From NCBI GenBank assembly GCA_902767375.1, contig CACXGV010000001.1:1080-65079 (forward strand): a stretch of DNA of 64,000 nucleotides. The letters run 5' to 3'. Source of the DNA: an uncultured Erysipelotrichaceae bacterium. Its GTDB lineage: Bacteria; Bacillota_I; Bacilli_A; RF39; UBA660. The translations under genes were made by a program, and so were the position numbers. Positions 1 through 64,000 of this stretch are shown here, piece after piece. Each line of letters begins with the position of its first letter. Position 1 is the first letter of the stretch. The notes beneath the pieces are model-generated. The model was not told the DNA's origin, did not search any database, and saw nothing but the letters and a program-made list of their open reading frames with translations.

Positions 1-2225
1 TGAGTATAAGTTATACCATAATTACTATTTGTATCAAATGATGTAGTTTCATTATGATCACCATAACTTATATTATAATTCTTAACATGTTTAGTACCTG
101 TCTTAGATCCTGGAACAACTGAAGCTTCTGTTGTAACTTTAGGCCAATAATTTACAGCTTCCTTACTTATAGCCATATTAACAGTTTCTGTAATAGTTTC
201 AGTTCTTTCTGTTCCACCATAAACTTTTTGTTTATACTTAAAGTCTACTGTTGGAGCTAAATTATAATCCCAGAATGTTTCAATATCATTTCTTTGTTCA
301 CATTCTATTTTATATTTTTCAAGTGTTTTTCTATCTAAAACAGCAATATCATATAATTGTTTATCACCATCAGAATTGCTTTCTTTCCATGCTGTATAGG
401 CAGCTTTCTCTGCTTCAATAGCTGCTAAATAATCCTTTTCCCATTTTTCAACATTAGTATGCATAACTGCTTTAATATTACCTGTTACATATGGTTGTCT
501 AAAACAATTAGCTCCTGGATTGATACTATTAACACACTCTTCTTTATTAAGTTCATTGAAGATAAAGAATCTACCACTTGAAGCAATTGATGTACCAGGG
601 AAATATAAATTATTCTCTTCACTAGTAAATAACATACAATAATTATTCTTACCATCAATTGCAGGTAAAGTTTTACCTCCACCAGAAACTTCACTTCTTA
701 CATAAGTTTTATCCTGATAATTCGTAATACCTTCATTCTCATAGATTTTTCTTAAATTATCAGCATAAGCTCCATGTTCAGCTCTAGTTAAACGTTCCAT
801 TACTTTTTCCATTGGAAGTTGCCAAATATATGAGTGAGTATAATCTACATAAGATTCATTAGTACATGTAGTAGTTACTACTGAACCACTTGATGCAGTA
901 TCAATGACATTTTTACCTAACTTACTTCTTGTACCGCACTCATTTTCAAAGAATACAACATCATTTTCCATACAATAATTCTTATATTCTAAAATAGCAT
1001 CTTGATCTCTTAAATAGTTAGGATTTACTTCACAACATCCTGCATGTAAATATTCATATTCTGTAACTTCTTTACCATTTAAATTATATATAGCTTTACC
1101 ATCTACAACTTCATATTGGCAAGCAGAAGGAACTTCTGCAGTAACCGTAGCTGTTGCACTTAAAACTTTATCTTTATCTAAAATTACAAATCTTTGAGTT
1201 GGTAAATCTCCTTGACATACTCCACTTGTACCTGAACATCTAAGCATCGTTACAGATGAAATGTCATAAGGAAATTTATATCTATATTTAACTTTAATCT
1301 TAACTGACGTATCTTTTAAGATTAATTTATCACTTTCAATAATAACTTTTTGTTTCTTTGTTTCTAACAAATTACCAGAATTACCACTTAATCTGCAAGT
1401 AAAACCTTGTGCAGCTGAATCAGCATCAACTTCACAGCCTTGAACAGTCATACTAGCTGTATTCTTAAGTGAAGGAAAAGCTGCTAAAACTTTATCAATA
1501 TTTTCTGTTCCACTAACCTTAAATGTTAATTCCTTAGAATACTTTTTAGTACGATCAACTACATCTCTAGCCTCTGAAGTATCTTCAAACAATTTAATAT
1601 TAAAATTATCTAATTTAATAATGTTCATATCAATGCCAAGACTATCTATATAATTAGCGCAACTATTATAATGAGCACTTGGCCCTCCAGCAGCATAAAC
1701 TCCTGCACAGTACATTTTCTTAAGCATTCCCTTATTACCACCAGGATTAGAACTTAAAAAATCATTAGCATATCCCATAAAATATGGTGTTGGATTTCCA
1801 TAATATCCTCCAGAAATACCATTACCACTATTATGAATATATAATCTCATTGCATCATTAGCTAAATTAAATAATGTTGTATGATTTCCGCCTTCAGAAA
1901 CCTCTATTAAATATATACGATAAATAGCTGCAAGAGCTCTATCTCTTGAACTAGACATATCTAAACTTCTCGCTCTATCTATATATTTAGGATATTGGTT
2001 AGCAGCATCTATACAGAAAGCTGTTTGTCCATTAACAACATATTGCCACTCAGTAATACCATAACCTGAACTATTAGCGACATCTTTTATTACCCCAACA
2101 TCATATCTATTAGTATTACAAAAACCTTGTCCATCAGTTGATGAACTAGTACAAATATTAGGTACCGCATAAACTGTTGGAATAAATAATAACATTGCTA
2201 GAACAAATAATAAATACTTCTTCAT
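1..2225 (-). CDS. secreted cysteine-rich protein, function unknown (3' end lies beyond the left window edge)
   Basis: ATG at 2225. Hand translation of the minus strand gives MKKYLLFVLAMLLFIPTVYAVPNICTSSSTDGQGFCNTNRYDVGVIKD..., a Sec-type signal peptide. The frame stayed open for the ~170 codons I translated. The ORF is missing from the track, presumably because it has no in-window stop. Stop/start overlap TAATG with the upstream gene. Confidence 0.6.
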   Translation of the reverse strand, partial: MKKYLLFVLAMLLFIPTVYAVPNICTSSSTDGQGFCNTNRYDVGVIKDVANSSGYGITEWQYVVNGQTAFCIDAANQYPKYIDRARSLDMSSSRDRALAAIYRIYLIEVSEGGNHTTLFNLANDAMRLYIHNSGNGISGGYYGNPTPYFMGYANDFLSSNPGGNKGMLKKMYCAGVYAAGGPSAHYNSCANYIDSLGIDMNIIKLDNFNIKLFEDTSEARDVVDRTKKYSKELTFKVSGTENIDKVLAAFPSLKNTASMTVQGCEVDADSAAQGFTCRLSGNSGNLLETKKQKVIIESDKLILKDTSVKIKVKYRYKFPYDISSVTMLRCSGTSGVCQGDLPTQRFVILDKDKVLSATATVTAEVPSACQYEVVDGKAIYNLNGKEVTEYEYLHAGCCEVNPNYLRDQDAILEYKNYCMENDVVFFENECGTRSKLGKNVIDTASSGSVVTTTCTNESYVDYTHSYIWQLPMEKVMERLTRAEHGAYADNLRKIYENEGITNYQDKTYVRSEVSGGGKTLPAIDGKNNYCMLFTSEENNLYFPGTSIASSGRFFIFNELNKEECVNSINPGANCFRQPYVTGNIKAVMHTNVEKWEKDYLAAIEAEKAAYTAWKESNSDGDKQLYDIAVLDRKTLEKYKIECEQRNDIETFWDYNLAPTVDFKYKQKVYGGTERTETITETVNMAISKEAVNYWPKVTTEASVVPGSKTGTKHVKNYNISYGDHNETTSFDTNSNYGITYT

Positions 2226-2947
2226 TATAATTCACTCCTCTTTTTAGATATCACTAAGTAAGCAGCAACCCCAATTAAAACTACTCCACCACCAATTAAA
2301 ATATATAATTTATTTGCTTCAAAGAAATTCTCATTATCACGTGGTGTTATTTTAGAAGTTACATTAGGAGCCGTATTACCTGACTTATAATTCGTAACAT
2401 AATCATATAATGCAGACTCACTAACATTAACATCACTAGAAACATACTTTTGACAAACAGGTACATTTTGATGTTCTTGACATACTTGATAATCATAATA
2501 TGAATTTCTCATTGGCTTAACAAAATTAATTGATTTAATCTCCGTTAAACTACAATCAAGATTAGAATAAACTACAAATTTATAATTAATTAAATTATAT
2601 AAATCATCTACATCAAAACTATAATTACCATTAGTAGTATCACTATAATTAATTGTCTTTTTATCACTATTTATATCGTTAGATTGAAGTAAAAACATAT
2701 TCTTCGTAATATTATAAACTGTAATTCTAATTTTATCTTTAACTACCTCAGTTTCAAATCCAGAAGGATTAAACTCATCTTCTCCTTCACTTTTATACTT
2801 TGTTTTTTCTTCAATTATTTCATAATTGATTTTAATATTCTCTGCTTCCTTATTAATCTTACTTATTTCATCAGAAGTACATGTTCTAGCATTAACACTT
2901 AAAACACCAAACACTAATGAAAACAACAATACCAATACCTTTTTCAT
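2225..2947 (-). CDS. surface protein with signal peptide and C-terminal TM anchor, function unknown
   Basis: 240-aa ORF. N-terminus MKKVLVLLFSLVFGVLSVNA; C-terminal hydrophobic LYILIGGGVVLIGVAAYLVI followed by KKRSEL; 4 Cys in the ectodomain. Confidence 0.6.
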   Translation of the reverse strand: MKKVLVLLFSLVFGVLSVNARTCTSDEISKINKEAENIKINYEIIEEKTKYKSEGEDEFNPSGFETEVVKDKIRITVYNITKNMFLLQSNDINSDKKTINYSDTTNGNYSFDVDDLYNLINYKFVVYSNLDCSLTEIKSINFVKPMRNSYYDYQVCQEHQNVPVCQKYVSSDVNVSESALYDYVTNYKSGNTAPNVTSKITPRDNENFFEANKLYILIGGGVVLIGVAAYLVISKKRSEL

Positions 2948-3043
2948 ATATTCTCCTTATCATTCATAATAAGTATAACATAACAAACTATTTTTTTAAA
3001 CAATTTATTTTCAAATATGATAAAATTAAACTAGGTGAAATAC

Positions 3044-3895
3044 ATGACAAAACAAAAAGAAAAGAAAAATATCTTTAAAAAGTTCATAACTATAATATTT
3101 GTCCTTGGAGTTTTAACTATTCTTTATAGCCATTTTATTGGAACTAAAGGATTATTTATAAGAGAATATCCTATAATAAATAATAACATTCCAGAAAGCT
3201 TTAATGGTTTTAAAATAGTTCACTTCACTGATCTTCATTATGGTACAACTTATAAAAAGAAAGAAACTAATAAACTAGTAGCAACTATCAATGAATTAAA
3301 ACCTGATTTAGTCGTCTTTACTGGTGATTTATTAGACCAATACACTGATATGTCTGAACAAGACATTAAAGATTTATCCGATGCTTTAAATAGTATTAAC
3401 GCTACTGTAGGAAAATATATTGTAAGTGGAAATCATGATGGCGTAAATAAATCATTTAATAAAGTAATCGAACAACTAAACTTTACTTTCCTAGATAATA
3501 AAAATGAATTTATCTATTATCAAGATAAAACTCCAATTATTCTAGTAGGTTTATCTGATTATCTAGAACTACATACAGATATAGAAACAGCTTTTAATTA
3601 CGAAAATGAAGAAAACTATTACACTATCTTACTAGCTCACGAACCAGATTTAATTGATTCACTAGCCGATAAAAAAATAGATTTAATTCTTTCAGGTCAT
3701 TCTCATAATGGTCAAGTAAGAGCACCTTTTATTGGTAAAATTTATACTCCTGTAGGTTCTAAAAAGTATTATGATGAAAAATATGAATTAGATGATAAGC
3801 TATTATTCATCTCTGGTGGTCTTGGCACCAGCACTGCTGAATTTAGATTATTCTGTCATCCATCATTTAACTTCTATAGATTATATTCTAATTAA
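3044..3895 (+). CDS. metallophosphoesterase (calcineurin-like, YkuE/YaeI type), membrane-anchored
   Basis: Motifs HFTDLHYG, TGDLLD, SGNHD, SGHSHNGQ. ATG 3044 sits 6 nt after AGGTGA; the track start 3035 is a GTG inside that SD. Confidence 0.85.
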   Translation: MTKQKEKKNIFKKFITIIFVLGVLTILYSHFIGTKGLFIREYPIINNNIPESFNGFKIVHFTDLHYGTTYKKKETNKLVATINELKPDLVVFTGDLLDQYTDMSEQDIKDLSDALNSINATVGKYIVSGNHDGVNKSFNKVIEQLNFTFLDNKNEFIYYQDKTPIILVGLSDYLELHTDIETAFNYENEENYYTILLAHEPDLIDSLADKKIDLILSGHSHNGQVRAPFIGKIYTPVGSKKYYDEKYELDDKLLFISGGLGTSTAEFRLFCHPSFNFYRLYSN

Positions 3896-3901
3896 CAAAC
3901 C

Positions 3902-3939
3902 AAAACTCCTCTCATAAAATATTATGAAAGGAGTTTTTT
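3902..3939 (+). terminator. intrinsic terminator of the metallophosphoesterase gene; its 3' arm contains the SD of the next small ORF
   Basis: AAAACTCCT (3902-3910) pairs with AGGAGTTTT (3929-3937) across an 18-nt loop, followed by a T-run. Confidence 0.5.
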
Positions 3940-4140
3940 ATGTATAATAATTATCCAACCCAAGATAGACAATTCTTAGTACCTTTTCTCTTAGGCGGAA
4001 TTGGTGGAGCTGCTCTAAATAGTATAACTAGACCAAGACCAGTCTTTGTTAACTCTCCCTATCCACCATATCCAAGACCTACTTATGGCTACAACTACTA
4101 TGGAGGATATAACTATAATCCATACCCCTATTATAGATAA
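3940..4140 (+). CDS. small Pro/Tyr/Gly-rich protein
   Basis: 66-aa ORF with a strong SD (AGGAG 6 nt before the ATG). Low-complexity tail YGYNYYGGYNYNPYPYYR. Confidence 0.4.
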   Translation: MYNNYPTQDRQFLVPFLLGGIGGAALNSITRPRPVFVNSPYPPYPRPTYGYNYYGGYNYNPYPYYR

Positions 4141-4143
4141 GTA

Positions 4144-5157
4144 TCATTCGATACTTTTTTCTTTTAAAAGAAAACCAATTAAAATCATCATAGAAACTAA
4201 GGAAGAACCACCATAACTTAAAAAAGGAAGTGTTATTCCCATAATTGGAAATAATCCCACATTCATTAAAACATTAACAACATATTCAAAAAGAATAATT
4301 ATTACTACTGGTAATAATATATTTTTATCTACTTTTAAATTACATATTAAAACAAAAAGCAAATTATATACAAATAAAAATACTCCTGCTCCTATAATCC
4401 CTATATTAGCTATTAAACTTGTAAAAGCAAAATCAGTCGCACCTTCCGGAAAATATACTCTATCTCTAATTCCAAATAAACCCGAATTACTAATTGACTT
4501 TAAAGCCTCACCTATCTGATAACCCTCACCTTTAAAAAATAATGTAATTCTATCCATTCTATAAAAGAAAGATGTTCCAAATATCTTAATAAATAAATCT
4601 TGATTACCATAATATAAACCTAAAAATACTCCACCCAAAATAATTATTAATCCTAAAGGAACAATATAATAAAACTTGTTTAATCTTCTTAAAACTAAAA
4701 ACACTAAATAAATCATAAAATAAACTATAACTGCTCCTGTATCTGGTTCTAAAAAAGTTAGTATAGAAGGAATCAAAACAATTATAAAACTAATTAAAAA
4801 ATACTTTAAATCACTTATATTTTTTTTACTAAATTCTCTTAAATATAGAATTAAAAATATTTTCATAAACTCTGATACTTGTAAACTAATACTACCTATT
4901 TTAAGCCATATTTTAGCCCCATTAATACTACTTCCAAATAAAAGCGTTACTAAAAGTAATATATTTCCTAATACATATAAATAAATACTCTTATCCTCAA
5001 TATAATTAGTATTAATCTTTGATATAAAATATATACACCCAAAACCAACTACAAACCATATAATCTCCTTAATATAATAATCTCCCCCTATCATATATAA
5101 ATTACTAACACTAAAAAGCATAATTAAAATTAATAATATAATAATATATTTTTTCAT
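4144..5157 (-). CDS. SEDS-family cell-wall polymerase (FtsW/RodA/SpoVE)
   Basis: Polytopic membrane protein with the C-terminal family signature GITLPFLSYGGSSLV. Confidence 0.85.
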   Translation of the reverse strand: MKKYIIILLILIMLFSVSNLYMIGGDYYIKEIIWFVVGFGCIYFISKINTNYIEDKSIYLYVLGNILLLVTLLFGSSINGAKIWLKIGSISLQVSEFMKIFLILYLREFSKKNISDLKYFLISFIIVLIPSILTFLEPDTGAVIVYFMIYLVFLVLRRLNKFYYIVPLGLIIILGGVFLGLYYGNQDLFIKIFGTSFFYRMDRITLFFKGEGYQIGEALKSISNSGLFGIRDRVYFPEGATDFAFTSLIANIGIIGAGVFLFVYNLLFVLICNLKVDKNILLPVVIIILFEYVVNVLMNVGLFPIMGITLPFLSYGGSSLVSMMILIGFLLKEKSIE

Positions 5158-5204
5158 ATTAATATTTTAAACTTTAAAGAATATATTATACTAAAGGAGA
5201 ATAT

Positions 5205-5441
5205 ATGAAATTACCAGAAATATTTAAAAATAAAATTAAAAATCCCAATAATAATCAAAATGTTTACATATCTAAAGAAGAATCTAATCCCTTAGATAAT
5301 CTTCCTTCAAAAGTATTAATAACTACTAATGAAGGAGAAACATTTAAAACAACTATTATTAATCGAACTACTAATTATCTTATAACCAAAGATCGCAGAG
5401 TATTATCACTTAGTGACATTACCGATATTAAAAAAATATAA
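5205..5441 (+). CDS. hypothetical small protein
   Basis: 78-aa ORF with SD AAAGGAG upstream, followed by a bidirectional terminator. Confidence 0.4.
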   Translation: MKLPEIFKNKIKNPNNNQNVYISKEESNPLDNLPSKVLITTNEGETFKTTIINRTTNYLITKDRRVLSLSDITDIKKI

Positions 5442-5451
5442 CTTAAATAAA

Positions 5452-5475
5452 AAACATTCAATTACATGAATGTTT
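5452..5475. terminator. bidirectional terminator between convergent genes
   Basis: AAACATTCA / TGAATGTTT 9-bp stem with loop ATTACA. A-run on the left, T-run on the right. Confidence 0.6.
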
Positions 5476-6092
5476 TATTTTAGTTTTAAAATCTTTTCTT
5501 CGTAATCATCTGCCATACATACATATGAACCCGATACCACAATATCACAGTTTTTAGCATCTTCTACTGTCTCATTATTAATGCCACCATCAGCTTCAAT
5601 AACAAAATTACTTTTAATCTTCGCAAGTTCATCAATCTTATTAGTCATCCCTTTAATATAAGATTGACCTCCCTTTCCAGGATAAACTGTCATAACTAAA
5701 ACTGTATCAATTTTATTTAAATAAGGCATTAACATACTTATTGGTGTATCTGGATTAATAGCAAGACCACACTTAATACCATTATCATGAAGTAAATCTA
5801 TAAGCATTAAAGGATTTCTAACAGCTTCAATATGAAATGTAATATTATATGGTTTTAATTTAATATAATCTTCTATATAACTTAAAGGATCTTCTACCAT
5901 TAAATGAACATCTAATGGTAAATGATTATCTTTAACAAACATTTCAATATCATCAAAATCATAATTCTTATTTTCAACAAATTTTCCATCCATAATATCA
6001 ACATGTAAAAAATCTGCACTAGTTTGATTAATAATATCAATAGTTTCTTTTTCTAAATATTTACTTTTTATAAATGATACGGCTACTTTCAC
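5475..6092 (-). CDS. rpe: ribulose-phosphate 3-epimerase
   Basis: Motifs HVDIMDGKFV, DVHLMV, VMTVYPGKGGQ, EADGGIN. GTG start after GGTGA; overlaps the rsgA 3' end. Confidence 0.9.
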   Translation of the reverse strand: MKVAVSFIKSKYLEKETIDIINQTSADFLHVDIMDGKFVENKNYDFDDIEMFVKDNHLPLDVHLMVEDPLSYIEDYIKLKPYNITFHIEAVRNPLMLIDLLHDNGIKCGLAINPDTPISMLMPYLNKIDTVLVMTVYPGKGGQSYIKGMTNKIDELAKIKSNFVIEADGGINNETVEDAKNCDIVVSGSYVCMADDYEEKILKLK

Positions 6093-6912
6093 ATTCCATC
6101 ACCAACTTTAAATAATTCTCATATCTTGATTCTAAAATATCTTTACTATCTACTCTTTCTTTAACATTGCATCCTTGTTCATTTTTATGATAGCAGTCAC
6201 TAAACTTACAATCAAAACCAAATTCAATAAATGAATCTCGGATATTTTCTTTAGTTAACCCTTCCAAATCCAATGAACTAAAACCAGGAGTATCTGCTAT
6301 TAAAGATGTTTTATACTTAAATAATTCTGTATGTCTTGTCGTATGAACTCCTCTACCTAATGCTTTACTAATCTCATTAGTATCTAAATTAAAATTAGGA
6401 TTTAATCTATTTAATAAACTAGATTTACCTGCCCCTGTTTGACCAGTAAGCACTAAAGTCATACCTTTAGTTAATTCTTCTAACTTTTTAAGTTCACTAT
6501 TAGTAACTGCACTAATACCAATTCTATTATAATAATCATATATTTTATTAAATTCATTTAACTCATTTTCATTTAATAAATCTACTTTTGTAAAACATAT
6601 AATCGGTTTAATATTATTACTAATAATTAATGTTAATAATTTATCAAGTAGAAATAAACTTAAATTAGGTTCTTTAACTGATGTTACAATAATTGCCCCA
6701 TCAACATTCGCTATCGTTGGTCTATGTAAACTATTCTTACGAGGAAGAATATCTAATATATACGCATTTTCTTCATCAATAATTACTTTATCACCAACTA
6801 AAGGGGTAAGTTTTTGATGATAAAACTTACCCCTTGGTTTACAATTTATAAGTTTATCCCCCACTTCAACTGTACATAAATTACTAATAATTCTAACTAT
6901 CTTACCTTCCAT
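6061..6912 (-). CDS. rsgA: ribosome small-subunit-dependent GTPase A
   Basis: P-loop GQTGAGKSSLLN, circularly permuted GTPase order, C-terminal zinc knuckle CKFSDCYHKNEQGC. ATG at 6912, directly after the prkC stop. Confidence 0.9.
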   Translation of the reverse strand: MEGKIVRIISNLCTVEVGDKLINCKPRGKFYHQKLTPLVGDKVIIDEENAYILDILPRKNSLHRPTIANVDGAIIVTSVKEPNLSLFLLDKLLTLIISNNIKPIICFTKVDLLNENELNEFNKIYDYYNRIGISAVTNSELKKLEELTKGMTLVLTGQTGAGKSSLLNRLNPNFNLDTNEISKALGRGVHTTRHTELFKYKTSLIADTPGFSSLDLEGLTKENIRDSFIEFGFDCKFSDCYHKNEQGCNVKERVDSKDILESRYENYLKLVMECESSRIIYKK

Positions 6913-6913
6913 G

Positions 6914-8656
6914 TTAATCAATTATTTCTTCTCCATCTTCTTCTTCCGCAATATAAATTTTTAAAGTCATACCACGAATTATTTCAGTACCTGGAGTTTT
7001 ATTTTGTCTAAAGATAGTTCCTGGTTCATAACTATTATTTTGTTCATAAATAGTATCTAAAATTAATCCATACTTATCACAGAACGCTTCAATATCACTT
7101 AAACTATAATCTCCTGTTGTAAAATCAGGATAAGAATTTGAAATATTAGGAATATATAAAGTTATTGTATCTCCCTCTTTAACTTTAGTTCCAGCTTCTG
7201 GTTCCATTTTCATTATTTGACCAGCTTCAACCTTAGTAGTATCCTCAACCTCTTCATATTCAATAATAACGAATAATTTATTAACTTTTTCTAAAATAGT
7301 TTTAACTTCAATATAATTTTGACCAACATAATTATCTAATGTAATCGCATTTTCTCCACTAGATTCATAAATAACAATAGATGATCCTTTCTTAACTGTT
7401 CTACCTGCTCCTGGATCTGTTTTAACAACATCTCCCTCTTTAACTGTATCAGATTGAGCCGTTCTTCTTTCTGCCGATACCTTTAAACCATTTTCATTAA
7501 GTATCTCAATAGCTTCATTTAATGTCTTACCTGAAACATTAGGAACAGTTACATCATCAGTAGAAGTAAGTTTAGGAAGTAATAATACTATACAAGTAGT
7601 TACAATTGCTAAAGCAGCAAATATAAATCCTAAAATTAATAATATTTTATTTTCTTTTTTCTTTTCCATAGTATCATCCGAAATCTTCTTTACCTCAATT
7701 GGATTAGTATCCTCTGGCTTTACAAATTCCATTGTCTTTTCAATTTGTTTTTCTTTCTTTAAAGTATCAGTTTGATCAAACTCAGGATATTTATAAACAT
7801 ATTTAGCTTCATTTGCTCTAGATTCATCTAAACAAGTTGCTAAATCTTCATGCATTGCTCTAGCATCAGGATATCTATTCTTAGGATTTTTAGCTGCTGA
7901 TTTTAATATGACATTTTCTACCGCTTGAGGAATATCAGGAAGTTCTTTTCTAATACTTGGTAGAGGTTCTTTTAAATGCTTAAGCGCTATTTCTACTGCA
8001 TTATCTCCTCTATATGGTAAAGTCCCTGATAATAACTCATACATTAAAATACCCATTGAATAAATATCACTTTGTATTGTTGATCCTTTACCAGAAGCTT
8101 GCTCTGGTGGTAAATTATGAACACTACCCATTACACTATTAGTTTGTGTAAGCTGAGTACTATTAAGTGCCATTGCAATACCAAAATCAGTTATTTTAAC
8201 AATACCATTATCAAGTATCATAATATTTTGTGGTTTAATATCTCTATGAATTATATAAGAATCGTGAGCACAAGCCATTCCATCCGTAAGTTGTAACATA
8301 ATATCAACAACTTCATTTAAAGATAATTTTCCACGTTTCTTAAGTAATTGTTTAAGATGTTTACCATCAATATATTCCATTACAATATAGTAAATTCCAT
8401 TATCTTCTCCTACATCATAAACTTCCACAATATTGGGATGTGATAATGAACTAGCACTAAGTGCTTCTCTTTGGAATCTTCTAACAAACTTTTCATCAGT
8501 AGCTAAATCTCCTCTTAAGACTTTAACTGCTACATTTCTTTCTAAAATAGTATCATAGGCTAAATAAACATTAGCCATACCACCTTCACCAATCGTTTTT
8601 ATAATTTGATAACGATCATTTATCTTTTGACCCTTAGTTATCACTACTATCACCAT
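6914..8656 (-). CDS. prkC: Ser/Thr protein kinase with TM segment and extracellular PASTA repeats
   Basis: Hanks kinase motifs (GEGGMANVY, HRDIKPQN, DFG), a central TM segment, and three PASTA-like repeats at the C-terminus. Confidence 0.9.
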   Translation of the reverse strand: MVIVVITKGQKINDRYQIIKTIGEGGMANVYLAYDTILERNVAVKVLRGDLATDEKFVRRFQREALSASSLSHPNIVEVYDVGEDNGIYYIVMEYIDGKHLKQLLKKRGKLSLNEVVDIMLQLTDGMACAHDSYIIHRDIKPQNIMILDNGIVKITDFGIAMALNSTQLTQTNSVMGSVHNLPPEQASGKGSTIQSDIYSMGILMYELLSGTLPYRGDNAVEIALKHLKEPLPSIRKELPDIPQAVENVILKSAAKNPKNRYPDARAMHEDLATCLDESRANEAKYVYKYPEFDQTDTLKKEKQIEKTMEFVKPEDTNPIEVKKISDDTMEKKKENKILLILGFIFAALAIVTTCIVLLLPKLTSTDDVTVPNVSGKTLNEAIEILNENGLKVSAERRTAQSDTVKEGDVVKTDPGAGRTVKKGSSIVIYESSGENAITLDNYVGQNYIEVKTILEKVNKLFVIIEYEEVEDTTKVEAGQIMKMEPEAGTKVKEGDTITLYIPNISNSYPDFTTGDYSLSDIEAFCDKYGLILDTIYEQNNSYEPGTIFRQNKTPGTEIIRGMTLKIYIAEEEDGEEIID

Positions 8657-9386
8657 TTTCCTTTACTAAATAAGCAATTGAAATGTTGTCCGTTCCCCCT
8701 CTTGAATTGCATTTCTTAATAAGTTTAATAAGTTTTTCTTCTGAATTAATATCATCTTCTACTAATACAGCTTCGATTTGATCTTTAGTAAGCATATTAG
8801 TTAGTCCATCAGAACATAACATAATAGCATCTATATTTGGATCTACATCAAATATATCTGCATCTACCTTTTCTCCAGCTCCTAGAGCTTTCATTAAAAC
8901 ATTTTTCTTTGGATGATTAACTGCCTCTTCAGCTGTTAACTCACCCGTATCAACTAAAAAGTTAACTAAAGTATGTTCTTTTGTAATCTTATGTAACTTT
9001 TTATCTTTTAAAACATAACCTGAAGAATCTCCAATATTAACAAACATTAAAAATTCTTTAGTAAGTAAAGCCATAACTACAGTTGTTCCTAATCCTTGAC
9101 TATCAGGATTTTCTTCACCATACTTTAAAATATTATCATTAACTTCATCAATATTTTCTTTAAGCCAATTAACAGCATCTATCTTACTGCCTAAAGTTTG
9201 AGTTTCTGCAAAACGAGTTCCAATTTGAGTTACTACCATTGAAGAGGCTACCTCACCTGCACGATGTCCACCCATCCCATCAGCAACAATCATTAAATGC
9301 TCACCAGTAGCATTTTTTACAATTGTAACTGAATCTTCATTATGACTTCTTACTCTTCCTGTATCAGTTAAATAGAATGACTTCAT
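8634..9386 (-). CDS. prpC: PP2C-family Ser/Thr phosphatase
   Basis: Motifs RSHNEDS, ADGMGGH, GGTDNIS. ATG 9386 overlaps the rlmN stop. Confidence 0.9.
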   Translation of the reverse strand: MKSFYLTDTGRVRSHNEDSVTIVKNATGEHLMIVADGMGGHRAGEVASSMVVTQIGTRFAETQTLGSKIDAVNWLKENIDEVNDNILKYGEENPDSQGLGTTVVMALLTKEFLMFVNIGDSSGYVLKDKKLHKITKEHTLVNFLVDTGELTAEEAVNHPKKNVLMKALGAGEKVDADIFDVDPNIDAIMLCSDGLTNMLTKDQIEAVLVEDDINSEEKLIKLIKKCNSRGGTDNISIAYLVKENGDSSDN

Positions 9387-9387
9387 A

Positions 9388-10407
9388 TTAATCACCTTCT
9401 CTAGCTCTTAATTGACCACAAGCTGCATCAATTAAAGAACCAAATTCTTTTCTTATTGTAACATTAATCCCTTTTTTCTTTAAATAATCATAAAATGATC
9501 TAATTTGATCTTTTGATGATTTCTTAAACTCTATATGACTTGTTTCATTATAAGGAATTAAATTAACATAAGCATTCATTCCTCTTAGTAAATTAGATAA
9601 TTCTTCAGCACACTCTAAACTATCATTTACTTCTTTAAGCATAACATATTCTATAGTAATTCGTCTATTAGTTTTTGCAATATATTCCTTTAAAACTTCA
9701 ATTAAATCTTTAAGTGGATAAACCTTATTAATAGGCATTATCTTACTTCTTAATTCATCATTTGGTGCATGTAAACTAATTGCCAAATTAACTTGCAAAG
9801 GAAGCATCATAAATTCTCTAATCTTAGGTATTAACCCACAAGTACTAACAGTTATATGTCTAGCACCTATCGCTAAACCAAATGGATTATTAATAATCTT
9901 TATAAATCTTATAATCGCATCATAATTATCAAAAGGTTCCCCTATTCCCATAACTACAACACTATCTATTCTCTCCCCAAGATCTTTTTCAATCAACATT
10001 ATTTGTTCAACTATTTCATAAGCATCTAAATTTCTAACTTTTTTAAGCCTTCCACTTTCACAGAACTTACATCCCATATTGCATCCAACTTCAGAAGATA
10101 CACATATGCTAAGTCCATAATCATGTCTCATTAAAACTGTTTCTATAAAGTTACCATCTATAAGTTCAAATAAATATTTATTAGTTAAATCACTTTCCTG
10201 TTTAGTTTTAAGTTTAATATAATCAAAACTTACTTTATCATTTAATTTACTAATTAAATCCTTACTTAAATTTGTCATATCACTAAAAGAAGTAACCTTA
10301 TGTATATAAAGCCACTCCCAGATTTGCTTAGTCCTAAAAGATTTCTCTCCTAGTTCAAGTATTAATTCATTTAATTCATCAAATGTATAATCAAATATAT
10401 TTTTCAT
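9388..10407 (-). CDS. rlmN: 23S rRNA/tRNA (adenine-C2)-methyltransferase, radical SAM
   Basis: CNMGCKFCESG radical-SAM cluster motif, conserved C-terminal CGQL, and the usual position upstream of prpC-prkC. Confidence 0.9.
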   Translation of the reverse strand: MKNIFDYTFDELNELILELGEKSFRTKQIWEWLYIHKVTSFSDMTNLSKDLISKLNDKVSFDYIKLKTKQESDLTNKYLFELIDGNFIETVLMRHDYGLSICVSSEVGCNMGCKFCESGRLKKVRNLDAYEIVEQIMLIEKDLGERIDSVVVMGIGEPFDNYDAIIRFIKIINNPFGLAIGARHITVSTCGLIPKIREFMMLPLQVNLAISLHAPNDELRSKIMPINKVYPLKDLIEVLKEYIAKTNRRITIEYVMLKEVNDSLECAEELSNLLRGMNAYVNLIPYNETSHIEFKKSSKDQIRSFYDYLKKKGINVTIRKEFGSLIDAACGQLRAREGD

Positions 10408-10456
10408 AATACCTCATCATAATTATATCATAATACTAAAAAAACTGACAATAATA

Positions 10457-10881
10457 TCAGTTTTTTAATGTAAAATAACCTGGATTACTTGTTCCACCAT
10501 CTATATGGGCATATTCACGGTTTACGTGATGTGAATCATATGTGGTACCTGCTCCACCCACTAGTTTAGTATCATTATAAAACACATGATAGCTACCTGT
10601 TGGAGCAACAGTTGAACTTCCGGCAGCCTATGCTTCTAAAGATGTTAATACAAATTTATCTGAAACATAAATTGTTGTTAGATTACTACAATAATTAAAC
10701 ATATTAACCATACTAATAACTTTTGAAGTATCAAATGAACTTAAATCTAAACTCTTAACTTTACTACCAATAAACATAGCTGACATATCAGTTACATTAG
10801 TTGTATCTAAGCCTTCAATAGTAAGAGTAATACTAGTGCTATAACTGATACTAACATAGTATTTCTAGATTTCTTATCCAT
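10457..10881 (-). pseudogene. remnant of a TasA-like/BspA-LRR surface-protein paralog
   Basis: Hand translation starts MDKKSRNTMLVSVIALVLLLL, then changes frame straight into two DUF285/BspA-type repeats (LDTTNVTDMSAMF, FDTSKVISMVNMF) and a C-terminal ...GGAGTTYD...NPGYFTLKN. There is an in-frame TAG at 10628-10630. The N-domain is deleted. The family leader hairpin is retained. Confidence 0.75.
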
Positions 10882-10886
10882 AAAAA

Positions 10887-10909
10887 AATCACTACCTTCT
10901 ATAGTGATT
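10887..10909 (-). promoter_or_regulatory. family leader hairpin retained upstream of the pseudogene
   Basis: On the mRNA: AATCACTA-TAGAAGG-TAGTGATT, 5 nt before the ATG. Confidence 0.4.
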
Positions 10910-10937
10910 TTAACATATAAATTATAATTAGTTAAGA

Positions 10938-12164
10938 CTATTTTTCAAGTTCAACAGTCTTTTTAGTTTTACAATTTATTCTATCTAAATTTAAATAATC
11001 TGAATTCTTAGTAGGAAGTTCTCTTCTTTTTAATGATAAAGTTATTTGATGATCTAAATGACCATAAATAAGTGCAAATAAAGGAACTCCAATAAGCATA
11101 CCAACTACGCCAAATAATCCACCAAAGAATAAGATTGAAGCAAGTACCCAGAATGATTTTAAACCAATTCTAGAACCACATAATTTTGGCCCAATAACAT
11201 TACCATCAATTTGTTGTAATACTACAATAAAGATACCAAATATTAAAGCTTTAGTAGGATCATCCATTAATACTAATAATACAGCCGGAATACCACCAAA
11301 CCAAGGTCCAAAATAAGGAATTGTATTAGTAATACCAACCAATACTGCTATTAATAAAGCATAAGGGTACCCAAATATAGATAAGAATGCAAAAGTAATA
11401 CATCCGATAACTAAACCATCTAATAATCTACCAACTATAAAATTACCAAAAATATCATCAGTATGTCTTGCATTTTCCATAATTCTATTAGATACCTTTA
11501 TTGGGAATATAGTATATATAATCTTTTTAAATCCTCCAATAAAATTATCTTTATCAGCTAAGAAATATATTGCAATAACAAATCCAAGTAGAATATTAAA
11601 TAATGTTTTAATTACACCTATTAAACCAGTAGAAAGAGACACTAGCCATCCATCTATCTTAGGAATTAAAGATACATTAACAACATTATTAATATAATTA
11701 TTTATAGCTTCATAATTATATAGAATAACTTCTCTTAATTCTCCATCACCTAACTTAGTTAATAAATAATTCTTTATTTCTTCGATATATCTTGGAGCAT
11801 TTACAGCAAGTTTCTCTACACTCTTTAAAAGTTCTGGAATAATAATACTAAATAGTAAAACTACAATAAAAATAAATAATACACATGTAATTAAAATGCT
11901 TAAATAATTAATAGTTTTTTTATCTTTACTCTTAACCCATTTAGAAACTACATTCTTATCAAAAAACTTAACAATTGGATTTAATAAATATGCAAAGACA
12001 AAACCTATTATAAAAGGATTTAATAATTTAAAAAGTCCTACTATAAGCTTCCAAATATCCCCAATCTTAAATAATAAGAATCCTACTAAGATACTAGCAA
12101 CAATTACCAAAAAAGCAGTAAGTCCTATATGAAAATATTTATTTTCTTTTAAATCTCTAAACAT
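10938..12164 (-). CDS. AI-2E family transporter (PerM/UPF0118)
   Basis: 408-aa polytopic protein with a family-typical C-terminal half (IPYFGPWFGGIPAVL, QQIDGNVIGPKL). Confidence 0.8.
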   Translation of the reverse strand: MFRDLKENKYFHIGLTAFLVIVASILVGFLLFKIGDIWKLIVGLFKLLNPFIIGFVFAYLLNPIVKFFDKNVVSKWVKSKDKKTINYLSILITCVLFIFIVVLLFSIIIPELLKSVEKLAVNAPRYIEEIKNYLLTKLGDGELREVILYNYEAINNYINNVVNVSLIPKIDGWLVSLSTGLIGVIKTLFNILLGFVIAIYFLADKDNFIGGFKKIIYTIFPIKVSNRIMENARHTDDIFGNFIVGRLLDGLVIGCITFAFLSIFGYPYALLIAVLVGITNTIPYFGPWFGGIPAVLLVLMDDPTKALIFGIFIVVLQQIDGNVIGPKLCGSRIGLKSFWVLASILFFGGLFGVVGMLIGVPLFALIYGHLDHQITLSLKRRELPTKNSDYLNLDRINCKTKKTVELEK

Positions 12165-12227
12165 ATTATCATCCTTCCAAGTAATATCTACATATATTTT
12201 AACATTTTAATCTATTTGGTGCAACCA

Positions 12228-12255
12228 ATAAAAAAAGTCTTAATAATTAAGACTT
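12228..12255 (-). terminator. intrinsic terminator after the SPFH gene
   Basis: AAGTCTTAA / TTAAGACTT 9-bp stem (12235-12255). The stop codon lies in the stem. A-run on the plus strand, so a U-run on the transcript. Confidence 0.6.
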
Positions 12256-13336
12256 AATTTAATTTAGTTCCACAATTAGCACAGAAATTACCAGTTGCAG
12301 GTGTTCCACAATTAGGGCAGAACTTTCCAGCTGGTGCTGCATTACTTGCTTGAGCATTTTGACTTGCATTTGCTGCAGCCATTCCGAATGCATTACCAGA
12401 AGCCATGTTCATCATACCAACACCCATCATACCAGTAGCTGCTCCATTAGCATTTTTGGCTGCATCTTTAACAGCTTCGGCATAAGCACCAGTAAGTGTA
12501 CCTTGTTGCATGTGAGCATTAGAAGATAGTTCGTAATTATCAATTTTCTTATTAGACTCTTCATCTAAAGTAACAGATTCAATAATAAATCCTTCAATCT
12601 TCATTCCTCTATCACGAATCTTTTGGTCAAATACTTTTTCGTCCATCATTTCTTTGATTTCATCAGTTTGACTAGGAAGTTCTAAAACAGGAGCTTTATG
12701 TTCACTATTTCCAAGTTCATTTAACACATTTTGGAATGTGCTTTGAACTTCACTTCTCATTTGTTCACAAATATCTTCTTTAGTATATACATCAGCAGTT
12801 CCAGCTATTTCTCTCATAAATACAGCAGGATCTTCAATTTTAAATGTATATTTACCAAAACATTTAACAGATACTCTTAAAGGAGTTGTTTCCCCTGTCA
12901 TTTGATTTGGAATTGGATGAGACCAATCTTGGAATGGAACAGGAGCTGGAGTTCCAAACTTATTATCAATTATTTCTTTAACATTAATAAAGAATACTGC
13001 TTGATCTTTATTAACTGCTCCATTATATGTGAAACGAGTCCACATTTCTTTAAATACATCTCCAAAATCACCAGCAAAAAATGATGGAGATACACTTTCA
13101 TCAAAAGTATAAATACCTTCTTCAGCCGTAGCATCTAAAATTTGTCCATTTTGAAAAATAACTGCTACTTGCCCAGGTTGTACTTCAATCGCACTACCTT
13201 TACTAATTACTCCATTTGGTGTACTTTTTCTTACCATTAGAGTATCATTGTCTAAACTCTCACATCTAATGAATTCTTTCCATTGATCATGAAGAGTACT
13301 TGCTGCAGCACTTACAGCTGCTTTAATTAATCCCAT
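12254..13336 (-). CDS. SPFH-domain protein with C-terminal double zinc ribbon (B. subtilis YdjI-like)
   Basis: N-terminus MGLIKAAVSA..., an Ala/Gly/Met-rich linker, and C-terminal CPNCGTPATGNFCANCGTKL. Confidence 0.7.
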   Translation of the reverse strand: MGLIKAAVSAAASTLHDQWKEFIRCESLDNDTLMVRKSTPNGVISKGSAIEVQPGQVAVIFQNGQILDATAEEGIYTFDESVSPSFFAGDFGDVFKEMWTRFTYNGAVNKDQAVFFINVKEIIDNKFGTPAPVPFQDWSHPIPNQMTGETTPLRVSVKCFGKYTFKIEDPAVFMREIAGTADVYTKEDICEQMRSEVQSTFQNVLNELGNSEHKAPVLELPSQTDEIKEMMDEKVFDQKIRDRGMKIEGFIIESVTLDEESNKKIDNYELSSNAHMQQGTLTGAYAEAVKDAAKNANGAATGMMGVGMMNMASGNAFGMAAANASQNAQASNAAPAGKFCPNCGTPATGNFCANCGTKLN

Positions 13337-13361
13337 AAACTTACCTCTTTCCTTTTATATT

Positions 13362-13895
13362 TTAAACTTCTATTGAAGTTAAAATCCAATCATAATTTTC
13401 TGCATTAAATATTGTTCCACAATATTCACATTTACCATTTTTATTTACATCAATATTAGCGCCACACCCAGGACATTTCTTATCCATTCCATACCCTTTG
13501 GCCCCAATTTTTTTCGTAAACTCTAAATGATTAGTTTTCTCTATCCGATGATCTTTAATACCAGTAACATAATCACCAGTATCTTTCTTAATCAGATACT
13601 CAATCGCTCTGGAAACAATATCCACTTTAATTATAACACAATCATCTTTTATTTCTACATCTTTTATAGTAGTAGTTTTAACATTTAATTCATCATACAT
13701 TTGTCTAAGATTTTGTTTATTTAATTTCTTTAATTCTTTTTCATACTTTTCATTTACTTCATCACTTATAAAATGTCTAACCCTATTTAAATTATCCATC
13801 ATAAATGCTGAAAGAAGCATTACAAATATATTATTAACTTTAGTAATAAACATTCCTTCATTAAATGTAGGATCTATCTTTAATAATTCATCCAT
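13362..13895 (-). CDS. Tim44-like domain protein with C-terminal zinc ribbon
   Basis: 177 aa. C-terminal CPGCGANIDVNKNGKCEYCG. Paralogous to the C-terminal half of the upstream 290-aa protein. Confidence 0.6.
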   Translation of the reverse strand: MDELLKIDPTFNEGMFITKVNNIFVMLLSAFMMDNLNRVRHFISDEVNEKYEKELKKLNKQNLRQMYDELNVKTTTIKDVEIKDDCVIIKVDIVSRAIEYLIKKDTGDYVTGIKDHRIEKTNHLEFTKKIGAKGYGMDKKCPGCGANIDVNKNGKCEYCGTIFNAENYDWILTSIEV

Positions 13896-13896
13896 C

Positions 13897-14769
13897 TTAT
13901 CTCATCCTTTGCCCAACACAAGTTTTCTTACTCATAACAAAATCTTTAGCATCAATTACAACTGTACTACCACAATAAGGACATTTACCTGAAGCATTCA
14001 TTTCCATCTTAGCACCACAGTTTGGACAATAAGTATCTTTCCCACTCTTTAAAGATTTTACAAAAGTAATCGTATATTCAATATCAATTTTTCTCTTATC
14101 TGTTCCTCTTAAAACTGTACCCTTATCATCTACTACATAATCATACATTGTTACTCTTAAATATGTTTTAACATTTAACATACCATTTTCTTCAGTAACA
14201 CCATAAATCTTACAATTGATAAGATCAAAATCACTCATCATATTTTTTTGCTTTTTAAGTTTTAAAGCATCTAATTGCATTAAATATGTATTATAAAGTT
14301 CATCAGTTAAATTTTGTTGTAATCCGTCATAATTAAAGTTAGTCCAATCATTTTGAATCTTAACATATTTTTCATATACCATTTTCTTAAATGCTTCTTT
14401 ATCAATACCATACTTAGCTAATATTTCATCTGAAATATCTACATAACTACTAAAATTACTACTTCCTGATGATTTACTATTTCTAGTTATAGCAATTATT
14501 ATGATAATAATAATTAAAAATATTATTAAACCAACAAATGGATTACCATCACCTCTAGATGAACTGCTACTTGATGATGACCAACTGCTTCCTGAATCCC
14601 AGCTACTACTGGAATCCCAACTACTACTGGAATCCCAACTGCTGCTAGAATCATAAGAAGAATCCCATCCAGAATCAGCTATTGGCCTAATTGGTCTATA
14701 AGCAAAGACACTAAGAGAAAGCACCCCAGCTACTAATAAATATATTAAAAATTTCTTATTTGTTTTCAT
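13897..14769 (-). CDS. membrane protein: signal/TM, Ser-Trp-Asp repeats, TM, Tim44-like domain, zinc ribbon
   Basis: 290 aa. Contains the DSSSSWDSSSSWDSSSSWDSGSSW repeat, the TM segment LIIFLIIIIIIIAI, and C-terminal CPNCGAKMEMNASGKCPYCG. Confidence 0.6.
   Translation of the reverse strand: MKTNKKFLIYLLVAGVLSLSVFAYRPIRPIADSGWDSSYDSSSSWDSSSSWDSSSSWDSGSSWSSSSSSSSRGDGNPFVGLIIFLIIIIIIIAITRNSKSSGSSNFSSYVDISDEILAKYGIDKEAFKKMVYEKYVKIQNDWTNFNYDGLQQNLTDELYNTYLMQLDALKLKKQKNMMSDFDLINCKIYGVTEENGMLNVKTYLRVTMYDYVVDDKGTVLRGTDKRKIDIEYTITFVKSLKSGKDTYCPNCGAKMEMNASGKCPYCGSTVVIDAKDFVMSKKTCVGQRMR
14581..14670 (-). repeat. in-frame 18-bp tandem repeat encoding (S)SSSWD units
   Basis: The plus strand reads tgaatcccagctactact / ggaatcccaactactact / ggaatcccaactgctgct, with degenerate flanking copies. 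Confidence 0.7.
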
Positions 14770-15376
14770 TTCCTACCTCATAATCTAATTCATATGTAAT
14801 TTCATTATCAAGTATTATTATTTTTTCTATATTTTTATTATTTAAATATGCTGTATAAGCAACATTATCTATATTATAACTATAAGAAAGTCCATCACTA
14901 CCTTTAATACTAATATTTTTAGGATCATCTAATATTTCTATAATCTTACTAGGTAAAAAATACTTAATATTTATATCTGTAAATAAATCATTTTTCAAAG
15001 ATTCTTCTTCTTTTTTTATTTGATAAATATTTTCCCCATCATATTTAAATTTAATTAAAGAATCACTTTCATCTTCTAAAGTAGCAATTAATACTCCATC
15101 ATTTATTTCTCCACTAATATAATAATCACCTACTTTATATTTAATATTTAGATTATTACTAACTAAATCCTTTTTCATTTGTTGATAAGAAACTATAATA
15201 TCCTTTTTTTCATTACTTGAATTATTATTATAATTATTACCCATACTATTAGATATAAAGACACCTAAATAGATTAGTATAAAAAACACTATCCAAAGTC
15301 CCATTTTGATAACAGCATTATAAAATGGATTTTTCCATAATACTTTAAAAGGTATTCTTTTATTATCTTTTTTCAT
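14756..15376 (-). CDS. hypothetical membrane-anchored protein
   Basis: 206-aa ORF with one N-terminal TM segment. Overlaps both neighbours, which suggests it belongs to an operon. Confidence 0.5.
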   Translation of the reverse strand: MKKDNKRIPFKVLWKNPFYNAVIKMGLWIVFFILIYLGVFISNSMGNNYNNNSSNEKKDIIVSYQQMKKDLVSNNLNIKYKVGDYYISGEINDGVLIATLEDESDSLIKFKYDGENIYQIKKEEESLKNDLFTDINIKYFLPSKIIEILDDPKNISIKGSDGLSYSYNIDNVAYTAYLNNKNIEKIIILDNEITYELDYEVGNENK

Positions 15377-16314
15377 TTAAGCACCTTACCTACTAAAGAA
15401 TCATGATATCCATTTTTAAAATCTCCGACATTCATAACATTTTTACCTACTGGCTTAATCTTTAACACCATTAATCCTTCATCTTTAGTTTTAACTATAA
15501 ATGAATTTCTAGATTCCCAAATAATTGTCCCAGGAATAGCATCTTTATCCTTAATATCTATCTCAATTGGGCTTCCCTCTACTAATTTATATTCATTATC
15601 ATCTAATATAAAATTAACATAAGGGCTAGGACTAAAAGCTCTTATTTTATTATAAATATTAACTGATGTATCATCAAAACTTAAATGTTCATCTTCTCTT
15701 TTAATAAGACCAACATAACTAGCTAAAGAATCATCTTGAACTATTCTATCATTAGTTCCATTTACAATACTAGGAAGTTCTTTTATAATCATCTCACTAC
15801 CTAATAAACTTAATTTATTAGATAAAGTTTCTAAATTATCATTATCTTCAATTAAAACTTTTTCTTCTTTAATAATATCTCCAGTATCTAAACCTTCTGC
15901 CATATACATTAAAGTAATCCCTGTTTCTTTTTCCCCATTCATAATAGCACTTTGAATAGGACTAGCACCTCTATATTTAGGAAGTAAAGAAGCGTGAATA
16001 TTTATACATCCAAGTCTTGGAGCATCTAACACTTCTTTAGGTACTATTTGACCATAAGCACAAGTTATTATAATATCTGGCTTAAGTTCTAATATTTCAT
16101 CATATTCTTCCCTAAGTCTTCGAGGGCTTATTACTTTAATACCATTATCTAGTGCTAATTGTTTAACTGGACATGGAGTAAGAATCTTTTTACGACCAAC
16201 ATAAGCATCCGGTGCTGTTACTACCCCAATTACATTAGTATTATTAATTAACGCTTCTAATATAGGTACGCTAAATAATGGAGTACCCATAAATATAACA
16301 CTCAAATTCTTCAT
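15373..16314 (-). CDS. fmt: methionyl-tRNA formyltransferase
   Basis: Motifs HASLLPKYRGASPIQ and FMGTP, with a C-terminal Fmt domain. Confidence 0.9.
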   Translation of the reverse strand: MKNLSVIFMGTPLFSVPILEALINNTNVIGVVTAPDAYVGRKKILTPCPVKQLALDNGIKVISPRRLREEYDEILELKPDIIITCAYGQIVPKEVLDAPRLGCINIHASLLPKYRGASPIQSAIMNGEKETGITLMYMAEGLDTGDIIKEEKVLIEDNDNLETLSNKLSLLGSEMIIKELPSIVNGTNDRIVQDDSLASYVGLIKREDEHLSFDDTSVNIYNKIRAFSPSPYVNFILDDNEYKLVEGSPIEIDIKDKDAIPGTIIWESRNSFIVKTKDEGLMVLKIKPVGKNVMNVGDFKNGYHDSLVGKVLK

Positions 16315-16358
16315 GTTACCACCAATTTAATTTTATCATATTAATATAAAAAAATCTC

Positions 16359-16385
16359 TAAAAAAAGAAAGTATTTCTACTTTCT
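16359..16385 (-). terminator. intrinsic terminator after the 748-aa surface-protein gene
   Basis: AGAAAGTA / TACTTTCT 8-bp stem with loop TTTC, and a 7-nt U-run on the transcript. Confidence 0.6.
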
Positions 16386-18632
16386 TTAATCTTCAAAAAC
16401 AGGATAACCATTAACTGAATCTAATTTCCATGTTTTCAATGTATAATCTGCTAGTAAAGGGTCAATACTACTTAAATTAATACCACCTCTACTATTATTC
16501 AATAAATATGTTACCGACGTATTAGTTAAAGGATCACCAGCAAATAATGCAGCTGTTTTTGCTGTTGTTCCTGATTTATTAGAACCAGTAGGCCCAGATA
16601 AATAATATGAATTAGTCAAAGTATAAGATGGATTAGTAGCAAAATAAGCTATTCCATATTTTCCACCTGATCCAGTTATACTACCATAATTGTGAACATT
16701 ATTTATTACTGCTGTATTTATACCTTGAATTCTGCCTACTATTCCACTTGCATATCTACTACTTGTTGAGGCACTTATTGTTCCCGTATTATAAGAATTT
16801 AATACAATTATAACATTGTCATTTTGTGCTCCACCACCAACTATACCACCAGCACATTGCGTTTGTGCAGATTGGGTACCCATATTATAACTATTTAATA
16901 CTATAGATTTACCAGTATTATTAGAAGAACATCCAATTATACCTCCAGCATAATCATGCCCTGTAACAGCACCTGTATTATAAGCATCATCAATTATCGC
17001 AATCGAAGCTGAAGTATTCCAACCAAGTATTCCAGCAGAATGCAGCGTAGAAGTTATGGTGCCGGTATTTTTAGCATTTTTAATAGTAACAATACCACCT
17101 GTGCTATTACCATATATACCACCAGCCGATTGAGCAGTCGCAGATACATCTCCATTATTTGTTACATCTTCCATATCGACGTTGCATCCAAAGATACCTA
17201 ACACACCACCACTAGCATCACCTGAACCTGTAATATCCCCATTGTTAACAAACTTATTAATAGTTATACCTTTAATCCCATTACCAGCTGCTACCACACC
17301 AGCAGCTCGATTGCCTGAAACATTACCATTATTTTTACAATTATTAATTACTATATATGCATCATCATTCCAACCAGCTCCTATGAATCCTGCAGAACTT
17401 CCTCCTGTAATATTACCATTATTCTCACTATTATTTATTTCTACTGTGCCACCATTAATTGATCCCACAAAACCTCCAAGGCTACCACCATTACCGATAT
17501 TACCATTATTATTACAATTATTAATAGTCAATTTACCGCCATTAGCAGAGCCTACAAAACCACCCTCACTCCACTCAGAATTATCATTTATAACAGTAAC
17601 ATCAACAATGACATTTTCAATTAAAACATCACCCCTTACTTCTCCAATTAAACCTGCCGAATTACTTTTAGATAAATTTGAAGTTACATTACCAGTTAAA
17701 GTTAGATTATTAAAAATTGAGCCTTCACTAGAGCAAAATAATGCTACACACGAAGATTCATCAGTATTTATATATAGATTACTAAGAGTATGACCTAGCC
17801 CATTAAAACTACCTTTAAATACAGCATTAACCCCAATTGATTCGAAACCTTGGCCAGTGGTTAATTCCGTAATTAAAGCTTCTACTGAACCATTACCATT
17901 TATATCACCATAATCAGTTCTTGTTGAATCTTCATAACTATTAGCAGTTTGAAAATCTAAATCTCTCATTAGCATAAAATCATATTCTTCAAAATCATTT
18001 CCATCATTATTCATACTTTTTGAAAGTTCTAATAAATCTTCAATATTTTGAATAGCAATAAATTTTCTTGCTTTACCATTATCTTCAACACTTATATGAG
18101 CTGCATATAATGCTCTCATATCTACACTTTGATCTACTCCTGTATCTGGGAAATATATTTTTAAGATATATGTATGAACTAAATTATCCCCTGTTGTAAA
18201 ATATCCTGTACCAAGATTTACTGTCTCTGATAATGGTGTTTTATTTTCTACACTTGGTATTGTAAGTCCATTATTTGAATTATTAATTGCTTCTAGTGTA
18301 TATACCATTGGTGTTGTTACAAAGGTATTATTATCTACTACTATACTAATTTTATATGACATTGATAAAACTTCCGTATTATTTTTACCAGTTAAAGTTA
18401 TAGTTTTAGTTACCCACGGATTATCATTATCTGGTATTAGATTATTAGCTACTATATCTGGCCCACCATCGATGTCTATCCACATTTCTCCACCATCTAA
18501 GCTTATTACTGATGCATTTTCAAGGCCCGTTACCCTAGCACTGAAAGCTGCATAAGTGACTCCAAATGCCATCACTATTAAAAGGGCAAATAAGCCAATT
18601 ACAGCAACTGTTCTTCTTGAATTTTCTACCAT
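16386..18632 (-). CDS. surface protein: TasA/camelysin-like N-module with SipW-type signal peptide, plus GLUG-type Gly/Asn-rich repeats
   Basis: N-terminus ...GVTYAAFSARVTGLENASVISLDGGEMW...HTYILKIYFPDTGVDQ, shared with three other genes in the window. The C-terminal half carries many GG(F/I)(V/I)G / NNGN repeats. Confidence 0.65.
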   Translation of the reverse strand: MVENSRRTVAVIGLFALLIVMAFGVTYAAFSARVTGLENASVISLDGGEMWIDIDGGPDIVANNLIPDNDNPWVTKTITLTGKNNTEVLSMSYKISIVVDNNTFVTTPMVYTLEAINNSNNGLTIPSVENKTPLSETVNLGTGYFTTGDNLVHTYILKIYFPDTGVDQSVDMRALYAAHISVEDNGKARKFIAIQNIEDLLELSKSMNNDGNDFEEYDFMLMRDLDFQTANSYEDSTRTDYGDINGNGSVEALITELTTGQGFESIGVNAVFKGSFNGLGHTLSNLYINTDESSCVALFCSSEGSIFNNLTLTGNVTSNLSKSNSAGLIGEVRGDVLIENVIVDVTVINDNSEWSEGGFVGSANGGKLTINNCNNNGNIGNGGSLGGFVGSINGGTVEINNSENNGNITGGSSAGFIGAGWNDDAYIVINNCKNNGNVSGNRAAGVVAAGNGIKGITINKFVNNGDITGSGDASGGVLGIFGCNVDMEDVTNNGDVSATAQSAGGIYGNSTGGIVTIKNAKNTGTITSTLHSAGILGWNTSASIAIIDDAYNTGAVTGHDYAGGIIGCSSNNTGKSIVLNSYNMGTQSAQTQCAGGIVGGGAQNDNVIIVLNSYNTGTISASTSSRYASGIVGRIQGINTAVINNVHNYGSITGSGGKYGIAYFATNPSYTLTNSYYLSGPTGSNKSGTTAKTAALFAGDPLTNTSVTYLLNNSRGGINLSSIDPLLADYTLKTWKLDSVNGYPVFED
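16652..17732 (-). repeat. coding Gly/Asn-rich GLUG-type repeat array
   Basis: Reiterated NNGN(I/V)xGxxxxGG(F/I)(V/I)G units in the 748-aa protein. They also generate the spurious antisense ORF 17182-17793. Confidence 0.6.
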
Positions 18633-18637
18633 AGAAA

Positions 18638-18662
18638 AATCACTCTACCTTCTAGAGTGATT
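18638..18662 (-). promoter_or_regulatory. SD-sequestering leader hairpin of the 748-aa gene
   Basis: On the mRNA: AATCACTCTA-GAAGG-TAGAGTGATT. Perfect 10-bp stem with a 5-nt loop, ending 5 nt before the ATG. The SD-like GAAGGTAGAGTGAT lies in the loop and 3' arm. Confidence 0.5.
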
Positions 18663-18675
18663 ATATCATATTTTT

Positions 18676-19872
18676 TTAATATCTTGAATACCAATATGTA
18701 CCTTTACTAGGAAGTTTTAACACATCCTTGGCATTTTTTAGTTTTGATACAAATGTTGAATAAGATGTATAATTCTTTCCATACCATCCATCGGCTATCA
18801 TATAATGTAAGTGTGCGCCAGTTGAACAACTATCCCAAGGAGTTTTAGACCCTCCTCCAACAGTCCCTATAACTGTTTGATTAGTTACCTGATCACCAAC
18901 CGATACTTTAATATCTAATAAATGCATATATCCAGTTGTATATTGTTTACCACCAATTGTATGATAAATATATACTTGGTTTCCACCACAACTAGCTTTT
19001 CTAATTATTTTACCTACCATACCATTAGCACTTGAATACACTGGTGTACCTTGTTTATTTCCACCAATATCTGTTCCCGTATGGAATTTATATTTTCCAG
19101 TAATTGGATGATAACGATAGCCAAAAAGACTAGTAATTGTCCCATAAGGAAGTGGTTTTAGAAGTTTAGTATCTCCTTTAACCTTAACACATTCATCTAA
19201 ATCTTCATCATCTCTACAACCTAAGTTCTTATAATAATTAACAAGTTCTTGGGTAGATGCTATTTCATCTTTAATATCCATTGCTTCATCAATTAATTCT
19301 TCTAATTGATCTCCAAGTGAATCAATACTCTTTTCTAAAGAAGAAATTCTATTATTAAGTTCAACTTCTTTTTTTCTTAAATCTTCTTGTAAATCTAAAT
19401 TAGTTTGAATATCATCATTCATCTTATCTATTTGTTCTTCAGTAAAATCTGCAAGTTGTTTAATAATTGTATATCTATAAATAAATTCTCCATAACTTTT
19501 AGATTCAAATAAATACTCTAAGTAAATATTATCTCCTTGATTCTTTTGATAAGAATTCATTAAAGTCTTCATTTTATCTTTCGAAATAACTATTTCTTTA
19601 TCTAATCGTTCTATTTCCTTTTTAGCTTCTTCAATTTGATTTTGTCCTTTAGTTATTTCCGTTCTTGAATAACTTATTTCATTTCCTGCTGATTCAATTT
19701 GATTTCTTGTTTTTTTCTTCTTATATTCATAAGAACTTTGTTTATCCTTTAAAGCTTGTAATTCCTTTTTTAATTCTCCCAATGTTCTTGCTTTTGTTGA
19801 AGCATTAACATTTAAAAAACTTAAAAGCATTACAGGAATCATTATTATTAATAAAAACTTAATCTTTCTCAT
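18676..19872 (-). CDS. coiled-coil M23 (LytM) peptidase, probable FtsEX-controlled cell-wall hydrolase
   Basis: Signal peptide, long coiled coil, M23 motifs HTGTDIGG and GAHLHYMI. Overlaps the ftsX stop. Confidence 0.85.
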   Translation of the reverse strand: MRKIKFLLIIMIPVMLLSFLNVNASTKARTLGELKKELQALKDKQSSYEYKKKKTRNQIESAGNEISYSRTEITKGQNQIEEAKKEIERLDKEIVISKDKMKTLMNSYQKNQGDNIYLEYLFESKSYGEFIYRYTIIKQLADFTEEQIDKMNDDIQTNLDLQEDLRKKEVELNNRISSLEKSIDSLGDQLEELIDEAMDIKDEIASTQELVNYYKNLGCRDDEDLDECVKVKGDTKLLKPLPYGTITSLFGYRYHPITGKYKFHTGTDIGGNKQGTPVYSSANGMVGKIIRKASCGGNQVYIYHTIGGKQYTTGYMHLLDIKVSVGDQVTNQTVIGTVGGGSKTPWDSCSTGAHLHYMIADGWYGKNYTSYSTFVSKLKNAKDVLKLPSKGTYWYSRY

Positions 19873-20774
19873 ACGGTTAAATGCTTTCTAACTGCTAAAC
19901 CAGATGCAAACATCCCAACTACTGTTCCAAGAAGTAGTAAGAATAATGAAGCATTATAAACTATTCCATCTGGACTTGCTAGTTTAATTACCCCAATTAT
20001 ATTTGATACTGTTAAACCAGTAAATTTCTCATATAACATAGTATAACCAAATATTGTAAATAATATTGGCAAGATAGATCCAAGTATCCCAATTAAAGCT
20101 CCTTCAATTAAATAAGGAAGTCTAATAACTGTATTACTTGTACCAACCAATCTCATAATATCTATTTCTCTTTTTCGACTAAAGATTGTAATCTTAATAG
20201 TATTAGTTATAAGAACTACTGTTACAAGAACAAGTCCTCCTACTAAAACGATCGTACCTATCTTTATTCCATCAAAGATACTAACCAATTCATTAACTGA
20301 ACTTTCACCATACTTAACCATTTCAATATGTTCCATATTTTTGATAGTTGTAACTGTTTCATTAATATCTCTAACATCTTTTATAACAAGTTCAAATGAA
20401 TCTTGAAATGGATTATCAGTTTCAGATAAAGTATTAACTATACTAGCCCATTTTTCATCATTTTTAAACTCATTTTTAATATCCTCTTTACTTCGATAAA
20501 TAATGTTTTCAACATTATCTATTTTTTCTAAATCTTCTCTAGTTTTTTGAACATCTTCTTTTTTAGTATCCTTTTCCATAAATATTACAATAGTTAATTC
20601 TTTTTCTATATTTTCTGTTATATCTTTAACATTATAAGATAGAAGTAATCCAATTGATACTAAAACTAAAGTAATAATGGTACATATAATAGAAGCCATA
20701 GTTAAACTAAAATTTCGAATTAAACTTTTAAAAGCATTAGTAAAGCTTCTACCAAGTATTCTAAACACTCTCAT
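19869..20774 (-). CDS. ftsX: cell-division ABC transporter permease-like protein FtsX
   Basis: 4-TM FtsX topology with a large first extracellular loop; overlaps ftsE. Confidence 0.85.
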   Translation of the reverse strand: MRVFRILGRSFTNAFKSLIRNFSLTMASIICTIITLVLVSIGLLLSYNVKDITENIEKELTIVIFMEKDTKKEDVQKTREDLEKIDNVENIIYRSKEDIKNEFKNDEKWASIVNTLSETDNPFQDSFELVIKDVRDINETVTTIKNMEHIEMVKYGESSVNELVSIFDGIKIGTIVLVGGLVLVTVVLITNTIKITIFSRKREIDIMRLVGTSNTVIRLPYLIEGALIGILGSILPILFTIFGYTMLYEKFTGLTVSNIIGVIKLASPDGIVYNASLFLLLLGTVVGMFASGLAVRKHLTV

Positions 20775-21462
20775 CTACTTTATAACTTCCTTTCAAATAA
20801 TCTCCATCCAATAATCCATCTTTGATAACAATTACACGTTTCTTCATTCTATTAACAATGTCTTTATCATGAGTTGCCATTACTACTGTAGTACCTAATT
20901 CTTTATTAATCTTTTCAATTACATCCATAATTTCTTTACTTGTTTTAGGATCTAAGTTACCAGTTGGTTCATCACAAAGAAGAAGTTTAGGACTATTAGC
21001 TATTGCTCTAGCAATGCAAACTCTTTGTTGTTCACCACCAGAAAGTTCAGATGGAAAACTTCTTGTCTTATGAGAAAGACCAACTTGTTCTAAAGCTGCT
21101 AATACTTTAGGTCTAATTTCTGCTCCCGATAAACCATAGCTTTCTAAAGGATAAGCAACATTTTCATATACTGTAAGTTTAGGAAGTAATTTATAATCTT
21201 GAAATACAATTCCAATCTTTCTTCTAAGCTTATATATTCTACTATTACGAAGCTTAGCAACATTTATACCACCTACAGAAACACTTCCTTTAGTAGGTTT
21301 TTCTTCTCTATATAAAAGTTTTATTAAAGTACTCTTACCACTAGCAGTATTACCAATAATAAAGACAAAATCTTTCTTCTTTATCTTTAAATTAATACTA
21401 GCAAGAGCTGTAACACCATTTTTATAAACTTTATAAACATCTTTAAGTTCAATAAACTCCAT
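20761..21462 (-). CDS. ftsE: cell-division ATP-binding protein FtsE
   Basis: Walker [13 protein letters not shown] signature LSGGEQQR, Walker B LLLCDEPT. Confidence 0.9.
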
Positions 21463-21486
21463 AACTACTCCACCTTTATAATATAC

Positions 21487-21495
21487 ATTATAACA
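21487..21495 (-). promoter_or_regulatory. extended -10 promoter element for ftsE
   Basis: The minus strand reads TGTTATAAT (TGnTATAAT) between the terminator and the ftsE SD (AAAGGTGGAG). Confidence 0.45.
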
Positions 21496-21497
21496 TA

Positions 21498-21532
21498 AAA
21501 TCCATCTATTTTCTTTACCAATAGATGGATTT
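21498..21532 (-). terminator. strong intrinsic terminator closing the rmuC / two-HEPN operon
   Basis: Perfect 13-bp stem AAATCCATCTATT / AATAGATGGATTT with a 9-nt loop. The stop codon abuts the stem, and the transcript continues UUUUAUGUU. Confidence 0.75.
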
Positions 21533-23154
21533 TACATTAATTCATTAAATTTACTACTCTTTTCCACTTCAAGATGTAATTCCTTACATATATCTTTTAT
21601 CATTTCTAAGAACTTATCCAAACTTATATTCATATTAAATATAACTGGACTATCACCTAGTTCTTTTTCTTCCCAAGTTCTTTTACTCTTACTAAATTTA
21701 TAATAATACCTTTTAATATCTCTATCATATAAAGTTATATCGCTTTTAGATGCCTTAGAATAACCATGAGCAAAAATATTACGAAGCTGAGTAAAAAATA
21801 CTTCTGGATTTTCTCCCTTATTAATAGAATCTATCTTATTTTCTAAAAGTAAAACTCTATCTTTCATTTTATTAAGTTCAAAACGTTTATCAAAAGGAAA
21901 ACCATTCTTTTTACTATCTTCTAAAGCATTTAATAACTTCTTCAAATAATCCTTATAATAATTTCTTGCATGCCCAAAATCCATATTAATAAAAGCTTTA
22001 TACTTTCTATAAATATTATTAGAAAGAGTTTTATATCCTTCTAAATTACTTAAACAAACATTAAATACCAAATTTCCAAGCGATTTAATCAAGAAATTAA
22101 AACTATCATCTAAATATATTTCATATCTAGGATTAAGTTCTTGATTATTAGTTATTAAATTTAAAATATCCATTAAATACTTAAAAGATAAAGTATTATC
22201 TAGTTCAGCAAAATAAGATCTTTTAAAATGATTAAATAAAATATCTATTTGTTCCTTATAATTTGTAATTTTACTAAATGCAAGATTATCTTCCATATCT
22301 TTAGCAAAATCTAAAGTAAAAGGAATAAATTCTAATTTAAAACATCCATCTAATTTAGTATTTAACTCTTTTAAAACACTATTGGTTGCATAATTAAACT
22401 TTTTAGCATCTATTTCCTCATCACCTTGAGGTAAATATTTAACTAAAGAACTTTGAAAAATATCTTTAATATGCAAAAAAATTGTATAAAACTTTAAATC
22501 TTCCACATATTTAATACTTAAACTCTTACAAGCTTTTTCTAAACTATTAGTTGTAAGTGTTACCTTAACAATCCCATTAGTTTGATCTTTTAAAGTATTA
22601 TTTAAATGTTCTATAGCATTATCACCTGAAGTATTTAAAGACACTAAAAAAGAATCATATAATCCTGATTTAAATTGATAATTCCTATTTGACAAAGAAC
22701 ACACTATTGCACTTTCAAACCATTTATAATCAAAAATAACCTCAAAATTATATTTATCATTTTTAATATGAATTAAACCATCATCTGATATTTCATAATC
22801 ATTATGGGCAATAGAGTTTCTAATTAACTTAAATTGTACTCTATAATCTAAACTACTATTAGTCTTTATTCCTGCTCCATAATCATATATTGAACCATCA
22901 TCAAATAATAATTCACTAGAATTCTTCCTTATGGGATTCATCTTAAATAGATCATTTAAAGTATCATTATCAACTTCATCAAATATTAAATCATGGTTAT
23001 TTTGCATTAAAGTAACAAGCATCCAAAATTTAATATAAACACTATTATCTTTAATAATACTTAAATCATTAACATCTCTACTTCTAGCATAATTAATTAA
23101 ATGATAAAGACCAGTTAATCCTTTACTTTTATAAATATTATTTACTATCTTCAT
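21532..23154 (-). CDS. two-HEPN-motif protein (predicted RNase), otherwise unrecognised
   Basis: RNSIAH is encoded at 22804-22821 and RNIFAH at 21766-21783; I verified both on the DNA. ATG 23154 follows SD AAGGA and lies 17 nt inside the rmuC 3' end. The track start 23172 is a TTG. Confidence 0.6.
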   Translation of the reverse strand: MKIVNNIYKSKGLTGLYHLINYARSRDVNDLSIIKDNSVYIKFWMLVTLMQNNHDLIFDEVDNDTLNDLFKMNPIRKNSSELLFDDGSIYDYGAGIKTNSSLDYRVQFKLIRNSIAHNDYEISDDGLIHIKNDKYNFEVIFDYKWFESAIVCSLSNRNYQFKSGLYDSFLVSLNTSGDNAIEHLNNTLKDQTNGIVKVTLTTNSLEKACKSLSIKYVEDLKFYTIFLHIKDIFQSSLVKYLPQGDEEIDAKKFNYATNSVLKELNTKLDGCFKLEFIPFTLDFAKDMEDNLAFSKITNYKEQIDILFNHFKRSYFAELDNTLSFKYLMDILNLITNNQELNPRYEIYLDDSFNFLIKSLGNLVFNVCLSNLEGYKTLSNNIYRKYKAFINMDFGHARNYYKDYLKKLLNALEDSKKNGFPFDKRFELNKMKDRVLLLENKIDSINKGENPEVFFTQLRNIFAHGYSKASKSDITLYDRDIKRYYYKFSKSKRTWEEKELGDSPVIFNMNISLDKFLEMIKDICKELHLEVEKSSKFNELM

Positions 23155-24214
23155 TTTTATCCTTAGTTTCAATAGTTACATTACTAATAGATGCAAATCT
23201 CTTACTAATCTTATCAGTTGTTGTATGTATTTCTTCAACATCCTTAGATACCGTATTAATACTTCTAGATAGTTTATCCCATCTTTCTTTATATCGACTA
23301 AATTCAATTCCTAATTTATTTAATTCTTCATGAATAACCTTAGCATATTTATCTCTTTCCATATTCTTTAATATCATACTAATAATTGTTAAAGTACTCA
23401 TTAAAGTAGTCGGACTCGCTATCCATACTTTAGACTTATATGAATATTCTATTAAATCTGGATGATAAGCATTAATCTCAGCAAAAATAGCCTCTGCTGG
23501 CAAAAACATAATTGCTTCCATCGCTGTTTCACCTGGAATAATATATTTTTCACGTATGGCATCTATATGCTTTTTAACATCTGCTTTAAAAGCTTTACTA
23601 GCAGCATCTCTTTCACTTTTCTCTCTAGATCTATCAGTCATTATTTGATAATGCTCTAGTGGAAACTTAGAATCAATTGCTATTGTACCAAGTGGTTCTG
23701 GGGCAAAAACTACTGCATCAGCAATTGTTTCATTACTCATAGTATATTGTAGTCTATATATCTTATCATTAACCCCAAATACACTATTTAAAATATATTG
23801 TAAATTTGTTTCTCCAAATATTCCTCTAGTCTTTTTATCTGTTAAAACACTTTGAAGTGAAATTATATCATTAGAAAGACCATCAATCTTCTTTTGAGCT
23901 TCATCTATCTTACTAATTCTTTCTAATATAGATGTAAAAGTTTTATTAGTCTTTTCAAAATTAGCATCTAATCTTTCATTAACTTTTTCATTTAAATACA
24001 TTAATCTTTTTTCAATTACTTCATTGGTTTCTTTAAAATCTTTTTCTATATCTTTACTAAAATCATACTTAAAATCTCCTAAAGCTTTAGTAATATCTGT
24101 TTCAAACTTACCAAGTTTTAAAGTAATTTCTTCATTATTATTCTTTTTAACAAGTAAAACTATAAGAAGTATTATAACTACTACTAATAATCCTATAACG
24201 ATATATATCTCCAT
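23138..24214 (-). CDS. rmuC: DNA recombination protein RmuC
   Basis: N-terminal TM, coiled coil, and an RmuC-domain core (IAIDSKFPLEHY...). Confidence 0.85.
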   Translation of the reverse strand: MEIYIVIGLLVVVIILLIVLLVKKNNNEEITLKLGKFETDITKALGDFKYDFSKDIEKDFKETNEVIEKRLMYLNEKVNERLDANFEKTNKTFTSILERISKIDEAQKKIDGLSNDIISLQSVLTDKKTRGIFGETNLQYILNSVFGVNDKIYRLQYTMSNETIADAVVFAPEPLGTIAIDSKFPLEHYQIMTDRSREKSERDAASKAFKADVKKHIDAIREKYIIPGETAMEAIMFLPAEAIFAEINAYHPDLIEYSYKSKVWIASPTTLMSTLTIISMILKNMERDKYAKVIHEELNKLGIEFSRYKERWDKLSRSINTVSKDVEEIHTTTDKISKRFASISNVTIETKDKNEDSK

Positions 24215-24217
24215 AAA

Positions 24218-24802
24218 CTACTCCAATCTAAATCTTTTATTAACCAATTTACTTATTATAAATACCACCATAAGTATTACTGCAATTTTAATTAAAATAT
24301 AAGGATTTTTAAAACTTTCAATTAAACTAGTTCCTATATAAGCCCAGAAATAAGCCATAAAGAATTTCCCAATTATAAGCCCAAATACAAACTTTTTAGT
24401 ACTCATATTAGATAAACCAGCTGCTATATTAACTAAAAAAGCTGGTGTAAAAGGTATCGCTATAAGTAAAGCAAGTTCTGAAAGGTTAATATCATTAAAT
24501 AATTTCATCATCTTTTTAAGTAACTTATGTTCTTTTTTATCCATCATCCCATCAAAATGCTTCTTTAATTTACCTCTACATAATCTATAAGAAATAAAAC
24601 ATCCAACACAAGTTAATACATAACTTATAATAAATCCCAGTATCCCTAAATAATAACAATTAACTGTAATAAATAAACCTAAAGGCAAAACCGGTAAGAT
24701 AGACTCTACTGTTATTAATAAGCACGCAAGTAAAGGAGCAAAAGCTCCCAATGAATTAAGTATACCTGTAATTAAATTGTCTAAATTATTAAAAAATTCC
24801 AT
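24218..24802 (-). CDS. TVP38/TMEM64 (DedA-related) family membrane protein
   Basis: 194-aa polytopic protein with the family-typical layout. Its stop is 3 nt before the rmuC start. Confidence 0.65.
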   Translation of the reverse strand: MEFFNNLDNLITGILNSLGAFAPLLACLLITVESILPVLPLGLFITVNCYYLGILGFIISYVLTCVGCFISYRLCRGKLKKHFDGMMDKKEHKLLKKMMKLFNDINLSELALLIAIPFTPAFLVNIAAGLSNMSTKKFVFGLIIGKFFMAYFWAYIGTSLIESFKNPYILIKIAVILMVVFIISKLVNKRFRLE

Positions 24803-24840
24803 ATCATTATTATATAAAAAAAAAGACTATTTTTAAAGCC

Positions 24841-25059
24841 CTATTTATTTAAAACTAAGGTTGTATTATAACCATATGCTTCCAATATTAAAGCAACTCT
24901 TTTAGCCTTTTTTCCACTTTTACAATAAAAATAATACTTATAATCCTTATTTAAGTATTTATAATGATTATTTAAAAGATTATCATATGGAACAAATTCC
25001 TTATCTAAATCAATAAACATTCCATCATTCTTATAGTCTTTTTTGTTAATAACTTTCAT
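24841..25059 (-). CDS. short rhodanese-like domain protein
   Basis: 72 aa. The active-site-loop region YFYCKSGKKAKRVALILEAYGY resembles single-domain rhodaneses, but the protein is shorter than usual. Confidence 0.45.
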   Translation of the reverse strand: MKVINKKDYKNDGMFIDLDKEFVPYDNLLNNHYKYLNKDYKYYFYCKSGKKAKRVALILEAYGYNTTLVLNK

Positions 25060-25073
25060 ATTATATTATATGT

Positions 25074-25096
25074 AAAAAAAAAGAGTTGTTACTCTT
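25074..25096 (-). terminator. intrinsic terminator after the stand-alone TasA-like gene
   Basis: AAGAGT / ACTCTT stem with loop TGTT, followed by a 9-nt U-run on the transcript. Confidence 0.5.
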
Positions 25097-25649
25097 TTCC
25101 ATCAGTTATATTTATTTTAGCTCTAATTTCCTTTTCCTGGTCAGTATTTTGATCAACCCCAGTATCAGGGAAATATATCTTTAATACATAATTATGAATA
25201 ACTCCATCAGCTTCCGTAAATTTACCAGAGCCAAGTAAAAGAGGCCCTAAAGTATTAGGAATAGGAGTTTGATTACTTACATTAACTACATCTTGATTTT
25301 CTGTTGGACTATAACCATTTAAAGTATAAGTTAAAGCGTTATTCGAAAAAGTATTACTCTCAACATTTAAATAAATATTATATTCCATATCAAGTTCAGT
25401 TGTATTGGTTCCTGTTAAAGCGAATCTCTTAGTAGCCCATTCTTCTTCTCTTGGATAAATATTCCTAACTTCTAAAAAATTATCTTCTGCATAAGAAATA
25501 ACCATTCTACCCGCACTTAAACTAATTGTTGAAGCATTTTCTATTCCAGTAATATTAGCTGTAAAGTATGCATAAGATACACTAACAACAGTTACAACTA
25601 AAACTATAACAGATAAAATTCCTATATATAATTTCTTTCGCTCAGTCAT
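25089..25649 (-). CDS. stand-alone TasA/camelysin-like module with SipW-type signal peptide
   Basis: MTERKKLYIGILSVIVLVVTVVSVSYAYFTANITGIENASTISLSAGRMV...HNYVLKIYFPDTGVDQ. This is the N-domain only, with no C-terminal cargo. ATG 25649 follows GGAGAGTGAT; the track start is a GTG. Confidence 0.65.
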   Translation of the reverse strand: MTERKKLYIGILSVIVLVVTVVSVSYAYFTANITGIENASTISLSAGRMVISYAEDNFLEVRNIYPREEEWATKRFALTGTNTTELDMEYNIYLNVESNTFSNNALTYTLNGYSPTENQDVVNVSNQTPIPNTLGPLLLGSGKFTEADGVIHNYVLKIYFPDTGVDQNTDQEKEIRAKINITDGKE

Positions 25650-25708
25650 ATCTATCACTCTCCAATATAATTTTACTAAATATTTATAAATAATTCAAGA
25701 ATAATAAT

Positions 25709-25728
25709 AAGAACACCTAAGTGTTCTT
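25709..25728 (-). terminator. hairpin at the end of the T4SS operon (after the coupling-protein gene)
   Basis: AAGAACAC / GTGTTCTT 8-bp stem with loop CTAA, overlapping the stop codon. The downstream tract is U-rich but interrupted. Confidence 0.5.
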
Positions 25729-28042
25729 ATTCATCTTCATTAAAGAAGTCATCATAATACTGATCATCAGTAACATCACCAACAATGACACTATCTTTAT
25801 CAATATTAACTACTGGTTCATCTGTAGTAGTATCATCATTCTTCATAAAATCATCAAACTTCTGAACAACAGTATTATCTAAAGTATCATAATCAACTTC
25901 ATCTTTAGGATGTACCTCTGTTTTTACTTCTTCTGAAGCATTTTGTTCTTTCTCTAAACGTTCTTGTTCTTCTAATTCAGCAATTTTAGCATCAATTCTT
26001 TTAACTAAACTATCAATATCAAATTTAGGAGTAACAGTCTTATTTTCAATAATCCTTTCAACTGGTTTTGCAGGTATATCCTGAACTACCGGACTAATCT
26101 TTTCAGTTTCTTCCACAGGTTCTTCATTTGCTACCTGTTGTTGTTCACCCGCAAAGTTAAATGGATTAAATAAATTAGCAAATGGTGAATTGTCTTCTTC
26201 TTTATCATTTATTAAAGATACAGGAGGAGCAATTGGAGTATCATCCTTTATTTCCTCTCTTTCAGGTTCAATAGTTGGTTTAGAATCTAAATTCTTATTA
26301 CCATCTAAAGCCTCAAATAACTTATTTCTTTTCTTAACTTTAACAAATTCTTTAATATCAAACATCTCAATTGGACGTTTTTCTCTTGCAACAAGTTCAC
26401 CTTTACCAAAAGCTGAAGTCCCCCAATCAATTTCATAGCTTGGTTTTAACTTAGTTCTAAAAGGATTTAATCTACTATGAAGGATAATAACTTCATTCAT
26501 CTCTAATTTTTGTAAATCACTAACTGTAATAAGTGGCGTAGATGCTGTTTTTTCTTTATCTTTAGATTTAACCTCACCACATAACTTACTAATTTCTTCT
26601 AAAGCCGCAAGTTCCGTCGTTAATAGATAAATTAAATTACCACAGTTACTTCTAATAGTTTCAGCATCTTCTTTACCATAAACATCATTTAACTGAGCAA
26701 AGTTCTGAACTATAAAAGTAAATCTTATTGAACGGCTTCTTGCTGCTGTAACCATTGTAGTAACATCTTTAAGTGGAGGCATATTTGCAAACTCATCTAA
26801 AATAAAATTAGTACGATATTTAAGTCTACCATTTGGTTCTTTTTGTGCAACTCCAATTAAAGTTTCATAAACTTGTTTAATGAAAATAGTAGCAAGCGCA
26901 TGATAGGTTGTTTTTTCATCTTGAACTATCATAAACACTGCTGTTTTTTCATTACCAATATCATTCATATTAAAATCACTATAAGAAAGCATTTCTGACA
27001 AATTCTCTCTTGTAGCAAATTGTCTAATCTTTGATCTAAATACTGATAAAATACTTCCCTTTGTTTCATTAGGAGCATTTATTGTATTATTAGCAAATGT
27101 ATAAGGAGTAGACTCCTCACCTTTTAAAGTAAAATATTCTTTAACATAATTACTAGTTGCAAAAGTATCTTCTCCTACAGTTGACATATAATTAACTGAG
27201 TTAATATTTATTTGTTCTTCCTTAGCATCTTCAAATAAACCTAATACTAAACCAGAAAAATAATCTGAAGAAGATTTTTCCCAGAATGGATCATTCTTAT
27301 TTTCTGGATCATACATAATATTTAAAGAAATATCTTCTAAAAGCTCAATTGCTTTATCAACATTTCCTGATTTATATAACTTATAAGGTAAAGTTAAAGG
27401 ATTCCAAGAATTCCCATATGCTGGATCTCTAAAGTTTAAAACAACTATTTTATATCCCTTAGCTCTAAGCATTTCTGAATGATTACGATAAATCTCACCC
27501 TTAGGGTCAGTCATAATCATACTTTCACCCTTCTTAGATAAACTATAAATTAAAGGATCTACTAGAGCCGTAGTTTTACCTGAACCAGTTTGCCCAACAA
27601 CTAAAGTATGATGATGTGCATTATCAACATACATATCTTTACCATCATTTATAACTACAATACCTGCTCCATCAGCAGTTTCAGCTTTAATTGGAACTCT
27701 TACTATTCCCGGAGCTTTTTTCATCTCTTGTGGTTTTAACCACCTACTATAACCCTTTTCTTCTTTTTCCTTAAAAGTAAGACCAAACCCCTTTGATCCC
27801 TTATCTCTTTCAAATATATAAGAAGAAACACTCATAAAAATTGCAATTAAAACTGCAAAGAATACCACTAAAGTTGGTATTAAATAAGGAGGTAAAAATC
27901 CTGCGAAAAAATTAAGTCCAAAAAATTCTGTAGAATCTAATAAAGATGTTACATTTAAAACTGCCAAAGATGACATAATAAGTAAAAAGATACAAAATAT
28001 AATAAATATTATTAGATCTTTAGGGGCTACTCTAAATTTCAT
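25727..28042 (-). CDS. type IV coupling protein (VirD4/TraG/TcpA-like ATPase)
   Basis: Two N-terminal TM segments, Walker A VVGQTGSGKTT, Walker B-like FILDEFANM, and a long acidic C-terminal tail. Confidence 0.85.
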   Translation of the reverse strand: MKFRVAPKDLIIFIIFCIFLLIMSSLAVLNVTSLLDSTEFFGLNFFAGFLPPYLIPTLVVFFAVLIAIFMSVSSYIFERDKGSKGFGLTFKEKEEKGYSRWLKPQEMKKAPGIVRVPIKAETADGAGIVVINDGKDMYVDNAHHHTLVVGQTGSGKTTALVDPLIYSLSKKGESMIMTDPKGEIYRNHSEMLRAKGYKIVVLNFRDPAYGNSWNPLTLPYKLYKSGNVDKAIELLEDISLNIMYDPENKNDPFWEKSSSDYFSGLVLGLFEDAKEEQININSVNYMSTVGEDTFATSNYVKEYFTLKGEESTPYTFANNTINAPNETKGSILSVFRSKIRQFATRENLSEMLSYSDFNMNDIGNEKTAVFMIVQDEKTTYHALATIFIKQVYETLIGVAQKEPNGRLKYRTNFILDEFANMPPLKDVTTMVTAARSRSIRFTFIVQNFAQLNDVYGKEDAETIRSNCGNLIYLLTTELAALEEISKLCGEVKSKDKEKTASTPLITVSDLQKLEMNEVIILHSRLNPFRTKLKPSYEIDWGTSAFGKGELVAREKRPIEMFDIKEFVKVKKRNKLFEALDGNKNLDSKPTIEPEREEIKDDTPIAPPVSLINDKEEDNSPFANLFNPFNFAGEQQQVANEEPVEETEKISPVVQDIPAKPVERIIENKTVTPKFDIDSLVKRIDAKIAELEEQERLEKEQNASEEVKTEVHPKDEVDYDTLDNTVVQKFDDFMKNDDTTTDEPVVNIDKDSVIVGDVTDDQYYDDFFNEDE

Positions 28043-28095
28043 CTAATCCCTCCTTGCACTACTAATTATATACTAAAATATGATTTTTTTCCACA

Positions 28096-28809
28096 TTAAT
28101 TATTAGAATTCTTTACTTTACCTAAAACAATTATTACCCCAAATAATAATGTGGCACCCAAAACCATAAAAACGATGTTAATAATACTATTTGATAGTTT
28201 ACTATCCCTTAACTTAGAATATTTACTTGTCTTATCAACTACTATATTAATAGTTTTATTCTCATAATTATTCTTAGTAAAAACCCAAGTATAAGTTTGA
28301 TCATTAACCGCATCAGCATTACTCTCTATTACTTGATAATAAGAAGTAACATTTATTGTTAACTTATCTAAATCAGGATAAGATTTAAATAAAGAATTAC
28401 CTTCTGGATTTCCACTACTAAAACTAAATCTATCCTTACTATTAGTAACACTACGATAATTAAAAGGTAGTAACAGATAAGTCTTTTCATACTTATCCAT
28501 ATCAAATGTATAAGTAAACCTTAATCCATATGCATCACTATTATCAATTTTTTCTTTATTATAATAATTATATCCATCTAATCTAGAAAACAACTCTGGA
28601 TATCCAGGAGTATCAGCATCAACTGCCAAATTAAAATTCTCATAATTATAATCTATCATTGCTTTATTAGTTATTTCACCATATTTTTTATTTAAAGCAT
28701 TAATAACTAATTCATCACTAATTGTTTTCTCATCAATTTTAACATTATAAACCGCTTCACAACCAGATAAAAGAAATACACTTATTATTAATAATAAAAT
28801 CTTTTTCAT
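28096..28809 (-). CDS. lipoprotein with additional C-terminal TM anchor (T4SS-associated)
   Basis: Lipobox LLSGC at residues 13-17; C-terminal IINIVFMVLGATLLFGVIIVLG. Confidence 0.6.
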   Translation of the reverse strand: MKKILLLIISVFLLSGCEAVYNVKIDEKTISDELVINALNKKYGEITNKAMIDYNYENFNLAVDADTPGYPELFSRLDGYNYYNKEKIDNSDAYGLRFTYTFDMDKYEKTYLLLPFNYRSVTNSKDRFSFSSGNPEGNSLFKSYPDLDKLTINVTSYYQVIESNADAVNDQTYTWVFTKNNYENKTINIVVDKTSKYSKLRDSKLSNSIINIVFMVLGATLLFGVIIVLGKVKNSNN

Positions 28810-28810
28810 A

Positions 28811-30676
28811 TTAACAATTCCTATCTATATATCCTTGTAAAGACATAATCTGATAACTACTAGCAGATCCTGGAGTATATTGTCCAAAAACAAGACCCAT
28901 TTGTCCACCAGCTGACTCTAATGTTACCAAATAACCACCTTTATTCTCTACTACTAAAATAACATGACCTTCATTAACTAAAATATCTCCGGGACCAGCT
29001 TCTTGGAAAGAAATCCTTGTTCCAATAGACATAAAACCAGTTGTAATATATCCTCCAATATCTTTTCCCATTGCATTACCTAATGCCCAAGAAACAAATC
29101 CTGAACAGTCAAATCCATAATAATTATAGCAAGTACTTGGACTACAACTGGCACCAACCTGCGATCCATGTTTTGGATTGACTCCCATATAAATAGAGCC
29201 TTCGTGGCCACCACCCCAATAATAAGGTAATCGATAACCTGCTTGATATAAACCATAAGCAAGAGTTACTCCTGCAGCTGCTACTGCCGCCCTTGTACAT
29301 TTTCCTGATGCGTTTACATTTTCCGTAACAGCCGCGTGTAAAGACTCATAGGCATCATCACCTAAAGCTGTTCTAATTGGAGTTGTTAATAAATTTGTAC
29401 CAGCAGTCCCACTAGGATAACTATCTAAAAGATATGGTACTCCCGTATGGAAATGTTCTTTAATATAAGCAAGAACCATTGCATGAATCTTACGATAAGT
29501 AGTATCAGTATAACTAACTCCATCAATTACTTCTGCCCTATTTACCATTCCATATATATCTATAAAATTATCACCAATTTTAGATTTTAACTGGTTATTA
29601 AAAATTTGAACCTTTTGATTAGTAGCACCAGGCACTACCGTTTGACCATCTGCTATAGGCCCCAATCCCAAAAATAAGAAATGAACATCAGAATTACTAC
29701 TAGCCATTGCATTATAAGCATTATAATAACTAGCATAATTATTTAAATCATTTAATCCTAAATTAATAACAACAAATCTAATCTTAACATTTGGATCAGC
29801 TATTTTACTATTTATTTCAGCCCTAGCCGAACCCATAAACCAGTTATAATTACCTTGATCATTATAAATAAAAGTTAAATCATCAGCACTAATAATATGG
29901 CTCATTTCCTTTATACGACTATCTCCAACATATATCATCATACGTTGAATATCCGCCTCAGTAAGCACTCCTGGACCTTGAGTACCTACAGTATCTTTCG
30001 GAGTTGGCTTATAAATATCCTCAGTTAAATCTAAAAGACCACCCAAAGCCGGACCTAAAATAGCAACAAAAAGAATTAAAAAAATAGCACCAAAACCAAA
30101 TATTGAAAAGATAATACTACGAACTAAAATCTTCTTAAGAAAACCTTTTCTCTTTTCCTTCTTTTCCTCTTTTTCTTCTTGTTCAGTTTTAACTTCTTCA
30201 TCTTGAGGAATTTCTTGTGGTGCTTTGCTACCACCTTTACCAGTTACCTTATCTTTAGCCCACTGTTTGCCAGTTTCCTTGGCAAGATCTTTAGCCCCTT
30301 CCTTAGTAAGACTTTCCTTACTTACTCCACCAGCAACTGTATCCGCAGCGTTAATTAAACCAGTATCATTTGCCGTATTAATAACGCCTTGTAATTGTTT
30401 ACCACCTAGCGAATATTTATTAGCTTGAGTAACAGCTTTACCTGCCGTGTTTATTACAGCTTGACCAGTTTTTGTACTAGCAACAATATCAACTGCTTTC
30501 CCACCAGCTTTTCCAAAATAAGCAGTTGCAACAGCTTTACCTGCAACTTTTACTGCTTTAGCATTGGACTCATCGGCATGGGCTTTTTCAGCTGCTTTTT
30601 TTTGTTTTTCTTTTTGCTCTGGACTTAATTCTTCACGAGGCTCAAGTTCATCTTCTCTATCAAACCCATCATCCAT
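28811..30676 (-). CDS. membrane-anchored bifunctional cell-wall hydrolase: SGNH/GDSL-like esterase plus NlpC/P60 endopeptidase
   Basis: Cytoplasmic N-terminus with GKAV repeats, then a TM segment. GDS block YVGDSR and GxND block NLGLND. NlpC/P60 Cys in FDCSGFVSWA and His in GHVILVV. Confidence 0.7.
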   Translation of the reverse strand: MDDGFDREDELEPREELSPEQKEKQKKAAEKAHADESNAKAVKVAGKAVATAYFGKAGGKAVDIVASTKTGQAVINTAGKAVTQANKYSLGGKQLQGVINTANDTGLINAADTVAGGVSKESLTKEGAKDLAKETGKQWAKDKVTGKGGSKAPQEIPQDEEVKTEQEEKEEKKEKRKGFLKKILVRSIIFSIFGFGAIFLILFVAILGPALGGLLDLTEDIYKPTPKDTVGTQGPGVLTEADIQRMMIYVGDSRIKEMSHIISADDLTFIYNDQGNYNWFMGSARAEINSKIADPNVKIRFVVINLGLNDLNNYASYYNAYNAMASSNSDVHFLFLGLGPIADGQTVVPGATNQKVQIFNNQLKSKIGDNFIDIYGMVNRAEVIDGVSYTDTTYRKIHAMVLAYIKEHFHTGVPYLLDSYPSGTAGTNLLTTPIRTALGDDAYESLHAAVTENVNASGKCTRAAVAAAGVTLAYGLYQAGYRLPYYWGGGHEGSIYMGVNPKHGSQVGASCSPSTCYNYYGFDCSGFVSWALGNAMGKDIGGYITTGFMSIGTRISFQEAGPGDILVNEGHVILVVENKGGYLVTLESAGGQMGLVFGQYTPGSASSYQIMSLQGYIDRNC

Positions 30677-30700
30677 AGCTATTACTCCTTTCTAAAAATA

Positions 30701-31180
30701 CTAATAAATTCTAACTTTATAATTCATAATTGAAGATTCAACAAAACCATATTCATTGCCTATTGAATCCATCGCAAAATAAACTCTTTTACCATCTACC
30801 ATTTCATTAGAATAATTTCTAACTGTTGTAGTATAAAAACCTTTCTTTTGTTTTAAAGTATCTAAATAACTTTTAAAACTTTTATAACTATCAAACTTTT
30901 CAATTAAAGTTTCATCATCAAGCATTGTAAATGCTTTTTCTGGATCATTAATTAAAATATCCATAAATTCACTATAATATTTCTTAACAAGTTCTTCATC
31001 GGTAATATACACCGGTATTACTTCATTTACTTCATAATCTTTAAATTCAAAATCCTGTTTTAATACTCTTCCATTACTTCCATCATTTTCTTTAAATATA
31101 AATGATATTATTAATGGAACAAGTATAATAATAAGCCCGATTAAGAGAGGCCTTAAAGAGTTTTTTGAAAGTTCTTCCAT
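30701..31180 (-). CDS. TM-anchored T4SS-associated protein (VirB8-like position; unverified)
   Basis: 159 aa with an N-terminal TM and a ~120-aa soluble domain. TAATG overlap with the upstream gene. Confidence 0.4.
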   Translation of the reverse strand: MEELSKNSLRPLLIGLIIILVPLIISFIFKENDGSNGRVLKQDFEFKDYEVNEVIPVYITDEELVKKYYSEFMDILINDPEKAFTMLDDETLIEKFDSYKSFKSYLDTLKQKKGFYTTTVRNYSNEMVDGKRVYFAMDSIGNEYGFVESSIMNYKVRIY

Positions 31181-31692
31181 TATAATGCCTCCTTAAAATA
31201 CTTACCATCATATGGTTCAACACTAAATAAATTTTTTTTATTATCAATATTAACTATTAAATAATAATCTGAACCACCATCATATTCATTTATAAATTCT
31301 TTTTTCAATAATCCATAAATATAATACTTTGTAATACTTCCATTTTTAGAATAATACATCTTCCTAGCATTAAATGAATATAAATCATCTAATTCACCTA
31401 AATTCTTAATTAGATTACTTTTATTAAGATTATTATTATTAAGATATTGATTATCCACAATTTTCATTAAGTTATCCACATTTTTTTTGCTTAAATTTAA
31501 AATATATCTATTAGCACAACTTTCAACTGTAAAAAAAGTTGATTTTTCACTAACAAGAGCATATGATTCTTTAGTATTTTGCTGTTCTACAGCAAGTTCC
31601 TCTGCATCGCCTTTTCTTATTACAAAGAATAGACCGATAGCTAAAAGGGTGATAATCCCTATTAAAATATAATCTGTTTTATTTAATTTCAT
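31180..31692 (-). CDS. TM-anchored T4SS-associated protein (VirB8-like position; unverified)
   Basis: About 170 aa with an N-terminal TM and a ~130-aa soluble domain. ATG 31692 follows AAAGGTGAT. Confidence 0.4.
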   Translation of the reverse strand: MKLNKTDYILIGIITLLAIGLFFVIRKGDAEELAVEQQNTKESYALVSEKSTFFTVESCANRYILNLSKKNVDNLMKIVDNQYLNNNNLNKSNLIKNLGELDDLYSFNARKMYYSKNGSITKYYIYGLLKKEFINEYDGGSDYYLIVNIDNKKNLFSVEPYDGKYFKEAL

Positions 31693-31707
31693 AATTATCA
31701 CCTTTTT

Positions 31708-33759
31708 CTAATAAGAACCATCATAGATGCCTTGTAAGAAAGTTAAATTACATTCCTTATATCTTCTAGTTTTTAATCCCCCTAAAACAGTACCACTACC
31801 ATCTCTAATATAATAATTGTTCCACCAACTTGAACATAATGATTGAGAATTACCATATCTACTATAAGCTGATAAAAAATCATCCATACGATAACCAGCA
31901 TTATAACAAAGATCTGTAAGAGCATCTATTTGATTTTGACTAAATGAAAGTCCAGCACTGGCAAGTTTTCCACGTACGTATTCAGCCCATTTTTCAACTT
32001 CAACGGCAAACACTTGCTCAACTACTGATTTAGGAATTGTACTACCACAATAATTACTATAAGGTGGACTACCTACTAAAGGATAACCCACACTAGCAAA
32101 TGTAGCTGCATTATGTGTAAGCGTAACCCCAGGTCCAGCCGTTGGAACATCACCTGAATTACAATAAACTACATAACTATCTCCACTAGCTGGTCCTGCT
32201 CCTTCAAATCCAATTAACATTCCAATAAGTTCACCTAAACTAGATAAACTAGAAGGTCTAGGATTATTTGGATCAATATAATCAAGTGGATCTACCGCTG
32301 TAGATTGGCTAGTACCAGTACGCACTTCAAAATGTAAATGGGTTCCTGTACTTACTCCACTAGTTCCCATCTTACCAATTACCTGCCCTTGAACAACTGA
32401 TTCTCCTTCATGAACAGTAATTGAGTTTTCATGCATATGACCATAGAAAGTATATAAACCATCACTATGTTGAATTTGAACGTAATTACCATATCCACCA
32501 CCACAATGGTCTTCTTGATTAGATGTTGAAAAACATCCTGTATTTACTGCTACAACAGTTCCATTTTTTGCCGCAATGATATTGGTATTACCATTACCTC
32601 CAACACCTGCTAAATCAACCCCATAGTGTTTACGTGTAGTCCCATAAACTGGATGAACTCTAACTCCATAATTACTTGTAATTGTAACAGAAACTGGATC
32701 TCCAGCTGCAAAAACTTTCCCATTTTGCTCTGTTACTTCCGCACTACCTATTGGCCACCAATAATTATCATTATTAGAAGCACCTAAATATCCAGGATTA
32801 GTTCTTCCCTTATTGTATTCTTCTAATAATTCCTTAATTTCTTTAACAATTTGTTTTCTAACTTTAACTAAATCTTCCGCATATTTTTCTTTATCTAATT
32901 GATCTAAACTTTCAACCCCAGCCTTTTCTAATACGGCATTATATCTATGCCATAAATGAGGCTTACGATCAAAATAATCACCTTGTTCTAAGAAATCCCA
33001 GTACCCATCAACTAAAACTTTCTTTTGAGCACTTACTGATTCATCTGATACTGTAAAACCTTGTTCATAAGCTTTAGCTTCACAATCAGATTGTTTATGA
33101 GAAAATAAACCAAAGAAAGATTTAACTCCACTGGCAAACTTTTCCCAGAAAGATAATGACTCACTATAAATTAAAGTATAACATTTTCCATCTTCATTTA
33201 ATGAACCTGAATCACATATTGAAGTAGTAACTCCACTTTCATCTGTTACTTCATAAGAATCTTGAATCCCATAACAAGTCTTTTCATATCCAATCATAGC
33301 ATTAATTAATAGCTTTAATGAATCTCTTTCTTGTTCAAAATACTCTGCTGTTGCATTATCTCCATCATCACCATTATCATCAATATTATAAGCATTACTT
33401 CCATCATTAAAAAATGAAAGTTCATACTCAAAGAATATCGTTGCTATAATAATTGAATCTTCTATAAAATAACCTTTTCTTTGTTTACTAGCTAGTATTT
33501 TATATAACTGAGTATAGAATTTTCTTTGTTGTTTAATAATTTTATCAACACATCTATCTCTATCCTCTTCTTTTTCACCCATACAAGCTCTAATCCAATA
33601 ATCTTTTGTTTGCTCTGCAAATTCATCAAAATCAAAATCACTATACTTTTGAATATCTGCATTTACAGGTTTTACCGCAAACGAAAAAACTATTAAAAAG
33701 ATGAATAGTATTTTCATCATCTTATTTAATAATTTATGTTTGTTATTTCTATAATTCAT
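31708..33759 (-). CDS. secreted bifunctional cell-wall hydrolase: M23 peptidase plus GH24 phage-type lysozyme
   Basis: Signal peptide. M23 motifs HYGVDLAG and GTHLHFEVR. C-terminal lysozyme motifs FEGAG, QNQIDALTDLCYNAG and GLKTRRYKE. Confidence 0.8.
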   Translation of the reverse strand: MNYRNNKHKLLNKMMKILFIFLIVFSFAVKPVNADIQKYSDFDFDEFAEQTKDYWIRACMGEKEEDRDRCVDKIIKQQRKFYTQLYKILASKQRKGYFIEDSIIIATIFFEYELSFFNDGSNAYNIDDNGDDGDNATAEYFEQERDSLKLLINAMIGYEKTCYGIQDSYEVTDESGVTTSICDSGSLNEDGKCYTLIYSESLSFWEKFASGVKSFFGLFSHKQSDCEAKAYEQGFTVSDESVSAQKKVLVDGYWDFLEQGDYFDRKPHLWHRYNAVLEKAGVESLDQLDKEKYAEDLVKVRKQIVKEIKELLEEYNKGRTNPGYLGASNNDNYWWPIGSAEVTEQNGKVFAAGDPVSVTITSNYGVRVHPVYGTTRKHYGVDLAGVGGNGNTNIIAAKNGTVVAVNTGCFSTSNQEDHCGGGYGNYVQIQHSDGLYTFYGHMHENSITVHEGESVVQGQVIGKMGTSGVSTGTHLHFEVRTGTSQSTAVDPLDYIDPNNPRPSSLSSLGELIGMLIGFEGAGPASGDSYVVYCNSGDVPTAGPGVTLTHNAATFASVGYPLVGSPPYSNYCGSTIPKSVVEQVFAVEVEKWAEYVRGKLASAGLSFSQNQIDALTDLCYNAGYRMDDFLSAYSRYGNSQSLCSSWWNNYYIRDGSGTVLGGLKTRRYKECNLTFLQGIYDGSY

Positions 33760-33778
33760 AGAAAACCACCTCTAACTA

Positions 33779-35569
33779 CTATAATCCTCCACCAGAACCA
33801 AAAGAGTCTAATTCTTCTGGAGTTAATACAACATTAATTCTCATACGTCTAGATCCACATACAAATAATGCTTCTCCTTGACTATAAGTCTTAATGCTTT
33901 CTTTTTCGTTTTCATTTAAATCTATAAGTCTAGATAAATCTTCTACTGCTTGTTTTCTTAACCCCATTACTAAATAGTAAGAAGCATTATCAAAAATAGC
34001 TTTACCATGAACAAATACATTCTCAGCAGCAAAATCTGTAGGTTGTTGAGTAATAATAATTGTACCTGTATTATACTTACGACTTCTTCTTTGAACTTGA
34101 GCTAAGAATTCCGCTCCTAATTCATTTTTAGCAGATAAAAGTACATGTGCTTCATCCACATACATTACTGTATTAATAGATTTATCTAAGCATAAACCCC
34201 AAGCATATTTCAAAATATTAAAGAAAAGTGCATTACGAATATTTTCATCACTATTCATAAGCTCTCTAATATTAAATACAACAAAATTACTATCAGTTTC
34301 AATTGTAGTATGTCCATTAAAATAATATCTAAGTTCTAAAGTAAATGGTTTAATTCTAAGAGATAATCTTTCCATTACATCTTTTTCTCTAGTAGCTTCA
34401 GGCATAGATAATAATCTACCCTTAATAGTTGAGAAAACATCATCAAATGTTGGATAATCCGCAGATGTAAAAGTACTAAAATCTGTATCAAAATCTATAC
34501 CAAATCTCTTATAAGTTTCTAAACAAACTTCACTAAACATTTGAAGTACATCATCTTCAATAGAAGGATAATAATACTTAATAAATGCTTTTAAACTTTG
34601 AAGTGTTCTAGTTAAAACAGAATGAGCAGCTCCATCCTTAATTTCTTCTTCATCAGCATCAAAAATAACCTCAAGTGGATTAATCATTCCAAAGTCTCCA
34701 CCCTTACCTAAATCGATAAAGTTTCCACCATAATTCTTAACCATATCCTCAAGCTCACCTTCAGGATCGATAGCAATTATCTTACAATTATTTCTAATGT
34801 GAGTACGAAGTAATAACTTAGCAGCAGTTGATTTACCAGAACCGGATGTACCTAAGATAATAATATTTGCATTATTTCTATTAAACTCTTTTCTTGTTTG
34901 ATATAAGAACTGATTAAATAAAACTACTCCACCAGAGAAATCTATACCAAGAAGAGTTGCACTTCCAGGATCTTTTATACTATCAAATACAAAAGGATAC
35001 ATAGCCGCTATAGTTGGACTTGGAATAGGTGTTCCTACTCTCTCTTCAATATCTTGTTTAGGGAAAATAGGAATCATTGATTTAAGAACTTTTTCTTGTT
35101 CAAACATCATTGGAATTCCACGCATTTCCATTGCATCTAAATAATTTCTAACTTGAATCTTTTTACTTTCTAATTCTTCTTTAGTATCTGCTGTAATCAT
35201 AATATGCATTTGAAAATCATATATCTTTGATTGTGTAGCAGCAAGCATTTGAACAAAAGATTCTAAAGATTCATAATCTTGACGTATTCTTTCTTGAATA
35301 GTTCTTTCATGTTCATTTTGATACCTTTGTTTTAAATCAGCAACTTCCTTATCTATCATTCTACTCATTGTAGAAAAATTAATTGGAATATGTTTAACAA
35401 CAACTTTAACCCCTGGAATATTAGTAACATTTGCTAAAAATCCAGGACCTATAACTTTAGGGAAACTAATAATAGTAAGAATAGTAGCATATTTATCACT
35501 AATCATAAAATCATTAATATTAAAGTTAATTCCTTTAGGAGCTATTTCACTTTTAAATGTACTACTCAT
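33779..35569 (-). CDS. VirB4-like T4SS ATPase, C-terminal 596-aa part (split gene)
   Basis: Walker A GTSGSGKST and Walker B VMYVDEAHVLL. Separated from the N-terminal part by a 7-bp tandem duplication. Confidence 0.85.
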   Translation of the reverse strand: MSSTFKSEIAPKGINFNINDFMISDKYATILTIISFPKVIGPGFLANVTNIPGVKVVVKHIPINFSTMSRMIDKEVADLKQRYQNEHERTIQERIRQDYESLESFVQMLAATQSKIYDFQMHIMITADTKEELESKKIQVRNYLDAMEMRGIPMMFEQEKVLKSMIPIFPKQDIEERVGTPIPSPTIAAMYPFVFDSIKDPGSATLLGIDFSGGVVLFNQFLYQTRKEFNRNNANIIILGTSGSGKSTAAKLLLRTHIRNNCKIIAIDPEGELEDMVKNYGGNFIDLGKGGDFGMINPLEVIFDADEEEIKDGAAHSVLTRTLQSLKAFIKYYYPSIEDDVLQMFSEVCLETYKRFGIDFDTDFSTFTSADYPTFDDVFSTIKGRLLSMPEATREKDVMERLSLRIKPFTLELRYYFNGHTTIETDSNFVVFNIRELMNSDENIRNALFFNILKYAWGLCLDKSINTVMYVDEAHVLLSAKNELGAEFLAQVQRRSRKYNTGTIIITQQPTDFAAENVFVHGKAIFDNASYYLVMGLRKQAVEDLSRLIDLNENEKESIKTYSQGEALFVCGSRRMRINVVLTPEELDSFGSGGGL

Positions 35570-36119
35570 TACTCATCACCGTCCCAAACTCATTTGAAGC
35601 ACCGCCATTTAGGAAGTTTTGTAGCAAGAATTTCAAATCATCATCACTTGTTTGTCTACTAACTAGTCCTATTTGTGCTAAATTACTAATTAAATTTTGA
35701 ATTCTCTTTTGACATATTTCTAACTTTTGATGTCTAAACATAATAAAATATTCTGTATCAACAACATTCATAGCTGTCGAAGTAAAACTCTCAGCTTTAG
35801 CAATATCTTGACTAATTAACTTTCTAACAGCCTGAGAAGGTGCTTGATCAAATTGTAATTGTAACTCAGATAAATATAGATTAATATCTACTGGTCTATC
35901 AGCAACCATCAACCAGAACTCATAATCAATTGTGTTATAAAAGCTTCTAAAGTTAAATATAATATTATTTTGAGTTTGCTGATCTAAAATAAAGATATTT
36001 TTTGGCTCAACTTTAATACCAGTAACATACCAATTATTATCTAAAACTATCATTCCATTTTGAATAGCCTTAATTGGTACCCAATCTTCACTATACTTAC
36101 TTTGACTCTTCTTTGCCAT
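35562..36119 (-). CDS. VirB4-like T4SS ATPase, N-terminal 185-aa part (split gene)
   Basis: WVPIKAIQNGMIVLDNNWYVTGIKVEPKNIFILD... resembles N-termini of Firmicutes VirB4 (TcpF / Tn916 Orf16 type). Removing one copy of ATGAGTA fuses it in frame to the 596-aa ORF. Confidence 0.7.
   Translation of the reverse strand: MAKKSQSKYSEDWVPIKAIQNGMIVLDNNWYVTGIKVEPKNIFILDQQTQNNIIFNFRSFYNTIDYEFWLMVADRPVDINLYLSELQLQFDQAPSQAVRKLISQDIAKAESFTSTAMNVVDTEYFIMFRHQKLEICQKRIQNLISNLAQIGLVSRQTSDDDLKFLLQNFLNGGASNEFGTVMSNE
35563..35576 (-). repeat. 7-bp perfect tandem duplication splitting virB4
   Basis: The plus strand reads tactcat tactcat, so the minus strand reads ATGAGTA ATGAGTA. Confidence 0.9.
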
Positions 36120-36426
36120 AGTTTACACACCAACCTTTCCAAAAATATGTTCTTCTATTTGTAAAATATTCATATACTATCTTTATAAGCGTCCTAACAT
36201 TATGGACATTAGGAAGCGGTATAACTAAAAAGGAACAAATAAGTACTGGTGTTAAAATAAATAATATTCCTTTTATTGAAGTAGTATTAAAATTTGCTAG
36301 TATTAATATAAATGTTGCAAGTATTCCACTACCAAATATTATTAAATCTGTTCTATTAAATAAATTTAAATATAACATAGATTTTTTTGAATTGGCTGGA
36401 ATTAAAAACGTATTATTATTCCCCAT
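36097..36426 (-). CDS. small 2-TM protein, VirB3/PrgI/TcpE-like
   Basis: 109 aa with two hydrophobic helices. Lies immediately upstream of, and overlapping, virB4, as in Gram-positive T4SS loci. Confidence 0.5.
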   Translation of the reverse strand: MGNNNTFLIPANSKKSMLYLNLFNRTDLIIFGSGILATFILILANFNTTSIKGILFILTPVLICSFLVIPLPNVHNVRTLIKIVYEYFTNRRTYFWKGWCVNYGKEESK

Positions 36427-36436
36427 TTATTCCTCC

Positions 36437-36856
36437 TTATTTTAATATATCCCTTCTAAAATCAGCTTCAGCTACTCTTTGTAAAGCAATTTTATAATTT
36501 GTATAAAAATCATCTATCTTTCTTGCTTGAACTATCATTCCAAGCCTAGATGCAAAATCACTATTATCCATTAATAGTTTTCTTAATGATGATATTTTTT
36601 CATTAAAGAATCCAGGACTTACCATAGCTACTTTTTCTTTAATGAAATCAAATATTTTTTTATCATAATCATCATTAACTTCTTTAACATACTCATCATA
36701 GAATGGAGAGTCTTTAAATTCTCTTCTTAAATCAATTAAGGCATATTCTCGATAAGTTTCAAACATTTCAATATCATCACTATCATCAGAATAATTAACT
36801 ATTGTTAAAAACTCTCCCACATATGAACTACAAAACTCATATTCTTTAGTTTCCAT
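36437..36856 (-). CDS. hypothetical acidic cytoplasmic protein (T4SS-associated)
   Basis: 139-aa ORF with a TAATG overlap onto the virB6-like gene. Confidence 0.45.
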   Translation of the reverse strand: METKEYEFCSSYVGEFLTIVNYSDDSDDIEMFETYREYALIDLRREFKDSPFYDEYVKEVNDDYDKKIFDFIKEKVAMVSPGFFNEKISSLRKLLMDNSDFASRLGMIVQARKIDDFYTNYKIALQRVAEADFRRDILK

Positions 36857-39735
36857 TATTTGCTACCTCCTTTGCCTTCAGCAGCCTTATCAGCGGCAGC
36901 ATCAATTTTATCAACAAATTTTGCTCTAAACGCACCACGAACTTCCTCTTCTTTGATACCATCTAAGAAGCCGCGGATTTGTTTTAATTCTTCAACTGTA
37001 TATTTTGTACTATCATCCTTAGAACGAACAATTTGACACAATTTATTAAATTCCTCACCCAAATTAAGAGGAACAGGTGATCCATCTGGATTCATAGTAG
37101 TTACTCCAGCTCTTTCTAAAATCCTTCTTTGAGAAGCTTCAGTTAAAGCTGTGAATTCATCACGAAGTTCGCCACTATTAGCAATCATATAAGCACGAAG
37201 ATCATCCTTAACCTTTTCTAAGTTGCCAATAATCTTTTCATCTACTTCACGCTTAGTTCTATCATCAATTTCTTTCTTTTCTTCTTCATATATGGTCTTA
37301 AGTTCAGTTTTGCGTCTTTCTAATTCAGCAAGTTCTTTACCAATATCAGTTTTTTCAAGTTCTTTTTTCTCAGCTTCTAGTACCATAGCCTCACGAGCAC
37401 CAGAATCAATCTCTAACGCAGCTAATTTAGTATCAATGTCATTAATTTTAGCACCAAATTCAGTAGCATTTAATTCATCTCTTCTAACTTTCATTTCAGC
37501 AGTAAACTTAGTTTTTTCCGTTTCTAAATCAGATAATTTAACTTGAGCTGCAGTTATTTGCGAATCGAGTCCTTTAATCTGTAAATCTTTTTTTTCTGCA
37601 GTTAAAGTAGTATCTTTCCCGATTGCGACTTTTTGTGCTTCTAATGCACTAATTTCAGCAGTAATCTTAGATTTATCTACTTCATATCTAGTTCTGAAAT
37701 TTCTAGCATCAGTGCCAATAGCCTCATTAGTTCTTTTCCAAGCTTCAGCTTCAGGTGTGGCCATTAATCTAGATCTTTCAGCATTTAAAGTCGCAGCCTT
37801 TTCAGAAAAAGATTTATATGCCTCGCTACCATAAATCCTACCTAAATCTTCATCAATCTTTCTAAATCTTGTAGCATGCTCTTCATAGCCTTCTTGACTA
37901 CGTATCCTAGTCTCTTCTCTTCTTAAATTTAATCTTTCATTGTTATAGTATTCCGTAAGACTAGCTTTTTCATTTTTAGCACGATCTTTAATTTCTTGAA
38001 CACCTTTTTGAATAGAATCAGAATTAACAATTGGATTAATTTTCTTTCTAAATTTACCGGCTTTATCAGCATTTTCACCTACACTAGTATAATTAATTCG
38101 GTTCCCAAAATAATTTTGTGGTCCGCCCTCTTGAGCAATTGCATCACTAAAATCATCAAATTTAAGTGCAAGCCCTCTTAAACCAGGAACACGATATGCC
38201 ACATTACCTGGATGTTTACTACTTGCTTCAGCAAAACGTTTTCTTTTAGCATCTCGTTTATCTATAGCCTCAAAAGTTTCAGATGAAGATTTCTTTATTT
38301 CTTTACCTAAATTTTTCAAATCTCCTCCGCTATTTTGCCATCCACGGTATCCACCATGTAAAACAGTTCTTGGAAGGTTACCTATTGCACGGCCAGCTTG
38401 TCTCCATCTATCTTTTACTGGTCGAGAAGAATATGTTCCATCAGCATTTCTTTGATTAAAAATATTAAATCCTTCTCTACCTAGATTTCTAGCTGCGGTG
38501 CCAAGTGCACCAATTCCACGTCTTGCATATTCATAATCTTCACCATTAAGTTTTTTGCCAATTCTCCATTCACCCTTAGCAAAACCACCAACAATACTGT
38601 CTAAAAGTTTAGGGGCAGTTTTGGCAAATTGTAAAATACTTATATACATAATTGCTTTAACAATTAATCTTGTTAAAGAAATATTTGATACATAATCTTT
38701 ATCAATCATGTTCCAGAAATGTCCATTATCTCTAATAAAAGACATTGTATATATAGCAAAATAAATAGTTGCAACACGGACAAATACTAACAAATAAGTA
38801 CTTTTAATTTCATTAAACCACTTAGTAAATATACCACCTGTTGGTTTTGTAATTCTTAAAATAATTGGTATTGGAGCAACAATTTCCAATACTGCTAATT
38901 TAACCGCTCTAGCTCCTACATCAAAGGCAAATGATAAGAATAAATATGCCGAAAATAGACCTAAAGCCATTGCCCATAGCCAGTGATATTCCATCGTCCC
39001 ATCAGTAACTGCTTGATTTAGTTCAGGATCTAGGAAGAATAAACTTAAAAATCCATGATCCATTGCTAAATCATATTTTTCAATATAGTGATCACATAGA
39101 GTTTTTAAATCTCCTTCAATTCCTTCTCCTGAACGGCACTCTGCAGGAGTAACGGCAATTTTAACATCCGGATTATCTGGATCTTGAGATACAGGATGAA
39201 AGAAGGTTGAAAATATTGAAACTGCTACTCTAAAACCTGCATCTTTTGTATCAATCTTTCCGTTTTTCTTAAAATCGTTGTGACTATCTTCTTCTGTCGT
39301 ACTACTCATTAAAATAATATTACCAATGATATTAGATTCTAATATACGATTTTCAACTCTATCAATTGTATCATAAATAAAAGGTAAGAGTGCAATTAAT
39401 ACAATTGAAATAACTGTATTCTTAGCAAGGCCCTTTAATGATTTATCATCATTTGCTCCTACTTTATCTGGATCAGCAATTAATCTTAATACACTAATAG
39501 CAAGAACAAATAACATTACAACCCCTAAGACAACGTAAATTCTCTTAGTAATTGCCCCTATTCCATCTGGATCATTAACATCAAAAATTCTAGCTCTTGT
39601 AACAATATAAAAAATACGATACATATAACCAGTAATATTATAAATAAGTGCATTTATAAGTAATGTAATTCCTCTTAAAGTATTTAAGACAAAATCACCT
39701 ATGTTAAATAATTTTAAAGCAACAATATTTGTCAC
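36856..39735 (-). CDS. VirB6-like polytopic membrane protein with long C-terminal coiled coil (TcpH/ConG/PrgH analog)
   Basis: 959 aa. Multiple TM helices in the first ~400 aa, then a charged coiled-coil region. Its position next to the VirB3/VirB4 genes supports the call. Confidence 0.6.
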   Translation of the reverse strand: MTNIVALKLFNIGDFVLNTLRGITLLINALIYNITGYMYRIFYIVTRARIFDVNDPDGIGAITKRIYVVLGVVMLFVLAISVLRLIADPDKVGANDDKSLKGLAKNTVISIVLIALLPFIYDTIDRVENRILESNIIGNIILMSSTTEEDSHNDFKKNGKIDTKDAGFRVAVSIFSTFFHPVSQDPDNPDVKIAVTPAECRSGEGIEGDLKTLCDHYIEKYDLAMDHGFLSLFFLDPELNQAVTDGTMEYHWLWAMALGLFSAYLFLSFAFDVGARAVKLAVLEIVAPIPIILRITKPTGGIFTKWFNEIKSTYLLVFVRVATIYFAIYTMSFIRDNGHFWNMIDKDYVSNISLTRLIVKAIMYISILQFAKTAPKLLDSIVGGFAKGEWRIGKKLNGEDYEYARRGIGALGTAARNLGREGFNIFNQRNADGTYSSRPVKDRWRQAGRAIGNLPRTVLHGGYRGWQNSGGDLKNLGKEIKKSSSETFEAIDKRDAKRKRFAEASSKHPGNVAYRVPGLRGLALKFDDFSDAIAQEGGPQNYFGNRINYTSVGENADKAGKFRKKINPIVNSDSIQKGVQEIKDRAKNEKASLTEYYNNERLNLRREETRIRSQEGYEEHATRFRKIDEDLGRIYGSEAYKSFSEKAATLNAERSRLMATPEAEAWKRTNEAIGTDARNFRTRYEVDKSKITAEISALEAQKVAIGKDTTLTAEKKDLQIKGLDSQITAAQVKLSDLETEKTKFTAEMKVRRDELNATEFGAKINDIDTKLAALEIDSGAREAMVLEAEKKELEKTDIGKELAELERRKTELKTIYEEEKKEIDDRTKREVDEKIIGNLEKVKDDLRAYMIANSGELRDEFTALTEASQRRILERAGVTTMNPDGSPVPLNLGEEFNKLCQIVRSKDDSTKYTVEELKQIRGFLDGIKEEEVRGAFRAKFVDKIDAAADKAAEGKGGSK

Positions 39736-39750
39736 TAAACAGCCTCCTTT

Positions 39751-40647
39751 CTATTGAACGCATGTTGTATAACTTGGATCTATAAATGATAAGAATAAAT
39801 TAATTAATATTGGTAAGAAGAACAATAAAACAATTAAGAATATTCTTGTAAGCAGTCTCTTATTTGCCTTAGTTAAAGCTTCAGCATCTTTATTAGCAAC
39901 AGCCTTTAAATAATCTAAAACCGTAAAGAAACCAACCATAATAGGACCAATAATTCTAATTGCATCCATAGCAGATTGTAAATCTTCACTTATCCCCGCT
40001 AATACTCCATCACAATCTGCTTCAACAGTTTGAAGTGTTGGGTCGTCGGTACTACCATAACCAGACATATTTACTGATTGGGAAACCGAACCATTACTTG
40101 AACGAGTGAATCCTGCAGCTGAAAGACTATAACATGCTCCTGAAGCAGCATCCCAAGCACAAGTATCACTTTTCTTTTTACACTCAGTTTTTTTTAAACT
40201 AGAGCATGTTGAATTATCAGTAGCTTCGGTATTATGACTAGCTCTTTGACTAGGTGTGTCGGCCTTGTTATAGCATTTCTTTGTTACAGTATCAAAAACG
40301 CAATCCGTAACTGAATTACATTTACCCTTATCGGTATACTTTGTACAACTAACATTTTCATCAACTTGTTCTTCTTTAATGCAAACAGCTTCCGCATTAT
40401 AAATATCAAATTTCGCACCAATACCTAAAAAACCAGACTTTGATTTAATCCAGCATTGAGAGGTAATATCGCTTTGTTTTTTAACCTTAGTGCCACACTT
40501 CTTACCTACTTTTTTGTTATAAGATTCATTTACTAAATCACTACTTTGAAGTTCCCATTGTTTACATATTCCAACAGCACTAGCATCTATCTTAAAAAGT
40601 AAAAATATACTAAAAAATAAACATATTGATATTAATATTTTTTTCAT
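39751..40647 (-). CDS. Cys-rich secreted domain fused to a VirB2/TrbC-like 2-TM module
   Basis: ATG 40647 (MKKILISI...) follows GAGGT. About 14 Cys, including repeated C-x4-5-[DT]C-x2-D-x4-5-CY units. The C-terminal 2-TM module (DYLKAVANKDAEALTKANKR between the helices) is paralogous to the 126-aa protein. Confidence 0.55.
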   Translation of the reverse strand: MKKILISICLFFSIFLLFKIDASAVGICKQWELQSSDLVNESYNKKVGKKCGTKVKKQSDITSQCWIKSKSGFLGIGAKFDIYNAEAVCIKEEQVDENVSCTKYTDKGKCNSVTDCVFDTVTKKCYNKADTPSQRASHNTEATDNSTCSSLKKTECKKKSDTCAWDAASGACYSLSAAGFTRSSNGSVSQSVNMSGYGSTDDPTLQTVEADCDGVLAGISEDLQSAMDAIRIIGPIMVGFFTVLDYLKAVANKDAEALTKANKRLLTRIFLIVLLFFLPILINLFLSFIDPSYTTCVQ

Positions 40648-40685
40648 ATTAACTACCTCGAATTTCACACAATTATACATTAAAC

Positions 40686-40694
40686 ATTATATCA
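40686..40694 (-). promoter_or_regulatory. extended -10 element upstream of the Cys-rich virB2-paralog/virB6 operon
   Basis: The minus strand reads TGATATAAT directly after the terminator. A second TGTATAAT lies 9 nt further downstream. Confidence 0.4.
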
Positions 40695-40721
40695 TAAAAA
40701 AAAACAACCTACAAGGTTGTT
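40695..40721 (-). terminator. intrinsic terminator directly after the 126-aa VirB2-like gene
   Basis: AACAACCT / AGGTTGTT 8-bp stem with loop ACA, and a 9-nt U-run on the transcript. Confidence 0.7.
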
Positions 40722-40738
40722 TTCATACATATTTTTAA

Positions 40739-41119
40739 TTATTGAATGCAGCCGTCGGCACCTTTAGTCCAAGGTCTTAAAATGCAAGCTTCACATACAT
40801 TGAAATCCATTGATTCTTCTAGACCGTTTCTTTCAGAACTATAATTACTTACAGCGCCGAAAATAAACATTACGATACTAGGAATAAAGAAAATAACAAT
40901 ACCTGCTATAGCTCTCCACATTAGACTCTTAACAGATTTTTTAATTTCATCGTCTTTAGCTGCAGTAACTGCCTTACCAAAATCAAAAATACCATAAACA
41001 ATAATTAATAATGGAATAGCAATTTTAAATACAGTTAATATCCAACCTACTAATTGAAGGATTCCTGAAGCTTCTGAACAAAAATTACTTACATCAATAC
41101 CATCTAATATAGTAAACAT
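40739..41119 (-). CDS. VirB2/TrbC-like small 2-TM protein (candidate pilin/major subunit)
   Basis: 126 aa with two TM helices flanking DFGKAVTAAKDDEIKKSVKS and a Cys-containing tail. It has its own consensus promoter and its own terminator. Confidence 0.5.
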   Translation of the reverse strand: MFTILDGIDVSNFCSEASGILQLVGWILTVFKIAIPLLIIVYGIFDFGKAVTAAKDDEIKKSVKSLMWRAIAGIVIFFIPSIVMFIFGAVSNYSSERNGLEESMDFNVCEACILRPWTKGADGCIQ

Positions 41120-41142
41120 AATCCCACTCCTTACATATATTC

Positions 41143-41171
41143 ATTTTATATTATTTCCGCGTCAAAGTCAA
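41143..41171 (-). promoter_or_regulatory. sigma-A-type promoter dedicated to the 126-aa VirB2-like gene
   Basis: The minus strand reads TTGACT, a 17-nt spacer, then TAAAAT, followed by SD AAGGAG. Confidence 0.55.
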
Positions 41172-41173
41172 CA

Positions 41174-42205
41174 TTATTTGAATAAACCAAATAAACCTCC
41201 ACCGCTCTTAAATTTATCAAAACCTAGTTTAATTAATAACTCATCAACGGCTTTATTTCTACTACTTCTTTCATCGATATTTCCTAAAATATGAAAAACT
41301 TTTAATTTAGTCTCATATTCAAAACTAGGTATATCAGTATCAATCAAAGAACACCTATTAAGTACAATTCTTGCATTATCTCCCATAATTCTAGAATAAT
41401 CCTGATTACTAGTTAATAGTTTAGTTAAACTAACTATCCCGGGCTCCACTAAAAATAATACAAAATCGCATAAATCATTTGCCTTAATAGTATTTAAATC
41501 AATAATCACCGCTTGTTTATCTTTAAATGATTTAATCTTAAATTTCAAATCATCATATGATGTACTTTCACAAATATCTGGATCTCTAAAATATAATGCA
41601 TCTTGGTTAATCATCTCAACCCCTACTGCACTATAATAATTTCTTAACTCTTTAACCATCATATACATCAAACTAGTAGCCCCCGCATGAGGAGTTAAAT
41701 CCTGAATTCCAATAATTATCTGATTAGGATTTTTAACAACTTTATTTTCATTTACATTAGTACTTTTACTAATATCTCCAAACGGATTAAAAGAACTACT
41801 AGTAGTATCTTCTGTTAATGGATTTTGAAAACTATTAACAATAATATACTTTTCTACATCTTTTAAAGTATTAGGATGCGTAGTTAAAAAATTAATACCT
41901 CCGACATTCTTAGTAAAATCATAATATCCATTTTGCACTAACTTAGAAATACATTCCTTAGTAGTATTATTATCTAAAAGTAAGATAACTTTTTCCTTTT
42001 CAAAATAACTTAAAAAATCAAAAAGTATATCAAAATCAGTATAATCTTTAATCGCCGTAATATCTATTATAACTTTACTATAATATAAATTTACTAATTG
42101 ATCATCTAAATCACCCTTGGTAAATTCACCATGTAAAGTTTTAATAACATTAACATCAATTCTATTTAAAAGAGCACTATTTAAATTTTCAATTAATAAA
42201 TTCAC
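41174..42205 (-). CDS. MinD/ParA-fold protein with degenerate P-loop and N-terminal receiver-like domain (TadZ/CpaE-like)
   Basis: IIIGIQDLTPHAGATSLMYMMVKEL sits where the deviant Walker A would be, but there is no Lys. Later FVLFLVEPG and RIVLNRC blocks are typical of the fold. GTG start. Confidence 0.35.
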   Translation of the reverse strand: MNLLIENLNSALLNRIDVNVIKTLHGEFTKGDLDDQLVNLYYSKVIIDITAIKDYTDFDILFDFLSYFEKEKVILLLDNNTTKECISKLVQNGYYDFTKNVGGINFLTTHPNTLKDVEKYIIVNSFQNPLTEDTTSSSFNPFGDISKSTNVNENKVVKNPNQIIIGIQDLTPHAGATSLMYMMVKELRNYYSAVGVEMINQDALYFRDPDICESTSYDDLKFKIKSFKDKQAVIIDLNTIKANDLCDFVLFLVEPGIVSLTKLLTSNQDYSRIMGDNARIVLNRCSLIDTDIPSFEYETKLKVFHILGNIDERSSRNKAVDELLIKLGFDKFKSGGGLFGLFK

Positions 42206-42219
42206 GCCATCATCTTCCT

Positions 42220-42654
42220 CTATAATTTGTCATTTGCAAAATACACTGCTTTACTCTCACCAGTAACAGGGAAAGTAAATAAACTACCAAATATTGGTAA
42301 ATCTAATTTAAAATAAACTGTAACATAATAATAAGTCTTTTTAAATGTTCCTTCACCTTTAGCTTTGGTAGAAACACAATATCTATACTTTTTTTGTCCA
42401 CCAACAAGTTCATCATAACCCTTGGCATCTTTACAGTTACCATAAACAAAATAACCATAACCGTCTAAATACTCACTAATTTCAGTTCTAGCTTTACTAT
42501 TCATACCTTCATTTTGTTCAATAATATTAATAATACCATTCTTAACTCTAAATGCTTTTGAATAGTTTACAGATACAGCTAAATAACCAGAAAAGAGCAC
42601 TATAAATACGATAACTATGGTAAATATCCACGCTCCACCAATTGCTTCTCTCAT
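42220..42654 (-). CDS. pseudopilin/TadE-like membrane-anchored protein
   Basis: MREAIGGAWIFTIVIVFIVLFSGYLAVSVNY: a short charged N-terminus, a Gly, and a ~20-aa hydrophobic helix. Confidence 0.3.
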   Translation of the reverse strand: MREAIGGAWIFTIVIVFIVLFSGYLAVSVNYSKAFRVKNGIINIIEQNEGMNSKARTEISEYLDGYGYFVYGNCKDAKGYDELVGGQKKYRYCVSTKAKGEGTFKKTYYYVTVYFKLDLPIFGSLFTFPVTGESKAVYFANDKL

Positions 42655-42666
42655 CTATAAGACTCC

Positions 42667-42915
42667 TTATTTATTATTTTGATTACATTGAACTGTGCCA
42701 GTTTTTGTACAAGCTTCATCTTCACAGTATTTGCAAGTACACATACCAGTACTAGCATTACAGTTATTACATTCGTAAGCTTGAGAACAATGAGTACTTC
42801 TTAGAATGTTTGCCTTAATTGATGGCCATACTAATGTTGTAAACACCACCCCTATAGCAGCAATTGCTACAACTGCAATAGCAGTCATACTTAATTCTCC
42901 AGATGCTTCTTTCAC
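42667..42915 (-). CDS. Flp-like small pilin candidate with Cys-rich C-terminal knot
   Basis: MKEASGELSMTAIAVVAIAAIGVVF resembles Flp leader/core sequences (ESG..TAI..). The C-terminal 40 aa hold 8 Cys. GTG start 9 nt after AGGAGG. First gene behind a consensus promoter. Confidence 0.35.
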   Translation of the reverse strand: MKEASGELSMTAIAVVAIAAIGVVFTTLVWPSIKANILRSTHCSQAYECNNCNASTGMCTCKYCEDEACTKTGTVQCNQNNK

Positions 42916-42950
42916 TTTTACATTCCTCCTATTCTTATAATCATAATATC

Positions 42951-42979
42951 ATTATACCTCATTAATTTCAATCTATCAA
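42951..42979 (-). promoter_or_regulatory. consensus sigma-A-type promoter of the Flp-like/TadE-like/TadZ-like operon
   Basis: The minus strand reads TTGATA, a 17-nt spacer, then TATAAT, followed by AGGAGG and the GTG start. Confidence 0.6.
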
Positions 42980-42990
42980 TTATCTTTTTA

Positions 42991-43015
42991 CAAAAAAATA
43001 GCACCAAAGTGCTAT
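42991..43015 (-). terminator. intrinsic terminator after the cadherin-like surface-protein gene
   Basis: ATAGCAC / GTGCTAT 7-bp stem with loop CAAA, and a 7-nt U-run on the transcript. Confidence 0.6.
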
Positions 43016-44607
43016 TCATAATCATAGTTTTTATCACTCTTTGCAGGTACTACTTTTCCTAATAATTTAAAGCCAAATACTGCTGCAATGCCTAAAACAA
43101 TTGCTCCGATAACATACAATATTACATTAGTTGATTTAATAATATTTATAGTATATATGTTTTCTTCCCCGTTTAAAGCTGTGACTTTTATTCTAACTGT
43201 TGATTTATTCTTAAGATGGGCATTTCCTAAAATAACATATTCAGCTTCTTCATTATCTAATTCAACCTCAATATTTAATTTATCATCACGATTCTTAAGT
43301 TTTAATTTATAATCATTTACATTAGGATTAAAATTAATTTTATATCCATCAATCTTAATACTTTTAATTAAATTATTTCCTTCTTCTTCCTCATTGATTC
43401 CAAACTTAATATTAATAACATAAAGTTTAGTACTTCCATCTTCAGCTGTAACTGTAACTGTAATTGGTTTGATATCTGAAATATCCTTATTATTAGCAAT
43501 TTCAACCTTAGCTTTTTCAGATTCAGCAGTAGCCGTTACAACAATATCTTTAGTACCTTTTGGTACTTCAATAGTATAAGTAGTAGTATCTTTATTAAAC
43601 TCTAACTTACCAATATCTACCTTTAATTCTTTTAAATAACTATTAGTATCTAAAACTGGTCCATTATACTTAATATTAATAGTATATGTTCTAGATGATC
43701 CACTTTCAGATGTAACAACAATTTTAATCGGATTTTCCTCATTAAAATTATCATTATTTAAAACAGATACTTTTGCTTTACTAGATTCAGCCTTAGCATT
43801 TACATCTATTTTAGTAACATCTCTATCAATATTAATAGTATATTCAGTAGTATTTTTATTAAATTCAATTGTTCCTTGAGACAAACTTAAACTACTTAAA
43901 TAATTATTAGTATCTTTACTTGGAGTAGATGAACCACCACTACTCTTAAATTTAACACTAATTAAATATGTTCTAGTAGAACCATTTTCTGCAATAACAG
44001 TTACAGAAATTGGAGTATTTTCACTAATATTTTTATTATTATTAATTGAAATAGTAGCTCTATTGGATTCAGCAGTTGCTGAAACAGTAACATTCTTAGT
44101 TCCTTTTGGTACCTCTATTTGATAAGCAATCGTATTCTTATTAAATCTAATAGATCCAGGAGATACCTTTAAACTCTTTAAATAATTATTAGTATCTAAA
44201 GTACTGGTTCCTCCACCACCACCCATATAAGTAGTACCATCTTTATTCTTATCGCAATCATACATAACAACTAAAGAGCAGTATTTAACATCTGTTCTAG
44301 GAGTACATGATCCGCTATACTGATCACAACCACTTCTAATTGTCTTAACATAATAATTCCTATTTCCATTAGAACATGAAACCATATCACTAGATATATA
44401 ATATTCTTGTTTCCATTCTCCTGTATAACAACTAGCTCTCTTACATTGTCCGATATATCCTTGACCAGAAGCATTAACTAAATTATCTTGAAAATTAATA
44501 CATCCATTATAACCAATATCATTTCCAACTGGTGTACTAGAATTAGCACCCCAAACAACAACAGGCCACATAAAAGCAAGGCCTAAAACTATCCATAATT
44601 TCTTCAT
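43012..44607 (-). CDS. surface protein: Cys-rich N-domain, four cadherin-like beta-sandwich repeats, C-terminal TM
   Basis: Repeats of the type NNYLKSLKVSPGSIRFNKNTIAYQIEVPKGTKNVTVSATAES...STRTYLISVKF. ATG 44607 follows AGAGGTG. Confidence 0.7.
   Translation of the reverse strand: MKKLWIVLGLAFMWPVVVWGANSSTPVGNDIGYNGCINFQDNLVNASGQGYIGQCKRASCYTGEWKQEYYISSDMVSCSNGNRNYYVKTIRSGCDQYSGSCTPRTDVKYCSLVVMYDCDKNKDGTTYMGGGGGTSTLDTNNYLKSLKVSPGSIRFNKNTIAYQIEVPKGTKNVTVSATAESNRATISINNNKNISENTPISVTVIAENGSTRTYLISVKFKSSGGSSTPSKDTNNYLSSLSLSQGTIEFNKNTTEYTINIDRDVTKIDVNAKAESSKAKVSVLNNDNFNEENPIKIVVTSESGSSRTYTINIKYNGPVLDTNSYLKELKVDIGKLEFNKDTTTYTIEVPKGTKDIVVTATAESEKAKVEIANNKDISDIKPITVTVTAEDGSTKLYVINIKFGINEEEEGNNLIKSIKIDGYKINFNPNVNDYKLKLKNRDDKLNIEVELDNEEAEYVILGNAHLKNKSTVRIKVTALNGEENIYTINIIKSTNVILYVIGAIVLGIAAVFGFKLLGKVVPAKSDKNYDYE
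43138..44199 (-). repeat. four cadherin-like beta-sandwich domain repeats (~83 aa each), coding
   Basis: Repeat boundaries at about residues 140-223, 236-317, 322-405 and 413-493 of the track ORF. Confidence 0.65.
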
Positions 44608-44624
44608 AAAAAACACCTCTAAGA

Positions 44625-44855
44625 TTAAATTTCTTGAAATACGTTCTTTTTATTAAGAATATATAAAACTGCTCCTAAACTAACTGAAACAGCACCTAAA
44701 GTAATAAAATAATCTTCTACCCCTGTATCTGGACTCTTTTCTATATTAGAAGTTGTCGTAGTTGTACTTGTAGTAGTATTTTCATCTTCTTCAGCTGCCA
44801 TAACCATTATAGGCATCATAAACAATACTAATATCATCACTAATATTTTCTTCAT
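44625..44855 (-). CDS. 76-aa mini sortase substrate (signal peptide, ~24-aa acidic/Thr-rich segment, SPDTG sorting signal)
   Basis: MKKILVMILVLFMMPIMVMA / AEEDENTTTSTTTTTSNIEK / SPDTG followed by a hydrophobic stretch and KKN. Has its own consensus promoter and SD AGGAGG. Confidence 0.55.
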   Translation of the reverse strand: MKKILVMILVLFMMPIMVMAAEEDENTTTSTTTTTSNIEKSPDTGVEDYFITLGAVSVSLGAVLYILNKKNVFQEI

Positions 44856-44882
44856 TTTATATCCTCCTAATTATCTAAATTA

Positions 44883-44911
44883 ATTATAATTTATAATTAG
44901 ATTAAAATCAA
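44883..44911 (-). promoter_or_regulatory. consensus-like promoter of the 76-aa sortase-substrate gene
   Basis: The minus strand reads TTGATT, a 17-nt spacer, then TATAAT, followed by AGGAGG. Confidence 0.6.
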
Positions 44912-44936
44912 GAAAAAAGAATAAGCACCTTATTCT
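44912..44936 (-). terminator. intrinsic terminator after dnaI
   Basis: AGAATAAG / CTTATTCT 8-bp stem with loop CAC, and a U-run on the transcript. Confidence 0.6.
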
Positions 44937-44972
44937 CTATTTCTAAATATAAAGCAAAACTAATATCTAATA

Positions 44973-45881
44973 TTATTTTCTTCTGTTTTCACCGATTAAT
45001 ATCTCCTCATCAGTTAATTGTTTTATTCTTTCCATTATTCTTCTAGCTTTAATTTTTTCTTCAGCTGTCTTATTCATAAGTAAATGATTTTCAAATTCAT
45101 CTAAACTTAAATTAGATGTAAAAAAAGTACATTTTTTATTATCCATACGATATTGTAGAATAGTCCCCAGTATCTCATCTCTATTCCAAGTACTAATTGT
45201 TTCAGCTCCAATATCATCTAATAAGAGTAAATCACATCTCTTAATTTCTTCTATTCTTTCAGGATAATCTTCACTATTAAAATTTTCCTTTAAACTTCTA
45301 AGTAATTCTGGATAATAAACGACTATAACACTATAATCTTTAGATAATTCATTTAAAAAGGCACTTACCAAATAAGTTTTACCTGAGCCAAAAGATCCAT
45401 GTAAATATAATCCCTTACATTTAGAATCTTTCTTAAAATTATCATAAAACTTTTGTAACCATTTTATAACCTTAGTTCTACTCTTATCAACTTCAATATC
45501 ACTTACTCTAGCCATTTTAATCTCATAAGGCATTTTATAAAACTTACTTTTAACTTCTTCCTCTTCTTTAAGATGTTTCTTCATATATTTACAAGCAACA
45601 TAATTAAATTCTAACTTATCATTATTAACAGTAGGATAATAAACCATACCTTCTACTTTATTCTTACATACAGCTAGTGACTTACAATTTTGACAATTAT
45701 TAAGTTCCTCTATAGTTCTTTCCAATTTAGAAGTATATTTATAAGCTACATTATCTTTAATCTTTAAAGTATTGACTAATTTTTTAAAATTTTCATTCTT
45801 TATCGCACTAGCATATGCACTTTTTAAATCATGATCTAAATCTCTAGATTTAAAACTAATACTATCATTAATATCTTTCAT
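44973..45881 (-). CDS. dnaI: primosomal helicase loader DnaI
   Basis: N-terminal Cys-rich zinc module (CQNCKSLAVCKN), Walker A LHGSFGSGKTYL, Walker B LLLLDDIGAE. Confidence 0.85.
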   Translation of the reverse strand: MKDINDSISFKSRDLDHDLKSAYASAIKNENFKKLVNTLKIKDNVAYKYTSKLERTIEELNNCQNCKSLAVCKNKVEGMVYYPTVNNDKLEFNYVACKYMKKHLKEEEEVKSKFYKMPYEIKMARVSDIEVDKSRTKVIKWLQKFYDNFKKDSKCKGLYLHGSFGSGKTYLVSAFLNELSKDYSVIVVYYPELLRSLKENFNSEDYPERIEEIKRCDLLLLDDIGAETISTWNRDEILGTILQYRMDNKKCTFFTSNLSLDEFENHLLMNKTAEEKIKARRIMERIKQLTDEEILIGENRRK

Positions 45882-45883
45882 AA

Positions 45884-47170
45884 TTATCTAAACTCCTTTA
45901 AATATGCCTCTAATGCCTCAAGTTCAGCCTTTTCCTCATCACTAATTGGTTCTTCAGGTTTTGTATTTTTATCAAACCAAGATGGAAGTTTAACATCTTT
46001 ATCGCTCTTCTTATTAGTTCCCTTCTTCCATTCTTTTAATGCTTGATTCATCGCTCCTGAAGCAGTCTTAATGCCAAGTCTAATCCACTGTCCTGCAATA
46101 GTTTCTATATAACTTTTAGATAACTTATTATCATTAGTCTTTAAAACATAATCTATTAAAACATTTATAACTGCCGGCATCATTCCTAAATCAACTGCCA
46201 AATACTCAAGTAATCTTAAATCTCTAGCTGTTGGACTTACATTCTTATACTTACTCTTTAAGAAATCATAAGGAGTAGTATTTTCAAAAATATAAATCAT
46301 TTTGCCTCTATTAGAAATATCTCCTTCTGGACTCTTTAAATAATCAGGTTGAGAACGATATATTAAAGTAGGTAAATTACCTCCATTATTATATTCATAA
46401 TACTTTCTAACTTCCCTAACTAATGCATCCTTATCAATCATCCCATTTTCATTAATAGTAAGTCGTACTATTTCTGATAATTTTAAAGTATCTAAATTAT
46501 ATACAAAAGCAAGTGAATTAATTAACTCTTTCATCTTCTTATTTAACGCTTTATCACTTAAAACATGATTAGGGATACTTTCCTCCAGCAAATCAAAATC
46601 AATTAAAGAATTAATCTCAACCTTAGCTTCCTTCTTACTTTTAATATCATCATTATTAAAAATATTCCCCATTGTAGTCTTAAAAGTATCATTTAACTTA
46701 GAACTAATTTCCACATAATCATCATATCTACTAATAGGTTTCTTATATTCCTTAATTAAATCTTTATATTCATTTTCTCCAATATTATTATATAAAATAA
46801 TATTTAAGACTGGGTGATTAAAAAACTCATAAGCACTTATCGGACTAAATAACTCATAAATATAATGATTAATATCCTTTTCCTCTTTCAAATAAGTCTT
46901 AATAAGCCCTACTGCCTCTAAAGCTTCTCTAGCCTCTCTAATATCCTCTAATTTAGTCTTTAAAAAAGTCATAAGATGATGATGAGTAAAATCCTTGCTC
47001 ATAACCTCACTACGATCTAAATCACCCCACAAAGTTAAATAAAGACTTATCGGAAGAGGACCTATAATAGGTTCATATAAATTAATAAGATTCTTCTTAT
47101 CCTCTTCAGTTAGTATGCTTTTATTTACCACAATATAACTATCTGCCGGAAGTAAACTTACCTTTTTCAT
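45884..47170 (-). CDS. dnaB: replication initiation and membrane attachment protein DnaB (Firmicutes DnaB/DnaD family)
   Basis: The N-terminus LLPADSYIVVNKSILTEEDKKNLINLYEPIIGPLPISLYLTLWGDL closely parallels B. subtilis DnaB. The gene is followed by dnaI. Confidence 0.8.
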   Translation of the reverse strand: MKKVSLLPADSYIVVNKSILTEEDKKNLINLYEPIIGPLPISLYLTLWGDLDRSEVMSKDFTHHHLMTFLKTKLEDIREAREALEAVGLIKTYLKEEKDINHYIYELFSPISAYEFFNHPVLNIILYNNIGENEYKDLIKEYKKPISRYDDYVEISSKLNDTFKTTMGNIFNNDDIKSKKEAKVEINSLIDFDLLEESIPNHVLSDKALNKKMKELINSLAFVYNLDTLKLSEIVRLTINENGMIDKDALVREVRKYYEYNNGGNLPTLIYRSQPDYLKSPEGDISNRGKMIYIFENTTPYDFLKSKYKNVSPTARDLRLLEYLAVDLGMMPAVINVLIDYVLKTNDNKLSKSYIETIAGQWIRLGIKTASGAMNQALKEWKKGTNKKSDKDVKLPSWFDKNTKPEEPISDEEKAELEALEAYLKEFR

Positions 47171-47191
47171 ACTAACACCTTCTTCAAATAT

Positions 47192-47220
47192 ATTTTAACT
47201 TTAATATAACCCTAAATCAA
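47192..47220 (-). promoter_or_regulatory. promoter of dnaB-dnaI
   Basis: The minus strand reads TTGATT, a 17-nt spacer, then TAAAAT, followed by GAAGAAGGTG and the ATG. Confidence 0.5.
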
Positions 47221-47249
47221 GAAAAAAGATAAACTTTAAAATTTATCTT
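47220..47249 (-). terminator. intrinsic terminator after the 595-aa BspA-type gene
   Basis: AAGATAAA / TTTATCTT 8-bp stem with an 8-nt loop, and a U-run on the transcript. Confidence 0.5.
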
Positions 47250-47278
47250 TAAATATTAAATATATACCAATTATCTTC

Positions 47279-49066
47279 CTACTTTACTGTAAATGTTAAA
47301 GTATTAGGAATAGAAGTATTCGGATTATTTCCATTGGAAAGTGTTCCTACATTATTAAATCTATCAGCATCAACCTGTGTCCTAGCATAACCAACCGTTG
47401 CTCCATTATTAGAAAACATTGATTCCATTGTAGTTACATTAGAAGTATCAAAGGAACTTAAATCTAGAACTGCTGCATCACACCATTCAAACATGTGCTC
47501 CATACTAGTTACATTCGATGTATCAAAATTGCTTACATCTATTGATGTAGCATAACTAAATGCAAACATCGAATACATATTGGTTACTTTTGATGTATCA
47601 AAATTGCTTACATCCAAAGATGAAGCAAGTGTATAAAAAAACATAGAACCCATAGTTGTTACATTTGAAGTATCAAAACTACTTACATCAATAGTTAAAG
47701 CCTCACTATAATAGAACATTGCTCCCATATCAGTTACATTTGAGGTGTTGAAATTACTTAAAACCAAACTTTCTGCTTTACTGCCGGAAAACATCCAACT
47801 CATGTTAGTTACTTTGGATGTATCAAAACTGCTTACATCCAAGCTCGTTGCCTCACAGTATTGAAGCATATATGACATATCAGTTACATTTGAAGTATCA
47901 AAGGAGCTTAAATCTAAACTGGTTGCCTTAGAACTTCTAAACATCCTCTGCATATCCGTTACATTAGATGTAGAAAAAGACCCAACCTCTATGCTGGTTG
48001 CTACACTATCTTGGAACATACCATTCATATTAGTTACATTTGATGTATCAAAGGAACTCAAATCCAGACTAGTAGCTGATGAACTCGAAAACATATATTG
48101 CATTGTAGTTACACTTGAAGTATCAAAACCACTTAAATCTAAAGATGTTGCAGATGTATTGAAAAACATACCCTTCATAGTCGTGACATTTGAAGTATCA
48201 AAACTACTTAAATCCACTGAAGTTGCTTTACTATGTGCAAACATATAAGACAACGCCAGAACAGGCTTATCATCTATATATGCACAAAACTCAGTTGCTA
48301 CTGGATCTGTTAATGTCTTATCTGTTAACATTACTCCCCATCCATTTTGTAATGGTGCTGAATTCCAAGTACTTATACCGCTACCATACATATTATACTT
48401 ATAAGTATATTGACCATCTACATAAGCTGTGCCATTTGCTGGAGTTGCTCCTTCAACATAATCATTAGTATAACAATGTTTACCATTATGATTTTGATTA
48501 GCAGTTGCTATTGTAGTTCCATACTCTCTTACATCTACTTTAGCATTAAATACTGCTTCTTGATTCATATTTTGATCTTTGCCATTATCTTTAAAATATA
48601 TCTTTAAGGTATATACATGGGTTTCTCCATCTGATTGTAAGAATATTCCTGTTCCGAATTTAAAGAATCCACTTGTTTTTGTTATTGATTTACCAGTAAT
48701 ATCTGCTATCTTTGTTCCATTTGTTCCTACTCCAGTTAAATCAAATGTTAATTGTCCTCCTTTAAAGGTATTTGATTCAATATTTAAACCTAGTTCATAT
48801 TTCATTTCTTGATTAGTCGTATTCCATCCTGTTAAAGTTATTTGTTTTGTTATCCAGGCTTCTTCCCTTGGATAGATATTACTTACACTTACAGTAGCAT
48901 CATCTTCTGAATACTCAATTCCCATTCTTCCTGCTGTTAAACTTATTGTACTAGCAGACTCTAAGCCAGTTATTCTTGCACTAAAGTAGGCATATGTTAC
49001 TCCGATTAAAACTAATGCAAGCGCTATAACCGATACTACACCCACATTTTTACTTTTTTTATCCAT
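47279..49066 (-). CDS. surface protein: TasA/camelysin-like N-module with SipW-type signal peptide, plus 11 BspA/DUF285-type leucine-rich repeats
   Basis: N-terminus ...IGVTYAYFSARITGLESASTISLTAGRMGI...HVYTLKIYFKDNGKDQ, followed by 11 copies of a 25-aa repeat (LDLSSFDTSNVTxMxxMF). Confidence 0.7.
   Translation of the reverse strand: MDKKSKNVGVVSVIALALVLIGVTYAYFSARITGLESASTISLTAGRMGIEYSEDDATVSVSNIYPREEAWITKQITLTGWNTTNQEMKYELGLNIESNTFKGGQLTFDLTGVGTNGTKIADITGKSITKTSGFFKFGTGIFLQSDGETHVYTLKIYFKDNGKDQNMNQEAVFNAKVDVREYGTTIATANQNHNGKHCYTNDYVEGATPANGTAYVDGQYTYKYNMYGSGISTWNSAPLQNGWGVMLTDKTLTDPVATEFCAYIDDKPVLALSYMFAHSKATSVDLSSFDTSNVTTMKGMFFNTSATSLDLSGFDTSSVTTMQYMFSSSSATSLDLSSFDTSNVTNMNGMFQDSVATSIEVGSFSTSNVTDMQRMFRSSKATSLDLSSFDTSNVTDMSYMLQYCEATSLDVSSFDTSKVTNMSWMFSGSKAESLVLSNFNTSNVTDMGAMFYYSEALTIDVSSFDTSNVTTMGSMFFYTLASSLDVSNFDTSKVTNMYSMFAFSYATSIDVSNFDTSNVTSMEHMFEWCDAAVLDLSSFDTSNVTTMESMFSNNGATVGYARTQVDADRFNNVGTLSNGNNPNTSIPNTLTFTVK
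47387..48259 (-). repeat. eleven 75-bp (25-aa) BspA/DUF285-type LRR repeats, coding
   Basis: F of the FDTSNVT motif recurs every 25 residues from residue 289 to residue 539. Confidence 0.85.
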
Positions 49067-49071
49067 AAGAA

Positions 49072-49094
49072 AATCACTACCCTCTATAGTGATT
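49072..49094 (-). promoter_or_regulatory. SD-sequestering leader hairpin of the 595-aa gene
   Basis: On the mRNA: AATCACTA-TAGAGGG-TAGTGATT (8 bp, or 9 counting a U-G pair), ending 5 nt before the ATG. Confidence 0.5.
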
Positions 49095-49109
49095 ATCTCA
49101 TAATTTTTA

Positions 49110-49781
49110 TTAATTTGTAAAGAACTCTGTAAATTTTAATTCTTCGTCTATTAATACTTCATCTGTTAATTCTTCAATAGAGCTTTCTTGCTTATCAGAT
49201 AAGCCAGTTGTTAATTTTTTAGCTAATCCTTTTTCAATATAAATAAATGTTGGAGCATAAATTCTTTTTTCTCCTACCTTAACTTCCTTACCTTTATCAT
49301 CAGTTAAAGTATAATCAGATAGTAAATCTTTAAATACCTTAAGTAATGAATAATAATCATCTGTAGCAGGGATTTCTAATTCTGGAAGTCCTTTTTTATT
49401 TAATTGATATTTACTTCTAAGAATTTCTTTCCCATCTTTATCCCATATTTTAACATAATATATTTTTTCTATATTATTTTCCTTAGCAACTTTAACCGCT
49501 TCTTCTAAAACGCTTCTGCACCAAGGACATAGTGGATCCCCAAAATAAACATATACTGATTCTTTATTATTAATCTTTTCTAATAAAGATTTAGTAGTTA
49601 TACTTTCAAAAGGATTATCAATATCAATACTTATTTCTCTAATCTTTGAACCATTAGTATTAAGTTTTCCATTAAGTGATTCATATTCTAGTTTAAAAGC
49701 CATCGCATTCTCATTAGTTTCTTTTTTATTACATCCAAATAAACAAATAATCAGTAAAAATACAATTAATATTCTTTTCAT
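49110..49781 (-). CDS. thioredoxin-fold lipoprotein (extracytoplasmic thiol-disulfide oxidoreductase candidate)
   Basis: Lipobox LFGC and the CxxC motif GDPLCPWCRS. Confidence 0.7.
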   Translation of the reverse strand: MKRILIVFLLIICLFGCNKKETNENAMAFKLEYESLNGKLNTNGSKIREISIDIDNPFESITTKSLLEKINNKESVYVYFGDPLCPWCRSVLEEAVKVAKENNIEKIYYVKIWDKDGKEILRSKYQLNKKGLPELEIPATDDYYSLLKVFKDLLSDYTLTDDKGKEVKVGEKRIYAPTFIYIEKGLAKKLTTGLSDKQESSIEELTDEVLIDEELKFTEFFTN

Positions 49782-49832
49782 ATTACCACCAATTAAATTA
49801 TAACATAATTAAAAAAGCAATCAAATGATTGC

Positions 49833-52184
49833 TTAATTAAAATCATAAAAATATTTCTTTCTATTAATAACTAGATATGTAGTTCCTATAATGGCAATAG
49901 CGCCTACAAAGTATAATAAATAATCAGTAATACCCGTACTTGGGTTTTGATTATTAGAATCTGTTGTAGATCCTGTATTATTATTTACTGGTGTAACACC
50001 ATTACCTTCTTCTACATTAATATCAATAACTTTTACTTTAAGAGTTCCTCTTATTCCACTACCATCTTTAGCAAGGGCATAAATAGTTACTTCTCCTTTT
50101 TTAAGGCCTGTAACTACTCCATTTTCATCTACCGTAGCAACTGAAGTATCTGAACTACTCCACATAACTTCTTTATTATCTGCATCAGCTGGAGATACTG
50201 TAGCAGTTAAATTTAATGTTCCTCTTACTGATACTTCATCTTTACCATTAATCGTAATTGCAGTTACTAAAACTGGTGCTGGACTACTTACTGTAATATT
50301 TTGGGTAGTAACTATATCTCTATAAACAAATCTAATAGTATAATTCCCAGCATTTACGCCTTCTTTTAACGTTACTTTATAACCTTCTTGAAATAATGTA
50401 ATATCAAAATTACCTGTTACATCATTACCTCTAGAATCTAACACAGTTACAGCTACATCAGATATATCATCAATATTACTTACTGTAAGTGGTACATAAT
50501 AATATTCTCCATCATCTTCGGTAGTTATTTTTTCAATACTAGCTTGAGGTGTACTAGAAGATAAATTATAACCAAGTGGTGTTGAGAATACATGCATAAT
50601 AGGTAAGAATTTAGCTTCACTATTAGTTGTTGTATCAATCCATTGAATACCATTTACACTATAATATGAAACAGAACCTGGAAGTGTTGCCATCGCATAC
50701 ATATTATCTGATTCAGAAGTAAAATCTTCATAAACATTTACTAAATATGCTGTATTAGAAGATCCAGGAAGGCCTTCAGAAGGTTCTAAATCATATGTAT
50801 TACCAGATGTATATTTCATATATACATAAATATTTGGACCACTTACAACATATGGATTATCTAAAGGAACTGTAACATATCCTTCATACTCTCCTTCATA
50901 AGTTGCAACAACAGTAGCTTTTCCAAAATCATCTTCACTACCAATATATAATTCTATTCTATCATCAGGTGATAAATATACATTAATTCTATCAATAATT
51001 TCTGCATCTGTATTTGCTCTTCTAAATATTTGTTTAAAATAAATTGTATTTCCTACTGGAATAACAATATTTGAATTAATTCCTAATGTATCATAATAAT
51101 ACGCTTTTTCTGGTACATTAGTTGAAACTTCATCAACTGACATATTAAACACACATGAGTAAACATCATAATAACTCATATAATGATATCCCTTGCCAAT
51201 TGTGTCATTACCAATAAAATCCGGATAAGTATTTTTAACAATCCATGCTCCATTAGCAGGTGCAGGTGTTGCAAAATTTTCTTTAGGATAATTATCATCC
51301 CATCCTACAATTGTAATAGCATGATTATACATTTCACCAGAAACACCATCATAATAACTATTTAAATAGTTAGTATCAAAACTTTCACTATACATTAATG
51401 ATGTTAAAGCGCCCCTTGTAACAATTAAATATTTCATTGTTTCAATATCATTTGGATCTCCGCACTCACCGCCAAAATGATATAACACATCTGCTACATT
51501 ATAATCTGCTTTTAAACCATAAGAATTAGAAATCTTTGGAGTATATTCACTAAATGGAACCTTAGATTCTAAAACTGGACCTCTACCTTGAGCTAGATAT
51601 GTTCCGCTCATAAAAGATGTTCCACCAGTATCTACTCCAGTTTCACTTGTTTCATGTCCCCTATAACCATAAGGATTTACCACCATTCCAGTTGGCATAG
51701 GTCTTCCATCAGATATACTTCTTGTTACACTAAAACCTAAATGTCTTTCTGATAAATCAAGTGCTTCCCCAGTAGAAAGTAAATAATTTGATTCAACTGC
51801 AGCCATAGTTGCAAAGCTCCAACATAAATTACTATCTACTATATTACCAGTCGCTATATCCATTGAAATAATTTGATTTTTAACTGGTGTAACATAATTT
51901 TCACCATCAACATTTCTTAAATCAAATGCACTTTTATCCCATGGATACCCAGTACTACCAGATCCTACATTTTTAACATTGAATTTATTACTAGTATCAA
52001 TAAATTCTTGACATCTTACTGGTTCTGGAGTTTTCTTTCTCAAAGCAGGTTTTAAAGCTGCCCACTTTTTATGCAAAACCGTCTCTGTACAAACCGTTCC
52101 ATCGTTTCCTACATACTCTAGAGCTAAAACATCTCTAGCGCCAAATAAAAACAATAGACTCAAAAATAAAAATACTTTCTTCAT
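49833..52184 (-). CDS. cell-wall-anchored papain-family (C1) cysteine peptidase with Big_2 domain
   Basis: Catalytic Cys in NLCWSFATMAAVE, His in YNHAITIVGWD, Asn in WIVKNTY. Ig-like Big_2 segment (LNLTATVSPADADNKEVMWSSSDTSVATVDENGVVTGLKKGE). C-terminal NPSTG, then a hydrophobic stretch and RKK. Confidence 0.8.
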   Translation of the reverse strand: MKKVFLFLSLLFLFGARDVLALEYVGNDGTVCTETVLHKKWAALKPALRKKTPEPVRCQEFIDTSNKFNVKNVGSGSTGYPWDKSAFDLRNVDGENYVTPVKNQIISMDIATGNIVDSNLCWSFATMAAVESNYLLSTGEALDLSERHLGFSVTRSISDGRPMPTGMVVNPYGYRGHETSETGVDTGGTSFMSGTYLAQGRGPVLESKVPFSEYTPKISNSYGLKADYNVADVLYHFGGECGDPNDIETMKYLIVTRGALTSLMYSESFDTNYLNSYYDGVSGEMYNHAITIVGWDDNYPKENFATPAPANGAWIVKNTYPDFIGNDTIGKGYHYMSYYDVYSCVFNMSVDEVSTNVPEKAYYYDTLGINSNIVIPVGNTIYFKQIFRRANTDAEIIDRINVYLSPDDRIELYIGSEDDFGKATVVATYEGEYEGYVTVPLDNPYVVSGPNIYVYMKYTSGNTYDLEPSEGLPGSSNTAYLVNVYEDFTSESDNMYAMATLPGSVSYYSVNGIQWIDTTTNSEAKFLPIMHVFSTPLGYNLSSSTPQASIEKITTEDDGEYYYVPLTVSNIDDISDVAVTVLDSRGNDVTGNFDITLFQEGYKVTLKEGVNAGNYTIRFVYRDIVTTQNITVSSPAPVLVTAITINGKDEVSVRGTLNLTATVSPADADNKEVMWSSSDTSVATVDENGVVTGLKKGEVTIYALAKDGSGIRGTLKVKVIDINVEEGNGVTPVNNNTGSTTDSNNQNPSTGITDYLLYFVGAIAIIGTTYLVINRKKYFYDFN

Positions 52185-52207
52185 TTTACCTCACCTATTC
52201 TAAAAAA

Positions 52208-52237
52208 ATAATATCAAAAATAGGCTTATAATGTCAA
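52208..52237 (-). promoter_or_regulatory. promoter of the C1 peptidase gene
   Basis: The minus strand reads TTGACA, an 18-nt spacer containing TG, then TATTAT (extended -10 TGATATTAT). Confidence 0.5.
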
Positions 52238-52287
52238 TAATTGATAAAATAAACACACCAAGAGTTTTTATTCATTGTCAAATAATA

Positions 52288-52320
52288 GTAAAAAAATAAT
52301 TTGCCTTAAAGCAAATTATT
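52288..52320 (-). terminator. intrinsic terminator after the adhesin gene
   Basis: AATAATTTGC / GCAAATTATT 10-bp stem with loop CTTAAA. The stop codon lies in the stem, and a U-run follows on the transcript. Confidence 0.65.
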
Positions 52321-54067
52321 TTTTATTGATAGTTTTAACTTTTTCTTTACCTTTTTTTCTATTTTTAGCAATTACTGTAATTCCAGCTGTTGTACCAGCA
52401 GCAGCTATAAGTAATAATAATCCATTTTCTAAATTAAATGTCTTATCTCCAGTATCTGGAATAACTCTTGCATTTGGATCAACTGTAGGTGTTGGTGAAA
52501 CAACTACTACGCTACCATCAGTATTTGAATAATCACCTTGTTCAATGTTTCCATCTCTTTCATCTACTACAGTTACAATAGTCTTAATACCATCTTCATA
52601 TGGATCATACCATTTAACACCTAAGAAGTTTTGATAAATCTCTTGATCTTCTTCACTTTTAGCTCTATAAATGTATAAATGCATATCAGCTGGATGTTTA
52701 TCTAAATCACTAACTAAATAACGGAATAAAGAAACATATTTTTCTGGGATTCTAATTCCATGTTGTGTATACCAGTGTTCAGCTAAAAGTCCAAGGCCAT
52801 CTCCATTACCTGGATCTACAACATATCCTTTAGGATCATTTTCATCATATCTATAATATTTTAAATATTTAATTTGATCATAAACAATATTACCATTTGC
52901 ATCTCTTACAATATTACCATTTGCATCATGTCTAGCTACTTCTGTAGCATCTTCAGCAGATGTATATGTTTTAAGAGCAAGTTCAGTAACTAATCTAATT
53001 TCAGTCTCAGTAAGTTCTGGGAATACATCAGATACAATAGTTCTATGATAAATAATATCTAATAATTTATTATATAATTCTGCATCAGAAATTGCTGGTT
53101 CAGCAAGTGGAGCATAATCTCTAATATTTTCATCAGTTAAGATTAAACCATTATAATAAATACGATCTGGTTCTCTTAATTCTCTATTAATACAATAAGC
53201 TTCTTGTTTTAATCCTTTACTTTCTAAATAATATAAAGCAACTCCTCTATTATGCCAGCATACAGCACGACTATCATCATGATCTACACCAGCAATAACA
53301 TCTTCTTCTTCAATAACTTCAGCTTTAACTGTAAACTGTTGATCTGGTGCTAAAATATATCCTTTTGGAGCATATTTTTCATGTAAAGTATAAGTACCTT
53401 CATGAAGTAATAACATATGATCAGATCCATCTGTAATCCATTCATCAATAACTTTTCCACATGGTCCAATAATTTGTAATATAGCACCAATTACAGGTTC
53501 ACCTTCATCATCAACTTTTTTAACAATTACAGGTACTTCAATTTCATCCTCTGGTTCTTCACAAGGATCAGTTGGTCCCGGTGTTGGAACTGGTGTTGGC
53601 TCTGGTCCAACTGGAGGATTTGTAGGTACTGGTGTTGGTTGTGGTGTTGGTTGTGGTGTTGGTGTAGGATCATCTTGTTCATGGAATTCTTCCTCATCAA
53701 TAATATCCTTATGAGGCATTTCATCACTTTCACCATCATCACCAAACGTAATAGTATCCCCTGAATCACTATTACTTGTATTTGACCTAGATGCTGGAGC
53801 AGCTGGTGCAGCTGGAGCTTGTACAACTGGTGCTTCTACAACAGGTTCACTAAAATCAATAGAAACTGTTTCATTTCCCCCATTACCATCACTAACTACA
53901 ATTGCAGTATCGCCTGGTTCATCTAATAATTCTCCAAATTGAATTTGGTCAACTATAACATCATCATCGGCATAAGCACGAGTTTGTAGGGAAAAACCTA
54001 CATGACTAGTCATTAAAAATGATAATGCATAAGATACAAATTTTATGGTTCCTCTTTTCATTCTCAT
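52316..54067 (-). CDS. cell-wall-anchored adhesin: Pro/Thr linker, SpaA/CnaB-type fold, thioester-domain-like region, IPDTG sorting signal
   Basis: Signal peptide and PTPTPQPTPQPTPVP linker. VKKVDDEGEPVIGAILQI...GTYTLHEKYAPKGY is prealbumin/CnaB-like. YCINRE motif. C-terminal IPDTG, then a hydrophobic stretch and NRKKGKEK. Confidence 0.6.
   Translation of the reverse strand: MRMKRGTIKFVSYALSFLMTSHVGFSLQTRAYADDDVIVDQIQFGELLDEPGDTAIVVSDGNGGNETVSIDFSEPVVEAPVVQAPAAPAAPASRSNTSNSDSGDTITFGDDGESDEMPHKDIIDEEEFHEQDDPTPTPQPTPQPTPVPTNPPVGPEPTPVPTPGPTDPCEEPEDEIEVPVIVKKVDDEGEPVIGAILQIIGPCGKVIDEWITDGSDHMLLLHEGTYTLHEKYAPKGYILAPDQQFTVKAEVIEEEDVIAGVDHDDSRAVCWHNRGVALYYLESKGLKQEAYCINRELREPDRIYYNGLILTDENIRDYAPLAEPAISDAELYNKLLDIIYHRTIVSDVFPELTETEIRLVTELALKTYTSAEDATEVARHDANGNIVRDANGNIVYDQIKYLKYYRYDENDPKGYVVDPGNGDGLGLLAEHWYTQHGIRIPEKYVSLFRYLVSDLDKHPADMHLYIYRAKSEEDQEIYQNFLGVKWYDPYEDGIKTIVTVVDERDGNIEQGDYSNTDGSVVVVSPTPTVDPNARVIPDTGDKTFNLENGLLLLIAAAGTTAGITVIAKNRKKGKEKVKTINKK
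53575..53670 (-). repeat. Pro/Thr-rich linker with 12-bp tandem units, locally GC-richer
   Basis: The plus strand reads ggtgttggttgt ggtgttggttgt ggtgttggtgt, encoding PTPQPTPQPTP. Confidence 0.7.
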
Positions 54068-54104
54068 ATAAATCACCTTTTAATTCCTTTCAAATTAGTT
54101 TCCT

Positions 54105-54133
54105 ATTCTAGTACATTTTTCCCATTTTGTCAA
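54105..54133 (-). promoter_or_regulatory. promoter of the adhesin gene
   Basis: The minus strand reads TTGACA, a 17-nt spacer, then TAGAAT. Confidence 0.55.
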
Positions 54134-54142
54134 TATTTCACT

Positions 54143-54166
54143 AAAAAAGAAGTCCTTAGACTTCTT
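54143..54166 (-). terminator. intrinsic terminator after rnj
   Basis: AAGAAGTC / GACTTCTT 8-bp stem with loop CTTA containing the stop codon, and a U-run on the transcript. Confidence 0.6.
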
Positions 54167-55790
54167 GAATAACTGCAATTATCATTGGTTTACATTCAGT
54201 TTCAACATAGAAATACTTACTTAATCTCTCTCTTATTTCAGTTTTAATACTATTAAAATCAACATAATTATTATTAATATTATTATTTATAACCTCTAAA
54301 GATATTCTCTTAATCTCATCAATCATTTCCTTAGAATCTTTAACATAAATAAACCCTCTAGTAGTTATTTCTGGCCCTACTAGTAAATGTTTATCTTTTA
54401 TAGATACTGTCGCACTAATAGGTACAATACCATTTTCTGAAAGCATTTCACGATCTTTAATTACTAAATCTCCTACATCTTCTGAAGAAGAACCATCAAT
54501 TAATACATCTTCAACTGAAATATGTTCAAAATCATCCTTTAATTCTTTGTCTTCAATCGAAATAACATCACCATTTTGTTTTAAAAGAATATTTTCAGGT
54601 TTATATCCTAAATTACTGGCTAAATCAGCTGCACCTACCATAAAACGATACTCTGCTTTAACTGGTATAAAATACTTAGGTTTTAATAAATCTATCATTA
54701 TCATGATATCTTCGGAAGATGCATGCAAACTAATACACTTTTCTTTAGGCATTTCTGTTTCATTAATACCTAAAATAGCAAGTTCATTTTGAATCTTAAC
54801 AAATGCTTTTTCATTTTCATCATATTTTGGTTCTGCAAAACAAATAGTATCAGTATTATTAAGTTTAATATACTTATCATTACCAGACATTATCTTTTCA
54901 ATGGCATTATAAGGTTTAGCTCTATCATCACATATTAATAATATAGCATTACTATCATGTATATTAGATAAATCTCCTATTAAATCATCTGGAATATTAA
55001 TATATCCCTCTTTTACAGCCATATGAATAATATTTTGTAATTTTTTACCCATAACTACAACCTTACGATGAGAATCTCTAGCTGCATTAAAAATACCTTC
55101 AATCGTATATAAATGAACATGTAAAGCGCTAAATATTATTCTTCCTTGGGCTTTATTAATAATATTCTTAAAGAAAGAAGATAAATGATGTGTTGGAGAA
55201 GTATGTCCTTTATTCTCAGAAAAAGATGATTCACATAAAAGTGCTAATACTCCTTGTTTACCAACATAAGCAATTTTTCCTAAATCCATATGATATGCTC
55301 CCATCATAGATGGATCTATAATAAAATCACCTGTATATACAATTGCCCCATCTTTCGTATTTATAACATACATAACACTATCAGGTACTGAATGATTAAC
55401 ATTTATTGGAAAAACCGAAACATCCCCAAAATTAATCTTCTTATGAGCTTCTATCATAATTAAATTATCTGGATTAATTCCATCTAATATTAAAGTATTA
55501 TAAGTATACTTTGTAGCATAAATCTTAATATCAGGAACATTATTAATTAAATCTGCAATCCCACCATAACTCTCTGGATGAGCATGAGTAATAAAAACGC
55601 CCTCAATTCTATCACTATTTTCTTTAAAAAAACTATAATCAGGAATAATATAATCTATCCCAAAATTAGAATCAGTAGCGTACTTTAATCCTGCATCTAA
55701 TATAAATAACTTACTATCTACATCAACTACATAAGTATTCTTACCATTTTCATCTAATCCACCCAAACCAAAAATTTTAATTTTACTCAT
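54156..55790 (-). CDS. rnj: ribonuclease J family protein with degenerate catalytic motifs (J2-like)
   Basis: Collinear with B. subtilis RNase J1 from start to end (...PMIIAVIQEV). However, HGHEDHIGG reads HAHPESYGG, and the PIHGEYR His reads PVKAEYR. Confidence 0.8.
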   Translation of the reverse strand: MSKIKIFGLGGLDENGKNTYVVDVDSKLFILDAGLKYATDSNFGIDYIIPDYSFFKENSDRIEGVFITHAHPESYGGIADLINNVPDIKIYATKYTYNTLILDGINPDNLIMIEAHKKINFGDVSVFPINVNHSVPDSVMYVINTKDGAIVYTGDFIIDPSMMGAYHMDLGKIAYVGKQGVLALLCESSFSENKGHTSPTHHLSSFFKNIINKAQGRIIFSALHVHLYTIEGIFNAARDSHRKVVVMGKKLQNIIHMAVKEGYINIPDDLIGDLSNIHDSNAILLICDDRAKPYNAIEKIMSGNDKYIKLNNTDTICFAEPKYDENEKAFVKIQNELAILGINETEMPKEKCISLHASSEDIMIMIDLLKPKYFIPVKAEYRFMVGAADLASNLGYKPENILLKQNGDVISIEDKELKDDFEHISVEDVLIDGSSSEDVGDLVIKDREMLSENGIVPISATVSIKDKHLLVGPEITTRGFIYVKDSKEMIDEIKRISLEVINNNINNNYVDFNSIKTEIRERLSKYFYVETECKPMIIAVIQEV

Positions 55791-55871
55791 AATTATCTTT
55801 CCTTTCTAATAATAAATTAAAAGACTCGAATTGCTAAATAATTATAACAAATAATCTTAATTTTATCAAAC

Positions 55872-55902
55872 AAAAAATAAATAGAACCATTTTGGTTCTA
55901 TT
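55872..55902 (-). terminator. intrinsic terminator after the 254-aa gene
   Basis: AATAGAACC / GGTTCTATT 9-bp stem with loop ATTTT, and a U-rich tail. Confidence 0.6.
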
Positions 55903-56662
55903 CTTTTATAAGATCACTTAAATATAAAATATCTAAATCCATTTTTTTAATCTCACTTAAAACAAGTTTTAAAGTATCTATTGAAGTATAACTATTAATA
56001 AGTATAATATCTCCACTATCTATATTACTAATTAAACTATACTTATCAAAACTATTTAATGAATAAGTTACTAAATAATATTTATTCTTTTGGCAGTAAT
56101 TTAAATTAGAATAATTAAGAAAACATATTTTATTATTAATTTTTTTCTTATTTAGTAAAGCATTTAAATCAGAATATTTTTCTATTAAAGATTCACTATT
56201 AATATATTCTCTAGTTTTATCATCCAAATTAGTATCTAATTTAGCTAAAATATCATACTTAATATTATTATCACTTAAATAATCCTCTAACTCTTCATTT
56301 TTCTCTAAAATAAGACTAACTCCTCTTTTTAAAGGATTACCTTTAATTATTATTTTATCAATATTATTATTAATACTTACCACAGGATTTATAATATCAT
56401 ATATAAGCAGATTTTCATTAAATGATCCATTTTCTTCCATTTTAATAAGTGATTTTCTTTTATTTATTTCTCTCCCATTAACACCTGGAATAATCGTATT
56501 ATCTTTAACTATTGCATTAACTGCTTCTACTTTATATTTATCTTTTAAGCTAACTATTTCTTTCATTAAAGGACTATTATTATCAATAAATACCATTACT
56601 CTATCCGTAATATAAAAAGAACAAATTAAAAATATACTAAAAAATAAATATTTAATTTTCAT
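55898..56662 (-). CDS. hypothetical membrane-anchored protein
   Basis: 254-aa ORF with an N-terminal TM segment and no motif I can name. Confidence 0.45.
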   Translation of the reverse strand: MKIKYLFFSIFLICSFYITDRVMVFIDNNSPLMKEIVSLKDKYKVEAVNAIVKDNTIIPGVNGREINKRKSLIKMEENGSFNENLLIYDIINPVVSINNNIDKIIIKGNPLKRGVSLILEKNEELEDYLSDNNIKYDILAKLDTNLDDKTREYINSESLIEKYSDLNALLNKKKINNKICFLNYSNLNYCQKNKYYLVTYSLNSFDKYSLISNIDSGDIILINSYTSIDTLKLVLSEIKKMDLDILYLSDLIKE

Positions 56663-56699
56663 TAAATCACCATTAAAATATATGACCTATTTGGAAGGA

Positions 56700-57044
56700 T
56701 TATTCTACTACCTTTTCATCATTACTTTTAGTTGATAAAAAGACTAGTTTATCTACTATTACTTCTACCGAGTATTTTTTTTCTTCTTTATCATCTACAT
56801 AACTAGAAGTTCTAAGTTGTCCTCTAACAGCTACTAAATCACCCTTATGGCAATATTCACATGCTCTAGTTGCAATTTGGTCCCATAAAGAACATCTAAT
56901 AAAATCTGCTTCATAAATACCTTCTGAGTTTTTAAAGTTTCTTTGAACTGCTAAATTAACATTACAAACCTTCTTTCCAGAGTCTGTTTCCGCAATTTCA
57001 GGATCTTTTGTTAATCTTCCAATTAATTGAACTAAATTATACAT
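56700..57044 (-). CDS. ssb: single-stranded DNA-binding protein (short form, no acidic tip)
   Basis: The OB-fold N-terminus MYNLVQLIGRLTKDPE...VAVRGQLRTSSY is typical of SSB. At 114 aa it lacks the usual Gly/Gln-rich tail and DDDIPF tip. Confidence 0.8.
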   Translation of the reverse strand: MYNLVQLIGRLTKDPEIAETDSGKKVCNVNLAVQRNFKNSEGIYEADFIRCSLWDQIATRACEYCHKGDLVAVRGQLRTSSYVDDKEEKKYSVEVIVDKLVFLSTKSNDEKVVE

Positions 57045-57149
57045 TTTTTACCTCCCTTCCAAATGATTTTTACATACTTTTTCTTGAAAAACAAAAAGCT
57101 AAATATTAAAAACTGACACCATATTCAGACAATTTTTTATTATCTTTTT

Positions 57150-57191
57150 AAACAAAAAAAATAATCTGAATATCAAATCATTCAGATTATT
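57150..57191 (-). terminator. intrinsic terminator after sufB
   Basis: Perfect 12-bp stem AATAATCTGAAT / ATTCAGATTATT with an 8-nt loop, and an 8-nt U-run on the transcript. Confidence 0.7.
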
Positions 57192-57207
57192 TAATTCATA
57201 TATATAT

Positions 57208-58491
57208 TTAACTTTTTAAAAGTCTATTAAGTTCAACTGCATACTCTAAAGGAAGTTCTTTTTTAAAATCACTTATAAATCCTAAGATTATTAACTCCTT
57301 AGCTGCATCTTCATCCAAGCCTTTACTCATCAAATAAAATAATTTCTCTTCACTAACCTTTGATACTGTAGCCTCATGTTCTAAAGTACTATCACTATTT
57401 AAAACTATATTCTTAGGGATCGTATCGCTTTTAGATATATCATCAAGTAGTATCGTATCACATTTAATAATAGCTTCTGAACCAGTTGCATTACCACCTA
57501 TCTTAACAGTTCCTCTATAGTTAGCAATACCTCCACCTTCAGCAATACTTTTAGATAATATATTACTCTTGGTATTTTTACCAATATGAATCATTTTAGC
57601 TCCAGCATCTAAATTCTGCCCTTTTTTAGCATATGCAATTGATACTGAATTTGCTCTAGCATTATCTCCTTTTAAGATACATGATGGATACTTCATCGTT
57701 ACTCCTGAACCTAAATTACCATCAACCCATTGCATATAACCATCTTCTTCAACAATCGCTCTTTTCGTAACTAAATTATAAACATCAGTACTCCAGTTTT
57801 GAATCGTACTATATTTACATTTACCGCCTTTTTTAACAAAGATTTCAACTACTCCAGCATGTAAAGAATTTTCCGCATAACTTTCGGCTGTGCAGCCTTC
57901 AATATAAGATAGTTCTGCTCCTTCATCAACAATAATAATTGTTCTTTCAAATTGTCCCATTGTAACACTATTAATTCGAAAATAACTTTGCAGTGGTCTA
58001 TCAACCTTAACACCTTTAGGAACATAAATAAATGAACCACCACTCCATAAGCATCCATTTAAAGCTGTATATTTATTTTCACTGTATTTAACTAAACTAT
58101 TAAAATATTCTTTAAATAAATCTGGATATTCCCTTAAAGCCTCATCGGTAGATAAAAATATAACTCCATCAGCACTTTTCATATTATGATAAAAAACTTC
58201 ACTATCAAGCTGATTAGATACTCCGCATAAATAACTCTTCTCAGCATTAATAACCCCTAAATCATTAAAAGTCTTTCTAACATCAGTATCTACCTTATCC
58301 CAATCATCAGTAAGTTCTAATCCTTTTTTATAATAATTAATCTTATCAAAATCTATCTTAATTTCTGGTCCAAAATCAGGATTCTCAAGTTCTAAAAACT
58401 TTTCAAAAGATTTTAATCTAAAATCTCTCATCCACTCGGGCTCACCTTTTAACATAGATATTTTAGTAATATAATCTTTCGTTAATTTCAT
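57208..58491 (-). CDS. sufB: Fe-S cluster assembly scaffold protein SufB
   Basis: EPEWMRDFRLKSFEKF at the N-terminus and EHEATVSKVSEEKLFYLMSKGL...ELPLEYAVELNRLL at the C-terminus parallel Firmicutes SufB. Confidence 0.85.
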   Translation of the reverse strand: MKLTKDYITKISMLKGEPEWMRDFRLKSFEKFLELENPDFGPEIKIDFDKINYYKKGLELTDDWDKVDTDVRKTFNDLGVINAEKSYLCGVSNQLDSEVFYHNMKSADGVIFLSTDEALREYPDLFKEYFNSLVKYSENKYTALNGCLWSGGSFIYVPKGVKVDRPLQSYFRINSVTMGQFERTIIIVDEGAELSYIEGCTAESYAENSLHAGVVEIFVKKGGKCKYSTIQNWSTDVYNLVTKRAIVEEDGYMQWVDGNLGSGVTMKYPSCILKGDNARANSVSIAYAKKGQNLDAGAKMIHIGKNTKSNILSKSIAEGGGIANYRGTVKIGGNATGSEAIIKCDTILLDDISKSDTIPKNIVLNSDSTLEHEATVSKVSEEKLFYLMSKGLDEDAAKELIILGFISDFKKELPLEYAVELNRLLKS

Positions 58492-58535
58492 AAAACATCA
58501 CAAACGTATTATAACACAAAAAAAGATATAATAAA

Positions 58536-60098
58536 CTAATTATTATATCCCGAAAATTCAATTATTTTTCCCATTTTCTTTTCGCTTTGAGTATAACTAT
58601 TAATACTACTAACTCCCATAGTTTTAGCTACATCGGATATACAATCACATATTTCAATTGCTTCTGATAGATATTTAGCCCCAACTACTTCTGAATTATC
58701 ATAACCAGCAAGTCCAAAAGCCATCTCTATAATTGAAAGAGATAAAGCTGGATTATATCTATATTCATAATAAGAACGATGATTCTTACTTGTAATATCT
58801 AATAAAACACTAATTAAATGATGTTTCATATCTTCATCGTTTTCAAATACTAAACCAGTTTTAATTTCATACTTTTCAATATTACTTATAAGCACTTCTC
58901 TTAAATATTTATCATCTAGTTCTTTTATAGTCATACAATCAAATCTTCTTGTAAAAGCTGGATCTTTTTGTAAATAAGTATCATATTCTCTAATAGTAGT
59001 AGCCCCAATTATCTTAACACTACCATCTTCAATATATGGTTTTAAAATATCTAATAAATCGATACTTGTTCCTTCAGCACTTCCTGCTCCTAAAGCTGTA
59101 TGAAGTTCATCCATATACAAAATAATACTACTATTTTCTCTTAAAAATTTAACTAGTAACTCCATCTTTTTTTCAAAATCTCCACGATATCTACAACCAG
59201 CAACTAAAGAAGATGGTGATATTTTTAATATTTTTTTACTATTTAAATAATTACCAACATTACTATTTTGAATCTCATAAGCAAGCCCTTCAACTACAGC
59301 AGTTTTACCAACCCCAGGTTCTCCAATTAATATTGAACTAAATGATGGACTCATCATCGTAGCACCTAATCTTCTAATTTCTTTTTCTCTACCAACTGCC
59401 GGATTAACTAAAAATGTTTTATCATCAATAAACTCAAAATTATGAGTTATACTTTTTAATATATTAAGATTACTTAATACTGTTCTTGGCTCATTATTAG
59501 TAACTATTCTATTTTGAATAATCTTTCCTTCTCGATTACCTTTTTCATCTCTTAAGGTTACTAAAGCATCTTCTTTATCGGTAATCTCTCTACATATTCT
59601 TAAATAATAAGAATACTTTTCTCTTATTTCTTCTAACAATATATTTAAATTTTCATACTCTCTAGGTTGATATTCTCTATAAATAAGCTTGCACATCTTA
59701 CTAAAATCTTCTCCCAGTAATACTTCTTTAATTGCCAGTCTATCTACAAAAAGTATTGAAGAATAAATATTAACTAAAGTACATGCTGCTTCTATATTTC
59801 TTTTATTATCTCCTGCTTGAATAGGCATAACCAAATATGGCCTATCTTTAATAAGTCTTCCATTAATTCTATTAAATAAACTATACTCAACAATATTTAA
59901 AAGTTCATCAATACATTGAGAAGACTTAATATCAACTGTTTTTTCCTCATAACTAGTCCCATTAAAATGTCTAATAATTATTTGATTCTTTTTAAAACCA
60001 CTACCAACTAAAATATCTATTTTATCTTTTCCATCAGTAAAACTAAATCCCCCATTAGTAAACATATAAGTTACAGTTTGTTCTAATATACTATTCAT
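58536..60098 (-). CDS. AAA+ ATPase: novel ~230-aa N-domain plus a single ClpA/ClpB D1-like module
   Basis: GREKEIRRL, Walker A IGEPGVGKTAVVEGLA, CRYRGDFEKK, Walker B ILYMDELHTALGAG, GATTIREYDTYLQKDPAFTRRF. No second AAA domain and no Clp N-domain recognised. Confidence 0.75.
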   Translation of the reverse strand: MNSILEQTVTYMFTNGGFSFTDGKDKIDILVGSGFKKNQIIIRHFNGTSYEEKTVDIKSSQCIDELLNIVEYSLFNRINGRLIKDRPYLVMPIQAGDNKRNIEAACTLVNIYSSILFVDRLAIKEVLLGEDFSKMCKLIYREYQPREYENLNILLEEIREKYSYYLRICREITDKEDALVTLRDEKGNREGKIIQNRIVTNNEPRTVLSNLNILKSITHNFEFIDDKTFLVNPAVGREKEIRRLGATMMSPSFSSILIGEPGVGKTAVVEGLAYEIQNSNVGNYLNSKKILKISPSSLVAGCRYRGDFEKKMELLVKFLRENSSIILYMDELHTALGAGSAEGTSIDLLDILKPYIEDGSVKIIGATTIREYDTYLQKDPAFTRRFDCMTIKELDDKYLREVLISNIEKYEIKTGLVFENDEDMKHHLISVLLDITSKNHRSYYEYRYNPALSLSIIEMAFGLAGYDNSEVVGAKYLSEAIEICDCISDVAKTMGVSSINSYTQSEKKMGKIIEFSGYNN

Positions 60099-60106
60099 CT
60101 TATCAC

Positions 60107-61063
60107 CTATACTCCTGGAAACTTAATTATATTTCCATTATTTTTATTATTACTTTTCTCTCTTAGTTTTCTAAGAATACTATCTTTAATATTATCATCT
60201 AAATAACATACTTCTATAGCTTCTAAAAAGTCTCCTAAACTTACTTCTGTTCTATCATCCATACAACATGCTGAAAAAGCACATTTAACTAAATAAATAA
60301 TATCCATAACATCTACTTTTAAATCATATAAAGACATTAATATATTAAGTATTCTAAACTTTTCTAGTTCTCCACCTTCAATACTTACCATTAAGTCATC
60401 TTCTAATTTATTAGTTCTTTCAAATAATATTCTTAAAACCTCATCTTTTGTAAAATAACTATCATGATTAGCATCTATATTATTTTCTAGTTCTTCCCAT
60501 CTAATACGAGCATATTCATTTAAAGGATCATCTTCATCAGTAGTTATCATTTCTTGATATAAATTATCATAGTATTCATATCTTCTAGCAAAATAATAAG
60601 CATAACTATCTATTCTATCTTTAATTAAACTAAACTTTAACTTACTTTCTTCCTCACTTATCTCATCATAAGCATAATCAAGCATAACCCTATCTAAAGC
60701 CCCTGGATCTTCATCAGATAATGCCTCTGCTAAATGCTCTCCATCCATCATAAGCATCGTCTTATATATTTCATAAACCCTATTTAATGCTTTTAAATTA
60801 TTTAAAGAAACATTTTTATCTTTACATAACGCGATAGTTGTTCTTTGATGAGAAGAATACATATCACAAAATATTAAAAATGCAAAAAATTGATAAATAT
60901 CCGGTTCACCTTTAAACACAGTCTTAATATGATTATTAATACTAGTTACTTCAATCTCTCCATCTTTTCTAACTCTAAATTCAAATCTTTGATATCCTGT
61001 AATTAAATCAAAGCCACCGTTATAATATAAATAATTAACTGAATCTTCTATAAAATTATCCAT
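60107..61063 (-). CDS. paralog of the AAA+ protein lacking the ATPase core
   Basis: The N-terminus MDNFIEDSVNYLYYNGGFDL matches MNSILEQTVTYMFTNGGFSF, and the tail GNIIKFPGV matches GKIIEFSGYNN. No P-loop. Gaps of 8 nt to both neighbours. Confidence 0.6.
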   Translation of the reverse strand: MDNFIEDSVNYLYYNGGFDLITGYQRFEFRVRKDGEIEVTSINNHIKTVFKGEPDIYQFFAFLIFCDMYSSHQRTTIALCKDKNVSLNNLKALNRVYEIYKTMLMMDGEHLAEALSDEDPGALDRVMLDYAYDEISEEESKLKFSLIKDRIDSYAYYFARRYEYYDNLYQEMITTDEDDPLNEYARIRWEELENNIDANHDSYFTKDEVLRILFERTNKLEDDLMVSIEGGELEKFRILNILMSLYDLKVDVMDIIYLVKCAFSACCMDDRTEVSLGDFLEAIEVCYLDDNIKDSILRKLREKSNNKNNGNIIKFPGV

Positions 61064-61071
61064 AAACCCTC

Positions 61072-62157
61072 CTAAAAACTAATCTTACTAATTGGATGAA
61101 CTATTTCTCCCGGATAATCAAAAGATACCCTATCATTCATCTTTCTTTTAGCTTTCATTATCTCTAATTGTTTAATCCCTCTATCTTTAACCTTAACAAT
61201 ATTAGGATTATCACATAAATATCTATTATCAACTGCATATTCAAATGTTTTATTACCATATAAAATATATTCAGAATTAAATTTTAATGGTTTAATTGCT
61301 TTAGGGAATTCTCCTTTACTCCTTGTAATATTCCATGTATTATCTAAAAAATAATACTCACCATCAAACTTAACTATATTAAATGCATGATTTCTATTAA
61401 ATATCGTTCTTGCATCTATTTTAAACTCTGGATTATTTAAAAGAAGCATTGTACTATTGGCTATTCCTGTGCATAACCCATATCTTTTAAACAAAACAGT
61501 CTCCACAAGCCCTACTTCTTCATCTAATCCATCAACTGGATTATCCACCTTAGCAATATATTTACCACTCTTATCAATATTTTCCGCTAAATATTCCACA
61601 TTTTTTTGCAAATAATTACTAACCAATATAATTATTTGTAAATCACTAAATCTACCTTTACTCTTTAATTCTAAAACTATATCTCTTATTCTTTTAAGAG
61701 TATCTTTATCCATATATTGATTACCATTGTAATTAAGAGCATTTTGATGATAACTAACCCCACTAACAAGCATTAAATCATCAAAATCAACACCCCACAT
61801 TATATAAGAAAGAGGCACTGCAAACTTACATTTATCTATTTCAAAAGTTCTAATCTCACTACGATCCTTAACCTCATAATCATCTAATATTCTAATCACG
61901 ATATCTTTCTTATCAGGTAAATTATCATTTATAAACTTAACAGTTTCAAAACTATCAACATTAACTGTATCAAAACCATTAAGTTCCATAATACTTAAAA
62001 CTCTTAAAAAGAAATCAAAATTATTCTTTACTGTTTCATAATCAACATATAAACAAAATACTTTATCATATATTTCATCATCACTATAATTTAAAATATC
62101 TTTTAAATTAACTGCCTCAGTAAAGAAGTTTGTTTTATTCCAGTCTTTTCTTTCCAT
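61072..62157 (-). CDS. transglutaminase-like cysteine protease-fold protein
   Basis: Cys in KRYGLCTGIANSTMLLL, His in RNHAFNIVKF, Asp in YFLDNTW, in the Cys-His-Asp order typical of the transglutaminase-like superfamily. Confidence 0.65.
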   Translation of the reverse strand: MERKDWNKTNFFTEAVNLKDILNYSDDEIYDKVFCLYVDYETVKNNFDFFLRVLSIMELNGFDTVNVDSFETVKFINDNLPDKKDIVIRILDDYEVKDRSEIRTFEIDKCKFAVPLSYIMWGVDFDDLMLVSGVSYHQNALNYNGNQYMDKDTLKRIRDIVLELKSKGRFSDLQIIILVSNYLQKNVEYLAENIDKSGKYIAKVDNPVDGLDEEVGLVETVLFKRYGLCTGIANSTMLLLNNPEFKIDARTIFNRNHAFNIVKFDGEYYFLDNTWNITRSKGEFPKAIKPLKFNSEYILYGNKTFEYAVDNRYLCDNPNIVKVKDRGIKQLEIMKAKRKMNDRVSFDYPGEIVHPISKISF

Positions 62158-62163
62158 AATAAA

Positions 62164-62182
62164 AACCCCTTTTGTAGGGGTT
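62164..62182 (-). terminator. GC-rich hairpin between the 547-aa gene and the three-gene operon (terminator or leader structure)
   Basis: AACCCCT / AGGGGTT 7-bp stem with loop TTTGT. The transcript continues UUUUUAUU and then the ATG of the 361-aa gene. The only SD-like element (AAGGGG) lies in the 3' arm. Confidence 0.55.
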
Positions 62183-62229
62183 ATAATAACATAAAATATC
62201 CAAAAAAGAAAGACTTATTTAATCAAGAA

Positions 62230-63873
62230 CTAATCAACAATAAATGGATTAGATTGGGTGCCTGTTCCACTAGATATACTTACCGCACTCTTTAGAGAAA
62301 CTGCGGGACGAACAGCACCATTGACGCCATCCACGTAGCCGCCGCCCAAAGTACCGACCCCGCCCACGCCCCACACGATAGCGTATCTGCCAACGAAAAC
62401 GTAAGGCGACAAAGACCAATAAAATTCTCCGCTTGCATTATTATATAAATAATATGAAGTATTACCATCGCTTTCGCCTTCTCGTAATTTATTATTACCA
62501 GCAAATGCTATTTCATCTGCGGTAAGAAGTCCTATTTTATACTCTTTATTGTTACTATATAATTTGGCATTTCCATTTACTGTATCTCTCGCTGTAAATT
62601 TTGATAACTTTCCATCACTTCCAGCATTTGGACATACTAAACTTGGGGCTGCTTCACTAGTTGGATTTAGTCTTCTGGCTGCTTGATAGTATGTTTTTGC
62701 GGTTCCTAAACCGGTGCCCGCTAGTGTTATACCCAATGGATCGTATGTTGTATCAGTTACTACTCCCTTATCATTACACCATATGACATCGGCAAGCATG
62801 TCGTTATAACTTCTTAATTTTTCATCATACCAATTTTTTAAGATTGTTAGTATTGTACTATCATTATCATTGGCATGGGCTATATTAAAATCACTTGAAT
62901 CAGGATTATTTGAATACATAAATCCTATATATGTATTTTTATTAATATTAGTATTAAATGCACTTTGATATGAATTGTTATACCTTGCAAATGCATTAGT
63001 TGTTCCATCTTCAGTGCTAACACATGGGTTTTGAACATTATTTGGATTATAATTATATAATACTAATTTAGTATTGCCCGCTCCATCTACTCTTACTATT
63101 CTCCAGCACATTCCTGCAAAGACTACATAATTGTTTTCTACTGCTCCTCTATAATAGTAGCTTGTTCCATAATCATCAGTAGTACTTCTTAGTCCTTCAT
63201 TAGTTGTAGCATAAGCTCTTCCTGGAATTGTCATTCCACTATCATTATCATTATGCACTGTTCCTCCTGTTGATTTTATACTAGCAAGAAGTGTTCCTGT
63301 TCCAGGATTATCCCATGGATCAGCAGTTGCTTCTTCTATATAGATTTTAGCATTAAATACTGCTTCTTGTGCATCATTTTGATCTAATCCATTATCTTTA
63401 AAATATATCTTTAATTCATAATTATGTGTATCATTCGTGGCATCGGTAAATGATCCTTTACCAAATTTTATCTTTCCTGTTCCATTTATTGATTGATTAG
63501 TTTTAGTTGCGATAGATGTTCCATTTGTACTACTTACTAATGTTAAATCATATGTTAAATAATTATTGGGAAAATTATTTGTTATTACATTTAGTCCTAA
63601 GTCATAATACATTGTTAAATCTGTTGTATTATTGGCTGTTAAAGTAAATGTTTTTGTTACCCATGGATCATTTTTAGGATAAATATTATTAAATGATACT
63701 TCTTCATTTCCCTCGGTATATACTATTCCCATTGTTCCGGCTGTTAAACTTATGGTACTTGCGCTTTCTATTCCAGTTATTCTTGCTGAGAAGTATGCAT
63801 ATGTTACGGTTATTAGTACTAGTGCTAATGCTACTATTGATAATATTATTGTATTTTTAGCTTTTTTATCCAT
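62230..63873 (-). CDS. surface protein: TasA/camelysin-like N-module with SipW-type signal peptide, plus an uncharacterised C-terminal domain
   Basis: N-terminus ...ITVTYAYFSARITGIESASTISLTAGTMGI...HNYELKIYFKDNGLDQ. The C-terminal domain contains GMCWRIVRV, LLTADEIAFAG, YWSLSPY and RPAVSLKS...GTQSNPFIV. Confidence 0.65.
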   Translation of the reverse strand: MDKKAKNTIILSIVALALVLITVTYAYFSARITGIESASTISLTAGTMGIVYTEGNEEVSFNNIYPKNDPWVTKTFTLTANNTTDLTMYYDLGLNVITNNFPNNYLTYDLTLVSSTNGTSIATKTNQSINGTGKIKFGKGSFTDATNDTHNYELKIYFKDNGLDQNDAQEAVFNAKIYIEEATADPWDNPGTGTLLASIKSTGGTVHNDNDSGMTIPGRAYATTNEGLRSTTDDYGTSYYYRGAVENNYVVFAGMCWRIVRVDGAGNTKLVLYNYNPNNVQNPCVSTEDGTTNAFARYNNSYQSAFNTNINKNTYIGFMYSNNPDSSDFNIAHANDNDSTILTILKNWYDEKLRSYNDMLADVIWCNDKGVVTDTTYDPLGITLAGTGLGTAKTYYQAARRLNPTSEAAPSLVCPNAGSDGKLSKFTARDTVNGNAKLYSNNKEYKIGLLTADEIAFAGNNKLREGESDGNTSYYLYNNASGEFYWSLSPYVFVGRYAIVWGVGGVGTLGGGYVDGVNGAVRPAVSLKSAVSISSGTGTQSNPFIVD

Positions 63874-63921
63874 GAAAAAATCACTACCTTCTAAATCTAT
63901 TATATTAAGAATTCAAATTCA

Positions 63922-63947
63922 AATAAAAAAGCCAATTACTTGGCTTC
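63922..63947 (-). terminator. intrinsic terminator of the gene entering from the right edge
   Basis: AAGCCAA / TTGGCTT 7-bp stem with loop TTACT, and a U-run on the transcript. Confidence 0.55.
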
Positions 63948-63957
63948 TACAATTAAT

Positions 63958-64000
63958 TTAATAGCAGTTTTTTGCACTCCATCTATTAAAATATCCGAAA
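63958..64000 (-). CDS. 3' end of an unidentified gene (5' part beyond the right window edge)
   Basis: The frame reading ...FGYFNRWSAKNCY ends at TAA 63958-63960 and is followed by a terminator hairpin. Only 13 codons are visible. Confidence 0.3.
   Translation of the reverse strand, partial: FGYFNRWSAKNCY

Follow-up and report, generated by a model that had tools for sequence, protein, structure and literature searches.

A candidate VirB2-like pilin hairpin in a conserved promoter-terminator cassette beside a type IV secretion system of RF39-like Bacilli

The 126-aa two-helix membrane protein encoded at 40739..41119 on the minus strand of the window, by which we mean the whole stretch of 64,000 nucleotides that was analysed, probably represents the short, abundant form of a VirB2-like pilin hairpin of a type IV secretion system (T4SS), made from a promoter-terminator cassette. 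It would serve a chromosomal, monoderm-type T4SS of RF39-like Bacilli, with both of its ends outside the membrane and a basic, highly conserved loop inside. A conserved cysteine before helix 1 and another one after helix 2 would probably form a disulfide that ties the outer ends together. As we picture its expression, the gene would be transcribed from its own near-consensus sigma-A promoter, and transcripts of an upstream three-gene operon would probably run through it as well. An intrinsic terminator would stop most of these transcripts, which would leave the subunit mRNA far above the machinery mRNA, and an extended -10 element at the terminator together with some read-through would drive the downstream operon at a lower level. 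The first product of this operon, a 298-aa paralogue, would be a minor, domain-displaying subunit, and it would be followed by a VirB6-like protein, a small two-TM protein, VirB4 encoded by two genes, wall hydrolases, and VirD4.

Every gene of the window at the cassette region lies on the minus strand, as do all features described below. The promoter of the 126-aa gene (41143..41171) consists of TTGACT at 41171-41166, a spacer of 17 nt, which is within the accepted range of 16-18 nt, and TAAAAT at 41148-41143. It matches the consensus of sigma-A type promoters at 10 of 12 positions; it is called from the sequence, and the start site is predicted from the hexamers. The Shine-Dalgarno sequence AAGGAG (41127..41132) is located 7 nt 5' of the ATG. 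Directly 3' of the gene, an intrinsic-terminator-like hairpin, GAAAACAACCT-TGT-AGGTTGTTTTT, and its T-run occupy 40696..40724. The hairpin (40724..40700) has an 8-bp core, AACAACCT/AGGTTGTT, around the loop TGT and can be extended to 11 pairs, and nine consecutive T follow AGGTTG. The sequence-only reading had described the element as an 8-bp stem plus U9, which gives the core and the number of T correctly but double-counts slightly, because two to five of these T belong to the stem. The centroid fold has an energy of -10.9 kcal/mol (z = -2.4), and equally good folds were obtained in 4 of 200 shuffles. With its G+C-containing stem, its short loop, and a U-run directly past the stop codon, the element is predicted to be an intrinsic terminator. 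The extended -10 element TGATATAAT (40686..40694) abuts the T-run and is presumed to be the restart promoter of the 298-aa gene and the machinery operon.

On the other side of the gene, the window sequence contains no terminator between the promoter and the 343-aa gene upstream of it, and the -35 hexamer of the promoter starts 2 nt past the stop codon of the 343-aa gene. The cassette had been proposed to be insulated. Since there is no upstream terminator, it is insulated at its 3' end only and open at its 5' side, and the upstream three-gene transcripts should also traverse the 126-aa gene. Within the T4SS cluster of the window, terminators are found only after the 126-aa gene, the 534-aa gene, and virD4. 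Promoter-like sites are no commoner in the AT-rich window than in shuffled sequences (80 found, 77.7 expected), so that the promoter call in a single sequence is not significant alone. The significance of the predicted cassette signals comes from their conservation among loci and not from one sequence.

For this comparison 56 distinct orthologous loci from related genomes were used, and the ORFs of this genome served as baselines. A near-consensus promoter, in which neither hexamer has more than one mismatch, is kept in 55 of the 56 loci, but precedes only 9.6% of this genome's ORFs. A hairpin plus T-run at most 75 nt from the stop codon is kept in 51 of the 56 loci (91%), compared with 27% of this genome's ORFs, and the idea that the terminator is ordinary background was therefore rejected. 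Spacers and terminator stems vary in sequence from locus to locus, and the stems are unrelated to each other. TGnTATAAT with one mismatch allowed is present within 45 nt past the stem in 31 of the 51 terminator-bearing loci, and strong GAGG or AAGGAG ribosome-binding sites are present in all 30 loci listed. The promoter, the strong Shine-Dalgarno sequence, and the extended -10 element after the terminator, all of which had been noted in the sequence-only reading, are thus present in the window and recur in relatives. In eight genomes virB4 is 20-65 kb away from the cassette or on another contig, and promoter and terminator are retained; in one genus the cassette stands alone and is followed by a tRNA gene. 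The unlinking from virB4 in these eight genomes marks the cassette as an autonomous unit. Dozens of genera of uncultured gut Bacilli with small genomes conserve the predicted promoter-to-terminator unit, which would represent a compact natural expression cassette for the RF39-like lineage.

The 126-aa protein consists of C14, a helix from residue 10 to 53, a basic loop, a helix from residue 56 to 97, and a tail with C109-x2-C112 and C124. In the AlphaFold2 model (pLDDT 74) these helices form a hairpin, and the two hydrophobic helices with a short basic loop between them are as in PF18895 members. Across the family the mean number of Lys and Arg is 6.1 in the loop versus 0.1 in the N-flank. The loop is also the most conserved region (0.79), and the tail (0.43) and the N-flank (0.37) are variable. 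The predicted topology fits a VirB2-like protein, as had been supposed from the sequence of the window. Of 165 distinct modules, 156 have a cysteine on either side of the hairpin, before helix 1 and after helix 2. In the short form, helix 1 is preceded by only about 13-25 residues, which are acidic or neutral and include no basic n-region, and a cleaved signal peptide was not found when its sequence was read for one. Short forms of different genera are 50-72% identical, which is unusually high for an exposed fibre subunit.

The similarity to known pilins is found at the level of the family. The 126-aa protein itself matches PF18895 (T4SS_pilin) at 17.8 bits (E = 0.0035), which is below the Pfam gathering score of 26.6, and the long forms reach 25.1-25.9 bits. 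PF18895 is matched by 28 of 35 family members at E <= 0.01 with a best E of 2.1e-6, it is the most-matched family, with every other one being matched by at most 7 of the 35, and several homologues have precomputed PF18895 matches. A match to the TrbC/VirB2 or Maff2 profiles, as envisaged by the sequence-only reading, did not appear: PF04956 (TrbC/VirB2) gave no match to the window proteins at E <= 0.1 or to the 35 family members at E <= 0.01, and Maff2 is absent from the Pfam matches of the window proteins (E <= 0.1) and from the family-wide matches. The NCBIfam search returned sub-threshold matches only, among them NF045849 (Mbov_0395), which the 126-aa protein matches at 17.2 bits (E = 0.0031; curated cut-off 40 bits) and which only 7 of the 35 members match at E <= 0.01. 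When PDB sequences were searched with a profile, no solved pilin was retrieved, and there were only chance matches to GPCR helices (E = 0.14). The best Foldseek match of the AlphaFold2 model in the PDB is an archaeal conjugative pilin (8dft; E = 2.6, TM about 0.5), the hairpin being too simple a fold to discriminate. The tblastn search of PLSDB plasmids with the 126-aa protein gave no match, and therefore the family is not known from sequenced plasmids. By family-level sequence similarity the 126-aa protein would belong to a large unnamed branch of PF18895.

The next gene (39751..40647), which has a GAGG 9 nt 5' of its ATG, encodes the 298-aa protein. A Sec-type signal peptide (residues 1-24, ...KIDASA/VG) is followed by an ectodomain from residue 25 to about 210 and a pilin-like hairpin from about 212 to 298. 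BLASTP aligns the 126-aa and 298-aa proteins with 24% identity across 63 aa (E = 3e-6), and the profile of the short family matches the 298-aa protein at about 1e-6 in residues 230-289 (residues 243-302 in stop-to-stop frame numbering). By these sequence matches the neighbour is a true paralogue, in agreement with the earlier suggestion that it carries the same two-TM module behind a secreted Cys-rich domain. The mature part contains 14 Cys, 12 of them within the ectodomain, and C223 and C296 bracket the hairpin. Repeated units of the type C-x4-5-[DT]C-x2-D-x4-5-CY had also been described, and two were found, CNSVTDCVFDTVTKKCY and CKKKSDTCAWDAASGACY, both with the spacing C-x4-5-[DT]C-x2-D-x5-CY and both retained in a 47%-identical orthologue. 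Only three relatives were retrieved when the 298-aa protein was used as a query, which suggests that the ectodomain is young or fast-evolving. The AlphaFold2 model, built from a four-sequence alignment, has a pLDDT of 53 and supports no more than a helical hairpin at the terminus and an ectodomain rich in beta structure. A PSI/plexin-repeat identity of the ectodomain was considered and discarded, the match being insignificant (E = 0.098).

Related genomes carry arrays of one to seven ectodomain-plus-hairpin genes between the short gene and virB6, so that there are two pilin-like modules in the window and two to eight in relatives. The ectodomains fused to the hairpin in relatives are GDSL esterases, alpha/beta-hydrolases (C-terminal to the module), Ig-like Big_2 domains, and Cys-rich repeats. 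Unlike the short form, the long forms carry Sec-type signal peptides. Judged from these sequences, the Cys-rich ectodomain is one instance of a lineage-wide fusion of the hairpin to many different ectodomains. Short and long forms may co-assemble, and the short form may build a fibre, which could be either an extended fibre or a short membrane-proximal structure.

It is also conceivable, but unlikely, that the hairpin does not polymerise as a pilin but acts within the inner-membrane complex of the T4SS as a membrane anchor or docking module. The short form would then be a stoichiometric channel component, and the long forms would tether adhesins or enzymes beside the machine. The great diversity of the fused ectodomains is typical of a generic anchor, and the strong conservation of the short form, and of its loop most of all, would suit such a role. 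In addition, the N-terminus of the VirB6-like protein weakly matches the same profile as the hairpin (E = 0.013), and none of the structural matches to solved pilins is significant. However, a dedicated strong promoter and a terminator in about 50 loci argue for a product that is needed in large excess, the best family-level match is T4SS_pilin, and variable outer ends combined with a conserved basic loop are the pattern expected of a VirB2-type fibre.

The genes that follow the 298-aa gene belong to a T4SS. Next in the operon is a 959-aa VirB6/TrbL-like polytopic protein (36856..39735), identified by matches to TrbL_4 (3.9e-5) and Mbov_0396 (8.7e-4) and by synteny. A 109-aa two-TM protein and VirB4 as two genes (185 aa and 596 aa) lie at 33779..36426, with VirB4 being recognised by NF045975 (4.7e-102 and 1.2e-15) and synteny. 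The 109-aa protein, which is conserved just upstream of VirB4, is VirB3-like in size and position only. Many genera keep the order pilin-like protein, VirB6-like protein, small two-TM protein, and VirB4, and the short gene is located beside T4SS core genes in the window and in most related loci, the exceptions being the eight genomes mentioned above. The family was found in 292 of 301 sampled genomes of the RF39-like taxonomic family. Of the nine genomes without the short gene, five also lack VirB4, VirD4, and the 343-aa gene, and the other four have virB4 at a contig start. These absences therefore separate the short gene from neither the T4SS nor the upstream genes. In public data the hairpin family comprises 7,628 sequence clusters at E <= 0.001. 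In a literature search, no relevant report connecting RF39 with T4SSs, conjugation, or pili came up.

In many related loci the upstream three-gene unit (41174..42915), a Tad-like trio of 82, 144, and 343 aa, immediately precedes the short pilin-like gene. The 126-aa gene could therefore be the last gene of the trio operon, in which case the terminator would simply mark the end of the preceding operon, the extended -10 element would be an ordinary T4SS operon start, and there would be no special over-expression. This counts against the pilin cassette and is consistent with the missing terminator between the 343-aa and 126-aa genes. In four genomes of two genera, moreover, the short gene ends a dnaB-dnaI-cadherin-like-trio series, with virB4 at a distance of 56-65 kb or on a different contig, and the trio and the pilin-like gene have been lost together in five genomes. 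The co-loss does not favour a trio operon, though, because VirB4 and VirD4 are lost in the same five genomes. The near-consensus promoter in 55 of 56 loci would be needless for an internal operon gene, the short gene heads an array of pilin modules beside virB6 in at least eight loci with no trio nearby, it stands alone beside a tRNA gene in one genus, and its paralogues sit inside the T4SS operon. We thus regard a mere operon end as quite improbable. It is very improbable indeed that the resemblance to T4SS pilins merely reflects the composition of a hydrophobic hairpin and that the family consists of small membrane proteins of another kind (for instance holin-like, or twin-helix proteins with a stress- or ion-related role) which happen to be encoded near the T4SS. 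The single-sequence PF18895 E-values are weak, and comparable weak matches exist to 'twin_helix', other membrane families, and GPCR helices. However, 28 of 35 members match one Pfam family with no other exceeding seven, the neighbourhood of VirB6, the small two-TM protein, and VirB4 is kept in many genera, paralogues are embedded in the T4SS operon, and the loss of the family goes along with that of VirB4 and VirD4.

If the short form is an abundant pilin hairpin, nearly all genomes sampled from this family of gut and rumen Bacilli with small genomes encode a VirB2-type protein. The regulatory design, as predicted, points to one highly expressed subunit and variable domain-bearing relatives. 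A more specific proposal, which seems doubtful, is that the RF39-like Bacilli, as true Bacillota, build a VirB2-type T4SS filament that is a modular 'display pilus'. Its major subunit, lacking a signal peptide, would be pseudo-cyclised by the disulfide, in functional replacement of the peptide bond that cyclises T-pilin and TrbC, and would be made in excess from the portable promoter-terminator cassette. The fibre would be primed or decorated by hairpin paralogues displaying interchangeable ectodomains, namely Cys-rich repeats in the window and Ig-like adhesins or esterases in relatives. It could mediate contact with other cells in a dependent lifestyle like that of Patescibacteria epibionts. 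If a surface structure does assemble, 'Gram-positive T4SS pili' would no longer be confined to the CPR, one would have a concrete and testable candidate for the means by which the abundant uncultured RF39 bacteria make contact with other cells, and VirB2-like hairpins would serve as carriers for adhesins and enzymes.

Gram-positive and other monoderm T4SSs have been described as lacking VirB2 homologues with the exception of the Patescibacteria (PMC4027160, PMC12102498, PMC12857230). The novelty that had been assumed for Gram-positive systems is therefore in line with the literature, but not as a peculiarity of the Cys-rich ectodomain, which is no special case. The closest known counterpart are the pilin arrays of Patescibacteria such as Southlakia epibionticum ML1 and Nanosynbacter lyticus TM7x, whose chromosomal, relaxase-less T4SSs have arrays of divergent VirB2-like pilins with PF18895 or PF04956 matches; the pilin array has been reported to be essential in the one system tested genetically (PMC12102498, PMC12857230). 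Both groups share a monoderm MPF-FATA-like T4SS with VirB3, VirB4, VirB6, a TrsD-like split VirB4 N-part, a wall hydrolase, and VirD4, the location of the T4SS among core chromosomal genes, small genomes, matches to PF18895, and tandem arrays of sequence-divergent two-helix pilin-like genes. In contrast, the host here belongs to the Bacilli (RF39-like), one highly conserved short form has its own predicted promoter-terminator cassette that need not be linked to the T4SS, large ectodomains including some enzymes are fused to many of the paralogues, and conserved Cys bracket the hairpin. The cassette, ectodomain, and Cys traits are not described in PMC12102498 and PMC12857230.

VirB2 of the Ti plasmid, TrbC of RP4, and TraA of F share with the short form the size class, the two hydrophobic helices with a short basic loop, the predicted N-out/C-out topology, and VirB3, VirB4, and VirB6 homologues nearby. 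The short form differs from them by having no PF04956 match, no cleaved signal peptide, a monoderm host, and conserved Cys pairs. In T-pilin and TrbC the ends are joined head-to-tail through a peptide bond, and in the F and T pilus structures the loop of the VirB2-type subunit lines the lumen. To our knowledge, the pilin gene in the virB and tra operons does not have its own promoter and terminator setting it apart.

Tandem amplification and diversification of pilin genes is also seen in the Trw T4SS of Bartonella, where, as cited in PMC12857230, multiple and variable VirB2 and VirB5 copies are proposed to vary surface binding. In Bartonella the host is diderm, and the copies are same-sized variants and not fusions to unrelated ectodomains. 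The gene order of Mbov_0395-Mbov_0396-Mbov_0397 in the Mycoplasma ICE, a small pilin-like protein, a large TM protein, and VirB4, is shared as well. The VirB4 of the window is closest to NF045975 (Mbov_0397) at 4.7e-102, yet scores 342 against a cut-off of 590, and the matches of the 126-aa protein to NF045849 (17.2 against 40) and of the 959-aa protein to NF045889 (18.9 against 70) are both weak. Unlike the Mycoplasma ICE, the T4SS of the window is located on the chromosome, and its host encodes peptidoglycan hydrolases and is therefore presumably walled. The arrangement of the cassette has its parallels outside the T4SSs. A terminator or attenuator follows the major subunit gene in the case of papA of the pap operon, the monocistronic type IV pilin genes, and flp-1 of the tad loci. 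In these systems the stem-loop after the subunit gene raises the subunit mRNA above the machinery mRNA, and by analogy the same may hold for the 126-aa gene. Those systems are chaperone-usher or type IV pili, whereas here, beside a T4SS, the putative restart element, an extended -10, directly abuts the terminator.

Every gene in this region of the window lies on the minus strand, including the 126-aa ORF (40739-41119) that encodes the short form of the family. As proposed in the sequence-only reading, it has its own promoter, consisting of TTGACT (41171-41166), a 17-nt spacer, and TAAAAT (41148-41143), and a strong Shine-Dalgarno sequence, AAGGAG, 7 nt 5' of the ATG. The hairpin GAAAACAACCT-TGT-AGGTTGTTTTT with its T-run (40724-40696) starts 15 nt past the stop codon, has a centroid energy of -10.9 kcal/mol (z = -2.4), and is equalled in folding by 4 of 200 shuffled sequences. 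This terminator had been described as an 8-bp stem plus U9, which counts some T twice. The predicted extended -10, TGATATAAT (40694-40686), is found immediately past the T-run, followed by GAGG and the ATG of the 298-aa gene at 40647. No terminator is present between the 343-aa gene and the promoter of the 126-aa gene, the -35 starting 2 nt past the stop codon of the 343-aa gene. The three upstream genes (82, 144, and 343 aa; the Tad-like trio) form a unit whose transcripts should therefore enter the 126-aa gene. Judged by these signals the transcription unit appears to be closed at its 3' side only: from the insulated monocistronic cassette suggested before, the 3' terminator remains while the 5' side is open to the trio. 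Within the T4SS cluster of the window, terminator-like sites are found only after the 126-aa gene, the 534-aa cadherin-like gene, and virD4. A second terminator-promoter junction is located at 42943-43017, where a hairpin and T-run end the 534-aa gene and a TTGATA-17-TATAAT promoter (11/12 matches) precedes the 82-aa gene. The locus thus appears to comprise four or more transcription units.

Promoter-like sites are as frequent in the AT-rich window as in shuffled sequence (80 found, 77.7 expected), and a single sequence therefore does not go beyond chance. Using a profile (A1) built from 35 homologues, 56 distinct orthologous loci were collected from GTDB contigs and from species-representative genomes belonging to the same order. 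Simple pattern scans made for this purpose gave the baselines. A promoter with at most one mismatch per hexamer and 16-18 nt spacing is present in 55 of the 56 loci, compared to 9.6% of the ORFs of at least 150 aa in the window's genome. A hairpin plus T-run at most 75 nt from the stop is found in 51 of the 56 (baseline 27% of the same ORFs), and 31 of these 51 contain TGnTATAAT within 45 nt downstream. The spacer and stem sequences vary from locus to locus, so that the elements themselves and not an inherited sequence seem to have been kept. The 56 loci share descent and their counts are not independent trials, but the variation in stems and spacers speaks against simple inheritance. Very probably, the short gene is embedded in a conserved transcription unit.

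The unit is also found away from the T4SS. Eight genomes from three genera encode one highly conserved virB4 each (71-76% identity), and in these genomes virB4 and the short gene are 20-65 kb apart or on different contigs. One of the three genera has a strong, consensus promoter and a tRNA gene at the 3' side of the short gene (loci L068-L070 from genomes G125, G003, and G262; L015-L022 and L026), and no homologue of the T4SS or Tad-like genes of the window lies within 9 kb of it. The gene upstream of the short gene ends in a hydrophobic anchor in this genus, and virB4 is elsewhere in the genome. In the remaining two genera the short gene stays last in the order dnaB, dnaI, cadherin-like gene, trio. 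At least eight further loci have the short gene as the first of several arrayed paralogues beside virB6, and the trio is absent from them or 5 kb off. Promoter and terminator accompany the short gene in all settings, whether unlinked, at the end of the trio, or in virB6 arrays. By its arrangement across these loci the cassette is an autonomous unit.

The 126-aa protein matches PF18895 (T4SS_pilin) with 17.8 bits (E = 0.0035; gathering score 26.6) and NF045849, the Mycoplasma ICE "pilin-like" family, with 17.2 bits (cut-off 40), both below threshold. However, PF18895 is matched by 28 of the 35 family members (best E = 2.1e-6), every other family by at most seven. Neither TrbC/VirB2 (PF04956) nor Maff2, the families suggested for comparison at the outset, was matched in a Pfam search of the window proteins and the 35 members. 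AlphaFold2 predicts a hairpin of two long helices (residues 10-53 and 56-97) and a short tail helix (pLDDT 74); the best hit of a fold search with this model, an archaeal conjugative pilin, is uninformative (E = 2.6). In the short family the loop contains on average 6.1 Lys and Arg compared to 0.1 in the N-flank, and following the positive-inside rule the loop should thus be cytoplasmic and both ends outside. The loop is also the most conserved part (majority-residue fraction 0.79; N-flank 0.37, tail 0.43). From the structures of F and T pili, a subunit with a lumen-lining loop and exposed ends is expected to show a conserved loop and variable ends, as seen here. Unlike classical VirB2, the short form does not have a signal peptide. 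The 126-aa protein is probably a member of a T4SS pilin-like family; any homology to canonical VirB2 is putative.

Of 165 distinct modules, 156 have a Cys at most about 15 residues before helix 1 together with at least one Cys after helix 2. In the short form a single Cys lies on the N-side and three are in the tail (C-x2-C...C), and the 298-aa type has one on each side (C223 and C296). Because both positions are extracellular by the predicted topology, the bracket is most simply read as a disulfide between the outer ends, and such a predicted bond would tie the ends of the hairpin together. T-pilin and TrbC are cyclised head-to-tail, which the bracket recalls, the joining here being by another chemistry, the putative disulfide.

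The 298-aa neighbour (39751-40647, minus strand) bears out the two features first noticed in it, the shared two-helix module and a Cys-rich secreted domain with repeat units. Its C-terminal hairpin and the short protein can be aligned (24% identity over 63 aa, E = 3e-6; profile match about 1e-6). It has a Sec-type signal peptide, and 12 of the 14 Cys of the mature part are in the secreted region, the other two bracketing the hairpin. The secreted region contains two C-x4-5-[DT]C-x2-D-x5-CY units that are kept in a 47%-identical orthologue. Only three whole-length homologues were found in 5.8 billion sequences, and the ectodomain, which AlphaFold2 could not model (pLDDT 53), is therefore young or fast-evolving. 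Related loci contain one to seven signal peptide-ectodomain-hairpin genes (125-630 aa overall) between the short gene and virB6 (up to seven in L042, L043, L058-L060, and L064); the 298-aa gene has its orthologue in the copy adjacent to virB6. An exhaustive family search yielded 7,628 sequence clusters at E <= 0.001, with long forms as the majority of the top matches. Three of ten sampled long forms (P0140, P0151, and P0199) contain a recognisable extra Pfam domain, namely a GDSL esterase, an alpha/beta-hydrolase, and Big_2. The hydrolase sits C-terminal to the hairpin, which by predicted topology is also outside. Enzymes carried on the pilin-like module may act on the envelope of a partner cell. 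The window's genome (G000) encodes two further orphan paralogues outside any T4SS context: a 421-aa protein with N-terminal module and 330-aa C-terminal extension (C29:49538-50801, plus strand), and a 142-aa protein with signal peptide, whose gene is flanked by recA/RNase Y-like genes on one side and an mscL-like gene on the other (C56:2892-3318, plus strand). Residues 61-122 of the 959-aa VirB6-like protein (39370-39555, minus strand) match T4SS_pilin weakly (E = 0.013) and have the layout of the module (helix, acidic/basic loop, helix with LP). The short-family profile does not detect this N-terminus, and the match may thus be due to chance.

Downstream of the 298-aa gene, the VirB6/TrbL-like gene (36856-39735, minus strand) is followed by genes for a 139-aa protein, a 109-aa two-TM protein, VirB4 as two genes (NF045975, 1.2e-15 and 4.7e-102), an M23-plus-lysozyme hydrolase, an NlpC/P60 protein, and VirD4. 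The cluster sits among core genes, since dnaB/dnaI-type replication genes and RNase J are found upstream. The related genomes, MAGs from gut and rumen, are 0.6-1.6 Mb in size and labelled uncultured Tenericutes, Bacilli, or Erysipelotrichaceae; we take them to be GTDB order RF39. By profile search, 292 of 301 sampled genomes encode the family in one to ten copies. Five of the remaining nine (G069, G092, G106, and G143 from the same family, G001 from a sister family), rated 90-95% complete, also lack VirB4, VirD4, and the trio including the 343-aa gene. Either these genomes have really lost the whole suite or the region bins poorly. In the other four, virB4 is 1-5 kb from the contig start and the region upstream is thus unassembled. 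Taken together, the suite seems to be inherited and lost as a whole. Relatives have part of the trio in duplicate, with the 82-aa and the 144-aa gene each present twice, and a second copy of the 343-aa protein is encoded in G000 (C23:13109-14117, E = 7.6e-77). A 189-aa ORF (25089-25658) with a weak camelysin/Peptidase_M73 match represents the N-module of a large dispersed family with at least 18 paralogues (E <= 1e-6) on many contigs of the 1.05-Mb genome.

In the proposed mechanism, the short protein is the abundant subunit, its gene being transcribed both from a strong promoter of its own and as part of upstream operon transcripts. The terminator would halt most polymerases, and the extended -10 and read-through would provide lower expression of the ectodomain paralogue and the machinery. 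In analogy to diderm T4SSs (PMC4027160, PMC12857230), the hairpins might be extracted from a membrane pool by VirB4 and assembled on a VirB6 platform. Long forms would join the same assembly via the shared hairpin, exposing their domains. That the short protein forms a real filament is a rather doubtful proposition, the alternative product being a short wall-crossing structure.

A literature search on T4SSs or pili of RF39 returned no paper. Guglielmini et al. detected pilin homologues in none of the monoderm T4SS classes (PMC4027160), and a 2025 review describes Gram-positive T4SSs as being without VirB2 and VirB5, the one exception being the Patescibacteria, in which six divergent VirB2-like pilins in an array are essential (PMC12857230). 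A PF18895-based survey of Patescibacteria revealed chromosomal arrays of 2-11 pilins in mostly relaxase-less T4SSs (PMC12102498). The present system represents the same type in Bacilli. Three of its features are undescribed in these papers (PMC4027160, PMC12857230, PMC12102498): a single, highly conserved short form has a promoter-terminator cassette that is both conserved and portable, the hairpin is frequently fused to ectodomains, and cysteines bracket it.

Follow-up and report, generated by a model that had tools for sequence, protein, structure and literature searches.

A candidate Tad-type pilus operon adjoining a chromosomal type IV secretion gene set in uncultured gut Bacilli

Introduction

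An operon that resembles the filament genes of a Tad pilus, and that lies beside a type IV secretion system (T4SS) with no Tad motor in sight, raises the question of which machine it serves. Such an operon occurs in a 64,000-nucleotide stretch of DNA (the window) from an uncultured Erysipelotrichaceae bacterium. A preliminary description assigned its three genes to Flp-like, TadE-like and TadZ/CpaE-like proteins and proposed a hybrid in which a motor-less Tad fibre module is wired to a VirB4/VirB6 machine. The tad locus of Bifidobacterium breve has the order tadZ-tadA-tadB-tadC-flp-tadE-tadF. Tad systems, which derive from archaeal Epd-like pili, have short pilins and a pair of platform genes; their TadZ protein, a FleN-type ATPase whose Walker A motif is atypical, acts as a recruiting hub (PMC6668835). 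Here, we present evidence that the operon probably specifies the filament components of a Tad-type (type IVc/archaeal Epd-like) pilus that is strongly diverged and specific to a lineage of uncultured, low-GC gut Bacilli. We found no description of such a system in the literature.

Results

Operon structure

An ORF check of the window verified three closely packed minus-strand genes encoding proteins of 82, 144 and 343 aa. Intergenic gaps measure 12–14 nt, and a Shine-Dalgarno-like sequence occurs at each gene. As reported previously, the genes follow a near-consensus, sigma-70-like promoter (TTGATA-17-TATAAT; 42951..42979, minus strand), which agrees with consensus at 11 of 12 positions and scored highest across the 6 kb scanned. 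Promoter-like sites show no enrichment in the AT-rich DNA here (34 observed versus 40 expected), and the operon promoter is called from its consensus match only. A terminator-like hairpin of the gene upstream of the operon lies at 43017-42996, and another (40700..40724, minus strand) probably marks the end of a four-gene unit. The trio are genuine genes rather than chance ORFs, because the 343-aa and 144-aa proteins have many homologues.

Properties of the three proteins

The 82-aa protein (42667..42915, minus strand; GTG start) is a candidate Flp-like major pilin. Its N-terminus, MKEASGELSMTAIAVVAIAAIGVVF, begins with a polar six-residue leader (MKEASG) that is followed by a hydrophobic helix of ~22 residues and a variable Cys-rich tail containing 8 Cys. 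Homologues span 55-97 aa. M1, A4 and T11 do not vary among 27 of them, and conservation reaches 90% or more at K2, G6 and E7. The start of the protein (MKEASG-ELSMTAIAV) places Glu at +1 instead of +5, an arrangement conserved across homologues, and the Flp processing motif G/xxxxEY is absent from the protein and its homologues, none of which has the EY pair. In Pfam searches neither the protein nor the 27 homologues matched Flp (PF04964) at E≤1, and the family profile matched no pilin in the PDB. The commonest weak Pfam match was to archaeal Pilin_N (PF07790), seen in 4 of 27 members at a best E value of 0.0032, under family thresholds. In relatives, homologues are short proteins with an N-terminal hydrophobic helix encoded directly 3' of a TadC-like gene; the gene is not TadC-adjacent in this window.

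The 144-aa protein (42220..42654, minus strand) occupies the TadE/TadF position and is a candidate minor pilin or pseudopilin, with an N-terminus of MREAIGG plus a hydrophobic helix. It has more than 242 homologues, and M1, G6, G7 and W9 are invariant in the family alignment. Its predicted structure (pLDDT 83.7) consists of helices at residues 3-48 and 53-66, then four antiparallel strands, a possibly pilin-like modeled topology in which a long N-terminal helix leads into a four-stranded sheet. A Foldseek comparison of the model with the PDB gave nothing significant (best E value 0.14). TadE (PF07811) and other Tad profiles matched neither the protein nor 44 homologues, and a PDB sequence-profile search with the family found nothing. 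An N-terminal motif of M-K/R-E-A/S-x-G preceding a hydrophobic helix is common to the 82-aa and 144-aa families, and a 144-aa-type gene sits after the Flp-like gene at all loci, often as two paralogues.

The 343-aa protein (41174..42205, minus strand; GTG start) is a candidate TadZ/CpaE-like, two-domain pseudo-ATPase. Its model (pLDDT 85.8) has an alpha/beta N-domain (residues 1-120) of alternating strand and helix elements, a disordered linker (125-153) and a C-domain (160-335) with a ParA/MinD fold. Foldseek matched the model to BcsQ (E value 2.4e-5), ParA, MinD and FlhG, over a range of 2e-5 to 3e-3; TadZ (3FKQ) was not among the best 50 fold matches. The P-loop reads TPHAGATS, without either Walker A lysine. 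The family-wide motif, xNxTxHAG[AS]T[TS]L, likewise contains neither lysine, including where motor genes adjoin. No sequence-profile link to ParA, CbiA, AAA_31 or CpaE was detected for the protein or its homologues with Pfam, NCBIfam or PDB profiles. Homologues numbered 118 among the matches listed, and the family profile recovered just 587 relatives among 1.84 billion representatives, so the 343-aa proteins form a closed family.

Overall, the sequence features in the preliminary description were confirmed: the Flp-resembling N-terminus lacking EY and the 8-Cys tail, the MREAIGG start with its hydrophobic helix, and the degenerate, lysine-less Walker A (PHAGATS), which proved to be conserved family-wide. 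The names given to the proteins fared less well. A proposed search for profile relations to Flp, TadE and CpaE/TadZ returned no match when the trio were run against Pfam and NCBIfam and 27-45 homologues of each against Pfam, and PDB sequence-profile searches with five alignments yielded nothing relevant. An Flp-like identity for the 82-aa protein agrees with its length, helix and position after a TadC-like gene in relatives, but not with the missing EY and Flp profile match. TadE-like is consistent with the position, pilin-type N-terminus and modeled topology of the 144-aa protein, but found no counterpart in TadE profiles or significant Foldseek matches. TadZ/CpaE-like agrees with the two-domain model, ParA/MinD fold and Tad synteny of the 343-aa protein, but not with the lack of a ParA/CpaE profile link.

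The fourth gene and the adjoining T4SS

The fourth gene of the unit (40739..41119, minus strand) encodes a 126-aa, two-TM, T4SS_pilin-like protein (PF18895, E value 0.0035; Mbov_0395 pilin-like, E value 0.0031). It comes after the TadZ-like gene in all four types of locus described below and is always conserved along with the trio. Profile matches define an adjacent chromosomal T4SS gene set (25727..40680, minus strand). All on the minus strand, it includes a Cys-rich 309-aa protein, a VirB6/TrbL-like protein (36856-39735), a split VirB4 of the Mbov_0397 family (35562-36119 plus 33779-35569; E value 4.7e-102), an M23 hydrolase (31708-33759) and a VirD4 of the CD1115 family (25727-28042; 300 bits), together with small proteins and an NlpC/P60 protein.

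What the preliminary description called a T4SS island is a chromosomal locus kept throughout the lineage and does not look like the component set of an integrative and conjugative element (ICE). In many species the locus follows dnaB-dnaI at an unchanged position, and VirB4 identity (83-92%) tracks housekeeping divergence. ORF profile scans of the window matched no relaxase or integrase. Identity as an ICE was rejected. Megablast of 10 kb against a plasmid database also gave no match; thus, the locus is not a known plasmid or ICE.

Gene order in relatives

Species-representative genomes contain 503 loci with a TadZ-like relative. The trio directly follow genes for a CpaB/RcpC-like protein, a CpaF/TadA-like ATPase and two polytopic membrane proteins in about half of inspectable loci. 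Four arrangements were distinguished among species loci with enough sequence on both sides. Fifteen have the order DUF5411-CpaB-TadA-TadB-TadC-Flp-TadE-TadZ-pilin126-T4SS, 8 have these Tad genes but lack a T4SS within 10 kb, 12 are of the window type, and 6 carry the trio with neither T4SS nor TadABC nearby. In metagenome TadA loci with room downstream, TadZ was downstream in 39 of 47.

The ATPase of relatives matches T2SSE (E value 1e-27), and its best solved relative is CpaF (8e-17), which outranks FlaI and VirB11; FlaI and archaeal GspE come close behind it. Identification of this ATPase as VirB11 was rejected: CpaF is the better match, and CpaB/RcpC-like and pilin-like genes accompany the ATPase even without a T4SS. 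The CpaB/RcpC-like component, seen in relatives only, is conserved across loci and in one of them (L003) matched RcpC (PF16976) above cut-off (7.7e-7). At the TadB/TadC position, relatives encode two polytopic membrane proteins. Neither of these putative platform proteins matched T2SSF in profile searches, and they are not detectable paralogues, since hhalign gave a probability of 3%. Collectively, synteny in relatives, structure models and the shared N-terminal motif support membership of the trio in a Tad-type (type IV filament) system.

The same gene orders bear on whether the trio belong to a pilus at all. They could instead be bitopic membrane components and a ParA-like (VirC1-like) recruitment factor of a Gram-positive-type T4SS, with the Tad genes as mere neighbors. 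Flp and TadE profiles and pilin folds go unmatched, as this reading would have it; 34 of 50 loci have a T4SS 3' of the TadZ-like gene, and one genome (L013) has a second TadZ-like paralogue following VirD4. VirC1 is itself a ParA-like protein and a known T4SS accessory factor. We nonetheless consider this explanation unlikely, for in the 8 T4SS-less species loci and many metagenome loci the trio immediately follow TadC, and no T4SS occurs within 10 kb. A T2SSE ATPase requires pilin substrates, and the trio are the sole pilin-like genes in those clusters. Furthermore, a conserved short leader ending in Gly plus a hydrophobic helix, present in two otherwise unrelated families, is a hallmark of class III signal peptides.

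The motor genes and the left edge of the window

As the preliminary description reported, the window seems to hold no Tad ATPase, platform or prepilin peptidase: profiles for a T2SSE/TadA-type ATPase, T2SSF platform and A24 prepilin peptidase matched none of the window ORFs scanned. The scan covered nearly all ORFs of at least 90 aa, minus three near the left edge (listed as no Pfam hit, Metallophos and FtsW/RodA). The gene that runs off that edge (3..2231, minus strand) encodes a giant secreted Cys-rich protein; the window contains its 5' part, 743 codons or more, and in relatives the Tad motor cluster begins with this gene. A contig of the same species (L169; 99.87% DNA identity to the window) completes the giant protein, which has 1067 aa and 27 Cys, and the next gene encodes a DUF5411-family protein. 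Contigs with exact copies of the 240-aa and 337-aa proteins stop within the giant gene or DUF5411, and the 42-aa DUF5411 N-terminus, used as query, returned only N-terminal fragments at contig ends.

Relatives indicate what may follow. Two (L095 and L096) have the order ftsW-metallophos-240aa-giant-DUF5411-CpaB-TadA-TadB-TadC; in these and three more (L100, L106 and L163), DUF5411 is followed by CpaB-TadA-TadB-TadC without pilins. A motor cluster without pilins is also carried by L112, whose housekeeping proteins are 70-81% identical to those of the window, and by L102 (DnaB/DnaI 65%). Window-type relatives span the same identity range as these two. DUF5411 is no guarantee of a motor downstream, because L014 and L016 have Flp-TadE-TadZ directly after the giant gene and DUF5411, without CpaB/TadABC. 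Gene order makes it most likely that the motor of this organism is encoded just past the left edge of the window; good evidence that T4SS ATPases drive the pilus is therefore lacking.

The hybrid originally envisaged must be weighed against this result. It would require that the clade lost the Tad ATPase and platform, that VirB4/VirB6/VirD4 assembles or uses the Flp-like and TadE-like proteins, and that the TadZ-like protein docks on those ATPases. Consistent with such a loss, a T2SSE ATPase is absent from the scanned ORFs of the 64-kb window, and TadABC is absent within 10 kb in 12 of 12 window-type species loci, where pilin and TadZ-like genes are intact and conserved. The trio of split genomes remain with the T4SS_pilin gene and T4SS, and L014 and L016 demonstrate that CpaB-TadABC can be missing between DUF5411 and Flp. 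Yet the window cuts the first gene of the motor cluster, and the first two genes of that cluster are present at and just beyond its edge, as the continuation of L169 into DUF5411 reveals. Relatives of equal evolutionary distance, including L112, L102 and L095/L096, keep CpaB-TadA-TadB-TadC at a separate locus. TadA is under strong constraint, being 65-79% identical across species. Finally, six species loci hold the trio with neither T4SS nor TadABC nearby, so adjacency does not define the partner of the trio. We judge a motor-less hybrid to be quite improbable.

Decay of the genes into non-functional remnants of a Tad locus, as might be suggested by the non-adjacent motor genes of the window's clade and the degenerate Walker A of the 343-aa protein, is very hard to credit given intact ORFs, motifs invariant over hundreds of species (all window-type loci included), a P-loop that is degenerate family-wide even beside motor genes, and the strong promoter-like site and ribosome-binding sites.

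Discussion

In the diverged Tad-type pilus that we favor, the 82-aa protein would be the major pilin, made with a cleavable six-residue leader whose last residue is Gly; its hydrophobic helix would serve in assembly, and its variable, Cys-rich tail would face outward from the fiber. The 144-aa protein, with an N-terminus of the same kind, would serve as a minor or initiating pilin. The 343-aa protein, with its putative receiver-like domain and lysine-less ParA/MinD-fold domain, is predicted to be a TadZ/CpaE-like scaffold that positions or nucleates the machine. Because both Walker A lysines are lost, the modeled protein probably binds partners, and perhaps nucleotide, without ATP hydrolysis. 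The putative motor would comprise the CpaF/TadA-like ATPase, two polytopic membrane proteins, the CpaB/RcpC-like protein, DUF5411 and the giant Cys-rich protein, a candidate adhesin. Ancestrally, motor genes were presumably directly upstream of the pilus genes, from which they have become separated in the window's clade; here the same strand most probably carries the motor ~40 kb downstream, from window position 2231 leftward past the edge. The pilus genes also appear to have been ancestrally contiguous with the chromosomal T4SS, in which no relaxase was seen, and the pilus probably provides this T4SS with cell contact rather than being assembled by it.

Resemblance to Tad/Flp (type IVc) pili of monoderms extends to gene order in relatives (ATPase, two membrane proteins, short pilins and one or two larger pilin-like proteins), a CpaB/RcpC-like protein, a two-domain ParA/MinD-type protein, short major pilins (55-97 aa here) and the lack of a secretin. 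In contrast to those pili, the pilins, platform proteins and TadZ-like protein here have no profile-level similarity, and the six-residue leader (MKEAxG) is followed by Glu at +1 without an EY pair. The TadZ-like gene comes last, at the 3' end of the cluster, and its product has lost both Walker A lysines. DUF5411, the giant Cys-rich protein and a T4SS_pilin-like protein are extra, and the cluster is split between two loci in the window's clade. With TadZ/CpaE (PMC6668835), the 343-aa protein shares a predicted alpha/beta, perhaps receiver-like N-domain, a ParA/MinD-fold domain, an atypical P-loop and a Tad-type cluster. It differs in having no HMM link to ParA/CbiA/CpaE, in being encoded beside pilins instead of the ATPase, and in a P-loop (T-P-H-A-G-A-T-S) with neither lysine, whereas TadZ retains ATP binding.

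Archaeal Epd-like and type IV pili with class III signal peptides also invite comparison. Very short pilins, a short leader, the weak PF07790 matches and the proximity of FlaI and archaeal GspE behind CpaF as ATPase relatives are points in common; the bacterial host, the CpaB/RcpC-like protein and Pilin_N matches below family thresholds are not. The thin pilus of IncI plasmid R64 (PMC12102498) is another case of type IV filament genes physically linked to a T4SS, plausibly for cell-cell contact during transfer. R64-type pili are type IVb and reside on mobile elements of diderm bacteria, unlike the Tad-like system here, which accompanies a chromosomal, vertically inherited T4SS of Mollicutes-ICE type with no relaxase found. 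Closer in this respect is the chromosomal, relaxase-less, monoderm-type T4SS of Patescibacteria (PMC12102498), which likewise combines VirB4/VirB6/VirD4 and T4SS_pilin (PF18895)-like genes with a reduced genome and no detectable relaxase, albeit in a different phylum from the window organism. Tad has no mention in that study (0 occurrences).

More speculatively, the Tad-like pilus and relaxase-less chromosomal T4SS might constitute one co-evolving apparatus, used for example in contact-dependent exchange of DNA or protein. The lysine-less TadZ-like protein, whose gene always accompanies the pilin and T4SS_pilin genes and not the TadA-like ATPase, could then be an adaptor between the fiber and VirB4/VirD4, and T4SS ATPases could take over where TadABC is truly lost. 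We offer this only tentatively and think it has a limited chance of being correct.

If the favored reading is right, a Tad-type pilus system would be spread throughout an entire lineage of uncultured gut Bacilli with small genomes (503 species-representative loci), one so diverged that standard profiles see only the ATPase and the CpaB-like protein. The pilins of the lineage have an unusual MKEAxG leader and hypervariable Cys-rich tails. In about half of inspected genomes, the pilus genes run head to tail into a chromosomal T4SS for which no relaxase was detected. The genes are testable candidates for attachment to, or exchange with, hosts or neighbors by uncultivated organisms, and they provide new families for annotating pilin, minor pilin and TadZ-like proteins. 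The locus also carries a caution on method, as a component missing from the window is here most likely an edge effect. Counting against the favored reading, the TadZ-like gene of split genomes remains beside the pilin and T4SS_pilin genes, away from the ATPase, in contrast to canonical tad loci.

A pilin-like operon

Three co-directional minus-strand genes, separated by gaps of 12-14 nt and each preceded by a ribosome-binding site, encode proteins of 82 aa (42915-42667, GTG start), 144 aa (42654-42220) and 343 aa (42205-41174, GTG start). The promoter-like TTGATA-17-TATAAT on the same strand (42979-42951), the best consensus match of the region, is preceded by a terminator-like hairpin of the upstream gene. 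The operon, promoter, N-termini, eight Cys and PHAGATS motif reported in the preliminary description are all present in the window sequence. A fourth gene of the same conserved unit encodes a T4SS_pilin-like protein of 126 aa (40739-41119, minus strand), with a terminator-like hairpin 3' of it. The 64-kb window has a GC content of about 29% and carries all its genes on the minus strand. Between dnaI and the operon, in a slot that varies among relatives, are genes for a 534-aa surface protein (43012-44616, minus strand) with three cadherin-like repeats, a C-terminal transmembrane anchor ending YDYE and a weak archaeal-flagellin-domain match (E 1.3e-8), and, adjoining it, a 76-aa protein with a similar anchor (44625-44855, minus strand); homologues occur in the related locus L102.

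The three proteins are best read as parts of a strongly diverged Tad-type pilus, namely its major pilin, a minor pilin and a TadZ-like scaffold. The earlier assignment to Flp, TadE and TadZ is right in kind but fails as formal membership, on profile tests, the lack of an EY motif and gene position. Pfam and NCBIfam searches gave no Flp, TadE, CpaE or ParA match for the three proteins or for 45, 44 and 27 homologues of the respective families scanned singly, and family profiles run against PDB sequences returned nothing relevant. The profile of the 343-aa family retrieved only 587 proteins among 1.84 billion representatives, and it is a closed family, without HMM link to the huge ParA/MinD superfamily. 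Its predicted model (pLDDT 85.8) has an N-domain of alpha/beta type, joined by a disordered linker to a C-domain whose top structural matches in Foldseek are BcsQ, ParA, MinD and FlhG. The family motif xNxTxHAG[AS]T[TS]L lines up with the deviant Walker A, with both lysines absent. In the 144-aa model (pLDDT 83.7), an N-terminal helix of 46 residues and a second, short helix precede an antiparallel sheet of four strands, a predicted topology that is pilin-like; Foldseek returned no significant match for it. The commonest weak Pfam match of the small-protein family is the archaeal type IV pilin N-terminus (4/27 members, best E 0.0032).

Across all loci, the small proteins start MKEA[TSA]GE[LA] and the TadE-like proteins M[RK]E[AS]IG[GST]. 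Gly occupies position 6 in 92/99 small and 101/107 large proteins, selected with a pattern that constrained positions 1-6 only loosely, and the same invariants recur in two independent family alignments (A2 and A6). In both families, otherwise unrelated, about 20 hydrophobic residues come after a short, polar leader that ends in Gly. Judged from these sequences, the shared N-terminus looks like a common, putative prepilin-type processing signal; it differs from the Flp motif G/xxxxEY. DUF5411 (PF17424), a family otherwise uncharacterized and with a single passing mention in the literature searched, starts MKESLWGYW or MKSSYWGYL before a hydrophobic helix (L001 4330-4740, L003 3090-3599, L169 4304-4429); because this N-terminus resembles the pilin-like ones, DUF5411 may be a further minor pilin.

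Gene order in relatives

Homologues of the 343-aa protein were found at 503 places in species-representative genomes, recorded as uncultured Bacilli, Tenericutes, Mollicutes or Erysipelotrichaceae MAGs from guts. Eighty of these loci were fetched and reference proteins mapped onto them; arrangements were counted only where enough sequence lay on both sides (41 species loci inspected in full). Fifteen of these have a Tad-like cluster that runs directly, and in the same direction, into a chromosomal T4SS in which no relaxase was seen; the order is DUF5411, CpaB/RcpC-like protein, T2SSE ATPase, two polytopic membrane proteins, one to three Flp-like proteins, one or two TadE-like proteins, TadZ-like protein, T4SS_pilin-like protein and VirB6 through VirB4. 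Eight loci carry these Tad genes and lack a T4SS within 10 kb, 12 have the window's arrangement of trio plus T4SS without motor genes, and six have only the trio and the T4SS_pilin-like gene. The relatives' ATPase matches T2SSE (E 1e-27); of solved proteins, the Tad motor CpaF comes closest to it (E 8e-17), with FlaI and VirB11 behind. The match of the CpaB-like protein is to RcpC (E 7.7e-7). Neither of the membrane proteins in the TadB/TadC position showed detectable similarity to T2SSF. In split clusters, the pilins and TadZ-like gene stay with the T4SS_pilin gene, often with the T4SS, and not with the ATPase. Unlike in the usual Tad arrangement, the TadZ-like gene follows the pilins and is not next to the ATPase. 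One genome has two TadZ-like paralogues on the same contig, CACZRB010000064.1 (L013 10001-10954 and L006 961-1968): one belongs to the usual operon, and the other, which shares 44% identity with the window's protein, comes after VirD4 where the T4SS cluster ends. In one genome, the TadZ-like gene is followed 5 kb downstream by a different T2SSE ATPase (L055 15239-16378) that shares only 30% identity with the TadA-like family.

Probable location of the motor

The preliminary description proposed a fibre module lacking its own motor and wired to VirB4/VirB6. This proposal rests on the window edge and is not supported. An open-ended ORF of at least 743 codons (3-2231, minus strand, start at 2231) runs off the left edge and encodes a signal peptide and many Cys, matching the giant protein of L095. 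Contig L169, which shares 99.87% identity with the window across 3 kb, contains the complete gene (1086-4289; 1067 aa, 27 Cys), and the first 42 residues of the next gene are DUF5411. The closest DUF5411 N-termini (L106, 88%; L163, 83%; L095, L096 and L100, 81%) all have CpaB-TadA-TadB-TadC downstream. In relatives the giant secreted protein (995-1290 aa, without Pfam domain) heads the Tad motor cluster; it may be a pilus-associated adhesin.

Split motor loci have the same flanks as the window. Upstream of giant protein-DUF5411-CpaB-TadA-TadB-TadC, L095, L096, L100 and L103 carry homologues of window genes 2225-2947 and 4144-5157 (FtsW-like; 53-55% identity, L095 and L096 only). L112 has rlmN-prpC-prkC-rsgA-rpe (70-81% identity to the window for the first four genes) and then CpaB-TadA-TadB-TadC without pilins; in L102 the same motor genes follow dnaB-dnaI (65% identity) and homologues of the window's 534-aa surface protein. 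These identities fall within the range of window-type relatives. TadA is 65-79% identical across species, and a TadA scan of metagenome contigs yielded 80 loci; among the 47 with room downstream, 39 have TadZ there and eight, the split motor loci, do not. Every contig found for the window's species ends at the giant gene or DUF5411, so motor genes were read in relatives only. These contigs break repeatedly inside the giant gene or shortly past its end, suggesting sequence that is repetitive or varies between strains. As a counter-example, L014 (5407-11501) and L016 have giant protein-DUF5411 directly before Flp-TadE-TadZ-T4SS_pilin and lack CpaB/TadABC as well as any T4SS within 10 kb, an arrangement that may reflect genuine motor loss or further rearrangement. 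In the window genome, the ATPase and its partners are likely to be encoded in the first 6-8 kb past the left edge. A 189-aa protein after VirD4 in the window (25089-25658, minus strand) has a weak camelysin/TasA-like match; in split motor loci its homologues immediately precede CpaB (L096 7805-8347; L112 7632-9053), and it may thus be another fibre-related component.

The adjacent chromosomal T4SS

T4SS genes extend from 40680 to 25727 on the minus strand and encode VirB6/TrbL-like, split VirB4, M23 and NlpC/P60 hydrolase and CD1115-type VirD4 proteins. VirB4 is divided into a 185-aa N-terminal, TraC-like ORF (35562-36119) and a 596-aa ATPase ORF (33779-35569) overlapping by 8 nt (both minus strand), a split kept in all relatives; its best family match is the Mycoplasma ICE VirB4 (Mbov_0397). 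The C-terminus of a secreted Cys-rich 309-aa protein (39751-40680, minus strand) resembles T4SS_pilin (E 0.099), and from this similarity the protein would in effect be a T4SS-pilin-like anchor bearing a large Cys-rich ectodomain.

The locus is flanked by RNase J, ssb, sufB and dnaB-dnaI on one side and by rmuC, ftsEX-pcsB, fmt, rlmN, prpC/prkC, rsgA and rpe on the other. Related species (L004, L005, L009 and others) carry the same T4SS genes at the same site after dnaB-dnaI, and VirB4 identity (83-92%, versus 61-79% for DnaB) tracks housekeeping divergence. The locus is therefore vertically inherited and chromosomal. With these flanks, this fixed site and no relaxase or integrase found in 64 kb, the earlier label of T4SS island, if taken to mean a mobile one, does not hold.

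What remains unusual is a Tad-like cluster joined to a chromosomal T4SS showing no relaxase. Type IV pili serving conjugation are known on plasmids such as R64 (PMC12102498), and the window's T4SS resembles the relaxase-less chromosomal monoderm-type T4SS described in Patescibacteria (PMC12102498). A literature search yielded no account of a Tad-like system paired with a T4SS in Bacilli. Between dnaB and RNase J lies a run of large surface proteins (47279-54076, minus strand), including DUF285/BspA-like repeats, a papain-like protease with lectin-like and Big_2 domains, and a SpaA-fold protein.

Follow-up and report, generated by a model that had tools for sequence, protein, structure and literature searches.

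A divergent TasA-like N-terminal module joined to exchangeable C-terminal domains: candidate fibre-mounted adhesins of uncultured gut and rumen bacteria

Fibres of the TasA type are built from single-domain proteins: they are known as the scaffold of Bacillus biofilms and, since more recently, as archaeal pili and cannulae. All characterised members of the TasA superfamily polymerise by donor-strand complementation (PMC9674648, PMC9245690, PMC12518558), and in the TasA fibre the C terminus makes an inter-subunit contact (PMC9674648). The archaeal filaments of this superfamily are represented by several paralogues per genome, often encoded next to signal peptidase I (PMC9245690, PMC12518558).

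Here we analyze a 64-kb stretch of DNA from an uncultured bacterium (hereafter, the window) that encodes a protein, the target, in which a predicted signal peptide is followed by a TasA-like module, a linker and cap, 11 PARCEL/DUF285 repeats, and a C-terminal tail (Table 1). We propose, with a probability of about 0.5, that it is a surface protein combining a SipW-cognate-type signal peptide, a TasA-like β-sandwich of ~155 residues, and a PARCEL/DUF285 binding part, and that it enters a donor-strand fibre. A literature search found no description of fusions of TasA-family modules to C-terminal domains of the kinds reported below.

Table 1. Features of the target gene, its paralogues, and a gene remnant, in window coordinates
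Feature	Position	Strand	Basis
Target gene, 595 aa	47279..49066	minus	ORF
Predicted SipW-type signal peptide, residues 1-26	48989..49066	minus	TIGR04088 score and residue conservation
Residues 27-42 (YFSARITGLESASTIS): conserved stretch at the N terminus of the mature protein, candidate donor strand	48941..48988	minus	
β-Sandwich core of the TasA-like module, residues 43-181	48524..48940	minus	AF2, PF12389, hhalign
Linker and repeat-domain N-terminal cap, residues 182-267	48266..48523	minus	Paralogue homology stops at ~181
Eleven 25-residue PARCEL/DUF285 (BspA-like LRR) repeats, residues 268-554	47405..48265	minus	Pfam and TIGR02167
C-terminal tail, residues 555-595	47282..47404	minus	Read from translation
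Paralogue A, 748 aa: N-module (18075-18632, 37% identity to target) and Gly-rich repeat domain	16386..18632	minus	ORF, tblastn
Paralogue B, 186 aa from ATG: module alone	25089..25649	minus	ORF, tblastn
Paralogue D, 547 aa: N-module (63331-63873, 61% identity to target) and ~360-aa domain	62230..63873	minus	ORF, tblastn
Gene remnant	10457..10881	minus	RBS, ~20 signal-peptide codons, and DUF285 fragments

One module in four genes and in a wider family

The original prediction, that the window holds four intact genes with a common N-module of ~180 aa, agrees with the reading frames, all of which are located on the minus strand. In an alignment of the four proteins, the first ~183 residues of the paralogues are 37 to 61% identical to the target, with 47 invariant columns that include every motif listed for the module. 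Comparison of the window copies with tblastn yielded E values between 1e-27 and 1e-59, with homology ending at residue ~181; this likeness is far beyond chance. The core of the module terminates in the target with a HxYxLKIYFxDxGxDQN...F.AK motif.

Past the common module, the modular architecture is established by domains that change from gene to gene. The 11 BspA/DUF285 leucine-rich repeats foreseen in the target are recovered by both PF03382 (DUF285; 256.2 bits, cut-off 25) and TIGR02167 (257.1 bits, cut-off 30, 11 stretches), and a 75-bp periodicity runs across the DNA of this region; the repeats form a putative ligand-binding domain. The linker and cap ahead of them contain a GQYTYKY motif that is also present in two relatives, P0003 and P0011. 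The C-terminal domain of paralogue D has no Pfam match, and the same domain stands behind a family module in L007. Paralogue B, a candidate shaft subunit, consists of the module only; its longest ORF begins at a GTG at 25658 and encodes 189 aa, the recorded form being 186 aa. Two details of the original prediction were not confirmed. GLUG-type repeats, which had been assigned to paralogue A, are not matched by Pfam either in the full protein at E ≤ 1 or in the C-terminal 562 aa at E ≤ 0.01. The pseudogene that had been credited with an N-module has lost the β-sandwich part by deletion: what remains is a conserved RBS and ~20 signal-peptide codons, joined out of frame to fragments of DUF285 repeats and tail. 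Gly-rich repeats can be seen by eye in the C-terminal part of paralogue A.

C-terminally, the four window proteins lack the combination of LPXTG, hydrophobic stretch, and charged tail, and they have neither a TM helix there nor another anchor; in the translated tail of the target, neither an LPXTG motif nor a hydrophobic anchor is found. The neighbouring gene 52316-54076, in contrast to the four family members, ends in IPDTG followed by hydrophobic residues and a basic tail.

The genomic setting of paralogue B brings in a first alternative, namely, that the family, or at least this copy, serves mating-pair adhesion together with the neighbouring type IV secretion cluster rather than biofilm fibres. 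Immediately upstream of paralogue B, and in the same orientation, is a gene for a VirD4-type coupling protein; paralogue B ends a cluster that includes genes for a VirB4-like ATPase, a TrbL-like protein, and M23/lysozyme and NlpC/P60 proteins. The three other copies, however, are scattered among housekeeping genes (fmt, dnaB/dnaI, and sufB), and in relatives, family genes adjoin sipW. We therefore consider a role in conjugation very improbable; moreover, such a role would concern the context of the family rather than its mechanism, and fibres could still form.

The fusion of the module to other domains extends well beyond the window. A family profile matched 3,745 representatives of clusters at 50% identity, and in each of the 150 best-scoring of these (149 to 862 aa long) the module is N-terminal. 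Most members carry large C-terminal domains, and the cargo domains encountered in the family include DUF285, LRR_5, Flg_new, RCC1, DUF6273, and CARDB. Among the GTDB representatives scanned, which do not include the species of the window, the closest N-module is 64% identical. The family points to a gap in annotation: the four window proteins are unnamed in NCBI and ENA, where assemblies contain a sequence identical to the target, and among 89 long relatives Pfam recognises the module in just 7.

Kinship to TasA and predicted fold

The isolated module of the target matches PF12389 (Peptidase_M73) with a marginal score of 24.8 bits (gathering cut-off 22.5, E 2.3e-5), best over residues 6-69, and 7 of 11 family members match this profile. 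Full-length window proteins stay under the cut-off, with 20.3 bits for paralogue B and no listed match for the target. A short protein encoded in a relative (L067:10689-11318) provides a bridge: it scores 34.3 bits against PF12389 over profile positions 8-181 of 196, the representative of its cluster carries the NCBI name "TasA family protein," and hhalign aligns the window family to its profile, one of the SipW-adjacent TasA-family paralogues, over the full length with a probability of 100% (E 1e-44). The marginal PF12389 match and the alignment to PF12389-matching short proteins together uphold the kinship to TasA/camelysin that had been suggested from motifs and establish the homology; by these profile comparisons, the N-module belongs to the TasA/camelysin (PF12389) superfamily as a divergent member.

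Direct comparison with Bacillus sequences conveys the extent of this divergence. The window-family profile aligns with Bacillus TasA at E 5.7e-5 over residues 1-79, and in a greedy extension the AG.M.I, NIYP, and IYFKD..DQN motifs are collinear. When the mature module, lacking its signal peptide, was compared by hhalign with an alignment of 117 Bacillus TasA/CalY sequences, the probability was 6% in local mode and nothing was returned in global mode, and hmmsearch with three family profiles (A2, A3, and A6) against all PDB chain sequences retrieved no TasA and no meaningful match. As for protease activity, implied by the name camelysin, the module sequences lack HEXXH, and the nearly invariant His150 is isolated, in a predicted strand; the metalloprotease reading was rejected.

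The AF2 model of the module is a 10-strand β-sandwich (pLDDT 87, pTM 0.81), with pLDDT of 85-97 across most of the core. Two models, one including the signal peptide and one lacking it (pLDDT 80 and 87, respectively), were compared with the PDB using Foldseek. The top matches were PA14, carbohydrate-binding modules (CBM4-2, CBM16, and CBM22), GOLD, and viral jelly-roll domains, all weak and generic (TM 0.26-0.40, E >1e-3). The TasA-like pilin AbpA (7UEG), a weak match at rank 22 (TM 0.35, E 0.014), is the only filament subunit within the top 50, among which TasA (5OF1/8AUR) does not appear.

These matches are what might be expected if the module were a cleaved, nonpolymerising β-sandwich that binds carbohydrate or the cell wall and holds its cargo there in the manner of SLH, CWB2, or LysM, or if the proteins were just secreted. 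The predicted fold seems complete without an N-terminal strand, and a constant N-module with exchangeable cargo is the usual layout of wall-anchored proteins. The structural matches are, however, weak and generic, the sequence homology points to a superfamily of which all characterised members form donor-strand filaments (PMC12518558), and sugar binding would leave unexplained the extreme conservation of a stretch that the models leave unstructured. This stretch, residues 27-42, has a pLDDT <50 in the AF2 monomer models and is among the most conserved parts of the module (F28 in 154, E36 in 155, and T40 in 142 of 157 family members). It aligns in hhalign with the region of residues 28-38 of TasA and, by analogy with the TasA fibre (PMC9674648), is a candidate donor strand. 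On balance, wall binding or simple secretion appears unlikely, and we retain the proposal that the module assembles into donor-strand fibres.

Signal peptide and SipW-like peptidases

The signal peptide of the target comprises MDKKSKN, a hydrophobic core of 16 residues, and G-V-T-Y-A, with the cut predicted after Ala26. Its assignment to the SipW type, part of the original prediction, is borne out in one respect and not in another. The cleavage box (Gly at -5, Ser/Thr at -3, and Ala at -1, followed by YF(S/T)A) is strongly conserved among 157 family members, with Ala at -1 in 151, Ser, Thr, or Ala at -3 in all 157, and Gly at -5 in 126, but the TIGR04088 cut-off of 19 is missed by 0.1 bits in the target (18.9) and more widely in paralogue D (14.5), the two other paralogues having no match. 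The motif layout differs from that of a type IV pilin with a class III signal peptide: there is no conserved Gly ahead of the hydrophobic stretch, the conserved box is located after the helix, and an invariant Glu lies ~10 residues past the predicted cleavage site. That reading was rejected because of this layout.

The link to a dedicated peptidase comes from relatives. Archaeal-type (SipW-like) peptidases that pass TIGR02228 and retain the conserved Ser, His, and Asp are encoded within 10 kb of short paralogues in 11 of 35 related assemblies and directly downstream of one to four tandem short paralogues in 9 of the 35, which establishes the synteny with SipW in relatives. The peptidase-adjacent short paralogues and the window genes have a common G-x-T-F/Y-A-Y-F-T/S-A box. 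A search by regular expression and HMM of the window and of ~10 kb of flanking sequence at each end, taken from contigs with identical copies of the window edge genes, found no SipW-like peptidase.

The result of this last search would fit an uncleaved signal anchor, that is, a helix retained in the membrane as an anchor of type II, with the module as a stalk holding DUF285 at the surface and no fibre being formed. Consistent with such an arrangement, AF2 predicts an unbroken helix over residues 3-24, the window proteins have no other anchor, and the DUF285/PARCEL proteins of Mollicutes are tethered to the membrane N-terminally (match to the NF045896 lipoprotein family). Nevertheless, the hydrophobic core is short (~15-16 residues) and variable, whereas the G-x-(S/T)-(Y/F)-A box keeps the -3/-1 rule almost throughout the family and recurs in the SipW-adjacent paralogues; the equivalent box is cleaved in TasA (PMC9674648, PMC9245690); and tandem module-only paralogues beside a dedicated peptidase make poor sense as stalks. 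A permanent anchor thus seems improbable, and we continue with the fibre proposal, which includes cleavage.

Proposed assembly and comparison with known systems

Under the fibre proposal, the target would be exported via Sec and cut behind Ala26 by a signal peptidase of the SipW type whose gene would lie in another part of the genome. The freed N-terminal strand (YFSARITGLESAS...) would then enter the β-sheet of a neighbouring TasA-like module, as in the TasA, AbpA, and cannula filaments, so that the target would join, or itself form, a sortase-independent fibre. The shaft would probably consist mostly of module-only paralogues such as paralogue B, with the C-terminal adhesin domain exposed on the fibre, and the sister genes would attach other cargo domains to the same polymerisation module. 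Given that the C terminus of TasA makes an inter-subunit contact, a bulky C-terminal domain might be poorly tolerated in a TasA-type fibre. We infer cleavage, strand exchange, fibre formation, and adhesion from these relationships and regard the display of adhesins on fibres as a plausible model. That four genes share one module but differ in cargo suggests that uncultured bacteria of the gut and rumen possess a family of adhesins mounted on such fibres.

If the module does polymerise, poorly known, uncultured Bacilli of animal guts would be employing this mode of assembly to attach adhesins to fibres, across ~3,700 clusters at 50% identity; polymerisation would also account for the retention of DUF285/LRR surface proteins that have neither sortase motifs nor lipoboxes, and the module would provide a scaffold, modular by nature, for the display of protein domains on self-assembling fibres. 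More tentatively, and with less than even confidence, the family can be viewed as a large, so far unannotated lineage within the TasA superfamily, from uncultured Bacilli of the gut and rumen, that uses a donor-strand module as a universal N-terminal "plug" for PARCEL/DUF285, BspA LRR, RCC1, Listeria-Bacteroides repeats, and unknown folds. The resulting fibres would be sortase independent and chaperone free, polyvalent or mosaics of adhesins, a Gram-positive-type counterpart of chaperone-usher polyadhesins, and paralogue turnover through duplication, cargo swapping, and decay would generate surface variation.

The closest described system is SipW-processed TasA/CalY of Bacillus. Common to both are a signal peptide of the SipW type whose T-(W/F/Y)-A cleavage box precedes (A/F/Y)-F-(N/S/T), collinear AG.L/M.I/L, N-I/L-x-P, and I.FKD...QN..Q motifs, and a β-rich domain with a core of similar size, and relatives of the window family have tandem paralogues beside an archaeal-type signal peptidase. 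The differences are equally clear: the window family is very divergent, with the Bacillus TasA profile aligning to the first ~80 residues only, and its module has no specific Foldseek match; TasA has 234 aa compared with ~155 aa for the mature window module, in which no helical insertions are predicted; most window-family members carry large C-terminal domains; and their genes are dispersed rather than arranged in one operon. AbpA, AbpX, and the CanA/CanX cannulae are related to the window module remotely, at the level of PF12389. Their subunits are jelly-roll/β-sandwich domains with an N-terminal donor strand, for which the window module has a candidate; they are single-domain proteins, whereas window-family proteins are mostly fusions, and in archaeal pili, the proposed adhesin role falls to a separate TapA-like protein, AbpB, instead of a fused domain.

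On the side of the cargo, the 25-residue repeats of the target are of the same type as those of the PARCEL/DUF285 proteins of Mollicutes and Listeria (TIGR02167, NF045896), with scores of 256-257 bits, but the Mycoplasma members are lipoproteins, and the target has a SipW-type signal peptide and a TasA-like module in place of the lipobox. If the proposal is right, the target would resemble FimH of the chaperone-usher systems, a lectin joined to a pilin domain, in fusing a polymerisation domain to a binding domain, a likeness for which no homology is claimed. The order is reversed, with the polymerisation module at the N terminus, neither chaperone nor usher is involved, and the host is of the Gram-positive type.

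A conserved N-terminal module with changing C-terminal domains

Nearly all genes of the window, which has a low G+C content (24-33%), are carried on the minus strand. As originally predicted, four intact genes, namely the target (47279-49066) and paralogues A, B and D, encode a common N-terminal module: all claimed motifs were found in their alignment, which has 47 invariant columns, and the modules of the paralogues are 37-61% identical to that of the target across the first ~183 residues. In tblastn comparisons (E = 1e-27 to 1e-59), similarity ends sharply at residue ~181, and the family HMM, run against every window ORF of 60 aa or more, retrieved exactly these four. The longest ORF of paralogue B starts from GTG 25658; public collections contain the 186-aa form. 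LPXTG motifs, lipoboxes and C-terminal transmembrane (TM) segments are absent from all four proteins.

The eleven BspA/DUF285 repeats proposed for the target were recovered in its C-terminal half (DUF285, 256 bits) as 25-residue PARCEL repeats in step with a 75-bp periodicity of the DNA, and the GLUG-type repeats ascribed to paralogue A had no Pfam support. In paralogue D, the C-terminal ~360 aa (residues ~185-547; motif DDYGTSYYYRGAVENNY.VFAGMCWRIVRVDG) form a domain that Pfam does not recognise; it is conserved behind a family module in the related metagenome-assembled genome (MAG) RUG12877 (L007 4935-6194). DUF6273 is matched by two other family members. The target and paralogue D have modules with 61% identity and a near-identical 5' region, yet unrelated cargo domains. 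The presumed pseudogene at 10457-10881 shares with both the ribosome-binding region and ~20 signal-peptide codons, here fused in a different frame to pieces of the DUF285 repeats and tail; of the beta-sandwich module nothing remains. Since the ~20 nt preceding the start codon are near-identical in these three copies, the duplications took in the translation-initiation region. The combination of like modules with unlike cargo, together with the decayed copy, indicates a history of duplication, cargo exchange and loss.

Features of the window and of the RUG12877 SipW operon (L007)
Feature	Position	Strand	Details
Target	47279-49066	minus	ORF, 595 aa
Paralogue A	16386-18632	minus	ORF, 748 aa
Paralogue B	25089-25649	minus	ORF, 186 aa from ATG
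Paralogue D	62230-63873	minus	ORF, 547 aa
Near-identical ~20 nt 5' of start codon	10882-10900, 49067-49085, 63874-63892		AGAAGGTAGTGATTTTTTTATG; decayed copy, target, paralogue D
VirD4-type coupling protein	25727-28042	minus	T4SS-DNA_transf, 180 bits
M23 peptidase with phage lysozyme	31708-33759	minus
VirB4-like ATPase	33779-35569	minus	conjugation cluster
Weak T4SS_pilin match	40739-41119	minus
TrbL-like membrane protein	within 25727-44616	minus	959 aa
NlpC/P60 protein	within 25727-44616	minus
Degenerate peptidase-like gene	L007 10237-10824		SipW HMM, E = 9e-10
SipW-like peptidase	L007 11403-12296
Protein with classic camelysin-type signal	L007 10237-13816 operon		184 aa; GNTLALFETNGG
Two more small secreted proteins	L007 10237-13816 operon

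An exhaustive profile search returned 3,745 representatives (50% identity) at E<=1e-3, including 248 at E<=1e-30. The module is N-terminal in all 150 best-scoring representatives (149-862 aa), and 22 of 146 among those listed are of module-only size. DUF285 is the cargo in 24 of the 89 long representatives; others carry LRR_5 (BspA), Flg_new, RCC1, DUF6273, CARDB or similar domains, and in many of the 89 Pfam recognises nothing in the cargo. Many copies occur in single MAGs, RUG12877, for instance, having matches at 13 sites in ten loci, a number of which are partial or frameshifted. The records are usually labelled Bacilli, Erysipelotrichaceae, Mollicutes, Tenericutes or Firmicutes, with one Clostridium sp.; several, titled 'uncultured Muribaculaceae' or 'Phocaeicola vulgatus' (L009, L010, L012, L015, L017 and others), are probably mislabelled or contaminated bins.

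The target is surrounded by further surface-protein genes (49833-54076, 43012-44616), encoding proteins of 783, 534 and 586 aa. The first has faint matches to Peptidase_C1 and Lectin_like, a Big_2 domain and a C-terminal TM segment, and the second has cadherin-like repeats. The third carries a SpaA domain and finishes with IPDTG, followed by a hydrophobic stretch and a basic tail; since this end is of the sortase type, the organism probably also uses sortase anchoring. At 12254-14769, the products of three consecutive genes (360, 177 and 290 aa) all have a CPxCG...C.YCG zinc-ribbon-like motif at their end, and one of them has a Ser-rich SSSWDSSSSWD repeat past its signal or TM segment. A Gram-positive-type conjugation/type IV secretion cluster occupies 25727-44616 on the minus strand, with no relaxase or integrase recognised in it. 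The module-only paralogue B lies directly downstream of its VirD4-type gene, an adjacency that hints at a conjugation-linked role for this copy; we consider such a role highly improbable.

Relationship of the module to the TasA superfamily

Direct comparisons with curated models give marginal yet concordant results in line with the proposed TasA/camelysin kinship. The isolated target module matches PF12389 (Peptidase_M73; 24.8 bits, cut-off 22.5, E = 2.3e-5), as do 7 of 11 family members, with the full-length window proteins remaining under threshold; in the search with the SipW-cognate signal-peptide model TIGR04088, the target scored 18.9 bits, just under the cut-off of 19. The family profile (157 sequences) aligns with a Bacillus TasA/CalY profile (117 sequences) over residues 1-79 (E = 5.7e-5, probability 66%), the probability falling to 6% once the signal peptide is removed; under greedy extension, the AG.M.I, NIYP and IYFKD..DQN motifs still align collinearly with those of TasA. 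The decisive evidence is a transitive match through short (~190-220 aa) paralogues from related uncultured Bacilli MAGs. One of these, from Coprobacillus sp. CAG:605 (L067:10689-11318), matches PF12389 with 34.3 bits, covering positions 8-181 of the 196 in the profile, and the representative of its 90% cluster is listed by NCBI as 'TasA family protein'. The short-paralogue profile matches the window-family profile over its full length (probability 100%, E = 1e-44). Thus, judging from these profile matches, we place the module, as a divergent member, in the TasA superfamily delineated in PMC9245690 and PMC12518558.

AlphaFold2 models of the full module (11 sequences, pLDDT 80) and the mature module (48 sequences, pLDDT 87, pTM 0.81) both present a 10-strand beta-sandwich, a predicted fold class compatible with that of TasA. 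Foldseek against the PDB gave weak generic matches (TM 0.26-0.40) to PA14, CBM, GOLD, viral jelly rolls and tailspike C-domains; the TasA-like pilin AbpA (7UEG) ranked 22nd (E = 0.014, TM 0.35), and TasA was not among the top 50. The top matches hint weakly at a cleaved, monomeric module that anchors the protein by binding wall or carbohydrate, which we deem unlikely. The stretch just past the predicted cleavage site is suggestive: residues ~25-36 are unstructured in both models (pLDDT <50), and the two strands that follow have intermediate confidence, yet few regions of the module are as highly conserved (F28 in 154, E36 in 155, T40 in 142 and G46 in 157 of 157 members). Its equivalent in TasA, residues 28-38, is the donor strand, with residues 39-61 rearranging as the fibre forms (PMC9674648).

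Signal peptides and SipW-type peptidases

Among 157 family members, a variable hydrophobic core of ~15 residues is followed by a box with Ala at -1 (151/157), Ser/Thr/Ala at -3 (157/157) and Gly at -5 (126/157), mirroring GGGTWA|AFND of TasA. Such an arrangement is that of cleaved type I signal peptides, and cleavage is predicted on that basis; that the helix instead persists as an uncleaved signal anchor, with the module serving as a stalk, seems doubtful.

No signal peptidase was found in the window or within ~10 kb past either end on contigs with identical copies of the edge genes; the scanned GTDB representatives do not include the window species (best identity 64%). In relatives, the association of the family with SipW is clear: by our count, 11 of 35 family-holding assemblies encode an archaeal-type signal peptidase no more than 10 kb from a family gene, and in 9 of the 11 the peptidase gene comes immediately downstream of module-only paralogues, one to four in tandem. 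All four peptidases scanned passed TIGR02228 and also matched the Bacillus SipW model, with scores short of its equivalog cut-off; the SxSM.P, THR and KGD motifs retain their Ser, His and Asp without exception. The G-x-T-(F/Y)-A-(Y/W)-F-(T/S)-A box is the same in the SipW-adjacent paralogues and the window genes.

L067 (12307-13713) and L063 (12783-14219) encode, between the tandem TasA-like genes and sipW, a 469-479-aa protein with an N-terminal TM segment and an Asp-rich region of ~300 residues, whose DxDGDGK(P/C)D(L/F)N repeats have a calcium-binding look; its C-terminal half matches just the rear portion of the module (HMM positions ~50-182). Like TapA, this protein could serve as an anchor or nucleator. 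One of the closest relatives, RUG12877, has a separate SipW operon (L007 10237-13816) that includes a protein with a camelysin-type signal, and so may have two kinds of SipW substrates.

Proposed assembly and comparison with known systems

We propose that the target is exported by Sec and would be cut after Ala26 by a SipW-type peptidase, whereupon its conserved N-terminal strand would enter a neighbouring TasA-like module. The protein would thereby join, or itself form, a fibre, with a shaft probably made of module-only paralogues, displaying the DUF285 domain as a putative adhesin. As the best-supported explanation, this model as a whole is assigned a probability of about 0.5. The homology, the signal-peptide box, the synteny in relatives and the modular build are shown by the analysis, whereas cleavage, strand exchange, fibre assembly and binding are inferences.

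The closest systems for the module are TasA/CalY with SipW and the archaeal TasA-superfamily filaments AbpA, AbpX and CanA/CanX; for the target C-terminus, they are the PARCEL/DUF285 surface proteins. Our full-text literature search found no account of adhesin domains joined to a TasA-family module. The characterised superfamily members treated in PMC9674648, PMC9245690 and PMC12518558 are single-domain subunits, an adhesin role being suggested for a separate TapA/AbpB-type protein (PMC9245690). Should polymerisation be confirmed, TasA-type assembly would reach to modular adhesin display in an uncultured lineage. The superfamily, its peptidase partner and the cargo domain are all known, and the principle is not new; what is new is their combination on a large scale.
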